Source: Malacoraja senta (Eukaryota). From it: a stretch of DNA of 64,000 nt. The notes below the pieces were generated by a model that was not told the origin of the DNA, did no database searches, and saw only the letters and a list, made by a program, of their open reading frames with translations. Both the position numbers and the translations under genes were made by a program. The stretch's first letter is position 1. Every line of letters begins with the position of its first letter. The stretch is from contig CM075993.1 in NCBI GenBank assembly GCA_038087875.1, positions 4,156,001-4,220,000 of the forward strand, written 5' to 3'. This document shows positions 1 to 64,000 of this stretch, one piece after another.

Positions 1-159
1 GCAATCCTGTCTGCAACCATTTTGCAGTAACTACACATTTCATTCATCGTTTAGCAGACTAAGTGATTGTCTTTCTGAATTGATGATAATAGCATTTCTT
101 GAAAGTGAGGGTCAAATTCATCGGTGTTGACAGCAACTGTATGGGGATAAACTGTAGAC

Positions 160-375
160 TTGTTCTCTATCTCTCTCTATATTCATTTGTTCTATATCTC
201 TCCACATCACTATCTATTTCTCTCATTTCCCTTTCCCCAGACTAGTCTGCAGAAGGGTCTCGACCCAAATCGTCACCTATTCCTTCTCTCCAGGGGGTGT
301 TTCCTGTCCCTCTGAGTTACTCCAGCATTTTGTGTCTCTTCGGTTTAAACCACCATCTGCAGTTCCTTCCTACAC
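160..375 (+). mobile_element. Penelope-like element terminal (pLTR) fragment with degenerate hammerhead motif
   Basis: Same sequence as the module following GIY-YIG coding fragments elsewhere in the window (gggtctcgaccc...ttactccagcattttgtgtc...ctgcagttccttcc). Confidence 0.75.
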
Positions 376-522
376 TATCCACCTGCAACCATTTTGCAGC
401 AGCAGCATATATCATTCATAGTGTAGCAGACTAAGTGATTGTCTTTCTGAATTGATGTTAATAGCATTCTCTGAAAGTGAGGGTCGAATTCATCGGTGTT
501 GACACCAACTTGTTGTTAGTGA

Positions 523-777
523 GGTGACGGTGGCGCAGCGGTAGAGTTGCTGCCTTACAGCGAATGGAGCGCCGGAGACCCGGGTTCAATCCTGACTACG
601 GGTGCTGTCTGTACGGAGTTTGTACGTTCTCCCCGTGATCTGCGTGGGTTTTCCCCCCACACTCCAAAGACGTACAGGTTTGTAGGTTAAATGGCTTGGT
701 AAATGTAAAAATTGTCTCTTGTGGGTGTAGGATAGTGTTAATGTGTGGTGGGCCGAAGGGCCTGTTTCCACGCTGTG
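523..777 (+). mobile_element. tRNA-derived V-SINE (HE1-like)
   Basis: A box (tggcgcagcgg), B box (gttcaatcc), V-domain ggagtttgtacgttctccccgtg, CR1-type tail gggccgaagggcctgtttcc; many copies in window. Confidence 0.85.
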
Positions 778-2250
778 CTGCGCAGCTGACAGACGTCTGG
801 ACTGACATCTTCAACCTGTCACTTGCCCAAGCAGTTGTGCCCACGTGCCTTAACCCACCTCCATCGTGCCGGTGCCAAAACACTCCACTGCGGTGAGCCT
901 CAACGACTTCCGCCCAGTTGCACTTACTCCCATCATCGCCAAGTGCCTCGAGAGGCTAGTCCTGGCACACCTCAAAGGCTGCCTACCCCCCACATTGGAT
1001 CCCTATCAGTTTGCCTACCGCAAGAACAGGAGTACGGGGATGCCATCTCAACGGCACTTCACTCCGCCCTCTCCCACCTCGACAACAGAGACACTTACGT
1101 AAGAATGCTGTTCATCGATTACAGCTCAGCATTCAACACCATCATACCCTCTAAACTGATCACCAAACTCGGTGACCTGGGCATTGACCCCTCCCTCTGC
1201 AACTGGATACTGGACTTTCTAACCAACAGACCCCAGTCTGTTAGGTTAGACAAGCAAACCTCTTCAACCCTCACCCTGAACACCGGCGTTCCACAGGGCT
1301 GTGTGCTGAGCCCCCTCCTCTACTCCTCTTCACCTACGACTGCACACCTGTACATGGTACTAACACCATCATCAAGTATGCAGATGATACAACGGTGATT
1401 GGCCTCATCAGCAACAACGATGAGTCGGCCTATAGGGAGGAGGTCCAGCTCCTAGCAGCATGGTGTGCTGACAACAACCTGGCCCTTAACTCCAAGAAGA
1501 CCAAGGAGCTCATTGTAGACTTCAGGAAGTCTAGGGGCGGCACGCACGCCCTCATCCACATTAACGAGCCGGAGGTGAACGTGTTTCCAGCTTCAGGTTC
1601 CTGGGGGGTCAACATCTCCGATGACCTCTCTTGGACCCACAATACCTCAACTCTGGTCAAGAAAGCTCACCAGCGTCTCTTCTTCCTGAGGAGACTAAAG
1701 AAGGTCCATCTGTCTCCTCAGATTCTGGTGAACTTCTACCGCTGCACCATCGAGAGCATCCTTACCAACTGCATCACAGTATGGTACGGCAACTGTCTCT
1801 GTCTCCAACCGGAAAGCACTGCAGAGGGTGGTGAAAACTGCCCAACGCATCACCGGTTTCTCACTCCCCTCCATTGAGTCTGTCCAAAGCAAGCGTTGTC
1901 TGCGAAGGGCGCTCAGCATCGCCAAGGACTGCTCTCACCCCAACCACAGACTGTTTACCCTCCTACCATCCGGGAGGCGCTACAGGTCTCTCCGTTGCCG
2001 GACCAGCAGGTCCAGGAACAGCTTCTTCCCTGCGGCTGTTACACTACTCAACACTGTACCTCGGTGGCTGCCAATCATCCCCCCCCCCCCCCGGACACTC
2101 CTCCCACCAGGAAAAAATACTATGACTGTATGCATGTAATTAGATTTATTTATTGCTCATATTTATGTCGCTCTTCTAGGGAGATGCTAACTGCATTTCG
2201 TTGTCTCTGTACTGTACACTGCACAATGCCAATAAAGTTGAATCTGATCT
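773..2250 (+). mobile_element. 5'-truncated, frameshifted Rex1/Babar-type LINE (reverse transcriptase remnant)
   Basis: Overlapping ORFs give [53 protein letters not shown] (1372-1392), KKAHQRLFFLRRLK, LPSGRRYRS; 3' end aataaagttgaatctga. Confidence 0.9.
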
Positions 2251-2376
2251 GAAGAAGGGTCTCGGACCGAAACGTCACCTAACCCTTCTCTCCGAAGATG
2301 CTGCCTGTCCCGCTGTGTTACTCCAGCTATTTGTGTCTATCTTCTGTTTAAACCAGCGCCTGCAGTTCCTTCCTAC
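2247..2376 (+). mobile_element. Penelope-derived hammerhead-motif module
   Basis: ctgaagaagggtctcggaccgaaacgtc followed by family consensus. Confidence 0.75.
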
Positions 2377-2593
2377 AAAATAAACTGTAGGATTGTTTGC
2401 TCGATTGCTGGACATATGGAGTTATTCTCAATCTGGCGTGTTGTCGCCGGGCAAGGCACGGCAGGAGAGGGGTCAAGTTTGTACTGGGATCTCCATGCCA
2501 AAGGTTAATGGGTTTCTGAAATCCTTTTAACAAAGATCAACACCCTGCAGAAATCTCGTCTTCCGGACTACCAAAACGAGATTAAGAAATGCT

Positions 2594-2750
2594 GGAGACA
2601 ATAGACAATAGACAATAGGTGCAGGAGTAGGCCATCCGGCCCTTCGAGCCAGCACCGCCATTCAATGTGATCATGGCTGATCATCCCCAATCAGTACCCC
2701 GTTCCTGCTTTCTCCCCATATCCTCTGACTCCGCTATCTTTAAGAGCCAA
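2594..2750 (-). mobile_element. CR1/HER1-type LINE 3' fragment
   Basis: (agacaat)n tail plus aggtgcaggagtaggcc...gccttctccccatatcc-type consensus. Confidence 0.8.
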
Positions 2751-4710
2751 TAGACAATGGAGAGGAGAGAGCGTAAGAAAAGATTTGCAAAGAGCTTAAG
2801 ACAAGTATAATGATCAGGAGAGACTGAGCAGAACGGGGCTCTTTCCACAGAGATCAAAAAAGTCACCCGCCTCATTGGTGACCCCCGGACTATCCTTGAT
2901 CTGACTTTCCTGGCTTTACCTTGCCCTGATACCTTCTTTGAATATCAATGTTCACATACAACATAGAACAGTACAGCAAAGGAACAGGCCCATCGGCCCA
3001 CAATGTCTGTGTCGAACATGAAGCCAAGATAAACAAATCTCATCTATCTGCCATTGAAACTAGAACGAAAACCAAGAACCTTTAAAAGACATTTGGACAG
3101 GTACATGGGTAGGAAAAGTTGAGAGGGATATGGGCCAACTGGGGGCGGGTGTGACTAGCATAGATGAGTCATGTTGGTCGGCATGGGCTAGTCGGGCCTA
3201 AAGGCCTGTTTCTCTGCTACATGACTGGGCATCATGTTATAGGAAAGATGCCGTCAAGTTGGAAATGGTAGAGAAAAGATTTGAGGTTGGATCCATATCC
3301 CTCCATTCCCTGCATATCCGTGTGCCTATCTAAAGCCTCTTAAGCACCACCATCATATTTGCCTCCTCCACTGCCCTGGCAGTTTCTTTGACAACTCTAG
3401 GTGTGAAACACGTTCACATGTTTTGCTAAGTTAAGCTAAGTCTGAAGAAGGGTCTCGACTTGAAACGTCACCTATTCCTTCCCTCCAGACACGCTCTCTG
3501 ACCCGCTGAGTTACTCCAGCATCTTGTGTCTATCTTCGTGCTATATATCTGCTTGATGCAGGGAATCACTATAAACCATTCGACACAAGGCACATGATAT
3601 GAAGCCTGCCTTAAATAATGTACCAAGCTAATATTTCCTATGAGAATTTAGATAAGATTCAAGTTATTGCTTCAGTCGTTCATGAGGCAACTTTTGAATC
3701 ACGACTGATTCTGTAGGCTATGAAATTTTCGCTGCAAATTGCTTCTGAAATCTCAGTGATAATCTAAACTGCTGGCCTAAAGGGATTATTAGTTCCTTGC
3801 ATCTCAGACACTCAGCGATACTGAATGAATCCTGGCTGTCTTAGTAACAGGTTTCAGAAATGTAATTCCTTGCTGCAACTTTAAAGAACAGAAGGGCAAT
3901 GATATTCATGGAATTGTTTGAGGCCACAATGTTTGCTGTATGCCTTGTTTGAAGCGAAAGCAAACATTCATTTCCATAGTGCTTTTCAAGTACTGGGGAC
4001 ATTTAAAAAAATAGGGATTGCATTTGAACATTTGCAATGTAAAAAAGGCACGGCAGCCAAAATGTCAAACTTCTCAGTTATTAGCCGTGTGTTTGATTCT
4101 GTCATAGAGGGCATTGCCTTGGGATCAAGGGTCATCGACTCATAGAGTCCCACAGTGTGGAAACCGGCCCTTTGGCCCAACTAGCCCACACCGGCCAACC
4201 TGTCCCAGATACACTCATTGCACCTGCCTACGTTTGGCCCATATCCCTCTAAAGACTTTTGCCTCCATCACAGTGAGGAGATGTTGGGTGGACTCACTGT
4301 GGTGGATGTTAATATGTGTTTATTGTTGTTTTATGTATGACTGTTGCAATTTTGTTCAGACTTCGGTCTGAATGACAATAAAGGGCTATCTATCTAATCT
4401 AAAGCTGTCCTATCCATGCCCAGCAATGGCGGCTTATTAATAGAGAAAATGGTAGTTCATAAACTATCGGAGCAGAATGCCATTCGGCCCATCTTGTCTA
4501 CTCCGCCATTCAATCATGGCTGATCTATCTCTCCCTCCTAACCCCATTCTCCTGCCTCCTCCCCATATATATCCATAAACTATCCATTGACTTGGCCTCC
4601 ACAGCCATCTGGGACAGCACGCAGAGAGTCACCGCGTTACGGTGCCACCTTGCTGCCTCCAACGTCTGTAACTTTGGAGGTTGCAAGACCTTGGCCCAAG
4701 GAGATGTGCA

Positions 4711-4777
4711 ATTCTTGTATTCTCACTTTAAGGCCCGGTGTCCAGGACACCGGGCCTTAAAGTGAGAATACAAGAAT
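4711..4777. repeat. Perfect 33-bp inverted repeat with 1-nt spacer
   Basis: attcttgtattctcactttaaggcccggtgtcc-a-ggacaccgggccttaaagtgagaatacaagaat. Confidence 0.97.
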
Positions 4778-5511
4778 GAAGATGAAAGCGATGAAGCAGA
4801 GCGATGAAGCAGGGGTCGTCGGCCTGCCACAGCGTGATGCCGTCGGCTCCTTCCACCGCTGCTCCATGCGGCTACCGCAGGTTGTGTTTCGATCTGCTCA
4901 CTCACCCACAATCAGACGCCAAAGAATGGTCTCAACCCGAAACATCACCCAATTCCTTCTCTCCAGTGATGCTGCCTGTCCCGCTGAGTTACTCCAGCAT
5001 TTTGTGTCTATCTTTGGTTGAAACCAGCATCTGCAGTTCCTCCCTACACATTTGGAATCTCACTATTGACTTTTGAAGCCCTTTTTCAAGTGTTCTTCTA
5101 TCAATGTCACTGGCCAGATTATTCAGTTATTTTGCACTCGACTTTAAAAATTAACATAAAAAGGTTTCAGTCGACAAACAATTTCCTGGAAGAACTCATC
5201 GGGTCAAGCAGCATCGGTGGAAGTGGGGAGGTGAGGGGGGAAGGAGGTGGAAGGAATTGTCGGTGTCTCAGGTTGAAAACCTGCATTAGGTTTGGAGGAT
5301 CACGAGCCAAAAGGAGGTAGATGGGCCGACCTCAGACTTGGTCGGCATGGATGAGTTGGAACGAAGGGCCGGTTTCTAACTCCAAGACTCTGTGACTCTA
5401 TCCTCGATTGTATGGGCTCTGCAACCACCAGCCTCCTGCGGGGCAAGTCTCCAAGCTCAGAGGAACCACCACGCCTTTCATAAAGGACCCTCCAGCTACT
5501 TCGTCCTTCCT

Positions 5512-5675
5512 TCAAGAGAGAGCTAGATAGGGGTCTTAAAGATAGCGGAGTCAGGGGATATGCAGAGAAGGCAGGAACGGGGTACTGATTGGGGATGATC
5601 AGCCATGATCACATTGAATGGCGGTGCTGGCTCGAAGGGCCAAATGGCCTACTCCTGCACCTATTGTCTATTGTC
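5512..5675 (+). mobile_element. CR1/HER1-type LINE 3' fragment
   Basis: Encodes FKRELDR-type C-terminus and ends in (ctattgt)n tail. Confidence 0.8.
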
Positions 5676-6584
5676 TCTGAAGGCCAAACTCCCATGTATA
5701 ACTTCACGGGTGGAGGTATTGTCAATGAAAAAATGTGTTAGGTCCCAGAAGACACCTGGATCCAATAAAAATTAATTCACATCTAAGTAATATGTTTCAA
5801 TTTAATACAAATATTGGGCTGGGTAAGGCTGAAACGATGTAGACTATAATAACACATTCTTTCTATTATCTATAAAATTGATCTGAAGTGATTTATCACG
5901 AGACAGGATAAAGCTGCCTTTTATTAAAAAAGGGATTATCTACCAATCTGTACAGTGCAGATGGCAATAACTATGTAGTTTATGCAAAGTGTCAACAAAT
6001 TGTTGGAATTATGGATCTAAGAACTTGTGCTTGAATAGATAAAACACTTTTTTTCCACGAAGGGATGTATTAAAACCGCATTGGTGGAATTCCTGAGGGT
6101 TTAACTAATTGTGTCAGAGACACAGAGTATAAGTCACCTCGAGTCTATCATTGCTCTTAAAGAGATTCACTGTCTCTCTCTCATGTGCTCTAAGTTTCTG
6201 GAGGCAGGAGTCTCCAGACGCTGTTCAAAAAAAAGCTACTGCCACCATGGCAACTGGTACATCAGAAAACGTTCCGAATCTTCAGCATGAAAGGTTTTGG
6301 AAATATTCCCCGTGGGGAAGAGGAACATGCAATCCCAGGATTCAAGGCGACGGGGAACGAGGCAGCAGCCAACGTTCATTTATCAGAATAATGTAATGAA
6401 CAGGACATTTAACAGACGAACATGTTTACTGGGCTGTTCATTGTGAATTATCACCAAGGTTGTCCCGTGAGAGGGAAATCAGGCAAGATTTGGTGCTGGG
6501 CCCTCGGGAAACGTTGTTGGATATGACCGAAAGGTTGGTCAGGGAGTCGGGTTTGAATGAGTATCTTGGACAATAGCCTTCAGA

Positions 6585-7056
6585 GACAATAGGTGCAGGA
6601 GTAGGCCATTCGGCCCTTCGAGCCAGCACCGCCATTCAATGTGATCATGGCTGATCGTCCCCAATCAGTACCCCGTTCCTGCCTTCTCCCCATATCCCCT
6701 GACTCCGTTATCTTTAAGAGCCCTATCTAGCTCTCTCTTGAAAGCATCCAGAGAACCTGCCTCCACCGCCCTCTGAGGCAGAGAATTCCACAGACTCACC
6801 ACTCTCTGTGAGAAAACGTGTTTCCTCGTCTCCGTTCTAAATGGCTTACTCCTTATTCTTAAACTGTGTGGCCCCTGGTTCTGGATTCCCCCAACATCGG
6901 GAACATGTTTCCTGCCTCTAGCGTGTCCAAACCCTTAACAATCTTATATGTTTCAATGAGATTCCCTCTCATCCTTCTAAACTCCAGAGTGTACAAGCCC
7001 AGCTGCTCCATTCTCTCAGCATATGACAGTCCCGCCATCCCTGGAATTAACCTTGT
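6585..7056 (-). mobile_element. CR1/HER1-type LINE 3' fragment (ORF2 C-terminus)
   Basis: ORF 6859-7062: [39 protein letters not shown]...SRTRGH. Confidence 0.9.
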
Positions 7057-7379
7057 AGACACTGCAGATGTTGGAATCCTGAGTCAAACACAAATAGTTG
7101 GAAGAACTCAGTGCATCTGGTGAGGTAAGGGACAGGTGATGTTTCAAGTCAGGGGGCCTTCTTCTGATTCTGAGGAAATAGGGTCTGAAGAAGGGTCTTG
7201 ACTTGAAATATCTCTTATCTGTTCGCTCCCCAAATGTTTCCTGACTTGCGGAGTTCCTCCAGCACTTTGTTTATTGCTCGGGCCTATATCTGTGTTGTAT
7301 GCCTCATTGTTTCTCAAATAAAAAACAGGCTAACAAGAAGTAAAGTGAAATACGTCCCTTGAAAACATTCAGTTTGAGT

Positions 7380-8733
7380 GGGTGGCATGGTGGTGCAGCG
7401 GTAGAGTTGCTGCCCTACAGCGCCGGAGACCAGGGTTCGATCCTGACCTCGGGCTCTGTCTGTACGGAGTTTATACGTTCTCCCCGTGACTGCGTGGGTT
7501 TTCTCAGAGATCTTTGGTTTCCTCCCACACCCCACAGACCTCCAGGTTTTTAGGTCAATTAACTTGGTATAAGTAGCAATGTTACAAAATTTTGAGATTT
7601 AAAAAATAAAGTCTGCAATTTATCGCATCAGATAAAGCATAAAAAGAAGTTTAATTTGACACCTAATTCACTTTCATATCTTCAGTAGTAAAGATGTTAT
7701 GGCCATTTTCATACTCGGAAATTAGCATCTTGTTCCCTATTGCTTTTCCATTGACTTAACACAAAAGCTGTGATCGAGGACAGTCAAAAGCCCATAACTT
7801 TCTTAAAAATTAAGATAACAAAGAGATTTTCAGTTATTATAGATTGAAGCATTCTGAAACAAATATGAAACAATCTTACTTAGATGACATGAAATTAAAG
7901 CATATAATTAGTTAGTTACCTAATTGTAGCTAATTACAAAATTCTATTACTAGATCTAAACATCTATCAATTTCTTAAGTATAGATTAACATTTTTAAAT
8001 AGCCTAAGTGTCCAAATAACATTCACACAAGAATTCACAATATAACATAATTTTTAAATCTCATTTTCATGAATTTACAGGCCAAATGGAAGGAATTGAA
8101 TGTTTAATACCTGTAAATTAATGGGCATTTAAATCATCTTGTGAGTGAGGATTTCTGGAACGCGATCTTTTGGAACGTTCATTTGCGGTGAATTTAACCC
8201 CGTATTGGCATGAAAACTACTGCCGTTAGTTCGGGGAATAAAATCACCGTTTCGCATGAAAAAATGTGAATTAAAGGCTTCTTAAGAAGCACTTTTATAC
8301 ATTTAAAGAAACCACTTTCGTTTACCTGTCCCGTGTGTGAAATCCGTCCCCGTTATCGGCGTTGACGCTTCAGGAGCTGCTTTTAAAATTACTCCAGCGC
8401 TGACATTGTCGATTTAATAAAAATAAAAAATTCACAAAACGCCACTAGGAACGATTCTTCAGCCAATGCTTGTACTCCAACGAAATATAATTCAGGACAA
8501 GGGAGGAGAAACCGTGTTTTAACCCCGCCCCCCCCTTAAAGGCGCCAAAATCGCGCACACGGCCAGTGGCAGAATTACAGCGCGACTGAAGGTAAGTTTT
8601 GTAACATACCTAGTATAAGTGTAAATTGTCCCTAGTGTGTGTAGGATGGTGTTAGTGTGCGGGGATCGCTGGTCGGTGCGGACTCGGTGGGCCGAAGGGC
8701 CTGTTTCCACGCAGTATCTCTAAACTAAACTAA
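7380..8733 (+). mobile_element. V-SINE (HE1-like) interrupted by a DNA transposon
   Basis: SINE head/V-domain 7380-7573; resumes at 8613 and ends in (ctaaa)n. Confidence 0.85.
7574..8612. mobile_element. Non-autonomous DNA transposon (hAT-like TAG...CTA termini)
   Basis: 16-bp imperfect TIR TAGcaATGTTACAAAA / TTTTGTAACATacCTA; gtataag duplicated at 7567-7573 and 8613-8619; no ORF in the track inside it. Confidence 0.8.
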
Positions 8734-9082
8734 AGTGAGTCAGCTATGGCAGCTTTAGACTGAGGGGCCGAATATCAAATCCTTCTGACCCTCAGCTCCG
8801 ATATAGATTCACCAGGATGTACGATGCATAGTAAATTAAACCATAAGAATTAGGAGCAGAATTAGGCCATTCGGCCCATCGAGTCGATTCCACCCTTCAA
8901 TCTTGCTTGATCTATTTTTTCCTCTCAGCACCATTCTCCTACCTTCTCCCCATAACCTTAGGCACGCTCGCTACAGGGCACCTGTAGAGGTTTGATGGAG
9001 TATTTGTCGACATCCTGAATCTCCTCAATCTTCTAAGGAAGAAGAGGCGTCGATGAGCTTTCGTTGTGAATGTCATCTTTAT

Positions 9083-9158
9083 TGGTCGAGTCTCCGGAGC
9101 TGGACTTGAACCAGCAACCTTTGTGTCAGAGAGGAGACTGCTACCCCCTGAGCTACAG
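9083..9158 (-). mobile_element. Old tRNA-derived SINE head (Deu-SINE/SacSINE1-like)
   Basis: Minus strand tagctcagggggtagc...ggttcaagtccagctccggagac has A/B boxes but no acceptor stem; family assignment from recall. Confidence 0.45.
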
Positions 9159-9196
9159 TTGGCAGAGAGCATCATTGAGCGACAGACATTCTTAAA

Positions 9197-9408
9197 AAGA
9201 TAGACACAAAATGCTGGAGTAACTCAGCGGGGCAGGCAGCATCTCTGGAGAGAAGCAATGGGTGACGTTTCAGGTCAAGACCCTTCTTCGGACCTGAAAC
9301 GTCACCCATTCCTTCTCTCCAGAGATGCTGCCTGCCCCGCTCAGTTACTCCAGCATTTTGTGTCTATCTTCGATGTCAACCGGCATCTGCAGTTCCTTCC
9401 CACACACA
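9197..9408. mobile_element. Fold-back (palindromic) Penelope-derived insertion with 13-bp TSD
   Basis: Arms 9197-9276 and 9291-9370; TSD acattcttaaaaa at 9186-9198 and 9409-9421. Confidence 0.85.
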
Positions 9409-9570
9409 ACATTCTTAAAAACACGCGTGCTGGAGAGGGGGCAATGATGAGGTGACGTTGGCAGCACTGGCATAACATACATGGAATATCGTTAGAATCA
9501 TCACCGCCTTTCCTCTGTCAGGGACTGATATGCGAGCTGTTGATGGCAGTGACTGGGAACATCACCCTAA

Positions 9571-9983
9571 AGGGCCTGTCCCACTTGGCGATATTTGGAG
9601 GTATCAGGGTCGTTCAAAGATTTTGAACATTTCAACATCCAGCGGCGACAAATAGACAATAGGTGCAGGAGTAGGCCATTCGGCCCTTCGAGCCAGCACC
9701 GCCATTCATTGTGATCATGGCTGATCATCCCCAATCAGTACCCCGGTCCTGCCTTCTCCCCATATCCCCTGACTCCGCTATCTTTAAGAGCCCTATCTAG
9801 CTCTCTCTTGAAAGCATCCAGAGAACCCGCCTCCACCGCCCTCTGAGGCAGAGAATTCCACAGACTCACCACTCTCTGTGAGAAAATGTTGCTATACTTG
9901 AGGAAATACTTTTTCGGTGACCTGATACGTCAGTAAATGATGCCGGCAGTCGCCAAAAAAATCGGCCAAGTGGGACAGGCCCA
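9571..9983. mobile_element. Harbinger-like MITE containing a CR1 3' fragment (~9650-9885, minus)
   Basis: TIR agggcctgtcccacttggc / gccaagtgggacaggccc; flanks taa / tta. Confidence 0.75.
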
Positions 9984-11329
9984 TTAATGCACATACTTAA
10001 TCCCAGTGTGTCAGCTTCCAGCAGGGGGCTTGGAGTGGCTAGACATTACAGATTCTTAGTCACGGGCCATTGCTTTTGTCGAACCTGGTCTTTTATTAAG
10101 ACTTACTGCCAGCAGGCCATTGCTCGATTGAACAAACTAGAGGCAAGGAACATGACAGCTATAAAATCGCATTTAAGGAGTGGAAAATCTAAGAGCCATT
10201 AAACAACAGTGACCGAACCAAACCAATCATTGAAAGACGGTCCAGGGTATTTTAAAACTAATTATGTCAATATAATCAATATTTAAAAAATTTAGTTTGT
10301 CGGTGATAGATTTCATTATCTATTGTGTCATTCTCACACACTATCAGTAACATAGAATAGTAGAGCAAAGGAACAGGCCATTCGTGCTAGTCCCACCTGG
10401 CCATATATGACCCATATCCCTCTAAAGCTTTCCTATCCATTTACCTGTCCAAATTTGTTTTGACTACCTGTCTCAACTACGTCCCGCTGGCAGCTCGTTC
10501 CATCCACTCGCCACCCTCCGTGTTAAAAAGTTGCCCCTCAGGTTCCGATTAAATCTTTGCCGAGACCCGAAACGTCGCCTATTCCTTCTCTCCATAGATG
10601 CTGCCTCACCCGCTGAGTTTCTCCAGCATTTTTGTCTACCTTCGATTTCTCCAGCATCTACAGTTCTTTCTTAAACAAGGCTAGTCTGAGGGTCACCAAA
10701 GAGGTAGATAGTAGTTCAGCACTGCTGAAGTTCAGCACCGCCATTCAATCATGACTGATCTATCTCTCCCTCCTAACCCCATTTTCCTGCCTTCTCCCCA
10801 TAACCCCCGACACCCATACTAATTAAGAATCTATCTATCTATCCCTTAAAAATATCCATTGACTTAGCCTCCACAGCCTTCTGTGGCAATGAATTCCACA
10901 GATTTATTGATTGAATGAACAAAAATGAACCATATTGCACTGTCTCCGAATATCATTCTTCTCGTACGCTTTTTATTTCCTTTTGTTCCCGCTCAGACCT
11001 CCTGAATGCGGGCTTTTCATGAAAGATTCAAAAGCACGAGCGCAGCATTTCAGCTCGTAGCGTTAAAAGCAATTTGAGTTGGTGAGCAAACAGCGGCAGT
11101 GAATGGGCAGTCGAGGCAATTCAGCAATCGATGAGCCGCTCTGAATGAGAACTATCCAGTGTATTTTTCCACGTTTCTTTTTTCAGAAATCAAAAGCCTC
11201 TGAATACTGAAGAAAATCAATAGCCTTGACAGATAATATAGCGATAATTCAATTTAGAGCTTCTGACGCCAAGAAATAAGTAAAAGAAGGACTGGCTCCA
11301 ATTCTGTTGCGTATCAGTCATGATATATG

Positions 11330-11515
11330 TTTAGGGAGATACAGCTTGGACACAGGCCCTTCGGCCCACCGAGTCCGTGCCGACCGTCGTGCTAATCTAT
11401 CCTACCCACTGGGGACAATTTACAGAAGCCAATTAACCTACAAACTTGCACGTCTTTCGGATGTTGGAGGAAACGGGAGCACCCGGAGGAAACCCACGCA
11501 GTCACAGGGAGAACA
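11330..11515 (-). mobile_element. V-SINE fragment
   Basis: caggcccttcggcccaccgagtcc...gtcacagggagaac. Confidence 0.75.
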
Positions 11516-12589
11516 TATCACTTACGAACATGAACGAACGCACACACACACACACACGCCTCGTTGAGGAGAAGCAGCATGCAATGCTGAAGTAGACTTG
11601 ATGGGCCGGATGGCCTAATGTTATTATCACTTATGATCTTATGAGCGGTCAGAGCGAGGTGGTCGGGTCGGGATGATGTGGAGATGAACCCTGAGGGTGA
11701 GTCGGAGCCTCCGCGGACAAGAGCGGGAGTGGCTGAGGTCGGGTCAGTATGTGATGAGGTCGGAGCCTCTATAACTAAGAGGGACCCGGCGTGGGGGGGT
11801 GGGGGGGGGGTTGGTCTCGGTGCCTATCTAGGTAAAAGTGACATTAAAAAAATCATCATCATCAAATCGCCATGCAGACTGTTTTCTAAGATGGCGATGT
11901 GTCTGAAACACGGGAGCACGGTGTGACTGTGGCAGCCAGTAAATGGGACATGGGAACAACTTCGTCCTAATGGCTGCTTAACTTGTCGTGGCTTTGGCTG
12001 AATATTTAATGCCCAAATTCCTGAGGGATATTGAAAAGGGAATGCAGAGTTTGCTATTGATTTCGGTTCCAAGACTGAAGCTGGGTATTAATGACATTCA
12101 GCAAACAGACAGGGCTGGACAAAAAACACAACACATTTCCCCCTCATTGTGATCACTTATTTCCCGCACGCTAAACACTAGCTTGGTTCGGTGGCCGGTG
12201 TTTGGGGCAACTGCTGCTCATAGTCACCAGTTGCCCCAAACGCCGAACGAGGTCTGATTGACCCGGACGATGACACGTTGGCCTGGCTCGCCTCAACGGA
12301 GCTGCAGGTCTAAAAGACACACAACAGAATGGAAACAGGCCCATCGGCCCACGTCGGCCATCGATCATCCATTCATACTAGCTCTATGTTATCCCACTTT
12401 CACAACCACTCCCTGCACATCTGGGCCAATGTTACAGAGACCACTTCACCTACAAAGCCTTGGCCTACCTGCTGCTGAACCTCTCACCAACATCAATCTT
12501 ACCACAGACTTGATTTTGTTTTTTCAAAGCCTCCTGGACTCCCTTGGTCACAGAGAAGGTGTCTATAAACAGTCCAAAACTTTAGAATG

Positions 12590-12720
12590 TAGAAACAAGG
12601 AACTGCAAATGCTGCTTTACACAAAGGGACACAAAGTGCTGGAGTAACTCAGCGGGTCAGACGACATCTCTGGAGAACATTGATAGGTGACGTTTCGGTT
12701 CGGGACCCTTCTTCAGACTG
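12590..12720 (-). mobile_element. Penelope-derived hammerhead-motif module
   Basis: gacgtttcggttcgggacccttcttcag = reverse of ctgaagaagggtcccgaaccgaaacgtc. Confidence 0.75.
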
Positions 12721-12749
12721 ATTCTGACCAAGCACGTCAACACTGTTGG

Positions 12750-13000
12750 GACTGCACAGTGGCGCAGCGCCAGAGGCCCAGGTTCGATCCTGACTTTGGG
12801 TGCTGTCTGCGTGGAGTTTGCCCGTTCTCCCCGTTTCCTCTGGGTGGCCTGGTCTCCTCTCACAAGACTTGCGCGTTTGTGGGCTAATTGGCCTCTGTAA
12901 ATCGCCCTTAGTGTGTAGGGAGTGGATGTGAAAGTGGGATAACATGGAACGGTTGACCAAGAGTGGGCTGAAGGGCCTGTTTCCATGCGGTATCTCAATT
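12750..13000 (+). mobile_element. V-SINE (older subfamily)
   Basis: A/B boxes, V-domain, gggctgaagggcctgtttcc tail. Confidence 0.75.
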
Positions 13001-14391
13001 CAGTCAATCTTGGCCTTGCACTCCACACATCCATTAATTGCTGCATGAGCTAAGTCCACATTTGACATCAGTGCGAAGGAGGGCGCAGCAACAAGAAATT
13101 GTATTTCTATAATATCTTTAACATTTTATTACAGAAGCCCTCTTGCAATTGGTAAAATGGCAGTAATTGTTAATCTGCAATTTAAAATCAAAACAAGCAT
13201 GGAGGATGGGTTTGAATAGTCGTTAAAGAGGTTTCCTGAGCAGTTTGCTTCTTCCTCTGACCTTGGGGCTAAGTGAAGACAGCTGCTATTATTTGAGATC
13301 CCAATTACAGAAATGTTCTGTTTGTCTTTTCACTCTGCATTGCTATCACTGAACCGTTGATGGTATTTGTCAAGGTAAATTGGACTGATTTGGCCAAAGT
13401 CATGAAACAAATAGGCTGCAGATGCAGCCAATTGACAAAATATTAAGACACTGTGGTCTGTGATGGCTCCGTGATTCGTGTGTTGTCCCATGTCCCGCAA
13501 AGGAGATCTGACAGTATGTAAACAAAATGCTAATATGTTGCCTGCTTGGTCACCGGAAGATGTGGGGGACAGTGGTCCTGTTTGCAAACGTCATTAGATT
13601 AATTGGGTGCAGAGGAAAGCAGAAGTTATCCAAATAATACACTGGGTGGCTGATGTTTAAGAAGGAACTGCAGATGCTGGAAAAATCGAAGGTAGCCAAA
13701 AATGCTGGAGGAACTCAGCGGGTGAGGCAGCATAGAAACTGACCCTTTGAGTCAGTTTAGTTTAGAGATACAGTGCGGAAACAGGCCCTTCGGCCCACCG
13801 AGTCCGCGCCGACCAGCATCTGCAGTTGCTTTCTACACCACCTGAACCTGGTGCGGTACAAATCAGAACAGGACCTCAGATTGAGCCGGCCGGATCAGTC
13901 AAAACGCCCACTCAGGCAGTGAGTGTAAACGGGACCTGCTCGAGCTTCCAGTTTGGACGAGATTCATCTGTTCAAGGGAATGGGTGTTGACACCCTCAAG
14001 CAATCAGCAGGCACGCCAAACCATCTGACTTGCTAATTCACTCAATCTTGCTTTCATTATCACTCGGACAGATTGTATTTTCACACAGGGGTCCTGGGAG
14101 AGATGGCTTCCTCCTGCGCAGAGCATCGAGAGCTCAGTGTGTACATTGTGCCAACACAGGGGAAGGATGGATGGATGTGTGCAATAATGATCACTGGTAA
14201 TGAGGAAGGGACCAGTGATGCTGGGATCTCACCGGTGTTCCATGATGAGTCTTCACACTTGTTAGTGAAGCAGCAGACAGGGTCTTTTTCTGGCGAATTA
14301 ACGACAGTATTGCCAGGGAAGTACGATTCAGCGGAATAGAAAAGGCACTCTTGGTTTCAGCAAATAAAGACGCAAAGTACCGGAGTAACTT

Positions 14392-15025
14392 CGGGCGGCA
14401 GGGTGGCGCAGCGGTAGAGTTGCTGCCTTAAAGCCCTGTCCCACGGTACGAGTTCATTCAAAGAGCTCTCCCGAGTTTGCCCTGATTCGAACTCGGACAT
14501 TTACGGTAATGGCCACTCGTCGGTACTTGGGGTTCTCGTGGACATTTTTCAACGTGTTGAAAAATCTTCACGAGTCTTCCCGAGCTTACCTTCCGTTAGC
14601 GAGTCTTCCCGAGTACCTGCCGTTAGTGTTACCAGCCGCGAAGAGACGTCCCCGAACTCCGACGTACCCGCTACGTTCATTCTCCGTGCTTACCACGAGT
14701 TTGATTTTTTTAAAACTCGGGAGAGCTCTTGGAATGAACTCACACCGTGGGACAGGGCCATTACAGCGGCAGTAGACCCGGGTTCGATCCCGACTACAGG
14801 TGCTGTCTGTACAGAGTTTGTACGTTCTCCCCGTGACCGCGTGGGTTTTCTCCGAGATCTTCAGTTTCTTTCCACATTCCAAAGACGTGCAGGTTTGTAG
14901 GTTAATTGGCTTGTGAAAAGTGTCAATTGTCCCTAGTGGGTGTAGGATAGTGTTAATGTGCGGGGGTCGGTGCGGACTCGGTGGGCCGAAGGGCCTGTTT
15001 CCGCGCTGTATCTCTAAACTAAACT
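14392..15025 (+). mobile_element. V-SINE interrupted by a MITE and itself inserted in a Penelope-derived palindrome (~14368-15195)
   Basis: SINE consensus gctgcctta|cagcg split at 14430/14761; host module split at taact. Confidence 0.85.
14431..14760. mobile_element. Harbinger-like MITE with TTA TSD
   Basis: TIR gccctgtcccacggt / accgtgggacagggc; TTA at 14428-14430 and 14761-14763; empty site known from other SINE copies in window. Confidence 0.9.
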
Positions 15026-15279
15026 AACTCAACGGGTCAGGCAGCATCTCTGGGGAACATGGATAAGTGACGTTTCGGGTTGGGACCTGAAATGTTGCCT
15101 ATCCTTGTTCTCCAGAGATGCTGACTGACCCGCTGAGTTACTCCAGCACTGTGTCTTTTTTTGTAAACCAGTACCTGCAGTTCCTTGTTTCTACTTCTCA
15201 GTATTAGCAAAATCTATAAACCTAAGACAACATTAATTTATAAAGTATGTTTAACATAGTAAACTGACTGAAGTGACAG

Positions 15280-15875
15280 GGCCTTCCTTTAGGAAGGAGA
15301 TGAGGAGGAATTTATTTAGTCAGAGGGTGGTGAATCTGTGGAATTCATTGCCACAGAGGGCTCTGGACACCGTCAATGGATATTTTTTAAGGCAGAGATG
15401 GATAGATTCTTGGTTAGTATGGGTGTCAGGAGTTATGTGGTAAAGACAGGAGAATGCGGTTAAGAGGGAAAATAACATCAGCCATGATTATGGAGGAGTA
15501 GACTTAGAAACATAGAAACATAGAAAATAGGTGCAGGAGGAGGCCATTTGGCCCTTCGAGCCAGCACCGCCATTCATTGTGATCATGGCTGATTGTCCGC
15601 AATCAATAACCCATGCCTGCCTTCTCCCCATATCACTTGACTCCACTAGCCCCTAGAGCTCTATCTAACTCTCTCTTAAATCCATCCAGTGATTTGGCCT
15701 CCACTGCCCTCTCTGGCAGGGGATTCCACAAATTCACAACTCTCTGGGTGAAAAAGTTTTTTCTCACCTCAGTCTTAAAAGGCCTCCCCTTTATTCTAAG
15801 ACTGTGGCCCCTGGTTCTGGACTCGCCCAACATTGGGAACATTTTTCCTGCATCTAGCTGGTCCAGTCCTTTTAT
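15280..15875. mobile_element. Two CR1-type LINE 3' fragments in opposite orientation (minus copy ~15506-15875)
   Basis: ORF 15633-15911(-): GESRTRGHSLRIKGRPFKTEVRKNFFTQRVVNLWN; (agaaacat)n tail. Confidence 0.85.
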
Positions 15876-16344
15876 ATGATGGGCCGAATGATCTAATTCT
15901 GCTCCTATCACTTATGACCTTATGAAGTGCATCATGGTGCAGCACTGAACAAGATTTGATGCTAAACGCAAGTGGAGATATTACAGCAGATTACCAAATT
16001 GGAGTTTAAAGAACATCTTAAAAGAAGAGGGAGAGGAGGCAGGGAGAGGATTCCCGAGCCTATGCTCTTGGCAGCTGAAGCCACCGCTGCCAATGCCGAT
16101 TGGTTACATTTAAAGATAGGTTTCTTATTTAGGTTTCTTATTTCCACATATACCGAGGTACAGTGGAACAACTTTGTGTTGCATGCTATCCAAACAGTTC
16201 AGATAATACCATACAATGGCCGGAATTGGTGAGTGCAGAGGTCTTGGGAAAGGTCCCTCTCTTATCCCAACCTTCCTATTTCCAAATCCCTATCCCAGTA
16301 TCCAGTGATGCAATGCTCAGTAATTTTAATGTTCCCAATACTGA

Positions 16345-16755
<411 letters not shown>

Positions 16756-17302
16756 TAGCTCTGACCCTCGAGTCCTGGCAACATTCCTCTCGTGATTTTA
16801 TACACGGTCGCTAACGGATGAACAGAACACAAATCAAGTATTGAAGGGACAGGATAGTCTGACACTCTGATAGTTTGAAGATTTCTACAGAAGCATAGCT
16901 CGAAATAGAATTTCATTTCCACAGTCATTTCTTTACAGAATCTGTCATTAAGAACTGTGTGGGAGGTGTGTAAATATTTGCTTTTGATTTGAATAGCATT
17001 TGTTGCATTTTACCCAGTTACAAATAGTTTCGGGTTTCCTCGCTCTCTCATTAGTTTCATGCCTGTTCCCCACCCGAGAGTTGGTATTAATAATCAGTTT
17101 AACGCGCTCATATCATCCTGTGAACCCAGGCTTTAGCAATGAAGATTTCAAAACACAAAGTGGCACTAATGTATTATGCACAGTGATGTGCAGAAATCTA
17201 GCAAAGCTTTCCAGAGGTGAGGACAAGTAGGCATCAGAGTGGTCATTCCTCGGCCAGTTGGAAATGTTTTTGGAACTCAGAGTGGTAGAATCACACAGCA
17301 TG

Positions 17303-17565
17303 AAACGAGAGATTGAGACGGTGATATAGAGAGATATAGAACAAATGGATGCAAGATATGCAAAAAAGTAATGATGATAAAGGACACCGGCCATTGTTAG
17401 CTGTGGGTATCTACAGATACAAGGCACAGACAATGAGACTCCTCAACAAGACGACTTCAAAGCTAGTACGACTTGGGTGGGGGAAGGACAGAGAGAGAGA
17501 GAGGGATAGCAAGGGTTACTTAAAGTTAGAGAAGCCAATATTCATACTGCTGGGTTGTAAGCTGA
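17303..17565 (-). mobile_element. Penelope-like element fragment (GIY-YIG C-terminus plus 3' region)
   Basis: Reverse complement matches plus-strand fragment 49195-49430 (cccagc..tatgaatattg..ttctctaac). Confidence 0.75.
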
Positions 17566-17582
17566 CATTTGGCCACACTCAT

Positions 17583-18870
17583 AGTGACACTCACTCACTG
17601 ACTGACTGACTCACTCACTCACTCACTCATTCACTCACTCACTCACACACACTCACTCACTCACTCACTCACTCACTCACTCACTTTCACACTCACTCAC
17701 TCTCACTCTCACACTCACTCACTCACACACTCACTCACTCACACTCACTCACTTTCACACTCACTCACTCACTCACTCACTCACTTTCACACTCACTCAC
17801 TCTCACTCTCACACTCACTCACTCACTCACACACTCTCACTCTCACACTCACTCACTCACACACTCACTCACTCACTCACACACTCTCACTCTCACACTC
17901 ACTCACTCACACACTCACTCACTCACACTCACTCACTTTCACACTCACTCACTCACTCACACACACTCACTCACTCACTCACACTCACTCATTCACTCTC
18001 ACTCTCACACTCACACTCACTCACTCACTCACACACACTCACTCACTCACTCACACTCACTCATTCACTCTCACTCTCACACACACCCACTCACACACTC
18101 ACTCACTCACTCACACACACTCACTCACTCACTCACACTCACTCACTCACTCTCACACACACCCACTCACTCACTCACTCACTCACTCACACACACTCAC
18201 TCACTCACACTCACTCATTCACTCTCACTCTCACACTCACTCACTCACTCACACTCACTCACTTTCACACTCACTCACTCACTCACACTCACTCACTCAC
18301 TCTCTCACTCACTCATTCACTCTCACTCTCACACACACCCACTCACTCACTCACTCACTCACACACACTCACTCACTCACACACACTCACTCACTCACAC
18401 TCACTCATTCACTCTCACTCTCACACTCACTCACTCACTCACACACACTCACTCACTCACACACACTCACTCACTCACACACACTCACTCACTCACACTC
18501 ACTCATTCACTCTCACTCTCACACTCACACTCACTCACTCACTCACTCACTCACTCACTCACTCACACACACTCACTCACTCACACACACTCACTCACTC
18601 ACACTCACTCATTCACTCTCACTCTCTCACACTCACTCACTCACTCACTCTCACTCTCACTCTCACACTCACTCACTCACTCACTCACTCACTCACTCAC
18701 TCACTCACTCTCACACTCACTCACACCCACTCACACTCACTGACTCACTCACTCTCACACTCACTCACACCCACTCACTCTCACTGACTCACTCACTCTC
18801 ACACTCACTCACACTCACTCATTCACTCTCACACTCACTCTCACACTCACTGGCACACTCACTCACTCTC
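17583..18870. repeat. Degenerate (CACT)n/(CA)n microsatellite, ~1.3 kb
   Basis: Directly visible. Confidence 0.97.
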
Positions 18871-19000
18871 ATATCTCTCGTTCCCTTCTCTCCTGACCCT
18901 CAGTCCGAAGAAGGGTCTCGACCCGAAACCACACCTATTCCTTCTCTCCAGAGATGCTGCCTGACCCGCTGAGTTTCTCCAGCTCTTTGTGCCCATCTTC
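18871..19000 (+). mobile_element. Penelope-derived terminal module
   Basis: atatctctcgttccc...ccgaagaagggtctcgacccgaaac...ccagc. Confidence 0.75.
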
Positions 19001-19196
19001 ACTGACTCGAATAAAATCACTCAATGAATTTGAGGTAATGCAAGGCACAGCCGGACACACGGGGAACAGTGTGTGTCAACAACGCACGACAGCTAACAGA
19101 GTCTGATTGCACTAAGTCACAGCAAACAGAGCTAATGTCAAAACCACAGTAAATTCCCCTGATAAAAACAGGATTAAAGCAGTGAATGGACGATAG

Positions 19197-19667
19197 ATTC
19201 CTGGGATGGCAGGACTTTCATATGAAGAAAGACTGGATAGACTCGGCTTGTACTCGCTAGAATTTAGAAGATTGAGGGGGGATCTTATAGAAACTTACAA
19301 AATTCTTAAGGGGTTGGACAGGCTAGATGCAGGAAGATTGTTCCCGATGTTGGGGAAGTCCAGAACCAGGGGTCACAGTTTAAGGATAAGGGGGAAGTCT
19401 TTTAGGACTGAGATGAGAAAATCATTTTTCACACAGAGAGTGGTGAATCTGTGGCATTCTCTGCCACAGAAAGTAGTTGAGGCCAGTTCATTGGCTATAT
19501 TTAAGAGGGAGTTAGATGTGGCCCTTGTGGCTAAAGGGATCAGGGGGTATGGAGAGAAGGCAGGTACAGGATACTGAGTTGGATGATCAGCCATGATCAT
19601 ATTGAATGGCGGTGCAGGCTCGAAGGGCCGAATGGCCTACTCCTGTACCTATTTTCTATGTTTCTAT
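19197..19667 (+). mobile_element. Young CR1/HER1-type LINE 3' fragment
   Basis: Uninterrupted ORF 19206-19577 ending GYGEKAGTGY*; nearly identical to copies at 25484 and 34005. Confidence 0.92.
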
Positions 19668-19784
19668 GATAGTTGAATTGACGTGCATGAAATCCCACCC
19701 TGGTCACACACAATTCAGATGTAGTTGGCGGGGTTAATAACCCGATCATCTCCATTCTGGCGTGGACTTGGTGCGTTGTTATCA

Positions 19785-20372
19785 AGAGTCAAGAATGTTT
19801 TATTGTCAGGTGTCCCAGATAGAACAATGACATCCTTACATGCAGCAGCACAACAGAAGATGGGAACATAGTACACTGTAAATAATATTTGAGGTTGTAG
19901 TATTTAATAGCCTGATGGCTGTAGGGAAGGAGCTGTTCCTGAACCTGGACGTTACAGTTTTCAGGCTCCTGTACCTTCTTCCCGATGGCAGGTGTGAAAT
20001 GAGTGTGTGGCCAGGATGGTGTGGGTCTCCGATGATGCTGGCTGCCTTTTTGAGGCAGCGACTCCTGTAGATTCCTTAGAGCCGCTACCACCCCAGCAAC
20101 GGACTGTCCCAGCTGCTGTGGTCAGGCAAGCGCCTCCGCTGTCACACTGAGAAAACAGAGAGGATGAGTCGGAGTTTCTTCCCACAGGCCATTGGGACTG
20201 TAAACTCTAATCTCACCAGGGACTAATTCACTGTTGTGTTGTATCTTTTTTAAAATGTAAATACTGGTTCTGTTCTGCTGTTCTGCACAATCCCGCAGGC
20301 ATTGCCACTTTCATTTCACTGCACATCTTGTCTGTGTATGTGACAAATAAAGTTGACTTGACTTGACTTGAC
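19785..20372. mobile_element. Rex-Babar-type LINE 3' fragments (minus ~19785-20075; plus ~20080-20372)
   Basis: Minus strand encodes LPSGRRYRSL; plus piece ends aataaagttgac(ttgac)n. Confidence 0.6.
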
Positions 20373-20759
20373 GGTGGGGAGGTCACAACCCGGCAGCGTT
20401 CACAACTTTTTGCAGTCTTCTTCGCTCCTGGGTAAGCTTTATGAAACTAACCCAGACTCTAAAACTGTAGAGAACAGGAAGTAACAGAAAAAGGTCACAC
20501 AGTGCTGGAGAAACTCAGCAGGTCAAGCTGCATCTCTGAAGAGCATGGATAGGTGACGTTTTGGGTCGGAACCCTTCTTCCGATTCCGTCTGTATAAACC
20601 ACCATTTGCAGTTCCTTGTTTCTACTAGGGAATAACAGAAGCTGGGAAAGGGCCAGTGAACAAGCTGATTTCCTTTTTTCATTCCCAGTAGTTTCCCTCC
20701 TCTATCTAAAAACACCAAGAATGTTGTTTGTGATGCCTCTGATTGTCTTTGTTTCATTG

Positions 20760-21215
20760 TCACATTGTCATAAGGTCATAAGTGATAGGAGCAGAATTTG
20801 GCCATTTGACCCATGAAGTCTACTCCGCCATTCAATCATGGCCGATCTATCTCTCCCTCCTAATGCCATCCACCTGCCTTCTCCCCATAACCCCTGACAC
20901 CTGCACCAATCAAGAACCCATCTATCTCTGCCCTAAAAATACCCATTGACTTGGCCTCCACAGCCTTCTATGGCATTGAATTCCACAGATTGACCACCCT
21001 CTGACAAAATAAATTCCTCCTCATCTCCTTCCTAAAGGAACGCCCTTTAATTCTGAGGCTGTGACCTTTAGTCCTAGACTCTCCCACTAGTGGAAACATC
21101 TTTTCCGCAACCACTCTATCCAAAGCCTTTCACTATTCGGCACGTTTCAATGAGACCCCCCCCCCCTCATTCTTCTAAACTCCAGTGTGTACAGGCCCAG
21201 CGCTGTCAAACGTTC
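20760..21215 (-). mobile_element. CR1-type LINE 3' fragment (older subfamily)
   Basis: Reverse of SRTxGHSLRIKGR...RVVNLWNS motif. Confidence 0.8.
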
Positions 21216-21692
21216 CCCAAATTGTCTCCTCTCCCAGTTACATATCGTATACTTCCATGAATCCCTTGAGGTGAAACTGTTCATTTTGTACCCCCATCCT
21301 TCGCAGTTTTAGCTCTGCGTTCCCTGGGATTTGAGCCATTGATCGTCACTTTCTCGGGATCAATATTCCTCAATTCCCATCATGGTTTTGGCAAAATCAC
21401 TGTGGGAAAATACACCCAATTAAATCCCACATCTTTTTTTGGAAATGGCTTCTGGACGTACTCAAGGCGGTTGACATGACCCTATTGTTGAAGGCCGTTA
21501 CACTCGAGTGCTTGTTATTTTTACATGCGATCACAGCTTTCTGCAGCCAGATGTTGGCCCGCTGCAGTGGAGGGAAGGCAGTCAGTCAGTGCAGGCGCTT
21601 CCCAATATCCCTGGGGTTGCACTGCTGTCTTCACGAGAAGATTAACTATCCCTAATCCATAGTTCACATCCACAAAGCTCCGTAGCCACTAC

Positions 21693-22152
21693 TTGGTGAG
21701 ACCAAGCGGAGGCTTGGCGATCGTTTCGCCGAACACCTCCGGTCGGTCCGCATTAACCAACTTGACCTCCCGGTGGCTCAGCACTTCAACTCCCCCTCCC
21801 ATTCCGTATCTGACCTCTCTGTCCTGGGTCTCCTCCATGGTCACAGCGAGCAACACCGTAAATTGGAGGAAATGCACCTCATATTCCGCTTGGGCAGTCT
21901 ACATCCTGGGGCCTTGAACATTGAATTCTCCCAATTCTGCTAGCCCTTGCTGTCCCCTCCCCTTCATCAGCCCTCTGGTTGTCTCCTCCCCTCCCCCAGC
22001 CCTCAGGCTTCTCCTCCGCCTTTTTCCTTTTTTCCTTTCTTCTCCCCACCCCCTATCAGTCTGAAGAAGGGTTTCGGCCCGAAACGTTGCCTATTTCCTT
22101 CGCTCCATAGATGCTGCTGCACCCGCTGAGTTTCTCCAGCATTTTTGTGTAC
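21693..22152 (+). mobile_element. 5'-truncated Penelope-like element with 15-bp TSD
   Basis: Encodes GETKRRLGDRFAEHLRS...PVAQHFNS...RKLEE (GIY-YIG); hammerhead motif 22061-22088; TSD ctccgtagccactac 21678-21692 / 22153-22167. Confidence 0.88.
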
Positions 22153-22552
22153 CTCCGTAGCCACTACGTTGCGTGCTCTGCACTGGGAAACTTCAAGCTA
22201 GTTCGTGGACTTAATAAAATGCAATGCTTGCGGTGAAGTTGCCACGCGGCACGCTGGTTCTTTGCAAGTCTTTGCTTTCTTCCTGAGGGCTTTGTTGAAT
22301 TATTTACCAGGCTCGGCTTGGAAAACCCCGTGTGACCCTGATTTTATTTTATGTTTGCTGCGCTACTCCTTAACGCTGATGAATATTCCGAGTAATTGTT
22401 TCCAGTGGCCCCGGGCAGTTGACCTGAGCTGTCACTTGTCGAAGCTCTTACATGGAGGGGACAACAAACTCGCTGCATCCTAAAGTGTCACCCAGCTCAG
22501 AGGTGGCAGGGATGATGGTGAGGAGGAACATGACCGTATCAATCCAGACCCG

Positions 22553-23236
22553 AAGATAGACACAAAAAGCTGGAGTAACTCAGCGGGACAGGCAGCATCT
22601 CTGGAGAGAAGGAATGGGTGACGTTTTGGGTCGAGACCCTGGGTCTGAAGAAGGGTCTCGACCCGAAATATCACCCTTCCTTCTCTCCAGACTCACCTGC
22701 ACCTCCTCCAACCTCATCTATTGCATCCGCTGTTCCAGGTGTCAACTGCTCTGCATTGGTGAGACCAAGCGCAGGCTTGGCGATCACTTCGCCCAACACC
22801 TCCGCTCAGTTCGCAATAACCAACCTGATCTCCCGGTGGCTCAGCACTTCAACTCCCCCTCCCATTCCCAAGCTGACATTTCTGTCCTGGGCCTCCTCCA
22901 TGGTCAGAGTGAGGCCCAGCGCAAATTGGAGGAGCAGCACCTCATATTTCGCTTGGATCGTTTACACCCCAGCGGTATGAACATTGACTTCTTCAATTGC
23001 AGGTAGTCCTTGCTTTCTCCCTCCTCCCCCTCCCCTTCCCAGCTGTCCCACAGCCCACTGTCTCCGCCTTTTCCTTTCTTTTTCCCGCCACCCCCCCCGA
23101 AAACAGTCTGAAGAAGGGTCTCGACCCGAAACGTCGCCTATTCCTTCGCTCCATAGATGCTGCCTCACCCGCTGAGTTTCTCCAGCATTTTTGTCCACCT
23201 TCGATTTTTCCAGCATCTGCAGTTCTTTCTTAAACA
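22553..23236 (+). mobile_element. Penelope-like element: inverted terminal module, GIY-YIG endonuclease fragment, terminal module
   Basis: ORF 22614-23006: TCTSSNLIYCIRCSRCQLLCIGETKRRLGDHFAQHLRS...RKLEEQHLIFRL..LHPSGMN (CxxC + GIY-YIG). Confidence 0.9.
23108..23135 (+). ncRNA. Minimal type-I hammerhead ribozyme-like motif (best-preserved copy)
   Basis: CTGAAGA a GGGT ctcg ACCC GAAA C GTC: core boxes, 4-bp stem II, loop-less palindromic stem III; activity untested. Confidence 0.6.
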
Positions 23237-23312
23237 CTCAAACTTTCCTTGATCGGAATTTGCTGTCTTCAACTTGCACTAAACATTATTCCCTTATCAT
23301 GTATCTATACAC

Positions 23313-24280
23313 AAGGAGGGTATCAGAAGAGACTGGGAACAAGAGTTAGCTATTAAAATTTCAAAGGAAAGTTGGAATGAACACTTATTAAACGTGCATA
23401 AATGCTCGATTAATGTAAGACACACTTGAATACAATTTAAAATTTTACATAGATTATATTATTTGAAAACTAAAATTCATAAAATTTTCCCAAATGTATC
23501 ATCTATTTGTGATAAATGTCAATCACAAGAAGCTACTATAACACACTCATTCGTTTTCTGTACAAAAATTCAAAAATTTTGGAATGAAATTTTTGAAATC
23601 TTTACAAAGTTATTTAAAAGAAGACTGATACCCAAAGCAGAATGGATTATCTTCGGTATAACGGAAGATGGTCCAGAACTAAATGTGTTTCAAAAGAAAC
23701 TAATGGACTATGGGTTAATAACTGGAAAAAAGCTAATTCTAAAATTTTGGAATGAGGCTCCAATACCAATATAAATATGTGGATTTCAAACATTACACCT
23801 AGAAGAGATAAGACTCCTCCTAGCAGGTAAACCAGATCCACCTGACGTGGTCTGCATTTATAGAATTATTACAAATATAGGGTGCAAAAGTACTTAAAAA
23901 AAAATAAAAAATTGAGGTCAGGTAAGGGGGGATGCTAGTTGAAGAGTTGGTATGTCCCATTTACGTAATGCTCATAAAAATATTTGTTTCTCTCTTTTTC
24001 TTCTTTCTCTTTCTCTTTCTTTTCTAGGGTCTATTCCTTAACTCTTTTTCTTTTGTTTTTAATTTTGCTCTTATAGGGTCTTCGTTCTTTTTTGTTGTCA
24101 CATTTCCTACACTTTCACTTTTTCCTTCACTTTCTTCTTTCTTTCAATCTTTTCCTTTTCTAGTGTAAAAAATAAATGGAGTACATTAATTGTAAGAAGA
24201 TATAAATGACGAGTACTAATGTATGTGGTTGTAATGTAATGTACTTCTAATAAAGAAAAAAAGATTAAAAAAAAAAAAAA
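23313..24280 (+). mobile_element. 5'-truncated L1-clade LINE with poly(A) and 14-bp TSD
   Basis: ORF 23463-23774 has ORF2 C-terminal CxxC..H....C knuckle (CDKCQSQEATITHSFVFC) and FKILHRLY upstream; T-rich 3' UTR; aataaa then poly(A); TSD atgtatctatacac 23299-23312 / 24281-24294. Confidence 0.9.
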
Positions 24281-25170
24281 ATGTATCTATACACTGTGAA
24301 TGGCTCGATTGTAATCATGTATTGTCTTTCAGGTGTCTGGAGAGCATGCAGCAAAAGCTTTTCACTGTAGCTCGGTACACGTTACAATAATATACTAATC
24401 GAAACTAAACTAAACGATAGTCGTAGCCTGCACAACCTCTTCCCTGTAGCTCAGGCCCTCGAGTAGACTATTTTGTTGAAAGAAGGTCTCCAGCAGTTAA
24501 CTGTGTTTCATTTACATTATTGTTTGCAGCATTTAATGGAGCATTCCCTAATTGCTCAGAGAAGATTCAATCTTTAGGATCCTATTATGCACACGCACGG
24601 GAGTTATTATATTTTTCCTGTCTGCATCTCTTGCTCAAAGCCCGTGTTTCTGTTGATGATGGTTGCCATTAAGTGGTTGAGCCATAATTGGGACTGACTG
24701 GGCATTTTAATGCACTCATCAGCAAGCTCTTTATAGAAGCAGATACTAAAAGCGTTGAGGTCACACAGAGATTTTGATATTCAAGGGTGGAGGCGGACGC
24801 GAATGTTTGATGTGCGTGCAGCGGATCAGTGGTCCGAATTAAAATGGCGTCGGGAGAGGGTTCGTGTGTCAAAATGCCTCTCCCGCTTCCCTTCAAAATT
24901 CTTCCTCCCCCTTCCCAGTGTCTGGAAACACTCCTGGATATTGACCATGTGTGAGGATCCGGGTTCCGATGCAGTTTCTCGAATCTGATTCCGTGAATGT
25001 CATCTCTACTGAATACAGGGCAAGCGACTTGTTTAGTTTAGTTTAGAAACATAGAAAATAGGTGCAGGAGTAGGCCATTTGGCCCTTCGAGCCAGCACCG
25101 CCATACAATATGATCACGACTGATCATCCAATATCAGTGCCCCATTCCTGCTTTCTCGAGTTATATCTAA

Positions 25171-26122
25171 AGCCCCTGTCCCACTGTACGAGGTAATTCA
25201 AGAGTTCTCCCGAGTTTACCCCTGATTCGAACTCGGAGAATGTCCGTAGCGGGCCCGTAGGAGTTCGTGGATGTCACGTAGCGGCTCGTACGAGTAAAAA
25301 GCACAATTTTTTTTCATCGCGTGTATTGTTTTACTCGTGGACATTTTTCATAGTGTTGAAAAAACGTCACGAGTTTACCGGATTTCCCGGGTACCTACCG
25401 GTACTTGTACGAGCCGCTACGGGACATCCACGAACCCGCTACGGACAATCTCCGAGTTCGAATCAGGGGAAAACCCGGGAGAACTGAGGAAGGACATTAT
25501 AGCCATAGAGGGAGTGCAGAGAAGGTTGACCAGACTGATTCCTGGGATGTCAGGACTTTCATATGAAGAAAGACTGGATAGACTTGGCTTATACTCGCTA
25601 GAATTTAGGAGATTGAGAGGGGATCTTATAGAAACGTACAGAATTCTTATGGGGTTGGACAGGCTAGATGCAGGAAGATTGTTCCCGATGTTGGGGAAGT
25701 CCAGGACAAGGGGTCACAGCTTAAGGATAAGGGGAAATCCTTTAAGACCGAGATGAGAAAAAACTTTTTCACACAGAGAGTGGTGAATCTCTGGAACTCT
25801 CTGCCACAGAGGGTAGTTGAGGCCAGTTCATTGGCTATATTTAAGAGGGAGTTAGATGTGGCCCTTGTGGCTAAAGGGATCAGGGGGTATGGAGAGAAGG
25901 CAGGTGCAGGATACTGAGTTGGATGATCAGCCATGATGATATTGAATGGCGGTGCAGGCTCGAAGGGCCGAATGGCCTACTCCTGCACCTATTTTCTATG
26001 TATCTATGTATCTATGGGACATCCACGAACTCCTACGGACCCGCTATGGACATTCTCCGAGTTCGAATCAGGGGAAAAATCGGGAGAACTCTTGATTTAC
26101 CTCGTACAGTGGGACAGGCCCT
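25171..26122. mobile_element. Harbinger-like MITE (TAA TSD) interrupted by a CR1 LINE
   Basis: TIR cctgtcccactgtacgaggtaa / ttacctcgtacagtgggacagg; taa on both sides. Confidence 0.88.
25484..26015 (+). mobile_element. Young CR1/HER1-type LINE 3' fragment
   Basis: LRKDIIAIEGVQRRLTRLIPGMSGLSYEERLDRLGLYSLE; (ctatgtat)n tail. Confidence 0.92.
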
Positions 26123-26739
26123 TAACTGTTGAAAACATCCTAAAGTAATGACCCGAAACGTCGCCCATTCCTTCTCTCCAGAGATGCTGCCTCGCCCGCT
26201 GAGTTACTCCAGCATTTTGTGTCTACCTTCGGTTTATACCAGCATCTGCAGCTCTTCCTTACACGACTTATTCTTCTGCTACAGGTGATGGAATCTCCAC
26301 CCGGAAAGACTGAGCCAGCGCTCACCTCGCCCACCAACGCGTGGCATGTCTCCAGACCTGGCAGGCAATCCATCAGCATCATACTGCACGGGGCAACTGA
26401 TCTACCAGCTCTCAGCGACGGCTCTGTGCCCCAGCCCTTTGGGACGGTGTGAGTATCGGGGCGAAGGGTCCCGACCCCGAAACGTCACGTATCCATCCAA
26501 GACCACGAAGAGAAAGTTAGCATGTCACATCCAGCTTTCCTTCTCCCCCCTCCCCCTCCCCTTACAATCAGTCCCAACCCAAAATGTCAACCATCCATGC
26601 TGTCCAGAGATGCTGCCTGACATGCTGGGTTACTCCAGCACTCGGTGTCCTTTTGTGCCAACCAGCAGCTGCAGTTCCTTGTTTCTACTGAGCGCCAGGC
26701 CCTATTGTTCGTAGCAGCATTGTTACAGGGAGCAAATGG

Positions 26740-27030
26740 GTTTAGTTTTATTTAGAGGTACAGCACGGGAACTGCCCCTCAGCCCACCGTGTCCGCACCG
26801 ACCAGCGATCCCCGCACACTAACGCTATCCTACACACACTAGGGATGATTTACACTTCTACCAAAGCCAATTAACCTACAAACCTGTACGTCTTTGGAGC
26901 GTGGGGGGGGGGAAACCGAAGATCTCGGAGAAAACCCACGGGGAGAACGTGCAAACTCCGTACAGACAGCGCCCGTAGTCGGGATCGAACCGGGGTCTCC
27001 GGCGCAGCAACGCTGCCGTTGCGCCACCGT
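26740..27030 (-). mobile_element. V-SINE
   Basis: Reverse SINE consensus from (tttag)n tail to gcgccaccgtg head. Confidence 0.85.
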
Positions 27031-28302
27031 GTTGTGACAGAAAGCTATTGCATGATGGAGTTGGGGGGAGGAGGGAGAGGCAGTGGTGAGGGTAAGTGTT
27101 ATTCACCCAGTGCCACCTTGGCGTTGACTTGGAATTCAACGGGATAACGTAGAATCCGTGTGAAGGGGCGATCGATGGTTGGTATGGATCGGTGCACTGA
27201 AGATGGGTCCTTCCTTCTCTCCAGAAATGCTGCCTGTCCCGCTGAGTTACTCCAGCATATTCTGAGTTACTCTATCTTCGCTGCACTGAAAGTCCTGCTT
27301 CCATGCCTTATCTCCAAACCAAGCTAAACCAAACTAAATAAAACTAAACTAAACTCAACCTCCCACCCAACACCTACAAGCTCCCCCCCTAAAATAACTC
27401 ACTACCCTGACTCGGAATGGATCCGTAGTTGGGATAACATAGGATTCGTGTGGACGGGTGGTCGATGGTCAGGATGGACTCAGTGGGCCGAAGGGCCTGT
27501 TTCCATGCTGTATCTCTAAAGTAAAGCCATGATCACATTGAATGGCGGTGCTGGCTCGAAGGGCCGAATGGCCTACTCCTGCACCTATTGTCTATTGTCT
27601 AAACTAGTCAGTGTTCTCAGTGAACAACAAACGTGCAGTTAGCTAAACCAATGCTAATCGTTTTTTATGCTTGGTTAATTGGAAGGCCTGATCTGAAAAA
27701 CTGCGCCCCACCCCGTGCAGAGTTTGATGAGATATCTGCTTTGATATAGCCTGTCACTGGTCATGAATTTTTAACAATGTGCAAACTCTCATTAATCTTT
27801 CAGCATGGTGGTTTTCTCTGTGAATGCAATCATCACTTGCTGGAATAGGTGCAGTAAAACATCACAAATCAGGGCCCTTGAGGGCTGGTTAAAAACAAAG
27901 CAAAGAGATGAACTCCATAAAGCCTGCTCTCGAGTGGAGGTTTAATTGAACCAAGTATGTTGCGTTCTCCCGACCATGCATTGCGTGTGCGTGTCTGTGG
28001 GTGCGGGACGTGCATGAATGCGCGCATGTGTGTCTGTGTTTGCAGGTCGCTGTCTGTGCATGCCCTTGTTTATCCAGGAACAAGGAACCGCAGGTGCTGC
28101 CTTGCGAAGGAGAGACAAAGTGCTGGAGTAACTCAGCTGGTCAGGCTGCATCTCTGGAGAACGTGGATAGGTGACTTTTTGGGTCAGGATGCCAAAGAAG
28201 GGACCTGACCAAAGATCAGAGAGCGGAGCTCTGACCCAAAACGTTCTTCAGGGATGATGCCTGAGCTGCTGAGTTACTCCAGCAGTCTTCCCTTATTTAT
28301 TC

Positions 28303-29243
28303 TGTGTGTGTGTGTGCATGTGTGGGTGTGTGCATGTGTGGGTGTGTGTGTGTGTGTGTGCATGTGTGGGTGTGTGGGTGTGTGCGTGTGTGCATGTGTA
28401 GGTGTGTGCGTGTGGGTGTGTGCGTGTGTGGGTGTGTGGGTGTGTGCGTGTGTGCATGTGTGGGTGTGTGCGTGTGTGCATGTGTGGGTGTGTGCGTGTG
28501 TGCATGTGTGGGTGTGTGCGTGTGTGCATGTGTATGTATGCATGTGTGTGTTTGTGTACGCATGTGTGTGTATGCATGTGTGTGTATGAATGTGTGTGTG
28601 TGTATATGCATGTGTGTGTGTGCGTGTATGTATGTGTGTGCATGTGTATGTATGCATGTGTGTGTGTTTGCATGAGTGTGTGTATGAATGTGTGTGTGTG
28701 TGTGTATGCATGTGTGTGTGTGTGTGTATGCATGTGTGTGTGTGTTTGCATGAGTGTGTGTATGAATGTGTGTGTGTGTGTGTATGCATGTGTGCGTGTG
28801 TGCATGTGTGTGTGTGCAAGGCTGTGTACATCTTTTTTATTTGCATGCCTGCATCAATATGTATGCTTATGTACTAATGTTTCTGTGCAACAATGTCGAT
28901 GTGTGCATTTCTATTTGCATTTGCCACTGCATGAATATCTGTGTGTGTATGTCTATCTGTGTGTGTGGGTTAGTGTGCCTGTTCCTATCTCAGTGTGTAT
29001 CCAGGTGAACGGGAGTGTTACTGACCAATACTGTACATGTTTGTATGCGGGAACATGCAATGTTTTTGTAGATGCCAGCGTGTGTGTCCGTGTGTGCGTC
29101 CGTGTGTGTGTCTGTCTGAGTGTTTGTGTGCCTCTGTGTATATTTATCTGTGTGTGAGAGAAGGGAGAGAGACACAGAGAGAGACAGAGAGACTGAGAGA
29201 GACGGAGAAGAGAGAGAGAGTCAGAGAGAGACAGAGAGAGAGA
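28303..29243. repeat. Compound (TG)n / (TGCA) / (GA)n microsatellite field
   Basis: Directly visible; source of the His/Thr/Cys/Val ORFs. Confidence 0.95.
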
Positions 29244-29427
29244 AGGGCCTGTCCCACTTGGCCGTCATTTGCGCGTAATTTACGCCACATTATTTACGCG
29301 TCGTGCTGCGCACGTGGTGCGTGGTAACGTAGGCAATGACGCGCAGCGCCCCAGGATTTAGGGATGTACAAAATCTTCGCCCGCCATCTGCGTGACGCGC
29401 AAATGACACCCAAGTGGGACAGGCCCT
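29244..29427. mobile_element. Harbinger-like MITE (184 bp)
   Basis: TIR agggcctgtcccacttgg..gtcatttgcgcgt / acgcgcaaatgac..ccaagtgggacaggccct; aga on both sides. Confidence 0.85.
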
Positions 29428-29961
29428 AGAGAGGGAGACAGACAGACAGAGAGAGAGAGAGACAGCCAGACAGACAGAGACCAAGGAGTAGCCTTTGTGG
29501 ACATGGAAGTGTAGAAGCTGGTTTGGATACAACATGACCATCCATTATAGATCTCGTTAATTGTGGACTAGTCTCGGAGCCATGGACTTCTCTGCTCTAT
29601 CTCTATTGCTGACAGCCTTGGAGACTTATTAGCGTTTACCACAGCAACAGATCCCAGACCAGATAACGGGAGATTATAGATGTCTGATTACATGAAAGAA
29701 GGAAGCATTGATAAAAAAAATAAACTGGTAACAAACAGGATGAGTGGAAGTGACAAGAATCTTGCCAGAAAACACTCTTCAGAATAGCAAGCACCCAGTC
29801 CGGGGAAATTCAACTTTTTTAAAAATAAAACGCAAATCTCCGAGCTCTCTCACTGGGGAATGTCCGTGTTTATGCCTTATAGCAACTCACTGAATAGATT
29901 TTTTGTCAACCGATAAACAGGTAGGCTTGCGTCATCCAGTATTTGTGGATATAACAAATAC

Positions 29962-30290
29962 TGGGCGGCACAGTGGTGCAGCGGGTAGAACTGCTGCCTC
30001 ACAGTGCCAGCGACCCGGCTTCAATCCTGACCTGTGGTGCTGCCTGCGTGGAGTTTGCACGTTTTCCCTGTGACCACACGGGTTGTCTCTGGGTGCTCCA
30101 ATTTCTTCCTGCATTCCAAAGTGGTGCAGGTTTGTAGGTTAGTTGGCCTCTGTGAAAATTACCCCCTAGTGTATAGGGACTGGATGCGAAAATTGGATAA
30201 CATAGACCCAGTGTGAACTGGTGAACGATGGTCAGCATGGATTCGATGGGCCGAAAAGTCTGTTTCCAAGCTCAATCTCCAAATGAAACT
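29962..30290 (+). mobile_element. V-SINE (older subfamily)
   Basis: A/B boxes, V-domain, tail. Confidence 0.8.
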
Positions 30291-30837
30291 TAACAACTAT
30301 GATCTTTTATGGGCTAAATCTTTGTTTGCAGTACAGACTTTGGTTTTGCGCTATTATGGTAACCTAGTATTACGGTTATTTATTTATTATGCTGTTGATT
30401 TTATATATATATCTGTGTGTTATTGCATTTATGGGCCTGTTCGGCTGCAGCAAGCGAGAATGTTATTGTTCGACTAGACGGCGGGTGGACTCGTTGGGTC
30501 CCCGAGCAAGGAATTGCCGTCCCCCCAACGCAATAATCCACCAAACTGCGCATGCGCGGCCGCTGCGTTCAAAGTTGTGCCGCTGACGGGCAGAAATTGA
30601 TATAAAGTGAATAAAGTGAAGAGAGGACCCGAGGAGGCGTTTGTAAAATGGAACGAAACTTCCCCGTGGAGCCGTCGGGTCCCCGCTGTGAGGGCAGGCT
30701 AGTCGCTGAGTTACTCCAGCACTTTGTGTTAACATTCACCTTATTCACGTTGCCTATTTCCTTCGCTCCATAGATGCTGCTGCACCCGCTGAGTTTCTCC
30801 AGCACTTTTGTCTACCTTCACCTTATTATTGTTTTGG

Positions 30838-31265
30838 GACTTGTATTCACTGGAGTTTAGAAGGATGAGGGGGGGATTTTATAGAAACATATAAAATTAT
30901 AAAAGGACTGGACGGGCTAGATGCAGGGAAAATGTTCCCAATGTTGGGCGAGTCCAGAACCAGGGGCCACACAGGTTTAGAATAAAGGTGAGGTCATTTA
31001 GGACTGAGGTGAGAAAAAACTTTTTCACCCAGAGAGTTGTGAATTTGTGGAATTCCCTGCCACAGAGGGCAGTGGAGGCCAAATCACTGGATGGATTTAA
31101 GAGAGAGTTAGATAGAGCTCTAGGGATTAGTGGAATCAAGGGATATGGGGAGAAGGCAGGCACGGGTTATTGATTGGGGACGATCAGCCATGATCACAAT
31201 GAATGGTGGTGCTGGCTCGAAGGGCTGAATGGCCTCCTCCTGCACCTATTTTCTATCTTTCTATG
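30838..31265 (+). mobile_element. CR1/HER1-type LINE 3' fragment
   Basis: RTEVRKNFFTQRVVNLWNSLPQ...GYGEKAGTGY*. Confidence 0.9.
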
Positions 31266-32059
31266 GACAATTTGTTGTCCATAACTTTATGCCTTAACTT
31301 TGGAATTTCCAACGTCTGGCGAACGCAGTGAGGCCTCTTGCTCATTCCCGCATTTAATGGCTCCACTATCTGTAGTCAAGCCTCCATCTGCCAGAGTTCC
31401 TGCCTTTGGAATTCCCTACCTGCCCCTTTGTTCCTGGTTCTGCTTTCAGATGCTTCTTCCAATCCCAACTTTTCGATGGAGTTTTGTGGGAAGGACCTGC
31501 AGATGCTGGGTTTACACACCGAGGATAGACACAAAATGCTGGAGTAACTCAGCCGGACAGGCAGCATCTCGGGAGAGAAGGAATGGGTGACGTTTCGGGT
31601 TGAGACCCTTCGTCTTTGGCCTTCCACCCTCGGGTCCCCCACGTGTGGCACAGTGTCAAACCTTGTCTGATGCTGATCCAGTGAAGTGCTTGGGGCACCT
31701 CAACACACTCAAGATGCTAAATGAGTCCCAGTTACTGTTGCTGCCATTAGGTTCGAGTTTACAGGCAAACAACGTGACACATGCATGAGACCCCAGCAGA
31801 AAGATGTGTTAAATGAGGCTGAAAGAAGAGAGACAAGAATGGATGTGACTGCGTTATGGAATGGTTTTACTACTCCTGAAGCAAAGAAACAGTATTTAAT
31901 TCTTGTAGCTTGAATGCGCTGATGCCACAACCTCTGACAGTTGGTGCTTAATAAACCGATGAATGCATTTCAATCATTCTCGAATGCTCCTCTGTTTGAG
32001 TCCTGTGTTAGTCTCATTGTAAAGTGCCTGTTGTTTGAGGGGGAAGTGGGCCGTTGTAA

Positions 32060-32380
32060 GGGGCCTGTCCCACTGTACGAGTTCACCCAAGAGCTCTCCC
32101 GAGTTAAAATAAAAATTATCAAACTCGTGGTAAGCACGTAGAATGTACGTAGCGGGTACGTCGGAGCTCGGGGACGTCTCTTCGCGGCTCGTAACGCTAA
32201 CGGCAGGTACTCGGGAAACGGGGTAAGCTTGGGAAAACTCGTGACGTTTTTTCAGCATGTTGAAAAATGTCCACGAGGGCCCCGAATTCCCACGAGCGGC
32301 CATTACCGTAATTCTCCGAGTTCGAATCAGGGGAAACTCGGGAGAACTCGTGAATTACCTCGTACAGTGGGACAGGCCCT
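32060..32380. mobile_element. Harbinger-like MITE (TAA TSD), same subfamily as 14431-14760 in opposite orientation
   Basis: TIR gggcctgtcccactgtacgag / ctcgtacagtgggacaggccc; taa 32057-32059 and 32381-32383. Confidence 0.9.
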
Positions 32381-32649
32381 TAACAGTACCTACAAGGCCG
32401 GCGGCATAATCAAGGACCAGTCTCACCCTCTTCTCCCATCAGCCATCAGTCGAGAGGCACAGAAGTGTGACAGCGCTCCAGTTTCTGGGACAGGTGCTTC
32501 CCAGCTGTTATCCGGGAACTGACCGCTCCTCGCACAAGCTAGACTGACATCATGACCTCCCGTCTACCTCATTGGAGACCTTTGAGCTACCGATAATCAG
32601 ACATTATCGGGCTGTATCTTGCACAAAATGTTGTCCCCTTAATCCTTAT

Positions 32650-32897
32650 GTCTGTGGAATTCTCTGCCTCAGAAGGCGGTGGAGGCCAGTTCTCTGGATG
32701 CTTTCAAGAGAGAGCTAGATAGGGCTCTTAAAAATAGCGGAGTCAGGGGATATGGGGAGAAGGCAGGAACGGGGTACTGATTGGGGATGATCAGCCATGA
32801 TCACATTGAATGGCGGTGCTGGCTCGAAGGGCCGAATGGCCAACTCCTGCACCTATTGTCTATTGTCTATTGTCTATTGTCTATTGTCTATTGTCTA
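32650..32897 (+). mobile_element. CR1-type LINE 3' fragment with expanded (ctattgt)n tail
   Basis: Consensus match; about six tail units. Confidence 0.85.
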
Positions 32898-32959
32898 TCC
32901 ATAATCTGAGCACTGAGGAGGGCTTGTTTGTAATCATTTAGTACGTTGGACTTTAGGAC

Positions 32960-33265
32960 TTTAGAGAAACGGCGAGGAAACAGGCCCTTCGGCCCTCCGA
33001 GTCCACGCCAACCCGTGATCACCCAGTACACTGGCACTATCCGACACACACACACACGGGCCAATTTACAATTTTCCGGAAGGCAATTAACCTACAAAAC
33101 CTGTGCGTCTTTGGAGTGTGGGAGGAAACCGGAGAACGTTGGAGAAAACCCACGCGGTCACAGGGAGAGCGTACAAACTCCGTACAGACAGCACCCGTAG
33201 TCGGGATTGAACCCGGGTCTCTGGCGCTGTAAGGCAGCAACCCTACCGCTGCGCCACGGTGCCGG
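32960..33265 (-). mobile_element. V-SINE
   Basis: Reverse SINE consensus. Confidence 0.85.
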
Positions 33266-34004
33266 TACAATGGTAATATAGAGATGCCTCCACTCTCATT
33301 TCAGCCGTGAGCGCTGGGCCCCCCAACCACCCTCGCAGCGAGAATGTTTTTTTCCCCCCATTTCTCCTCTAATCCTTCTACCAGTGCCTTTAAATCTCTA
33401 CCCCTCTGTTTTATTGGCCCCCTCTGTCTAGGCTGCACGTTATGTTTCATCTTACAAGTTTAGAGGGATGGCAGGAAACATCGGCTGATGAGCCAAATGC
33501 CAAACAAATTGAGTTTCTGAATGGTCTGATGTGGTGTTATCAAAGTTTTATTGTCATAGAGTCACATGTGGAAACGGACTTAAATTGTTGAATTTCTCAG
33601 TTCAGATCCGGTTTTGCTTTGTGTTATTTTATTTATTTCGTTTATTTTTATTCTTATTTTATTCTTATCAATTTTTTAATTGTTTTTAGATTAGGGGAGT
33701 TTTGTTTTTTCTTTTTCTTTTTGTCTTTTTATCTTTGCTTTTTTTTAAAACATTTATAAGTTTCCTTTTAAAGATTTAAATATATTTACATAGAGGTCTA
33801 TATTCATTGGTCTCATATTAAAGTAAAGCGACTTTTAGTCCTGAAAAGCGCTATATAAATAAAATCTATTATTATTATTATATTAGGTTATACCTGTAAT
33901 TAATGTAATCCTGATCCCTGACTTTGGGAGAACTGGGGATGGGGACTGGACATTGTGTCTTCCCCCACAGTGGTAACCATTGTGGGGGGATGATTTTTGT
34001 ATTA

Positions 34005-34757
34005 TCTAAATGGTGGCCGATTAGGAAATGGGGAGGTGTCATGGTACACCAGTCATTGAAAGTAGGCATGCAGGTGCAGCAGGCAGTGAAGAAAGCGAAT
34101 GGTATGTTGGCCTTCATAGCAAGAGGATTTGAGTATAGGAGCAGGGAGGTTCTACTGCAGTTGTACAGGGTCTTGGTGAGACCACACCTGGAGTATTGCG
34201 TACAGTTTTGGTCTCCAAATCTGAGGAAGGACATTATAGCCATAGAGGGAGTGCAGAGAAGGTTCACCAGACTGATTCCTGGGATGTCAGGACTTTCATA
34301 TGAAGAAAGACTGGATAGACTTGGCTTATACTCGCTGGAATTTAGGAGATTGAGAGGGGATCTTATAGAAACGTACAAAATTCTTATGGGGTTGGACAGG
34401 CTAGATGCACGAAGATTGTTCCCGATGTTGGGGAAGTCCAGGACAAGGGGTCACAGCTTAAGGATAAGGGGGAAATCCTTTAAGACCGAGATGAGGAAAA
34501 ACTTTTTCACACAGAGAGTGGTGAATCTCTGGAACTCTCTGCCACAGAGGGTAGTTGAGGCCAGTTCATTGGCTATATTTAAGAGGGAGTTAGATGTGGC
34601 CCTTGTGGCTAAGGGGATCAGGGGGTATGGAGAGAAGGCAGGTACGGGATACTGAGTTGGATGATCAGCCATGATCATATTGAATGGCGGTGCAGGCTCG
34701 AAGGGCCGAATGGCCTACTCCTGCACCTATTTTCTATGTATCTATGTATCTATGTAT
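34005..34757 (+). mobile_element. Young CR1/HER1-type LINE, 5'-truncated
   Basis: Stop-free ORF2 C-terminus to 34655: QVQQAVKKANGML...[15 protein letters not shown]...GYGEKAGTGY*. Confidence 0.95.
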
Positions 34758-34774
34758 GTAGTGTCTATTTTAGT

Positions 34775-35034
34775 CTGTGTCCAAGATGGCGGTCGGAAGG
34801 GAGAGTGGACGCTGGCGCGGTTTAGCTGCCGCTGCTCTCTCTTCACATTGTGTTTCTGATTTTTTTTTTTGTGTGTCTTTGGATCGAATTGTGTTTTTAA
34901 TTTGTGTATTGGTGATGTCTTTATAATTTATTTTACTCCGATTATATGTTTCCTTACTTGTTAAACTCTGTAAGGTGTCCTTGAGACTTTGGTATAAGGC
35001 CCCCATGAATAAAATTGATTATTATTATTATTAT
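34775..35034 (+). mobile_element. Short non-autonomous L2-type element
   Basis: 5' caagatggcgg motif; 3' gtaaggtgtccttgag...aataaaattg(att)n tail; no ORF. Confidence 0.55.
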
Positions 35035-35310
35035 GTATCAATATCATCGTTATCTTTATCATTATTTTTGCTCTGTTTTTAATGTTTTATTTTGGGTTTT
35101 TGGTTTTTGGAAAAAAAACAATAAAAATATATATTTTTAAAGAAAAGAAACAGGCCCTCCAGCCCAACTTACCCACGCCGACCAACATGTCCCACCTGAC
35201 TGTGTATGGCATATATCCCTTTGAACCTGTCCTATCCATGTACCTGTCTAAATGTTTCTTAAAACGTTGCGATTGTAATAAAATCGACACTCTTTTTTTT
35301 TAAAGAGTAA

Positions 35311-35893
35311 AAGGCCTGTCTCACGAGTCTGCGGTCATTGGCGGCTAAACGGGAAGAATCTGCCGCCATAGACCGCGCATTCGTGAGAACGCACAATTCC
35401 GGGGCCGTGCGGCGGTGTTCCCAACACCGCACGGTGCTAAAATAAAACCTACACTGTTGAAACATTTTTCCTACCGCACAGCCTCCACCACTGATGCACG
35501 AGTGCCGCACGGCCGCCCGCACGGCCGCCGCCAGTGTGGCTCGAGCGCCGTGCGTCAAACTTGCACCGCCACAGCCTCCGCCAGTGAGGCACGTGTGCGG
35601 CCCGGCCGCAGGCGCAGCCACCGCTACAGCGCCGCGATCAGGACGGCCGCCGCCACAGCCGCTGCTGGTGAGTCACGTGCGGCGGGCCGACGTCATCGCA
35701 GTCGGCCCGTCCTTTTTTTTAACTTACCGCAAGCACGTGGGACCAGCCGTATTTGAATCACTCGGCCCCCGCGCAGCATCCGTGCGGCGCTCCCGTGGAT
35801 AGGCTCGGCGCTCTCGCCGTTGCCGTGCGGTCCACTCTACAGGCGAAGCCGCGCTTCACCGCCGATGACCGCAAACACGTAAGACAGAGCCTT
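35311..35893. mobile_element. CpG-rich Harbinger-like MITE (diverged TIRs)
   Basis: aaggcctgtctcacgagtctgcggtcattggcgg vs ccgccgatgaccgcaaacacgtaagacagagcctt. Confidence 0.75.
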
Positions 35894-35969
35894 TAGGAGA
35901 AGGAGTCCGACTTCTACACTCTTTTTTAATGAAGATTTTGCTAAGACTTGAGTGCTTGAGATGGGCAAA

Positions 35970-36915
35970 CCAGGGGCTGAGGTTAGACCTTATAGATGTG
36001 TTTAACATCATAAGGGGGATAGACAGGGTGAATGCACAGTCTTTTACCCAGAGCGTGGGAATTTATGAACCAGAGGACATAGTTTTAAGCTGAGAAGGGA
36101 AATATTAAATAGGAACCTAAAGAATAACATTTTTCAGACAAAGGATATCGAACGAGCTGCCAGAGGAGGTAGTTGAGGTAGGTACAATAATAACATTTGA
36201 AAGATATTTGGACGGGTACATTGATAGGAAAAGTTTGGAGGGATATGGGCCAAATGCTGGCTGGTGGGACTAGCATAGATGGGGCATAAGGACATAAGTG
36301 ATAGGAGCAGAATTAGGCCAGTTGGCTCATCAACTTTGCTCTGCCATTCAATCATGGCGGATCTATCTCTCCCTCCTACCCACATTCTCCTGCCTTCTTC
36401 CCACAATCCCCGACACCCGTACTAATCAAGAGTCTATCTACCTCTTCCTTAAAAATATCCATTGACTTTGCCTCAATAGACAATAGGTGCAGGAGCAGGC
36501 CATTTGGCCCTTCGAGCCAGCACCGCCACTCAATGTGATCATGGCTGATCATCCCCAATCAGTATCCCGTTCCTGCCTTCTCCCCATATCCCCTGACTCT
36601 GCTATTTTTAAGAGCCCTATCTAGCTCTCCACAGCCTTCTGTGGCAAATAATTCCACAGATTCACCACCCTCACACTAAAGAAATTCCTCCTCATTCCGT
36701 TAGCCCTAAGAGCTATGTTTAACTCTCTCTTTAAAACATCCAATGAATCGGCCTCCACTGCCTACTGTGCCAGAGATTTCCACAGATTCACAACTCTCTG
36801 GGTGAAAAGGTTTTTTCCTCATCTCTGTCCAAAATGGCCGACCCCTTATTCTTACACTGCGGCCCCTGGTTCTGGACTCCCCCCCCCCAACTTCGGGAAC
36901 ATTTTCCCTGCAAGT
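35970..36915. mobile_element. Cluster of nested CR1-type LINE 3' fragments
   Basis: Several consensus 3' ends in both orientations. Confidence 0.75.
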
Positions 36916-37225
36916 TCTATCTTGGATCCGACACCCGGTCTGTGCGACCCCTTTACAGCGCGGCGTTTTCTTTCTCGCTCGCAGTAAGAGCGGCGCGGAT
37001 GACGAGGAAAAGCAGAGAGCCCAGGGAGTCACACACGCCACGCCCCAGCCCACGCACTGCCCCTGCTGGGAGGAGATGGTAACAGTGGAGATCGAGGAGG
37101 AGATCGCTTCAGAAGAAGGTGAGAGTCACCATAGATTTATCTCCATTTGCCGCCGACCATATGGTGTTGAATTGCTGCAGCGTAGAAAGAGGCATTCTGG
37201 CACAAAACTGCTGTGAGGTGATCAC

Positions 37226-37758
37226 TCAGCAAACAGCTAACAATGGCCTGCGTCCCTTATCATCGTTACTTTTCCTCTCCGTCCTGGGCCTCCTCCATGG
37301 CCAGAGTGAGCACCACCGGAAATTGGAGGAGCAGCACCTCATATTCCGCTCGGGCAGTCTGCACCCTAGCGGCATAAACATTGAATTCTCCAATTTCCGG
37401 TAGCCCTTGCTGTCTCGTCCCCTTCTCAGCTCTCCTTCAGCCCATGGGCTCCTCCCTTTCTCCTTTCTTCTCCACGCCCCTCCCCCCCACCCTACATCAG
37501 TCAGCATCTATGGAGCGAAGGAAATAGGCAACGTTTCGGCCCGAAACCCTTTCGGGTTTCGTCCCGAAACGTTGCCTATTTCCTTCAGGGTTTCGTCCCG
37601 AAACGTTGCCTATTTCCTTCGCTCCATAGATGCTGCTGCACCCGCTGAGTTTCCAGCACTTACTGTATGTCTACCTTCGTTACTTTTCTGCATATCTTTC
37701 ACTCATTTGTTCTGTATCTCTACATCACCGTCTGTATCTCGAGTTTCCCTTTCCCCTT
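37226..37758 (+). mobile_element. Penelope-like element nested in another Penelope-like fragment
   Basis: LSVLGLLHGQSEHHRKLEEQHLIFRSGSLHPSGINIEFSNFR*; tcgttactttt repeated at ~37263 and ~37678; tandem/inverted hammerhead pieces 37531-37620. Confidence 0.8.
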
Positions 37759-38313
37759 CTGGGGCAAAGAATTCCACAGATTCACCACCCTCTGACTGAA
37801 GAAACTCCTCCTCATCTCCTTCCTAAAGGAACGTCCTTCAATTCTGCGGCCATGACCTCTGGTCCTGGACTCTCCCAACAGTGGACACACCCTATTCCAC
37901 ATCCACTCTATCCAAGGCTATCCAAGAATGGATAGTATGGAGGCGAGTCGTCGAATCTGCAGGCCAGTTGATGGAAATAATATAGATGGCAGAACAGGAC
38001 AGCACAGGAACGGGCCCTTCAGCCTACAGTCTCTACACCAAGCACAAAACATAGAAAATAGTTGCTGGAATAGGCCATTCGGCCCTTTTTCACACAGAGC
38101 GTTGTGAGTCTGTGAGTCGCTGCCTCAGAGGGCGGTGGAGGCCGGTTCTCTGGATACTTTCAAGAGAGAGCTAGATAGCAGAGTCAGAGGATATGGGGAG
38201 AAGGCAGGAACGGGGTACTGATTGGGGATGATCAGCCATGATCACATTGAATGGCGGTGCTGGCTCGAAGGGCCGAATGGCCTACTCCTGCACCTGTTGT
38301 CTATTGGCTATTG

Positions 38314-38860
38314 TCTAAACTAAATTAAGATAAACTAAGCTAAACCTAACCTAACCTAACCTAACCTAAGATAAACTAAACTAAAATAAGCTAAACTAAG
38401 CTAAGCTAACTGAGCTGAGCTGAGCTAAACTGAGCTAAACTGAGCTAAACTGAGCTAAACTGAGCTGAGCTGAGCTGAGCTGAGCTGAGCTGAGCTGGTG
38501 AGCTAAGGTGAGCTAAGCTGAGCTGAGGTGAGCTAAACTGAGCTAAACTGAGCTAAACTGAGCTAAACTGAGCTAAACTGAGCTAAACTGAGCTGAGGTG
38601 AGCTGAGATGAGCTGAGGTGAGCTGAGCTGAGCTAAACTGAGCTAAGCTGAGCTAAACTGAGCTGAGATGAGCAGAGGTGAGCTGAGCTGAGCTAAACTG
38701 AGCTAAACTGAGCTGAGGTGAGCTGAGCTGAGGTGAGCTGAGCTAAACTGAGCTAAGCTGAGCTGAGCTGAGGTGAGCTGAGCTGAGCTGAGCTAACCTA
38801 ACCTAACCTAACCTAAGCTAAGCTAACATAAGCTAAGCCAAATCAGACCAAACCAAATTA
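38314..38860. repeat. Pentanucleotide array (CTAAA/CTAAC/CTAAG/CTGAG)n
   Basis: Directly visible, abutting a CR1 tail (~38085-38316). Confidence 0.95.
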
Positions 38861-39211
38861 AACCCACAGCCTGTTGTGCAGAGAGACAGAGCCAAGATCA
38901 ATCAGAGTGAACGTAATACTTTGCAATGAATGGATGCTGCAATGGATTGGGGTGAAGTAGTGCACTTTTCTTCAGGAAGCAGCATGCACCTTGGGGAGTG
39001 TGTGCAGCTGTATTTTTTTAAAAATCTATCTCTACTCGTGTATAAGTATAGATACATTCTGAAGAAGGGTCTCGACACAAACGTCACCTATTCCTTTTCT
39101 CCAGAGATGCTGTCTGACCCACTGAATTACTCCAACTTTCTGTGTCAATCTTCGGTTTAAACCAGCATCTGCAGTTCCTTCCTACACATAGATATCCATC
39201 TATCGATACTT

Positions 39212-39560
39212 GTGTACATAATCATGAGAGGAATAGATCGGGTTGAGACGCACAGAGTCTCTTGTCCAGCGTTGGGGAATCGAGAACCAGAGGACATGGG
39301 TTTCAGGCGAGCGGGGAAAAGATTTAATAGGAATCTGAAGGGTAACTTTTCCACACAAAGGGTGGTGGGTGTAAGGAACGAGCTGCCGGAGGAGGTAGTT
39401 GAGGCTGGGACTATCGCAACGTTTAAGAAACAGTTAGACAGGTACTGTACATGGATAGGACATGTTTGGTGGGATATGGGCCAAATGCAGGCAGGTGGGA
39501 CTTGTGTAGCTGGGCCATGTTGGCCGGTGTGGGCAAGTTGGGCCGAAGGGCCTGTTTCCA
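39212..39560 (+). mobile_element. CR1/HER1-type LINE 3' fragment (SINE-partner tail)
   Basis: YIIMRGIDRV...TQRVVGVRNELPEEVVEAGT; ends gggccgaagggcctgtttcc, identical to the V-SINE tail. Confidence 0.85.
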
Positions 39561-39689
39561 TCGATAGATATGTATCTATGTTTGTGAACATAATCTTGAG
39601 AGAAGTAGTTCGAACCCGTGTCTCTGGCGCTGTGAGGCAACAACTTTCCCGCTGCACCTCTGACTGTTTCAATGCTGTAAGACTGTAAA

Positions 39690-40158
39690 GGGGCCTGTCC
39701 CACTTGCATGCGATTGCGTGCGTTTGGCGCGACCAACCGGAAGCGGAGGTTTGCACGAAGTTCGCGCTCAGTTCGCGCGTGACGTCATTTACGTCATGCT
39801 TATCAATCAGCTGGGCAGGAGGCGGGCCGACTGAATTTGGGCGTCGCGCGGCGACGTCATCATGCAACGCCACGCCGGGCGGTGACGTCATCACACAACG
39901 CCACGCGCTAGGCGTACGCCGTCTAGACGCTGCGTACGACCTCAATGCGCCTGCGTGCGTACGCGGGCCGACAGGCCATTGGCGCGCGAAGATTTCGGTC
40001 ACTGCAAGAATTTCTGAGCCCCGGCCCCGCACAACTCCATACCCCTCCTGGCTTCTAAGTGGGACCGGCCCCGCGCGGCCATACGGTGCCCGTACGCCTT
40101 AAGCGACAACGAGGTCGCGTAATTTGCGAGCCAAGGTCGCATAAGTGGGACAGGCCCT
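39690..40158. mobile_element. CpG-rich Harbinger-like MITE
   Basis: gggcctgtcccactt..atgcga / tcgcataagtgggacaggccc; taa / tta flanks. Confidence 0.85.
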
Positions 40159-40547
40159 TTAGACTCTATGACTGTACGAAGCGCCCCCCCCCCCCCCCCC
40201 CCACCCACCTCGATGGTCTTAAGCCAGAGAAATCCGTTCATTCTGTCAGACTTAACATCAAGGGTTGTGGAGCGGCCCTGCCACCTCTCCCTGATGCATC
40301 ATTGATGTGTATCGATCGGCTGGCCTGCATGGTGGGCCACTGTTGACGGCTTGGCCCACTGCCTGATTGGTTTGTCAGAGCAAGCAGTGCAGGATCTGTG
40401 GCTTGCCTAATTAGCCTTGAGACCTCGCATTCAACCCGGTAAGCAGCAAACTCTGACTGGAATTTATATGCAGCGACGACACACGCTTGCATTGAGGTGT
40501 CGTGCCTGTTCCTTGCTGCCAGATCTTATGCTGTTCATTATCCCTCC

Positions 40548-40640
40548 ATTTTAGTTTAGTTTGGGGATGCAGCGCGGAAACAGGCCCTTCGGCCCACCGG
40601 GTCCGCGCCGACCAGCGATCCCCGCACATTGACACAATCC

Positions 40641-40713
<73 letters not shown>

Positions 40714-40786
40714 TCACTCACACACACACACACACTCACTCACTCACTCACTCACTCACTCACACACACACACACTCACACTCACA

Positions 40787-40827
<41 letters not shown>

Positions 40828-40874
40828 ACTCACACTCACACTCACACACTCGCTCACTCGCTCGCTCGCTCGCT

Positions 40875-40922
<48 letters not shown>

Positions 40923-41002
40923 CACACACTCACACTCACACTCACACTCACTCTCACTCTCACTCACACTCACACTCACTCTCACTCTCACTCACACTCA
41001 CA

Positions 41003-41043
<41 letters not shown>

Positions 41044-41640
41044 ACTCACACTCACACTCACACTCACACTCACACCCACACTCACACTCACACTCACACT
41101 CACACTCACACTCACACTCACACTCACACTCACGCTCACACTCACACTCACACTCACACTCACACACACACACACCAGGGACAATTTACATTTATACCAA
41201 GCCAATTAACCTACAAACCTGTGTAAGAAGGAACTGCAGATGCTGGATAAAATCGAAGGTAGACACAAAATGCTGGAGTAACTCAGCGGGTGAGGCAGCA
41301 TCTATGGAGAGAAGGAATGGGTGACGTTTCGGGTCTCGACACAAGATGCTGGAGTAACTCAGCGGGTGAGGCAGCATCTATGGGGAGAACGAATTCCTTC
41401 TCTCCATAGATGGTGTCTCACCCGCTGAGTTACTCCAGCATTTTGTGTCTGTCTACCTTACCTACAAACCTGTTTGTCTTTGGAGTGTGGGAGGAAACCG
41501 AAGATCTCGGGGAAAACCCGCGCAGGTCACGGGGAGAACGTGCGAACTCCGTACAGGCAGCACCTGTAGTCGGGATCGAACCCGGGTCTCCGGCGCTGTG
41601 AGCAAGCGCTGTAAGGCAGCAACTCTACCGCTGCTCCGCC
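40548..41640 (-). mobile_element. V-SINE expanded by an internal microsatellite (40642-41174) and a Penelope-derived palindrome (~41222-41456)
   Basis: SINE consensus resumes on both sides; acctacaaacct repeated at ~41210 and ~41460. Confidence 0.8.
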
Positions 41641-42616
41641 CGGGATCGCTCTCAATCCATTTCTGTCATAGGAGCAGAATTAGGCCATTCGGCCCATCAA
41701 GTTCACCCCGCCTTCAATAATGGCTGATCTATCGTTCCCTCACAACCCCATTCCCCTGCCTTCTCCCCATAACCCCTGACACCCGCACTAATCGTGAATC
41801 TATCCATCTCCGCCTTATAAATATCCATCTCTGCCTTAAAAACAATCCCTGTGACGTGGCCTTCACTGCCTTCTGTGGCAATGAATTCCGCAGATTCACC
41901 ACCCTCTGACTAAAGAAATTCCGGCTGAAGAAGGGTTTCGGCCCGAAACGTTGCCTATTTCCTTCGCTCCATAGATGCTGCCGCACCCGCTGAGTTTCTC
42001 CAGCATTTTTGTCTACCTTCCATCTCATCTCCTTCCCAAAGGAACGTCCTTTTATTCTGTCCACATTGGTGACCCTTGATCGGACTTTGCTGGCTTTACC
42101 TTGTACTAAATGTTAATCCCTTATTCATGTATCTATACACTGTAAATGGCTCGATTGTAATCATGTATTGTCTTTCCGCTGACTGGTTAGCACGCAATAA
42201 AAGCTGCAACACTGTACCTGCACGTGACAATAAACTAAATTAAACTAAATTAAGACATAGGTTTAAATTGCGAGGGGAAAGATTTAATCGGAAACCTAAG
42301 GGGCAGCTTCTTCATTCAGAGAGCGGAGGCTACATAAAACAAGCTGCCAAAGGAAGTATTTGAGGCCGGAACTGTAGCAGTAGTTAAAAGACACTAGGAC
42401 AGGTACATCATGGATAGGAAAGGTTTAGAGAGATATGGGCTAAACATAGGTAGGTGGGACTAGTGTAGATGGGGCATCTTGGTCAGTATGGCCGAGTTGG
42501 GCCGAAGGGCCTGTCTCTGTGCTGTATGACTCTTGGACATTGTAGACTGAAGGGCTTTTTCCTGTGCTGTGCTGTAGTAAGATTGCTGATTTAATCCACT
42601 TGTAGCGATTACGTAC

Positions 42617-43305
42617 GATAGACACAACATGCTGGAGTAACTCAGCGGGACAGGCAGCATCTCTGGAGAGAAGCACGCAGGTACAGCAGGCAGTGAAGAA
42701 AGCAAATGGCATGTTGGCCTTTATAACAAGAGGTGTCGAGTATAGGAGCAAAGAGGTCCTTCTGCAGTTGTACAGTGCCCTAGTGAGACCACACCTGGTG
42801 TATTGTGTGCAGTTTTGGTCCCCTAATTTGAGGAAAGACATTCTTGCTATTGAGGGAGTGCAGCGTAGGTTTACAAGGTTAATTCCCGGGATGGCGGGAT
42901 TGTCATATGCTGAGAGAATGGAGCGGCTGGGCTTGTACCCTCTGGAGTTTAGAATGATGAGAGGGGATCTTATTGAAACATATGAAATTGTTAAGGGTTT
43001 GGACACGCTAGAGGCAGGAAACATGTTCCCGATGTTGGGGCAGAAATGGGGTACTGATTGTGGATGATCAGCCATGATCACATTGAATGGCGGTGCTGGC
43101 TCGAAGGGCCGAATGGCCTACTCCTGCACCTATTGTCTATTGTCTAGGGAGTGGGTGACGGTTCGGGTTGAGACCGAGGGAAGGGTCTCGCCCTGAAACG
43201 TTACCCATTCCTTCTCTCCAGAGACGCTGCCTGTCCCGCTGAGTTACCCCAGCATGTTGTGTCTATCTTCTGTTTAAACCAGCACCTGCAGTTCCTTCCT
43301 ACACA
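42617..43305. mobile_element. Fold-back Penelope-derived insertion interrupted by a CR1 LINE (42674-43146, plus)
   Basis: Inverted arms; TSD tgtagcgat(t/a)ac at 42601 and 43306; CR1 ORF 42693-43067. Confidence 0.85.
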
Positions 43306-43845
43306 TGTAGCGATAACTTGTTTGCTGGCACTGTGTATCAGACAGTCCCGGCTTCCTCTCGGCTCTGAGATTTACTGAGCTGCGAAAGACCCCAGCTTAA
43401 GGGGGGAGGGTGGGGGGGGAATACATCAGTGGGATGCCCTGCCCCACACTCCCATTATCATCGTGCATTATGCCTCGCTTGCACGGAGCACTTAATGGCT
43501 GACACTTGATTGCAGCAATACATTGATTGCAGCATAAATTCATTTATTCATGTGAACATGCTTCGATTTGTGAAGAGGGGAGGTGGTTTTGTGTTCTGCC
43601 AGCTAATTAGGAGAGGAGAGAAGGTGAAAGTGGCAGCGTGATTACAGGCTGCTCGGAGATGGGAAAGCACAGCATCTGGGTTTTAATGAGGGCTGGAGTG
43701 AGACTGGGAGGTGACTGCACCGGCACACACGCAGCTTGGCGATGGAGAGACTGTCACACTCTCTGCCGCAGCCTCTATCCCTGGCCGTTTCAGACTAACA
43801 AATGCAAGGGTATTAAAGGCAAAGTTGGCAGAGTCCACACACTGT

Positions 43846-44428
43846 CAATAGACAATAGACAATAGGTGCAGGAGTAGACTATTCAGCCTTCGAGCCAGCA
43901 CCGCCATTCAATGTGATCATGGCTGATCATCCCCAATCAGTACCCCATTCCTGCCTTCTCCCCATATCCTCTGACTCCACTATCATTAAGAGCCCTATCT
44001 AGCTCCCTCTGAAAGTATCCAGAGAACCTGCCTCCACCGCCCTCTGGCAGAGAATTCAACAGACTCATAACTCTCTGTGAGAAAAGGTGTTTCCTCGTCT
44101 CCGTTCTAAATGGCTTACCCCTTATTCTTAAACTGTGTGGCCCCTGGTTCTGGACTCCCCCAACATCGGGAACATGTTTCCTGCCTCTAGCGTGTCCAAG
44201 CCCTTAACAATCTTATATGTTTCAATGAGATTCCCTCTCATCCTTCTAAACTCCAGAGTGTACAAGCCCAGCCGCTCCATTCTCTCAGCATATGACAGTC
44301 CCGCCATCCCGGGAATTAACCTTGTAAACCTACGCTGCACTCCTCAATAGCAAGAATGTCCCTCCTCAAATTAGGGGACCAAAACTGCACACAATACTCC
44401 AGGTGTGGTCTCACTAGGGCCCTGTACA
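43846..44428 (-). mobile_element. CR1/HER1-type LINE 3' fragment
   Basis: ORF 44128-44340; same subfamily as 6585-7056. Confidence 0.9.
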
Positions 44429-44474
44429 CTAGCCACTAGCACCTCCCTGCTTCATAAACAGTTGTGATGCTCAT

Positions 44475-46560
44475 AAGGTCATTAGGAATTGGAGTAGAAT
44501 TAGGCCATTCGGCCCATCATGTCTACTCTGCCATTCAATCATGGCTGATCTATCTCTCCTTCCTAACCCTATTCTCCCGCCTTCTCCCCATAACTTCTGA
44601 CACCCTTGCACTAATCAAAAACCTATCTATCTCTGCCTTAAAAATATCCACTGACGGCCTCCACAGCCTTCTTAGGCAAAGAATTCCACAGATTCACAAC
44701 CGTCTGACTAAAGAAATTTCCCCTCATCTCCTTCAAAGAACGTCCTTTAATTCTGAGGCTATGACCTCTAGTTCTAGACTCTCCCACTAGCGGAAACATC
44801 CTCTCCACGTCCACTCCAGTAAGACCGTCCCCATCCCCTCCAGAACTTTGGTTCCCTCCCCGCACTCCAAAGACGTACAGGTTTGTCGGTTAATTGGCTT
44901 GGTGTAAGTGTAAACTGTCCCTAGTGTGTGTGTAGGATAGTGTTAAGGTGCGGGGATCGCTGGTCGGTGCAGACTCGGTGGGCCGAAGGGGCCTGTTTCC
45001 GTGCTGCATCTCCAAACTAAACCAGGAGGGTCTCGACCCGAAACGTCACCCGTTCCTCCTATCCAAAGATGCTTCCCGTCCCGCTGAGTTACTTTTTGTG
45101 TCTATCCTCGGTTTCAACTAAACATGGGCGAAGAATAAGCAATAGGCAGTACTCCAAGTGGGTCCTGTCAAGCCAACAGCAGATTGGCAAGCAATCTGTG
45201 TGGAGTCAGCTCATCATGTTTGAATACATTTCCCAGTTAATCTCCTTCCCAGGTAGACCAGCTGTTTCCTAATTCTCGCTTTTCGGCATGGCTGCCTCTG
45301 ACGATGAGTTAATTGGTGTTTTCTTCTCCTCATCCTGCTCACTCCTGTGGCTCCCAACCAGCAACTGGAGTATTGGGGAGGGAGGGAGGGAGGGGGGAGA
45401 ATATCGGTGCAGGCGGGGGCGGTGTTGAGCAGGTGGTCTACTACTTAATTTAGTTTAGTTTAGAGATTCTGCGTGGAAACAGGCCCTTCGGCCCACCGAG
45501 TCCGTGCCGACCAGCGATCCCCACACACTCACACTACCCTACCACGCACTTGGGACAATTTACAATTTTACCCGAGCCAATTAGCCTACAGACCTGCACG
45601 TCTTTGGAGTGTGGAAGGAAACTGGAGCTCCCGGAGAAAAAGTCATGGGGAGAACGTGCAAACTCCGTACAGACAGCACCCGTAGTCAGGATCGAACCCG
45701 GGTCCCTGCCGCTGTGAGGCAGCGACTCTGCCGCTGCGCCACCATGCCGACCCAATCTTGGCACATTCCCAGTCTTTAGACTTTTAATCTTTAGAGATAT
45801 AGTATGGAAACAGGCCCTTCAGCCTATCAAGTCTGTGCCGACCAGCGATCACTCCTACACTATCCTACACACTCGGGGACAATTTACAATTTTACAGAAG
45901 CCAATTAGCCTTCAAACCTGTACGTCTTCAGAGTGTGGGAGGAAACCGATTTGTTTAAGATCAACTGTGGCGCCGTTGCCTCACAGCTTCAGAGACTCAG
46001 TTTTAATCCTGACCTCGGGTGCTGTCCGTGTGGAGTTTGCATGTTCTCCCTGTGAGCACTGGGGTTTCCTCTGGTTTTGAATTGAAAAAGCTTGTGATTG
46101 AATTGAATGATTGAAAGATAGGGCATGGAAATTGGCCCACCGAGTCCTCCGGTTCATCCCAAAGGCGCGCAGCTTTGTAGGATAACTGGCCTCCGTAAAT
46201 TGCCCCTAGTGTGTAGGGAGTGGATGCGAAAGGGGAATTTCCTTAGCCAGAGGGTGGAGCTTTAGTGATTCATTGCCACAGGCGGTCGTGGAGGCCGTCT
46301 TTGGGTATTTTTAAAATGGAGATTCGTGGTCAGTGCGGGTGTCAAAGGTTATGGAGAAAAGACAAGAGAATGGGGTTTAAAGGGAAAGATAGATCAGCCA
46401 TAATTGAATTGCAGAATAGACTCGATGGGCTGAATGGCCTAATTCTGCTCCTATGTCTTATGAACATGAAAGTGGAACTGAGAGTGAATGGGTGATGAAT
46501 GGTCAACGTGGACTTGGTGGGCTGAAGGGCCTGTTCCCTTGCTGTATCTTTCAATCAATC
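44475..46560. mobile_element. Cluster of CR1 fragments and V-SINEs (full minus SINE ~45448-45746)
   Basis: Consensus matches in both orientations. Confidence 0.7.
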
Positions 46561-46699
46561 AATTCAATCAAAAAACTTTTTCAATTCAGAACAGCGATGT
46601 TCATTGCTATTTTTCATTGTGGCTTGGAATGACTAACCGATGATCACCTTTAACCTCAAGACAAAATGAAGGCTTTTGGCACACTTCCCAATCCATTTG

Positions 46700-47090
46700 C
46701 ATGTTTGGCTCTGGAAGGTTTGTTGGGTTCACGGGAGGTTGGTCTTGGAGGGGAGGATGCTCCTCAAACTGCGGAGCATCCTGGACAATACAGCTCACAC
46801 CCCTCCGTGACACACTGGTCAACCTGAGGAGCACCTTCAGCAACAGACTGGTTCCACCAAGATGCAGGACAGAACGCCACAGGAGATCCTTCTTCTCTGT
46901 GGCTATCACACTGTACAACTCCTCCCCCTTCTGTCGTGAGACTGACTACCCCCCCCCCCCAAACTAATCTTTGCACATCCCCAATCCTTTCCACTGATCA
47001 CTTTAATTTCATGTATCTTGTGTTTTTATGACTGTCGGCAGATCAATTTCCCTCCTGGGATAAATAACGTTCTATCGTATTGTATCGTAG
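46700..47090 (+). mobile_element. Rex-Babar-type LINE 3' end
   Basis: STFSNRLVPPRCRTERHRRSFFSVAITLYN; tail gggataaataacgttctatcgtattgtatcgt. Confidence 0.7.
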
Positions 47091-47457
47091 AGGATAAATG
47101 GTGTAAATCATCCATTTACCCTGATTCCTGCCATCCTCACTGACTTTCCAACTGAGCAATGCTTCAGTCCCCAAGGATGCCCATTGGTAGCAGAGTGACT
47201 GTATCCAGGTCCCCTGCAGCTCAGGCAGAATTGGGACAACACCCAAATTTGGAGACGTTCCCTCTTAACAGCTTCAAACCGAGCCACAGATGAAACATTC
47301 CCTCTTCAATGGGAAATTCAGAACAAACAGGGATTTCACTCAAAGGACCTTCTGAGTCTCTGAACTCTTCTATATGTTAATTTTTCAATTATTTATTCCA
47401 CATTTTGCCTTTTTATCACACAATTTTATCTACAAAGACACCAGAAGGTTATGGGTT

Positions 47458-48144
<687 letters not shown>

Positions 48145-48357
48145 GATGTACATATACACAAACAGAAGGCTGTGGAGGCAAAGTCAATGGATATTTTTAA
48201 AGCAGAGTTAGATTCTTGATTAGTCCGGGTGTCAGGGGTTATGGGGAGTAGGCAGGTGAATGGTGTTAAGAGGGAAAGATAGATCAGCCATGATTGAATG
48301 GCGGAATAGACTTGATGGGCCAAATGGCCTAATTCTGCTCCAATCACTTAAGAACAT

Positions 48358-48765
48358 ATCATCAGCATCGGCGGTCTCTCAAAACGAGTATGACTGTCCT
48401 CTCCTTATTTGGAGGACGCCTGTGCGTGACTTTGTTTAACGTGGGGAGACTGGTGCACAGACAGCCACCACACGGTTCTTGACAGATCTGGGTCAGGATC
48501 CAGTGGCATGGAGTCCAAGACGACCGGAGACCCTTTTCTGCTGCAGCCTTCATCCGCCTTCCCAGCCGTTGTGACGCTCCACTAAAGTCAGCCATCATCC
48601 TCCGCCTGTTCCACCTGTTGAGGTCTTGGTTGGATTGCTCTTTGTCAGGGACCTCCCCTCGACCTCCCGCCATGGGTGGCCCTACCAGGAGCATCGCTCC
48701 AGACGGCATCGCTCTCAGGATCTCGGGACCACACAAGCTTCTCCACCACGACAAGGTGACAATCC
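48358..48765 (-). mobile_element. Bipartite non-autonomous RTE-clade element
   Basis: Minus 5' end caccttgtcgtggtgg...gagcgatgccg...tagggccacccatggc...tgacaaa resembles RTE/BovB/Expander 5' ends as recalled; short 3' end ...gagaccgccgatgctgatgat; no RT ORF. Confidence 0.7.
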
Positions 48766-49194
48766 ACACACACACAAACCACGAACGATGAGATCACATA
48801 CCACTTACAGCATCCAAAACATCTTTATTTTTATTTAATCTTCTAAATCCAATTACTATTTAAAAGCCATTCTGGACTCATAAGTTTAAACAAGGATACT
48901 GCATTTCCCTGTACAACCTGCTCTTGGGTGTTTCATGATGCCACTGTTAAATTTATACCATCTGCTTTCCATTTTCTGAACAGCAGGAACAATTTTTGAG
49001 GAGTCATCAAAACTCTAGGGCCTAAAATCTTATCAAGTGGCACACTGGTTTTGTGATGAAATTTCTTAAGAATTGATTGGGTACTTGTGGGCACCTACAC
49101 ATAATTACAGTGCAGGCTAAAGGTGCAGGGCTCACACAGCCTTAAACAACTGCTCACCGTTATTTAAAGGACTCAATTGTTCCCGAATCACCTC

Positions 49195-49715
49195 TAGGTG
49201 CAAATTGGAGGAACAGCATCTCATATTTTTGCTTGGGCAGCTTCCAACCCAGTGGTATGAATATTGATTTCCCAAACTTCAAGTAACCCCTGCATTCCCT
49301 CTCTCTCCGTCCCTCCCCCACCCAAGTCGCACCAGCTTCTCGTTCTCACCTAGCAAACAGCTAATAATGGCTTGTTACCTTTTTTGCATATCTTTCATTC
49401 ATTTGTTCTATATCTCTCTATATCGCCGTCTATATTTGTCTGTAGAATTCTCTGCCTCAGAGGGCGGTGGAGGCAGGTTCTCTGGATACTTTCAAGAGAG
49501 AGCTAGATAGTGCTCTTAAAGATAGCGGAGTCAGGGGATATGGGGAGAGGCAGGAACGGGGTACTGATTGGGGATGATCAGCCATGATCACATTGAATGG
49601 CCGTGCTGGCTCAAAGGGCCGAATGGCCTACTCCTGCACCTATTGTCTATTGTCTATTGTCTATTATATATCTCATTTCCCTTTTCGCTGACTGTCAGTC
49701 TGAAGAAGGGTCTGT
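49195..49715 (+). mobile_element. Penelope-like fragment interrupted by a CR1 3' end (~49438-49665)
   Basis: CKLEEQHLIFLLGQ-like C-terminus; module resumes at tatatctcatttccc. Confidence 0.75.
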
Positions 49716-50638
49716 ATGGACAAGGTTTCCGCCCACATCCCAAAACCGTGCAGGTTTGTAGGTGAATTGGCTTCTGTAAATTGTGCCCAGTGTCGAGGAT
49801 AGTGTGTGAGCGACTGTGGTCGGTGTGGACTCGGTGGGCCGAAGGGCCTGTTTCCGTGCTGAATGACTCTGATGATGACTCTATCTCTCTGCAGTGGTGA
49901 TCCTGAGCATTGCAGACAGCAGAAGCAAGGAGTTGTTGGCAAGCTACTGCCTCCCTGTCTCCTACCTGCAGATGTTTCACCATTACCACCTCGAGTTGAT
50001 ACAGGTGAGTGAGGAGGAGCCACGGGGAGACCCGGCCAGGTACTAACCCCCAGACAGAATTAGTCAACACAGAAGACCTGATCCTTCCCTAGCTCGCGAC
50101 TCGTGGATCTTGCATGGTTTAGTGTAGAGATACTGGATCGAACCCGGCTCCCTGGCGTTGTAAGGCAGCAGCTCTACCGCTGAGCCACTGTGCCAGCCCC
50201 GCTGAGTTACTCCAGCACTTTTGTAAACCAGCACCTGCAGTTCCTTTCATCCATATCTACAAAGTCTGCCTTTCCCCTTAAATGCATTCATGTGGATAAT
50301 CCTCACGGTGATCCCAATGAAGACACGATGGTTTAAATTTCCTTTGAGACTCATCCATCCTGTATTGTCTCTGTGGGGCCGCCCTGTTATAGCCGGTGGA
50401 GGGATCAATTCCCCTGTTTATAGGCATGTGAACGATGTTGACCTTTCTGCCTGTGTTTGTCTCTTTCCTCCCTCTCCTCCCCACCCCCCCCCATCCCCAC
50501 CTCCCCCGACTCCCAGCCACACTCCAGCATCCCATCTGGCGTTCGATTATATGTCACCGTCGTTCGAAAGGGCAGCGTCATTCCGCGACAGGAAGGCTTC
50601 GCTTTCACCGGCTTCGAGGTAGGCCGAGAAAAATGCGT

Positions 50639-50975
50639 CCAGACCAGACCAGACCAGACCAGACCAGACCAGACCAGACTAGACTAGACTAGACTAGACT
50701 AGACTAGACTAGACTAGACTAGACTAGACCAGACCAGACTAGACTAGACTAGACTAGACTAGACTGGACCTGACCAGACTAAACCAAACAAAACAAAACC
50801 AAACCAGACCAGACCAGACCAGACCAGAGCAGACCAGACCAGACTAGACTAGACTAGACTAGAGTAGACTAGACTGGACTGGACTGGACCAGACCGGACT
50901 AAACCAGACCAGACCAGACCAGACCAGCCCAGACCAGACCAGACCAGACCAGACCAGACTAGACTAGACTAAACT
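50639..50975. repeat. Pentanucleotide array (AGACC/AGACT/AAACC)n
   Basis: Directly visible. Confidence 0.95.
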
Positions 50976-51413
50976 GGATATCAAACTCCAGCAGTAAGTT
51001 TGGGCCAAGTGGTCTATTTTTCTGTTTTAAATTGTCAACCAAAGCCATTCTTCAGATTTTGGACTCCCTCTTCCTCCATTCCTCTCTCCGGTTCAATGCC
51101 AATTACAACTTTTGACAAACCTCCATTTGGTTTCAATATCCAGTCATTAATATTGATTAAATATAGCAGAAGTTCTAAGCCATGACCCTGTGCAGGAAAT
51201 CTTTCATCGCCTCCTCCCCGCCCCCCTCCCCACTTCCAATCTGACATTGCACCTCGGTGCGGTGGCGCAGCGGTAGAGTAGCTGCCTTACAGCGCTCGCA
51301 GCGCCAAAGACCCGGGTTCAATCCCGACTACGGGCGCTGTGTCTGTACGCAGTTTGTATGTTTCTCCCCGTGACCTGCGTGGGGTTTTCTCCGAGATCTT
51401 CGTTTCCTCCCGC

Positions 51414-51613
51414 NNNNNNNNNNNNNNNNNNNNNNNNNNNNNNNNNNNNNNNNNNNNNNNNNNNNNNNNNNNNNNNNNNNNNNNNNNNNNNNNNNNNNNN
51501 NNNNNNNNNNNNNNNNNNNNNNNNNNNNNNNNNNNNNNNNNNNNNNNNNNNNNNNNNNNNNNNNNNNNNNNNNNNNNNNNNNNNNNNNNNNNNNNNNNNN
51601 NNNNNNNNNNNNN
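51414..51613. other. Assembly gap (200 N), flanked by V-SINE pieces in opposite orientation
   Basis: N run; plus SINE ~51255-51413, minus SINE 51614-51790. Confidence 0.99.
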
Positions 51614-52162
51614 GGGTCAATTAAACCTACAAATCTGTATGCCTTTAGGATGTGGGTGAAAACCCACGTGGTCACAGGGAGAACGTGCAAAGTCGACAGA
51701 CAGCATCAGAGGTCAGGATTGAACACAGGTCTTTGGCCCTCTGAGGCACTATGAGGCAGCAACTCTACCAGCTGCGTCACTGTGCCGCTCACGTCTTTTG
51801 ACAACACACAAGATCTTTGGCGCATGGCCTGTTTTTCCTCAGATGAGCATGCATTTATTCATAAAAGCTTAATTCTGCTAAGATTATCTTTACTACTCAG
51901 CCAGTCCCCATTCACTACAGAGATGAAGATGGATTGAAGAATAAATGTCACAAAATATTATCAGCTGCAGATCCTTTCTGCTGAAAATGTCGGACAAAGT
52001 TTCACTCGGCAACTTCATCTTCATTATGAGGAGATAATTGAGAAAAGACTGTGCAGTGAATGTGCTTTACATGGAAGGATATGGATAGGTGACGCTTCTG
52101 CTCGTGACCCTCCTTTAGACTGGAGCCTCTCTTGTGTCAGATGGTCTTCAAGTGTCCTGCCA

Positions 52163-52472
52163 GTTAGTTTAGAGATACAGCGCAGAAACGGGGCCCTTCA
52201 GCCCACCGTGTCCGCACCGATCAGCGATCCCTGCACATTAACACTGCCCTACACACACTAGGGACAATTTTACATATATACACTTATTCCAAGCCAATTT
52301 ACCTACAAACCTGCACGCCTTTGGAAAGTGGGAGGAGACCGAAGATCTCGGAAAAAACCCACGCAGGTCACGGGGAGGATGTACAAACTACGTAGAGACA
52401 GCACCTGTAGTCAGGATCTAACCCGGGTATCTGCCACTGTAAGGCAGTAGCTCTACCGCTGCGCCACCATGC
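52163..52472 (-). mobile_element. V-SINE
   Basis: Reverse SINE consensus, full length. Confidence 0.85.
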
Positions 52473-54133
52473 CATGCCTTATTAGCCTGAATGTTGTCCA
52501 TCTCTTGCTGCATGATGGCAGGGGCTGCATCGTTTGCTGAGGAGTTGCAAACATCGAACATTCTGGTATCCCCACGCTGACCATACAATGGCAGGAAAGT
52601 GACTGTCGAAGCAGGAGAGGGTGACTGGACCCAGAATAATGTCAAGAGGAACTCCCACAGTTGAGACGATTGACCTCCAATAAACTCAACAACCTTCTTT
52701 TGTGGAGACACAAGAAGCTGCCGGTGCTGCAATCTTGTGCAAAACACAAAGTGCTGGAGGAACTCAGCAGGTCAGGCAGCATGTGCAGGAAGGAACTGCA
52801 GATGCTGGTTTAAACTGAAGATCGACACAATATGCTAGAGTAACTCAGCGGACAGGCAGCAACTCTGGAAAGAAGGAATGTGTGACTTTTTGGTTCGAGA
52901 CCCTTCATCAGACAGCATCTGTGGAAGGAATGTACAGACGAACTTTTGGGTCGGGACCCCGTCTTCGGGAAAATGTTTGTGTACACTCTCTGATTTCAAC
53001 AGCAGAGTGCTTACCCTTCAAAGCCAATTGATCTTGTGTTGATGAAATAGTTAAATAATCTGCAGGCTTCTACTCAACTATGGTTGACAAGAAAATAACA
53101 TCACATGCCCAGGCACAAGTGAGACCCAGGGGCACAAAACCATCCAGGAGCAACAACAAACATTCTGTTTGGTTTCAAAAACAAGGCCTAATTCTGATGG
53201 CTTCCACAGATAGTTTGCAACGGTATAACACAGTTGAGGCTGATTATTTCTCTACAAGTTTCTGATCAGAGCAAAGACAACAGAACATGCAGAGTATTTA
53301 TAGACACAAAATGCTGGAGTAACTCTCCAGAGATGCTACCTGTCCCACTGTGTTACTCCAGCATTTTGTGTCCATCTTCGGTGTAAACCAGCATCTGTAG
53401 TTCCGCTCTACACATGCAGTGTTTAATCCAGTGGCACAGGGCACTCTGCCAACAAGTGACCTGAGGGTGACAACTGCCTGAAGAGTCCTGGCCCATGATG
53501 TCACCAATGCTGCCTGACCTGCTGAGTTAATCCAGCGCTTTGTGTTTTACTCAATATTCCAGCATCTGCAGTTCCTTGTCTCCACACCAACTTCTAATAT
53601 AACATGTCTTTCGGATAGGAAAAAGGTGCCAAAGCTGTTCACAGTAGCGTGTCAAAATAAAATGAACAATAAGGTACACTACATATTGGAGCAGTATTCA
53701 AAAGCTTGATCACAGAGACAAGTTAAAGAGGAACATGAGTCTGAGGCGTTTCCACAGATCGGAAAGGGTTTAAAAAAAACAAGGATATAAATGTTCAAAT
53801 GTTGCTTAATCAATATCCCGTGCAAGTGAGCAAGCAAAGGAGTGCAGCAAAGGGAAACTGATTATGCCCGGATCAGACACATCTCCGGGGGAAAAAATAT
53901 ACCTCTCTCAAAAAATATTTACATGTCCTATTTATATTCTGGTTTGAAAACAACTGTTGCTGGGCTACAGAATACATTTGCAATTTAATTAAAAGGGCAA
54001 ATTTAAATATTAAAGAAAGTTAAGAATGTTTTTAAAAGGCTTATAATTTCTTAATAAAATCTAAATTTTGTGTTAGTCAATTACCATACATTGACACAAG
54101 CTGCATTGCTGTTTTATTAAAGGCAGAAGACTA

Positions 54134-55748
54134 CAGTAGCTTGCAAAAGTATTCATACCCCTTGAACTTTTCCACATTTTGTCACGTTACAACCACAAAC
54201 GTAAATGTATTTTATTGGAATTTTATGTGATAGACCAACACAAAGTGGTGCATAATTGTGAAGTGGAAGGAAAATGATACATGGTTTTCAAATTTTTTTA
54301 CAAATAAAAAACTGAAAAGTATGGCATGCAAAAGTATTCAGCCCCCCTGAGTCAATACTTTGTAGAACCACCTTTCGCTGCAATTACAGCTGCAAGTCTT
54401 TTGGGGTATGTCTCTACCAGCTTTGCACATCTAGAGACTGAAATGTTTGCCCATTCTTCTTTGCAAAATAGCTCAAGCTCAGTCAGATTGGATGGAGAGC
54501 GTCTGTGAACAGCAATTTTCAAGTCTTGCCAGAGATTCTCAATTGGATTTAGGTCTGGACTTTGACTGGGCCATCTAACACATGAATATGCTTTGATCTA
54601 AACCATTCCATTGTAGCTCTGGCTGTATGTTTAGGGTCGTTGTCCTGCTGGAAGGCGAACCTCCGCCCCAGTCTCAAGTCTTTTGCAGACTCTAACAGGT
54701 TTTCTTCCAAGATTGCCCTGTATTTGGCTCCATCCATCTTCCCATCAACTCTGACCAACTTCCCTGTCCCTGCTGAAGAAAAGCATCCCCACAGCATGAT
54801 GCTGCCACCACCATGTTTCACAGTGGGGATGGTGTGTTCAGGGTGATGTGCAGTGTTAGTTTTCCGCCACACATAGCGTTTTGCATTTAGGCCAACAACT
54901 TCAATTTTGGTCTCATCTGACCAGAGCACCTTCCTCCACATGTTTGCTGTGTCTCCCACATGGCTTGTGGCTAACTGCAAACGGGACTTCTTATGGCTTT
55001 TTTTCAACAATGGCTTTCTTCTTGCCACTCTTCCATAAAGGCCCCGATTTGTGGAGTGCACGACTAATAGTTGTCCTGTGGACAGATTCTCCCAACTGAG
55101 CTGTGGATCTCTGCAGCTCCTCCAGAGTTACCATGGGCCTCTTGGCTGCTTCTCTGATCAATGCTCTCCTTGCCCGGCCTGTCAGTTTAGGTGGACGGCC
55201 ATGTCTTGGTAGGTTTGCAGTTGTGCCATACTCTTTCCATTTTCGGATGATGGATTGAACAGTGCTCCGTGAGATGTTCAAAGCTTGGGATATTTTTTTA
55301 TAACATAACCCTGCTTTAAACTTCTCCACAACGTTATCCCTGACCTGTCTGGTGTGTTCCTTGGGCTTCATGATGCTGTTTGTTCACTAACGTTCTCTAA
55401 CAAACCTGAGGCCTTCACAGAACAGCTGTATTTATACTGAGATTAGATTACACACAAGTGGACTTTATTTACTAATTAGGTGACTTCTGAAGGCAATTGG
55501 TTGCACTGAATATTATTTAGGGGTATCAGAGTAAAGGGGGCTGAATACTTTTGCACGCCACACTTTTCAGTTTTTATTTGTAAACAAATTTGAAAACCAT
55601 GTATCATTTTTCCTTCCACTTCACAATTATGTGCCACTTTGTGTAGGTCTATCACATAAAATCCCAATAAAATACATTTACGTTTGTGGTTGTAATGTGA
55701 CAAAATGTGGAAAAGTTCAAGAGGTATGAATACTTTTGCAAGCCACTG
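54134..55748 (-). mobile_element. Full-length Tc1 (DD34E, IR/DR, Passport-like) DNA transposon
   Basis: TA TSD 54132-54133 / 55749-55750; ~210-bp TIRs starting CAGT, each with two tgcaaaagtattca direct repeats; 1615 bp. Confidence 0.95.
54352..55371 (-). pseudogene. Tc1 transposase with two compensating frameshifts (339 codons when repaired)
   Basis: MKPKEHTRQVRD...GRPPKL; WSDETK; QQDNDPKH; PSQSPDLNPIENLW; ends AAKGGSTKY*; +1 near 55043 and -1 near 54575. Confidence 0.93.
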
Positions 55749-56569
55749 TAACTGATGATTCTCGTAGAGACAGTTCCAGATTATGTCATGGTTCTATTCG
55801 GAAGACGATGTCTCTAAAAAATACTTGCTGTATTTATTTCACTTCCATAATTGGTTTAGCATGACTGGTTAGCACACAACAAACCCTCGGTGCACATGAC
55901 AATAAACTAAACTAACTAATAATTAATAGAACATATGCCATATCCAATCATTGTTGAGTACCAAGAAGCATTTTATTATTATTATTATACTATCTTGAAA
56001 AATGCTTGAAAAATGCCTGGGAGAATTCATGTAAAGTCTAATTTTTGTACATCAGGTATTCGGTGACCCATGCCCCTGTACAGGTTGGATGGTTTTACTT
56101 GTTTCACACTCAGGAGCCTGATCCTTACTTCCCATTGCTTCGATCGAACAGAAACCCTGATCTTCCCACCACTATCAGAGAATTGGAACTCCGGTGCCTG
56201 GGGACTACATGCTTGGATATGCTGCCCTAACACAATGGATACCTGGGTCACACGCCTGACACAATTGCACCCCTGGGTCAGACCGCAACATACCTGGTAT
56301 TCTGGACTTTCTCCTAACAGTCGCTAGTACCCGAGAATAAAGGTGACTGGGTAATCCCATTCCACAGGCACACCTGGGTACCTGGGTCAGCCCTTCCCCA
56401 GATACATAGGTCAGCCGCACCCGAGTCAATTCTTCCCCAGACTCACTAGTATATAGGTCAGTCTTAACCTGGAACACCTGGATCACCCTTTCCCCTTCGC
56501 GCACCATGGGTATGCGAGTCACTCTGTCTCTAGGGTCACCTGTGGATAGCCCCCCTCTCCCTCCCCCTC

Positions 56570-58680
56570 CGGAACCCCTCTCCCTCCACCCCAGGGCTCC
56601 TGGACCCCACTTCTCCTCATACCTGGGGACCGAGACCACTCTCCCCCGCTTCCCCCCCACCCCTGATACTCTTTTCCCTCCCCCACCCCCAGGCCCCTCT
56701 CCCCACCCCTGGGCACCGAGACCCCTCTACCCCTTCTCATACCTGGGCCCCTCTCCCCCACGCACCTGGGCACAGAGCGACCTTTCCCTCTCACACCTGG
56801 GCCCCACTCCCCTACACACATGGGGACCGAGACCCCTCTACCCCTTCTCACACCTGGGCCCGTGTGGGCACCGAGACACCTTTCCCTCTCACACCTCCTC
56901 CCCACCCCCCCCTCATACCTGGGCACCGAGACCTTTCCCTGTCACACCTGGGCCCCACCCCTACACACTTGGGCACCAAGACACCTTTCCCTGTCACACC
57001 TGGGCCCCTCTCCCCCCACACTTGGGCACCGAGCGACCTTTCCCTCTCACACCTCCTCCCCCCCTCCCCCCACACCTGGGCCCCTCTCCCTCACACCTTG
57101 GGCACCGAGACACCTTTCCCTGTCACACCTGGGCCCCACCCCTACACACCTGGGCACCGAGACACCTTTCCCTGTCACACCTGGGCCCCACCCATACACA
57201 CCTGGGCATCGAGACACCTTTCCCTGTCACACCTGGGCCCCACCCCTACACACCTGGGCACCGAGACACCTTTCCCTGTCACACCTTGGCCCCACCCTTA
57301 CACACTTGGGCACAGAGACAACTTTCCCTGTCACACCTGGGACCCACCCCTACACACTTGGGCACCGAGACACCTCCCTGTCACACATGGGCCCCTGTGC
57401 CCCACACCTGGACCCTCTCCCCCACACCTGGGCACTGAGACGCATTTCTCGCCCACACCTGGGCACAGGGCTACCTTTCCCCCCCACACCTGGGCCCCTG
57501 TGCCCCACACCTGGGCCCCTCTCCCCCACACCTGGCCCCTCTCCCCCACACCTGGGCCCCTCTCCCCCACACCTGGGCACCGAGACACCTTTCCCTGTCA
57601 CACCTGGGCCCCTCTCCCACACACCTGGGCACCGAGACACCTTTCCCTGTCACACCTGGGCCCCTCTCCCCCACACCTGGGCCCCTCTCCCCCACACCTG
57701 GCCCCTCTCCCCCACACCTGGGCCCCTCTCCCCCACACCTGGGGCCCTCTCCCCCACACCTGGGCCCCTCTCCCCCACACCTGGGCCCCTGTGCCCCTCT
57801 CCCACACACCTGGGCACCGAGACACCTTTCCCTGTCACACCTGGGCCCCACCCATACACACCTGGGCATCGAGACACCTTTCCCTGTCACACCTGGGCCC
57901 CACCCCTACACACCTGGGCACCGAGACACCTTTTCCCTGTCACACCTTGGCCCCACCCTTACACACTTGGGCACAGAGACAACTTTCCCTGTCACACCTG
58001 GGACCCACCCCTACACACTTGGGCACCGAGACACCTTCCCTGTCACACATGGGCCCCTGTGCCCCACACCTGGACCCCTCTCCCCCACACCTGGGCACTG
58101 AGACGCATTTCTCGCCCACACCTGGGCACAGGGCTACCTTTCCCCCCCACACCTGGGCCCCTGTGCCCCACACCTGGGCCCCTCTCCCCCACACCTGGGC
58201 CCCTCTCCCCCACACCTGGGCCCCTCTCCCCCACACCTGGGCACCGAGACACCTTTCCCTGTCACACCTGGGCCCCTCTCCCACACACCTGGGCACCGAG
58301 ACACCTTTCCCTGTCACACCTGGGCCCCTCTCCCCCACACCTGGGCCCCTCTCCCCCACACCTGGGCCCCTCTCCCCCACACCTGGGCCCCTCTCCCCCA
58401 CACCTGGGGCCCCTCTCCCCCACACCTGGGCCCCTCTCCCCCACACCTGGGCCCCTGGGCCCCTCTCCCCCACACCTGGGCCCCTGTGCCCCTCTCCCAC
58501 ACACCTGGGCACCGAGACACCTTTCCCTGTCACACCTGGGCCCCTCTCGCCCACACCTGGGCCCATGTGCCCCACACCTAGGCCCTTGTCCCCCACACCT
58601 GGGCCCCTCTCCCCCACACCTGGGCCCCTCTCGCCCACACCTGGGCACCGAGACACTCCTCCCCCCCACCCCCACCCCCA
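56570..58680. repeat. C-rich minisatellite built on CACACCTGGG with a ~660-bp higher-order duplication
   Basis: Units cacacctgggcccctctcccc and cacacctgggcaccgagacacctttccctgt; block starting 57151 recurs at 57811. Confidence 0.93.
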
Positions 58681-58681
58681 G

Positions 58682-58998
58682 CCTCACCGTCATTCGTCTC
58701 CTGCAGCAACGAGGCCTCGGCTCCGTCGTCTTCGGGGTAGCACATGCTGCTGCTGCCGGTGCCGTTGCCGGCGCCGCCGGGGTGGGGCTAGGCCCGGGGA
58801 TCGGGCCGGCGTTCGGCAGCTGCCGGGCCCCCCCCCATCGCCGCGCTCGGCGCCGCCGCCCCCACATTGTGACCCGGCTCTCGCTGCCGCCGTCACCATC
58901 GTGCTGCCCAACCGCCACCCGCGCGCTCGGCACCGCCACAGCGCCGCCCGCAGGACTGGAGGCTCCCCTGCGGGCGGCACCGCCACCATTCGGCCCCT
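58682..58998 (-). promoter_or_regulatory. CpG island / putative promoter and 5' UTR
   Basis: Very GC- and CpG-rich unique sequence in a CpG-depleted window, ending at a splice donor. Confidence 0.65.
58688..58745 (-). CDS. Candidate first coding exon of an unidentified host gene (MCYPEDDGAEASLLQETND, phase 1)
   Basis: ATG in agcagcATG context, upstream in-frame TAG, consensus donor ACG|gtgagg, non-repetitive CpG island; no second exon identified. Confidence 0.55.
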
Positions 58999-59019
58999 TT
59001 AAAAAGGTTTTTTTAAAAA

Positions 59020-60400
59020 AGGTTATTAATTGATCACATACACCATAGGTGTAGTTTAGAAATGCTTCTTGCCAATGCAGCATTAAAAAAAAATACAGAC
59101 ATAACAATAATAAAGAGATTTAAACATAAAAAAACATCCCCCCACAATGGTTCCCATTATGAGGGAAGGCACAAAGTCCAGTCCCCATCCCATGTCCACC
59201 CACAGTCGCGCCTATTGAGGCCTCCGCAGTCGCCTTTACGGAGACCCGATGTTCCAGGCCGTTCTCGCCGTTTGATGGTGCTCCGGCGTCGGGAGTATCC
59301 TCTCAGCGGCTTGGGACACCTGGAACAGCCGCTTCCTTACCGGAGACCGCGGCTTCTGAAGCCAACAAGGCCGCGCTTTCACCCTTACTCAAAGGTCAGG
59401 TTGTTGTCACCACCTGTACCAATTAAGGTGCAGTGAGACTCGAATCACCATAGTCATACTAAAAAAAAAAGCAACAAGACACACAAGAACAAGAGGAAGA
59501 AGTTTGAACTTTATTGCGTTCCATCCCAGCGAGGAATGTGGAATGTGTTTAAGGAACTGCAGATGCTGGAAAATCGAAGGTAGACAAAAGTGCTGGAGAA
59601 ACTCAGCAGGTACAGCAAGCAGCATCTATGGAGCGAAGGAAATAGGCAACGTTTCGGGCCGAAACCCTTCTTCAGACCCACATTCACAGTGGAATGTGGA
59701 ATCCACTGTGATGGATGTTTATGTTGACTTTTATGTGGTTGTGTGTCTTGTTGCTTCACTGCGTATGGCTGTACGGTAACTGAAATGTCATTGTTCCTCA
59801 ATTGGTACATGTGACAATAAACTGACCTTGAAACCTTGAACTACATAAAAGTTAACATAAACATCCGCCACAGCGGATTCCCCACATTCCTCACTGTGAT
59901 GGAAGGCAATAAAGTCTAATCTCTTTCCTCTTTTTCTCGAACCATCCGCAGTCGGAGCGATCGAAGCTCCCGCAGCCGTTGGTCGAAGCTCCAGAGATCG
60001 GGGCGGTCGAAGCTCCCGCGGCTTGGAGCTCCCGAAGTCGGTCCCAAACCAGGGACCGCGAGCTCCACGATGTTAAAGTCCACAAGCTCCTGCGGTTGGA
60101 GCTCCGGAAGTCGGTCCCCAGCAGAGGCCGCCAACTCCACGATGTTAGGCCGTGGTGCGGACGGTGATACGATATGGAAAAAAATCACATCTCTGTTGTG
60201 GTAAGAGATTTTTTTTTAAGTTTCCCCCAACCTCCCCCCCCCCCAATTTGTTGTATTTATCTCTCTACATCACCGTCTCGCTCTCGTTTCCCTTTCCCCT
60301 GACTCTCAGTCTGAAGAAGGGTTTCAATGCGAAACGTCACCGATTCCTTTTCTCCAGAGATGCTGCCTGACCCGCTGAGTTACTCCAGCTTTTTGTGTTT
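59020..60400. mobile_element. Cluster of non-autonomous LINE-derived 3' ends and Penelope modules
   Basis: 59120-59195(-) matches 33935-34000(+); 59685-59840(+) and 59845-59910(-) resemble 4260-4400; hammerhead modules at 59648-59675(-) and ~60311(+). Confidence 0.6.
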
Positions 60401-61967
60401 GTCTTTACCTTAATAGGCAGAGTTCTCCCGCCTACCCAGTTTTTTTTTTTGACATAGCACTTTTACTGAAAACCTTTACAGTTCCTTCCTACACAAAACT
60501 TTTCCAATGGCCTGGAAGTAGCCAGTCTCTCGTTAACATCTCACCCAAAAGACAGTGCAGCTCCTCCCCCCCCCCCCCAATTTTTGCACCAAAAATATTA
60601 ACAGATAAACTAAGCCTCAAGTCTCTGGAGTGAGTATGTAAAGCGTGTTTTAAGGGCCAAGGACGCAATGACTGGCTCCGATAAGGATTTGTGGAGAGCA
60701 ACATATCAGGAGGTGTCAGGGGTTATGGGGAGAAGGCAGGGGAATGGGGTTGAGAGGGAGAGATAGATCAGCCATGATTGAATGGCAGAGTAAACTCGAT
60801 GGGCCGAATGGCCAGATTCTGCTCCAATCACTTATGAACCTCTTGAGTAGTGCCACCACCTGGAAGCTCCAGCCTCAGGTTTGAGGGTGACCCCAGTTAC
60901 TATATGTGGAGTTTACGTCCATCCCCTGACGACACTTTTTACTGTTTGCTCCTGTTTTCTCTCACATCTTGAAGACAATTAGAAATTAACAGTAAATTGC
61001 AGGGAAATTAGGGTAATGGGACAGATTGGATTGGTGTGCTGTCAGCTGTTATGTACACAATAGCCTCATACTGGGCTTGGTGTAAGATAGCATAAAATGG
61101 GAAAAGTCCTTCCTCCCTGACTAGATAATCTTTGCTGCCCCCATCGTCTTTGATAAATTACCCACTGCGTGCATGGTAAACATCCAAACGCGCTTCTATG
61201 TCGAAAGGCACAAGGCTTCATAGAGCAATATAGTCAAAGCTCATTGGGTCAAAAGTTATCCCAGGCACAAAAAGCTTGCCAAAATCTTTTACCAATTGAG
61301 CGCATCAGTGCATTTATCAGTGGAAGAGGTTAAAGAGCACAATGAGCTTTGGGAACTTTTATCTTTATGTGAATGCTTTGGAGAAAACAAGTTAAGCAAA
61401 CACAACACCATTTTGCTCAAACCCAGCTTTCCTTTCCCAAAGCCAATGGCTGTGCTTTGCCTTCACAACACCTGGTGTTCAAGATTTCAAAGTGTTTTGT
61501 TTTAATCTGCCAAGTATACATTCATTGAATTATCAATTGCTTTTAATGTATGTTTTCCTTTCCATGAAAAAGACATTCTTTATTTTAATCTGAGCAAGCT
61601 GTCCAGCATTCTTTCCACTGGGTTATCAATCACAATGATCCCAGTCTTTTGGTAAGAAGTCAGGAAAGTAATTGAACACACCTTTGGTTACAGTCCAGGT
61701 CAACATGCACCAAACTATAGTGATAACAAATCAAGTCTTAAATGAAACCAAAAAGTTAAATAGCAAAATACAAACTTTCTGACATTACTTTTTTCCACAC
61801 TTCCAATTTTATCAGATCCTCATCAGTTTATCAGATTTTTATCAGATCCTTGGCATGAATGTGGAGGAAGTGATAATTATTTAATAAATCAGATTTAGAA
61901 CCTCAATACATGGATATTAAAGAGTTAGTTTCTAGAACTTAAAAAGGTAAACAAGTTTGATCCCACT

Positions 61968-62278
61968 CTTTAGTTTAGTTTAGAGATACAGCGTGGAAAC
62001 AGGCTCTTCGGCCCACCGGGTCCGTGCCGACCAGCAATCCCCGCACATTAACACTATCCGACACACACTAGGGACAATTTTACATTTACCAAGCCAATTA
62101 ACCTAGAAACCTGTACGTCTTTGGAGTGTGGGAGGAAACGAAGATCTCGGAGAAAACCCAGGAGGTCACGGGGAGAAAGTACAAACTCCGTACAGACAGC
62201 AGCCGTAGTCTGGATTGAACCCGGGTCTCCGGCGGTGCAAGTGCTGTAAGGCGACAACTCTACCGCTGCGCCATCGCG
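61968..62278 (-). mobile_element. V-SINE
   Basis: Reverse SINE consensus, full length. Confidence 0.87.
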
Positions 62279-63854
62279 CCTCTTTAAATAATGATTTTGT
62301 TCATTCTGCGGTTGTGGGAATCTCTGGCGAAATTGTATTTCTCATCTGCTCAGAGTTCTTTCAGCAAAACCAGAATGGTTTACTAGATCTGTACTCACAG
62401 ACTGCATATAGGGAGACACAAGAGACGGCAGATGCTTTGTTGAGTTCCTCCAACAAAATGCTGGAGGAAACTCAGCGAGTCAAGCAGCATCTGTGGAGGG
62501 AATGGACAGATGACTCTTCGAGTTGGGACACTGATTATAGTAGGAGAGAAAAAGTTGGAAAGGACATTCAGGTTTCACTTGTACTTTGATAGGAAAAAAT
62601 GATAGTTTCATGGTCACTAACTGATGGCAGCTGTTAATCTACAAATCATTCACACTTTGTCGGGACTATTCTTAATACCGTTGACAATTCATTCACTTTA
62701 ACAACTACCTACATGTGGCTGCAGCATATGTTGTCTTTTTCTCTCCCGCTCACCCAAAGAACAGCATAAATCGTCTTTTCATTTGTCACCATCAAATCTC
62801 GTGAGCGGCAGGAATAATCAATTATTAACCAAGCAAATGTGTTGGCCACTGAACAACTGAACGCTAAGCTCAATGCACACGGGTTGATAGGATGCCCTCC
62901 AGCACACCTGTGCCAGTAAGTCCCTGCAAAGAAGCGGAATGTATCAACCAAATAGATTCCAGAATTTGGGATCTTGGTTCCGTTTGCCGGTACGGACCCA
63001 AAACTCAGGTCCCTGATAACAGCATTTTTGGGTGACTGGCCTGCGTTTTGAAGACTTCTGTGATGGGTCCTCCAAAATGAGCTTCTCCCCAAAAGTATTG
63101 GAGCCCGCATTCCCACAACGTTCTAACAGAAGATCATTAACCCTAAAATTAACTGTGTTTCTCTCTCCACAGATACTTCCTGACCTGCTGAGCATCCCAC
63201 GAATTTTATTTGTTCATGTAACATTTCATAAACTCTGTTTTCTTTGAGTTACCTCAGATTGGTTATAACTAATTTAGCAGCATCAACTCACTCAAAACAA
63301 GACTCTTATACCAATTTAAATAACATTAAATCAAATTAAATAGAAACAGTCGTTAGTGGAAGACATAAGAGGAATATTTTCTACTTCACCTATGTACACC
63401 TTTGTTAAAACTTTGCTTCCTCCCTCATTTTGTTTTCAGACGGTGCAAAGAAACTGCAAATTACAGCAGCACTTCATGTTTAAGATCTGAGATGTGACGA
63501 ATAAAACCGTATTGTATTGTATTGAGGTAAATTTCTTCACTATATAATTACGAATAGCAAATGTAGTGCAAGGCAGTTTGCCTTCAAATTAGATACATGC
63601 CCATGGTAATCATGCAAAGGGTGGCTCTGACATTTCAACAAGCTGCAAAAACTATAAATACTGGTTCAAATGCGCTTTATAAATTCATTCAGTGTGGGCG
63701 TTATTGGCAAGTGATTCTCTTAGTCTCTGTCGATGTCAAACAACCACAACCATCTCAATTTGTGTGAAGTAAGACACCATCCATCAATTCACTTAGTTTC
63801 CTCCCCACCTAATGCACCTCTTGATGTATATATTAACGGAGACATGCTTGGAGC

Positions 63855-64000
63855 TACGAGAGCCTCTGCCTCACAACGCCAGAGACCTGGGTTTGATCCC
63901 GACCACGTGTGCTGTCTGCGTGGAGCTGGCACGTTCTCCCTTTGACTGTGGATTTCCTCCGGATTCCTCCCACATCTCAAAGACATGCAAGTTTGTACAT
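63855..64000 (+). mobile_element. V-SINE (truncated by window end)
   Basis: gcctcacaacgccagagacctgggtttgatccc, then V-domain. Confidence 0.75.

What the first reader, a model, noticed from the sequence alone, without database searches (positions are those of the whole stretch)
23108..23135. High-copy minimal hammerhead-ribozyme motif in Penelope-derived modules, with a conserved stem II and variable loop
Seen: CTGAAGA-A-[stem II]-GAAACGT(C/T) recurs at ~248, 2249, 3442, 7185, 12689(-), 18905, 20555(-), 22061, 22645, 23108, 39059, 41925, 59648(-) and 60311, many of them degenerate. Stem II is kept while the loop varies: GGGT-ctcg-ACCC, GGGT-ttcg-GCCC (U-G wobble), GGGT-cccg-ACCC, GGGT-tccg-ACCC. 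Stem III is the loop-less palindrome ACGT; stem I is only ~2 bp (gt/ac or gt/gc). Knowledge: Penelope pLTRs carry minimal type-I hammerheads thought to need dimerisation. Inference: a ribozyme-bearing module spreading largely without its ORF (one per few kb here), a candidate SINE/retrozyme-like system. Minus-strand copies would be sense in the putative host pre-mRNA.
Basis: partly seen in the sequence, partly recalled or inferred. Interest (0 to 1): 0.7.

Follow-up and report, generated by a model that had tools for sequence, protein, structure and literature searches.

The report
Penelope retrotransposon ends carrying minimal hammerhead
The repeated motif is a real minimal hammerhead-ribozyme sequence at the end of a Penelope-like retrotransposon in what is likely a skate genome, a known arrangement, and its many short copies are likely stubs copied from uncut RNA, because they tend to begin just before the ribozyme and none begins at its predicted cut site.

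Summary
The motif is real (8 strict matches vs 1.5 expected) and fits the published minimal type-I hammerhead of Penelope-like elements (PLEs). At 23108 it lies 105 nt behind the C-terminus of a GIY-YIG endonuclease whose closest relatives are skate proteins. Relatives at about 45-50% protein identity carry a min-HHR at the same distance, with covarying stems; their commonest motif is the published coral Neptune hammerhead. Copies show the PLE hallmarks: two 3' end sites about 33 nt apart (tail), fold-back inversions, some target duplications.

No hammerhead tandem array or SINE head was found. Only 7 of 24 copies keep boxes and stems. Private mutations hit core and flank equally, and loop variation is subfamily difference plus CpG decay.

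One detail goes further: 14 of 44 5' ends fall at -31..-27, at an initiator-like site, and none at the cut site. That suggests run-off copying of uncleaved RNA. Cleavage, transcription start and host gene were not shown. The scan noted the same class before in shark DNA. Verdict: new member of a known kind.

The parts
22550..22640 (-). Inverted arm of the module, from the first 3' end site (+68 relative to C17) back to stem II; subfamily A, differs from the 23108 copy (78/89)
22643..22691 (+). Second hammerhead copy (C3 at 22645, stem III reads ATAT), starts at -29, forms a long hairpin with the inverted arm, then joins endonuclease coding sequence
22692..23006 (+). C-terminal about 100 codons of a GIY-YIG endonuclease of a Neptune-like PLE, ending in its stop codon; 5'-truncated, no RT
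   Evidence: (74-80% identity to skate proteins; 48% to 902-aa P0020 with RVT_1 + GIY-YIG)
23007..23104 (+). Pyrimidine-rich 3' UTR / upstream part of the pLTR
   Evidence: (sequence)
23103..23108 (+). Initiator-like site (TCAGTC in sister copies, 5 of 6 in this copy); predicted A+1 at 23105, where 5' ends of short copies cluster
   Evidence: table 7; consensus
23108..23135 (+). Minimal type-I hammerhead: CUGAAGA, bulged A, 4-bp stem II, GAA, palindromic ACGU, C17; predicted cut after 23135
   Evidence: descriptor in PMC4209133
23136..23203 (+). Segment to the first 3' end site (+64..+68); includes a pyrimidine stretch predicted to pair with GAAGGG and compete with stem II
23204..23236 (+). 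Optional ~33-nt tail to the second 3' end site (+94..+102)
   Evidence: tail described
21689..22157 (+). Subfamily B copy: endonuclease C-terminus, UTR, intact hammerhead (UUCG loop, U17) at 22061, ends at +68
37296..37679 (+). Subfamily B copy: endonuclease end, UTR, fold-back and a 34-nt duplication of the 3' half of the hammerhead (5' box lost)
49200..49713 (+). Subfamily A copy: endonuclease end and UTR interrupted by another repeat, then the 5' half of the hammerhead
9196..9407 (.). Fold-back insertion: inverted arm ends at -29 and continues as its own complement from -12; arms 78/80 identical; tail on one side; 13-bp flanking duplication
41220..41460 (.). Three-piece fold-back insertion, junction in stem II, 14-bp flanking duplication
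7082..7270 (.). Older head-to-head pair, both arms reaching -28/-29
2248..2377 (+). Solo module from -28 to the tail end
3439..3538 (+). Solo module from -30 to +68
12594..12720 (-). Solo module, subfamily C, from -31 to the tail end; stem II has a G-A mismatch
39058..39188 (+). Solo module from -28 to +101, 7-bp flanking duplication, G12 missing
41925..42023 (+). Solo subfamily B module from -27 to +68, intact hammerhead, inserted in another repeat
52790..52913 (-). Module from -29 to +101 nested inside an older module copy
59546..59677 (-). Solo subfamily B module from -29 to the tail end, intact hammerhead, flanked by a direct duplication
60230..60405 (+). Subfamily A copy with about 70 nt of UTR, decayed stem II

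Best explanation
The motif is a minimal hammerhead sequence lying 105 nt behind a GIY-YIG endonuclease C-terminus, in the terminal repeat of a likely Neptune-clade Penelope-like retrotransposon, and the many short copies are likely dead insertion stubs copied from uncleaved element RNA rather than a separate SINE or retrozyme. Proposed cycle (inferred): transcription would start at the initiator-like site 3 nt before C3; the element protein would nick target DNA and start reverse transcription at one of two internal sites, +67 or +100, as shown in vitro for the anole Poseidon element; starting in the 3' repeat gives 5'-truncated copies that reach into UTR and endonuclease, starting in the 5' repeat gives ~97 or ~130-nt run-off stubs ending at the RNA start; the cDNA end often snaps back on the complement of stem II and primes the mirror arm. 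The ribozyme is predicted to be off in a lone RNA and would cut only as a dimer or with protein help; selection keeps it in active master elements, not in the scattered copies.
For: Shown: endonuclease fragment directly upstream. 17 of 41 relative loci with an EN C-terminus and >=200 nt downstream have a strict min-HHR within 500 nt, 14 of the 17 at +96..+105 (focal +105); their commonest motif matches the Acropora digitifera Neptune row of Fig. S3 of PMC4209133. Across 15 sequences, 24 cells change on both sides of a pair, 0 of 500 shuffles. 3' ends: 14 of 49 at +64..+68, 21 of 49 at +94..+102, none between +69 and +90 (hand-curated); relatives also show two clusters. 5' ends: 14 of 44 at -31..-27 (p=9e-7 vs uniform), 0 of 44 within -1..+3, five at -12 (hand calls); upstream DNA of the edge group is not UTR-like (pyrimidine fraction 0.37-0.73 vs 0.73-0.93). 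In run X19, loose ends before 23105, 23106 and 23107 number 766, 833 and 524 contigs with low-agreement AT-rich flanks. Snap-back junction read directly at 9262-9312. Neutral decay of copies. Stem-II pair probability 0.00-0.16 in six monomer folds. Literature: unprocessed RNA is the main substrate and the anole HHR needs protein; min-HHRs cleave weakly as dimers.
Against: No RNA 5' end, cleavage or protein activity was observed. The end tallies are hand calls on about 50 pieces of one window, and pieces from one insertion are not independent. The CAG before -28 follows a pyrimidine tract and could be a splice acceptor rather than an initiator. A perfect BBCABW site at -8..-3 was found in only 5 of 9 families tested, with local UTR background up to 0.44; two of the three skate UTR types have no TATA-like element. 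Arms of older pairs are no closer to each other than to other copies (6 or more of 13 comparisons). RT and the Neptune linker are not in the window. The covariation set is related sequences, about six families, one of them dominant. Contig loose-end tables were cut (2125 rows not shown).
Confidence: 0.75

Rival explanations
1. The ~100-130-nt module is a self-propagating non-autonomous PLE derivative (SINE-like): an internal Pol II promoter overlapping the hammerhead lets stubs be transcribed and re-inserted in trans by PLE protein.
For: Stubs far outnumber EN-linked copies (4 of about 41 loci) and have discrete ends. With A+1 at 23105, +18..+22 reads CGACC, a perfect revised MTE (6 of 9794 other CA sites do so), and +28..+32 is 4 of 5 DPE. 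D. virilis Penelope has an internal promoter; pLTRs suffice in cis for trans mobilisation.
Against: Most stubs start at -29/-28 and so have lost the initiator. The UTR types seen are EN-linked in the window. Subfamily B breaks the MTE match and relatives do not keep its register. No short-only subfamily was shown, but this was not testable in 64 kb.
Confidence: 0.13
2. A non-LTR retrozyme: tandem hammerhead-bearing units are transcribed, self-cleave as dimers, circularise and re-insert.
For: Non-LTR retrozymes are reported to derive from PLE pLTRs and occur in one chondrichthyan. Contigs show rare head-to-tail joints 23138->23104 (7 contigs in X19, 2 in X1) and 23201->23105 (7 in X19, 1 in X1). 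Two box-intact copies lie 463 nt apart at 22645 and 23108.
Against: No tandem array with a complete hammerhead per unit among 60 TRF rows; the one 34-nt duplication lacks the 5' box. 0 of 44 5' ends at the cut site. Minimal, not canonical, hammerhead; no Rfam hammerhead hit. Head-to-head outnumbers head-to-tail in the window.
Confidence: 0.06
3. The -28 boundary is a splice acceptor: the UTR is a pLTR intron ending at helix I, as in D. virilis Penelope, and stubs come from spliced RNA or from RT arrest at this junction.
For: Pyrimidine tract plus CAG directly before TCTGAAG in the skate UTR types; in D. virilis the intron ends at the 5' side of helix I; a donor-like GT sits at the endonuclease stop in some copies.
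Against: Stubs share no constant upstream exon; relatives have no AG at this place but TATA at -39 and CCAAT near -64; no matching GT-AG joint among the joints shown (list cut, runs not confirmed as RNA).
Confidence: 0.06

Closest known systems
Minimal type-I hammerheads (min-HHR) in pLTRs of metazoan PLEs (Cervera and De la Pena 2014, PMC4209133), especially the Acropora digitifera Neptune motif
   Same: Boxes CUGANGA and GAAA, bulged nucleotide before stem II, G10.1-C11.1, loop-less palindromic CG, position in the repeat behind the endonuclease, mostly single genome-wide copies from truncated elements, opposite-strand pairs
   Different: Helix I is only 2 bp here (consensus row shows 3; 2 bp occurs in D. 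virilis and Culex). No elasmobranch appears in Table S1 or the Fig. S3 rows read. Local density here is one module locus per 1.6 kb.
Neptune-clade EN+ PLE insertions with inverted pLTR, junction palindrome and 30-40-bp tail (PMC8557442, PMC3846280)
   Same: C-terminal GIY-YIG, heavy 5' truncation, inverted 5'-truncated arm, tail on one end, short target duplications, self-priming interpretation
   Different: RT and Zn-finger-like linker are absent from the window copies; most insertions are 100-250-nt stubs; the snap-back point maps to hammerhead stem II.
Poseidon_Ac of Anolis (Frangieh et al. 2024, PMC11167929)
   Same: Two end sites bounding the tail, hammerhead upstream of them, no sign of ends at the cleavage site
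   Different: Poseidon clade; there the ORF starts in stem II and activity was measured; here nothing was assayed and the ORF start is unknown.
Non-LTR retrozymes (PMC7229834; bioRxiv 10.64898/2026.07.22.740005)
   Same: Type-I hammerhead, related to PLE pLTRs, many dispersed monomers
   Different: No tandem units each with a complete hammerhead in the window; minimal rather than canonical ribozyme; circles not tested.

Membership tests
PLE minimal hammerhead (min-HHR) | Core boxes CUGANGA, GAAA and UH | tested here: met
   Focal copy; 7 of 24 window copies fully intact
PLE minimal hammerhead (min-HHR) | Bulged nucleotide after A9, G10.1-C11.1, palindromic 15.2-16.2 | tested here: met
   vs descriptor
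PLE minimal hammerhead (min-HHR) | Covarying helices I and II | tested here: met
   Across families 24 two-sided cells, 0 of 500 shuffles; none among window copies alone; sequences are related
PLE minimal hammerhead (min-HHR) | Stable helix I of 3 or more pairs | tested here: inconclusive
   2 bp in skate copies; double-hammerhead fold -6.7 vs -19.7 kcal/mol for the free cofold (model ignores tertiary core)
PLE minimal hammerhead (min-HHR) | Self-cleavage as dimer or with protein | not testable with these tools
   needs bench assay
EN+ PLE, Neptune clade | C-terminal GIY-YIG endonuclease | tested here: met
   By homology: 66% to P0004 and 46-48% to P0020, both PF01541 above cut-off; the fragment alone has no GIY-YIG Pfam hit
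EN+ PLE, Neptune clade | RT domain in the same ORF | tested here: inconclusive
   Absent from the window; present in relatives P0004, P0020; no RT tree built
EN+ PLE, Neptune clade | Zn-finger-like linker between RT and EN | tested here: inconclusive
   Window copy starts downstream of it; Cys motif present in closest relatives P0001, P0003, P0004
EN+ PLE, Neptune clade | Optional 30-40-bp tail (two 3' end sites) | tested here: met
   14 of 49 at +64..68 and 21 of 49 at +94..102
EN+ PLE, Neptune clade | Inverted 5'-truncated copy with junction palindrome | tested here: met
EN+ PLE, Neptune clade | Target-site duplication | tested here: inconclusive
   13 and 14 bp in 2 of 20 insertions, 7-8 bp in 5, none of 5 bp or more in 7; random intervals reach 8 bp in 9%
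EN+ PLE, Neptune clade | Spliceosomal intron in the 5' region | tested here: inconclusive
   Acceptor-like sites seen; no confirmed RNA run, joint list cut
Non-LTR retrozyme | Tandem units each with a complete type-I hammerhead | tested here: not met
   None in the window; rare head-to-tail joints in contigs of related runs
Non-LTR retrozyme | Abundant circular RNA | not testable with these tools
   only contigs, none on record as RNA
SINE | tRNA-, 5S- or 7SL-derived constant 5' head | tested here: not met
   No tRNA gene, no Rfam hit, no shared upstream head among edge-starting copies

The most novel reading that the evidence does not exclude
The hammerhead is the first structure of the PLE transcript: a Pol II start sits 3-8 nt before C3 across Neptune families, the genome is littered with 'strong-stop' run-off cDNAs from uncleaved RNA that snap back on stem II, and in skates the same 30 nt double as an internal promoter (Inr + MTE-like), so stubs can re-transcribe. 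The ribozyme would then act as a dimer- or protein-triggered off-switch that separates cap or ORF from the RT start site, not as the processing step of transposition.
Probability: 0.2. Interest if true: 0.65.

Novelty: new member of a known kind. Interest (0 to 1): 0.3.

Why it matters
The class is known since 2014, so the motif itself is not news. The role of PLE hammerheads is still open (PMC8557442 and PMC11167929 say so). A genome with one stub per 1.6 kb gives a large fossil record of where reverse transcription started and stopped. If the -30 peak and the empty +1 hold genome-wide, they argue against cleavage or circle-based transposition in vivo and make the transcription start and snap-back steps directly testable.

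Tried and rejected
Whole genome: none held, so no genome-wide copy statistics. Rfam: no hit at gathering score in the window; at E<=10 near the focal site only miRNA-hairpin-type chance hits, no hammerhead family. Viral contigs: 0 matches to the skate motif. RNA evidence: no RNA holder listed; four runs were laid as contigs, which cannot show starts, strand or level; depth was not used as copy number, and the variant table was cut (166 rows hidden), so it could not test core conservation. Intron from the endonuclease stop to the AG before ATG at 23157: no such joint among those shown (357 hidden); left open. Host gene: 145 of 227 candidate ORFs and 52 of 102 candidate exons gave no convincing host family; the exon-like peptide found no homologue. 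Strand bias of intact copies below 58686 (6 of 14 plus, 0 of 8 minus; two-sided p=0.051) is post hoc and rests on an unverified gene; not used. Relaxed motif count in relatives (34 of 41) includes spurious matches; not used. Arm-identity test supports one-template origin clearly only for 9196/9407. DNA similarity of the skate UTR/module to relatives: nothing below E 0.04. No structure prediction, RT tree or covariance model was run.

Full report
1. Observation. The strict pattern occurs 8 times against 1.51 expected. A fuzzy scan finds a copy at each of the 14 listed places and more; blast with seven window copies gives 60 segments, some spurious, which I merged by hand into 41 loci covering 7.3% of the window. 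Positions below are relative to C17 (23135 = 0). Of 24 copies spanning the 5' box, 7 keep all 11 core positions, four stem-II pairs and a palindrome; three of these have U at position 17 and two have ATAT in place of ACGT. Rfam has no matching family.

2. What lies around it. Positions 22692-23006 encode the end of a GIY-YIG endonuclease. Its best matches are Leucoraja erinacea and Rhinoraja longicauda proteins at 74-80% identity and a whale-shark protein at 66%; a 902-aa relative carries RVT_1 and GIY-YIG. The host is therefore likely a skate (inference). The closest relatives carry a Cys motif in the RT-EN linker, which marks Neptune and Nematis elements. Four endonuclease ends occur in the window on the plus strand and no PLE RT. 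Each is followed by a pyrimidine-rich UTR and a module or part of one, in three variants.

3. Is it a hammerhead under selection? Among window copies, rare variants are as frequent in the core as in the flank (15/223 vs 63/1235 non-CpG cells, p=0.33), so inserted copies decay neutrally. Variants shared by three or more copies occur at 0 of 10 core and 20 of 62 flank positions (p=0.053). Twenty changes in stem II, loop, G12 and stem III are CpG-type. To reach deeper, I fetched 80 metagenome loci encoding relatives (best 80 of 490). Of 41 with the endonuclease C-terminus and enough downstream DNA, 17 have a strict min-HHR within 500 nt, 14 of them at +96..+105; the focal copy is at +105 (no shuffle control; five minus-strand hits in 80 loci, four being the same family motif). 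UTRs share no DNA similarity with the skate module. A 15-sequence alignment is colinear from C3 to C17 apart from one shorter loop; 88.9% of cells pair, 24 change on both sides, 0 of 500 shuffles reach this, and slid controls give at most 41.5%. These are about six related families, so the shuffle count is not a probability. The commonest motif in these loci matches the Acropora digitifera Neptune row in Fig. S3 of PMC4209133.

4. Ends of copies. 3' ends cluster at +64..+68 (14 of 49) and +94..+102 (21 of 49), with none from +69 to +90 (values curated by hand, because the aligner over-extended several). Relatives show two clusters too, about +60..+79 and +120..+129. This is the optional 30-40-bp tail of PLEs, which in vitro equals two internal RT start sites. 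For 5' ends I left out 9 pieces that continue into UTR. Of the other 44, 14 lie at -31..-27, 12 at -21..-12 (five at -12), none at -1..+3. Contigs of run X19 agree: 766, 833 and 524 loose ends before 23105-23107 with unrelated AT-rich flanks, and 1342 before 23104 with C-rich flanks, which are UTR variants (table cut). At 9262-9312 the inverted arm runs to -29 and continues as its own complement from -12, a perfect snap-back; the arms share 78 of 80 letters and the insertion has a 13-bp duplication. Other junctions sit in stem II itself (15058-15112, 41318-41345). Flanking duplications are clear in 2 of 20 insertions and 7-8 bp in five more; random intervals reach 8 bp in 9%.

5. Why -30? Sister copies read TCAGTC there, the Drosophila initiator consensus and a match to the human one, with A+1 three bases before C3. 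Subfamily A has a TATA-like stretch about 32 nt upstream in some copies; the other two UTR types do not. In the largest relative family a TATA box lies at -39 (strict match in 11 of 53 motif copies, a CATATAAA variant in many others by eye) and CCAAT at -58..-70 (32 of 53, my count), predicting a start about 7 nt before C3. A perfect BBCABW at -8..-3 occurs in 5 of 9 families, against background 0.06-0.12 over 2 kb but up to 0.44 in local UTR, so this is a hint only. By eye, 5 of 56 rows of the published Fig. S3 show UCAGUY just before or into helix I. A start at -30 would also explain the 2-bp helix I. The same CAG could be a splice acceptor; see rivals.

6. Folding. Six monomer folds give stem-II pair probabilities of 0.00-0.16, mostly because GAAGGG pairs with the pyrimidines just past the cut site. 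For the focal copy the double-hammerhead fold scores -6.7 kcal/mol against -19.7 for the free cofold. The model ignores tertiary contacts, so this predicts an 'off' default and not inactivity. It fits weak dimer cleavage, protein-assisted cleavage, and activity in 1 of 9 Xenopus dimers.

7. Mechanism. Shown: anatomy, homology, covariation, end clusters, one clean snap-back junction, neutral decay. Inferred: start of transcription at -30, RT initiation at the two tail sites, run-off from the 5' repeat, conditional cleavage. RNA cut at 0 could only give copies starting at +1 and lacking the hammerhead; none is seen, so the inserted templates were likely uncleaved.

8. Known systems and novelty. 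This is a min-HHR of a PLE pLTR; defining sequence features are met and activity is untested. Neptune membership rests on relatives. Retrozyme and SINE tests fail in the window, though rare head-to-tail joints exist in related runs. Searches for Penelope with hammerhead, skate/elasmobranch, shark, pLTR promoter, dimers, and Neptune with Chondrichthyes showed no paper on this skate family or on a 5'-end peak at the hammerhead edge; the library lacks most subscription journals and Repbase/Dfam were not available, so the family may well be catalogued. Two earlier notes of this scan describe the same fold-back class in shark DNA.

9. What I read. PMC4209133: main text parts 1-2 of 4, supplement file 2 parts 1-2 of 3 (file 1 not searchable). 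PMC11167929: parts 1-2 of 4. bioRxiv 10.64898/2026.07.22.740005: parts 1-3 of 5; its supplementary tables, which name the chondrichthyan retrozyme families, were not seen and may bear on novelty. PMC8557442, PMC3846280, PMC5580651, PMC2377424, PMC7229834, PMC6155905: passages only. Hammerhead numbering and the names CR1, Rex1/L2, L1/Tx1 and HE1 for neighbouring repeats are recalled, not from a call.

10. Verdict. Observation partly confirmed, interpretation partly supported. New member of a known kind; interest 0.3. The end-mapping pattern is the part worth a genome-wide check.

Noticed in passing
window 58688-58745 (-): CpG island with an exon-like stretch (ATG, 19 codons, GT donor) on the minus strand; gene not identified by Pfam or homologue search.
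   Followed up: partly
window 1-58686: Intact hammerheads are 6 of 14 on plus and 0 of 8 on minus, i.e. absent from the strand that would be sense in the putative gene; p=0.051, post hoc.
   Followed up: partly
window 54355-55383 (-): Tc1/mariner (Sleeping Beauty-like) transposase relic in several frames: HTH_SB, HTH_Tnp_Tc3_2, DDE_3.
   Followed up: no
window 790-2247 (+): LINE reverse-transcriptase 3' part (RVT_1, ALKBH8_N-like tail domain); a module is inserted right at its 3' end.
   Followed up: no
window 19197-19577, 25298-25756, 33915-34655, 42606-43067 (+): Several 3' ends of a CR1-like LINE (name recalled); a short 3' piece of a repeat also interrupts the PLE UTR at about 49437-49680.
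   Followed up: no
window 23430-23771 (+): zf-RVT fragment of another LINE just downstream of the focal element.
   Followed up: no
window 7185 and 22645 (+): Two copies have ATAT instead of ACGT in stem III, which stays palindromic; could be double decay or a small subfamily.
   Followed up: no
window 23122-23126 (+): Loop II and stem II 3' side read CGACC exactly at +18..+22 from the predicted start, a perfect revised MTE; broken in subfamily B.
   Followed up: partly
window 26571 (+) and 62532 (-): UTR-bearing copies that appear to have lost the 5' box by a short internal deletion between GTC-like microhomologies.
   Followed up: no
L013:1188-1252, L025:907-971: Relatives carry CCAAT and TATA-like boxes at fixed distances before the hammerhead; L004 and L006 instead show octamer-like and E-box-like words (names recalled).
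   Followed up: partly
contigs of runs X19 and X1 laid on 23104-23201: Rare head-to-tail repeats of the hammerhead unit (about 35-38 nt) and of the 97-nt module; natural dimer candidates for a cleavage assay.
   Followed up: no
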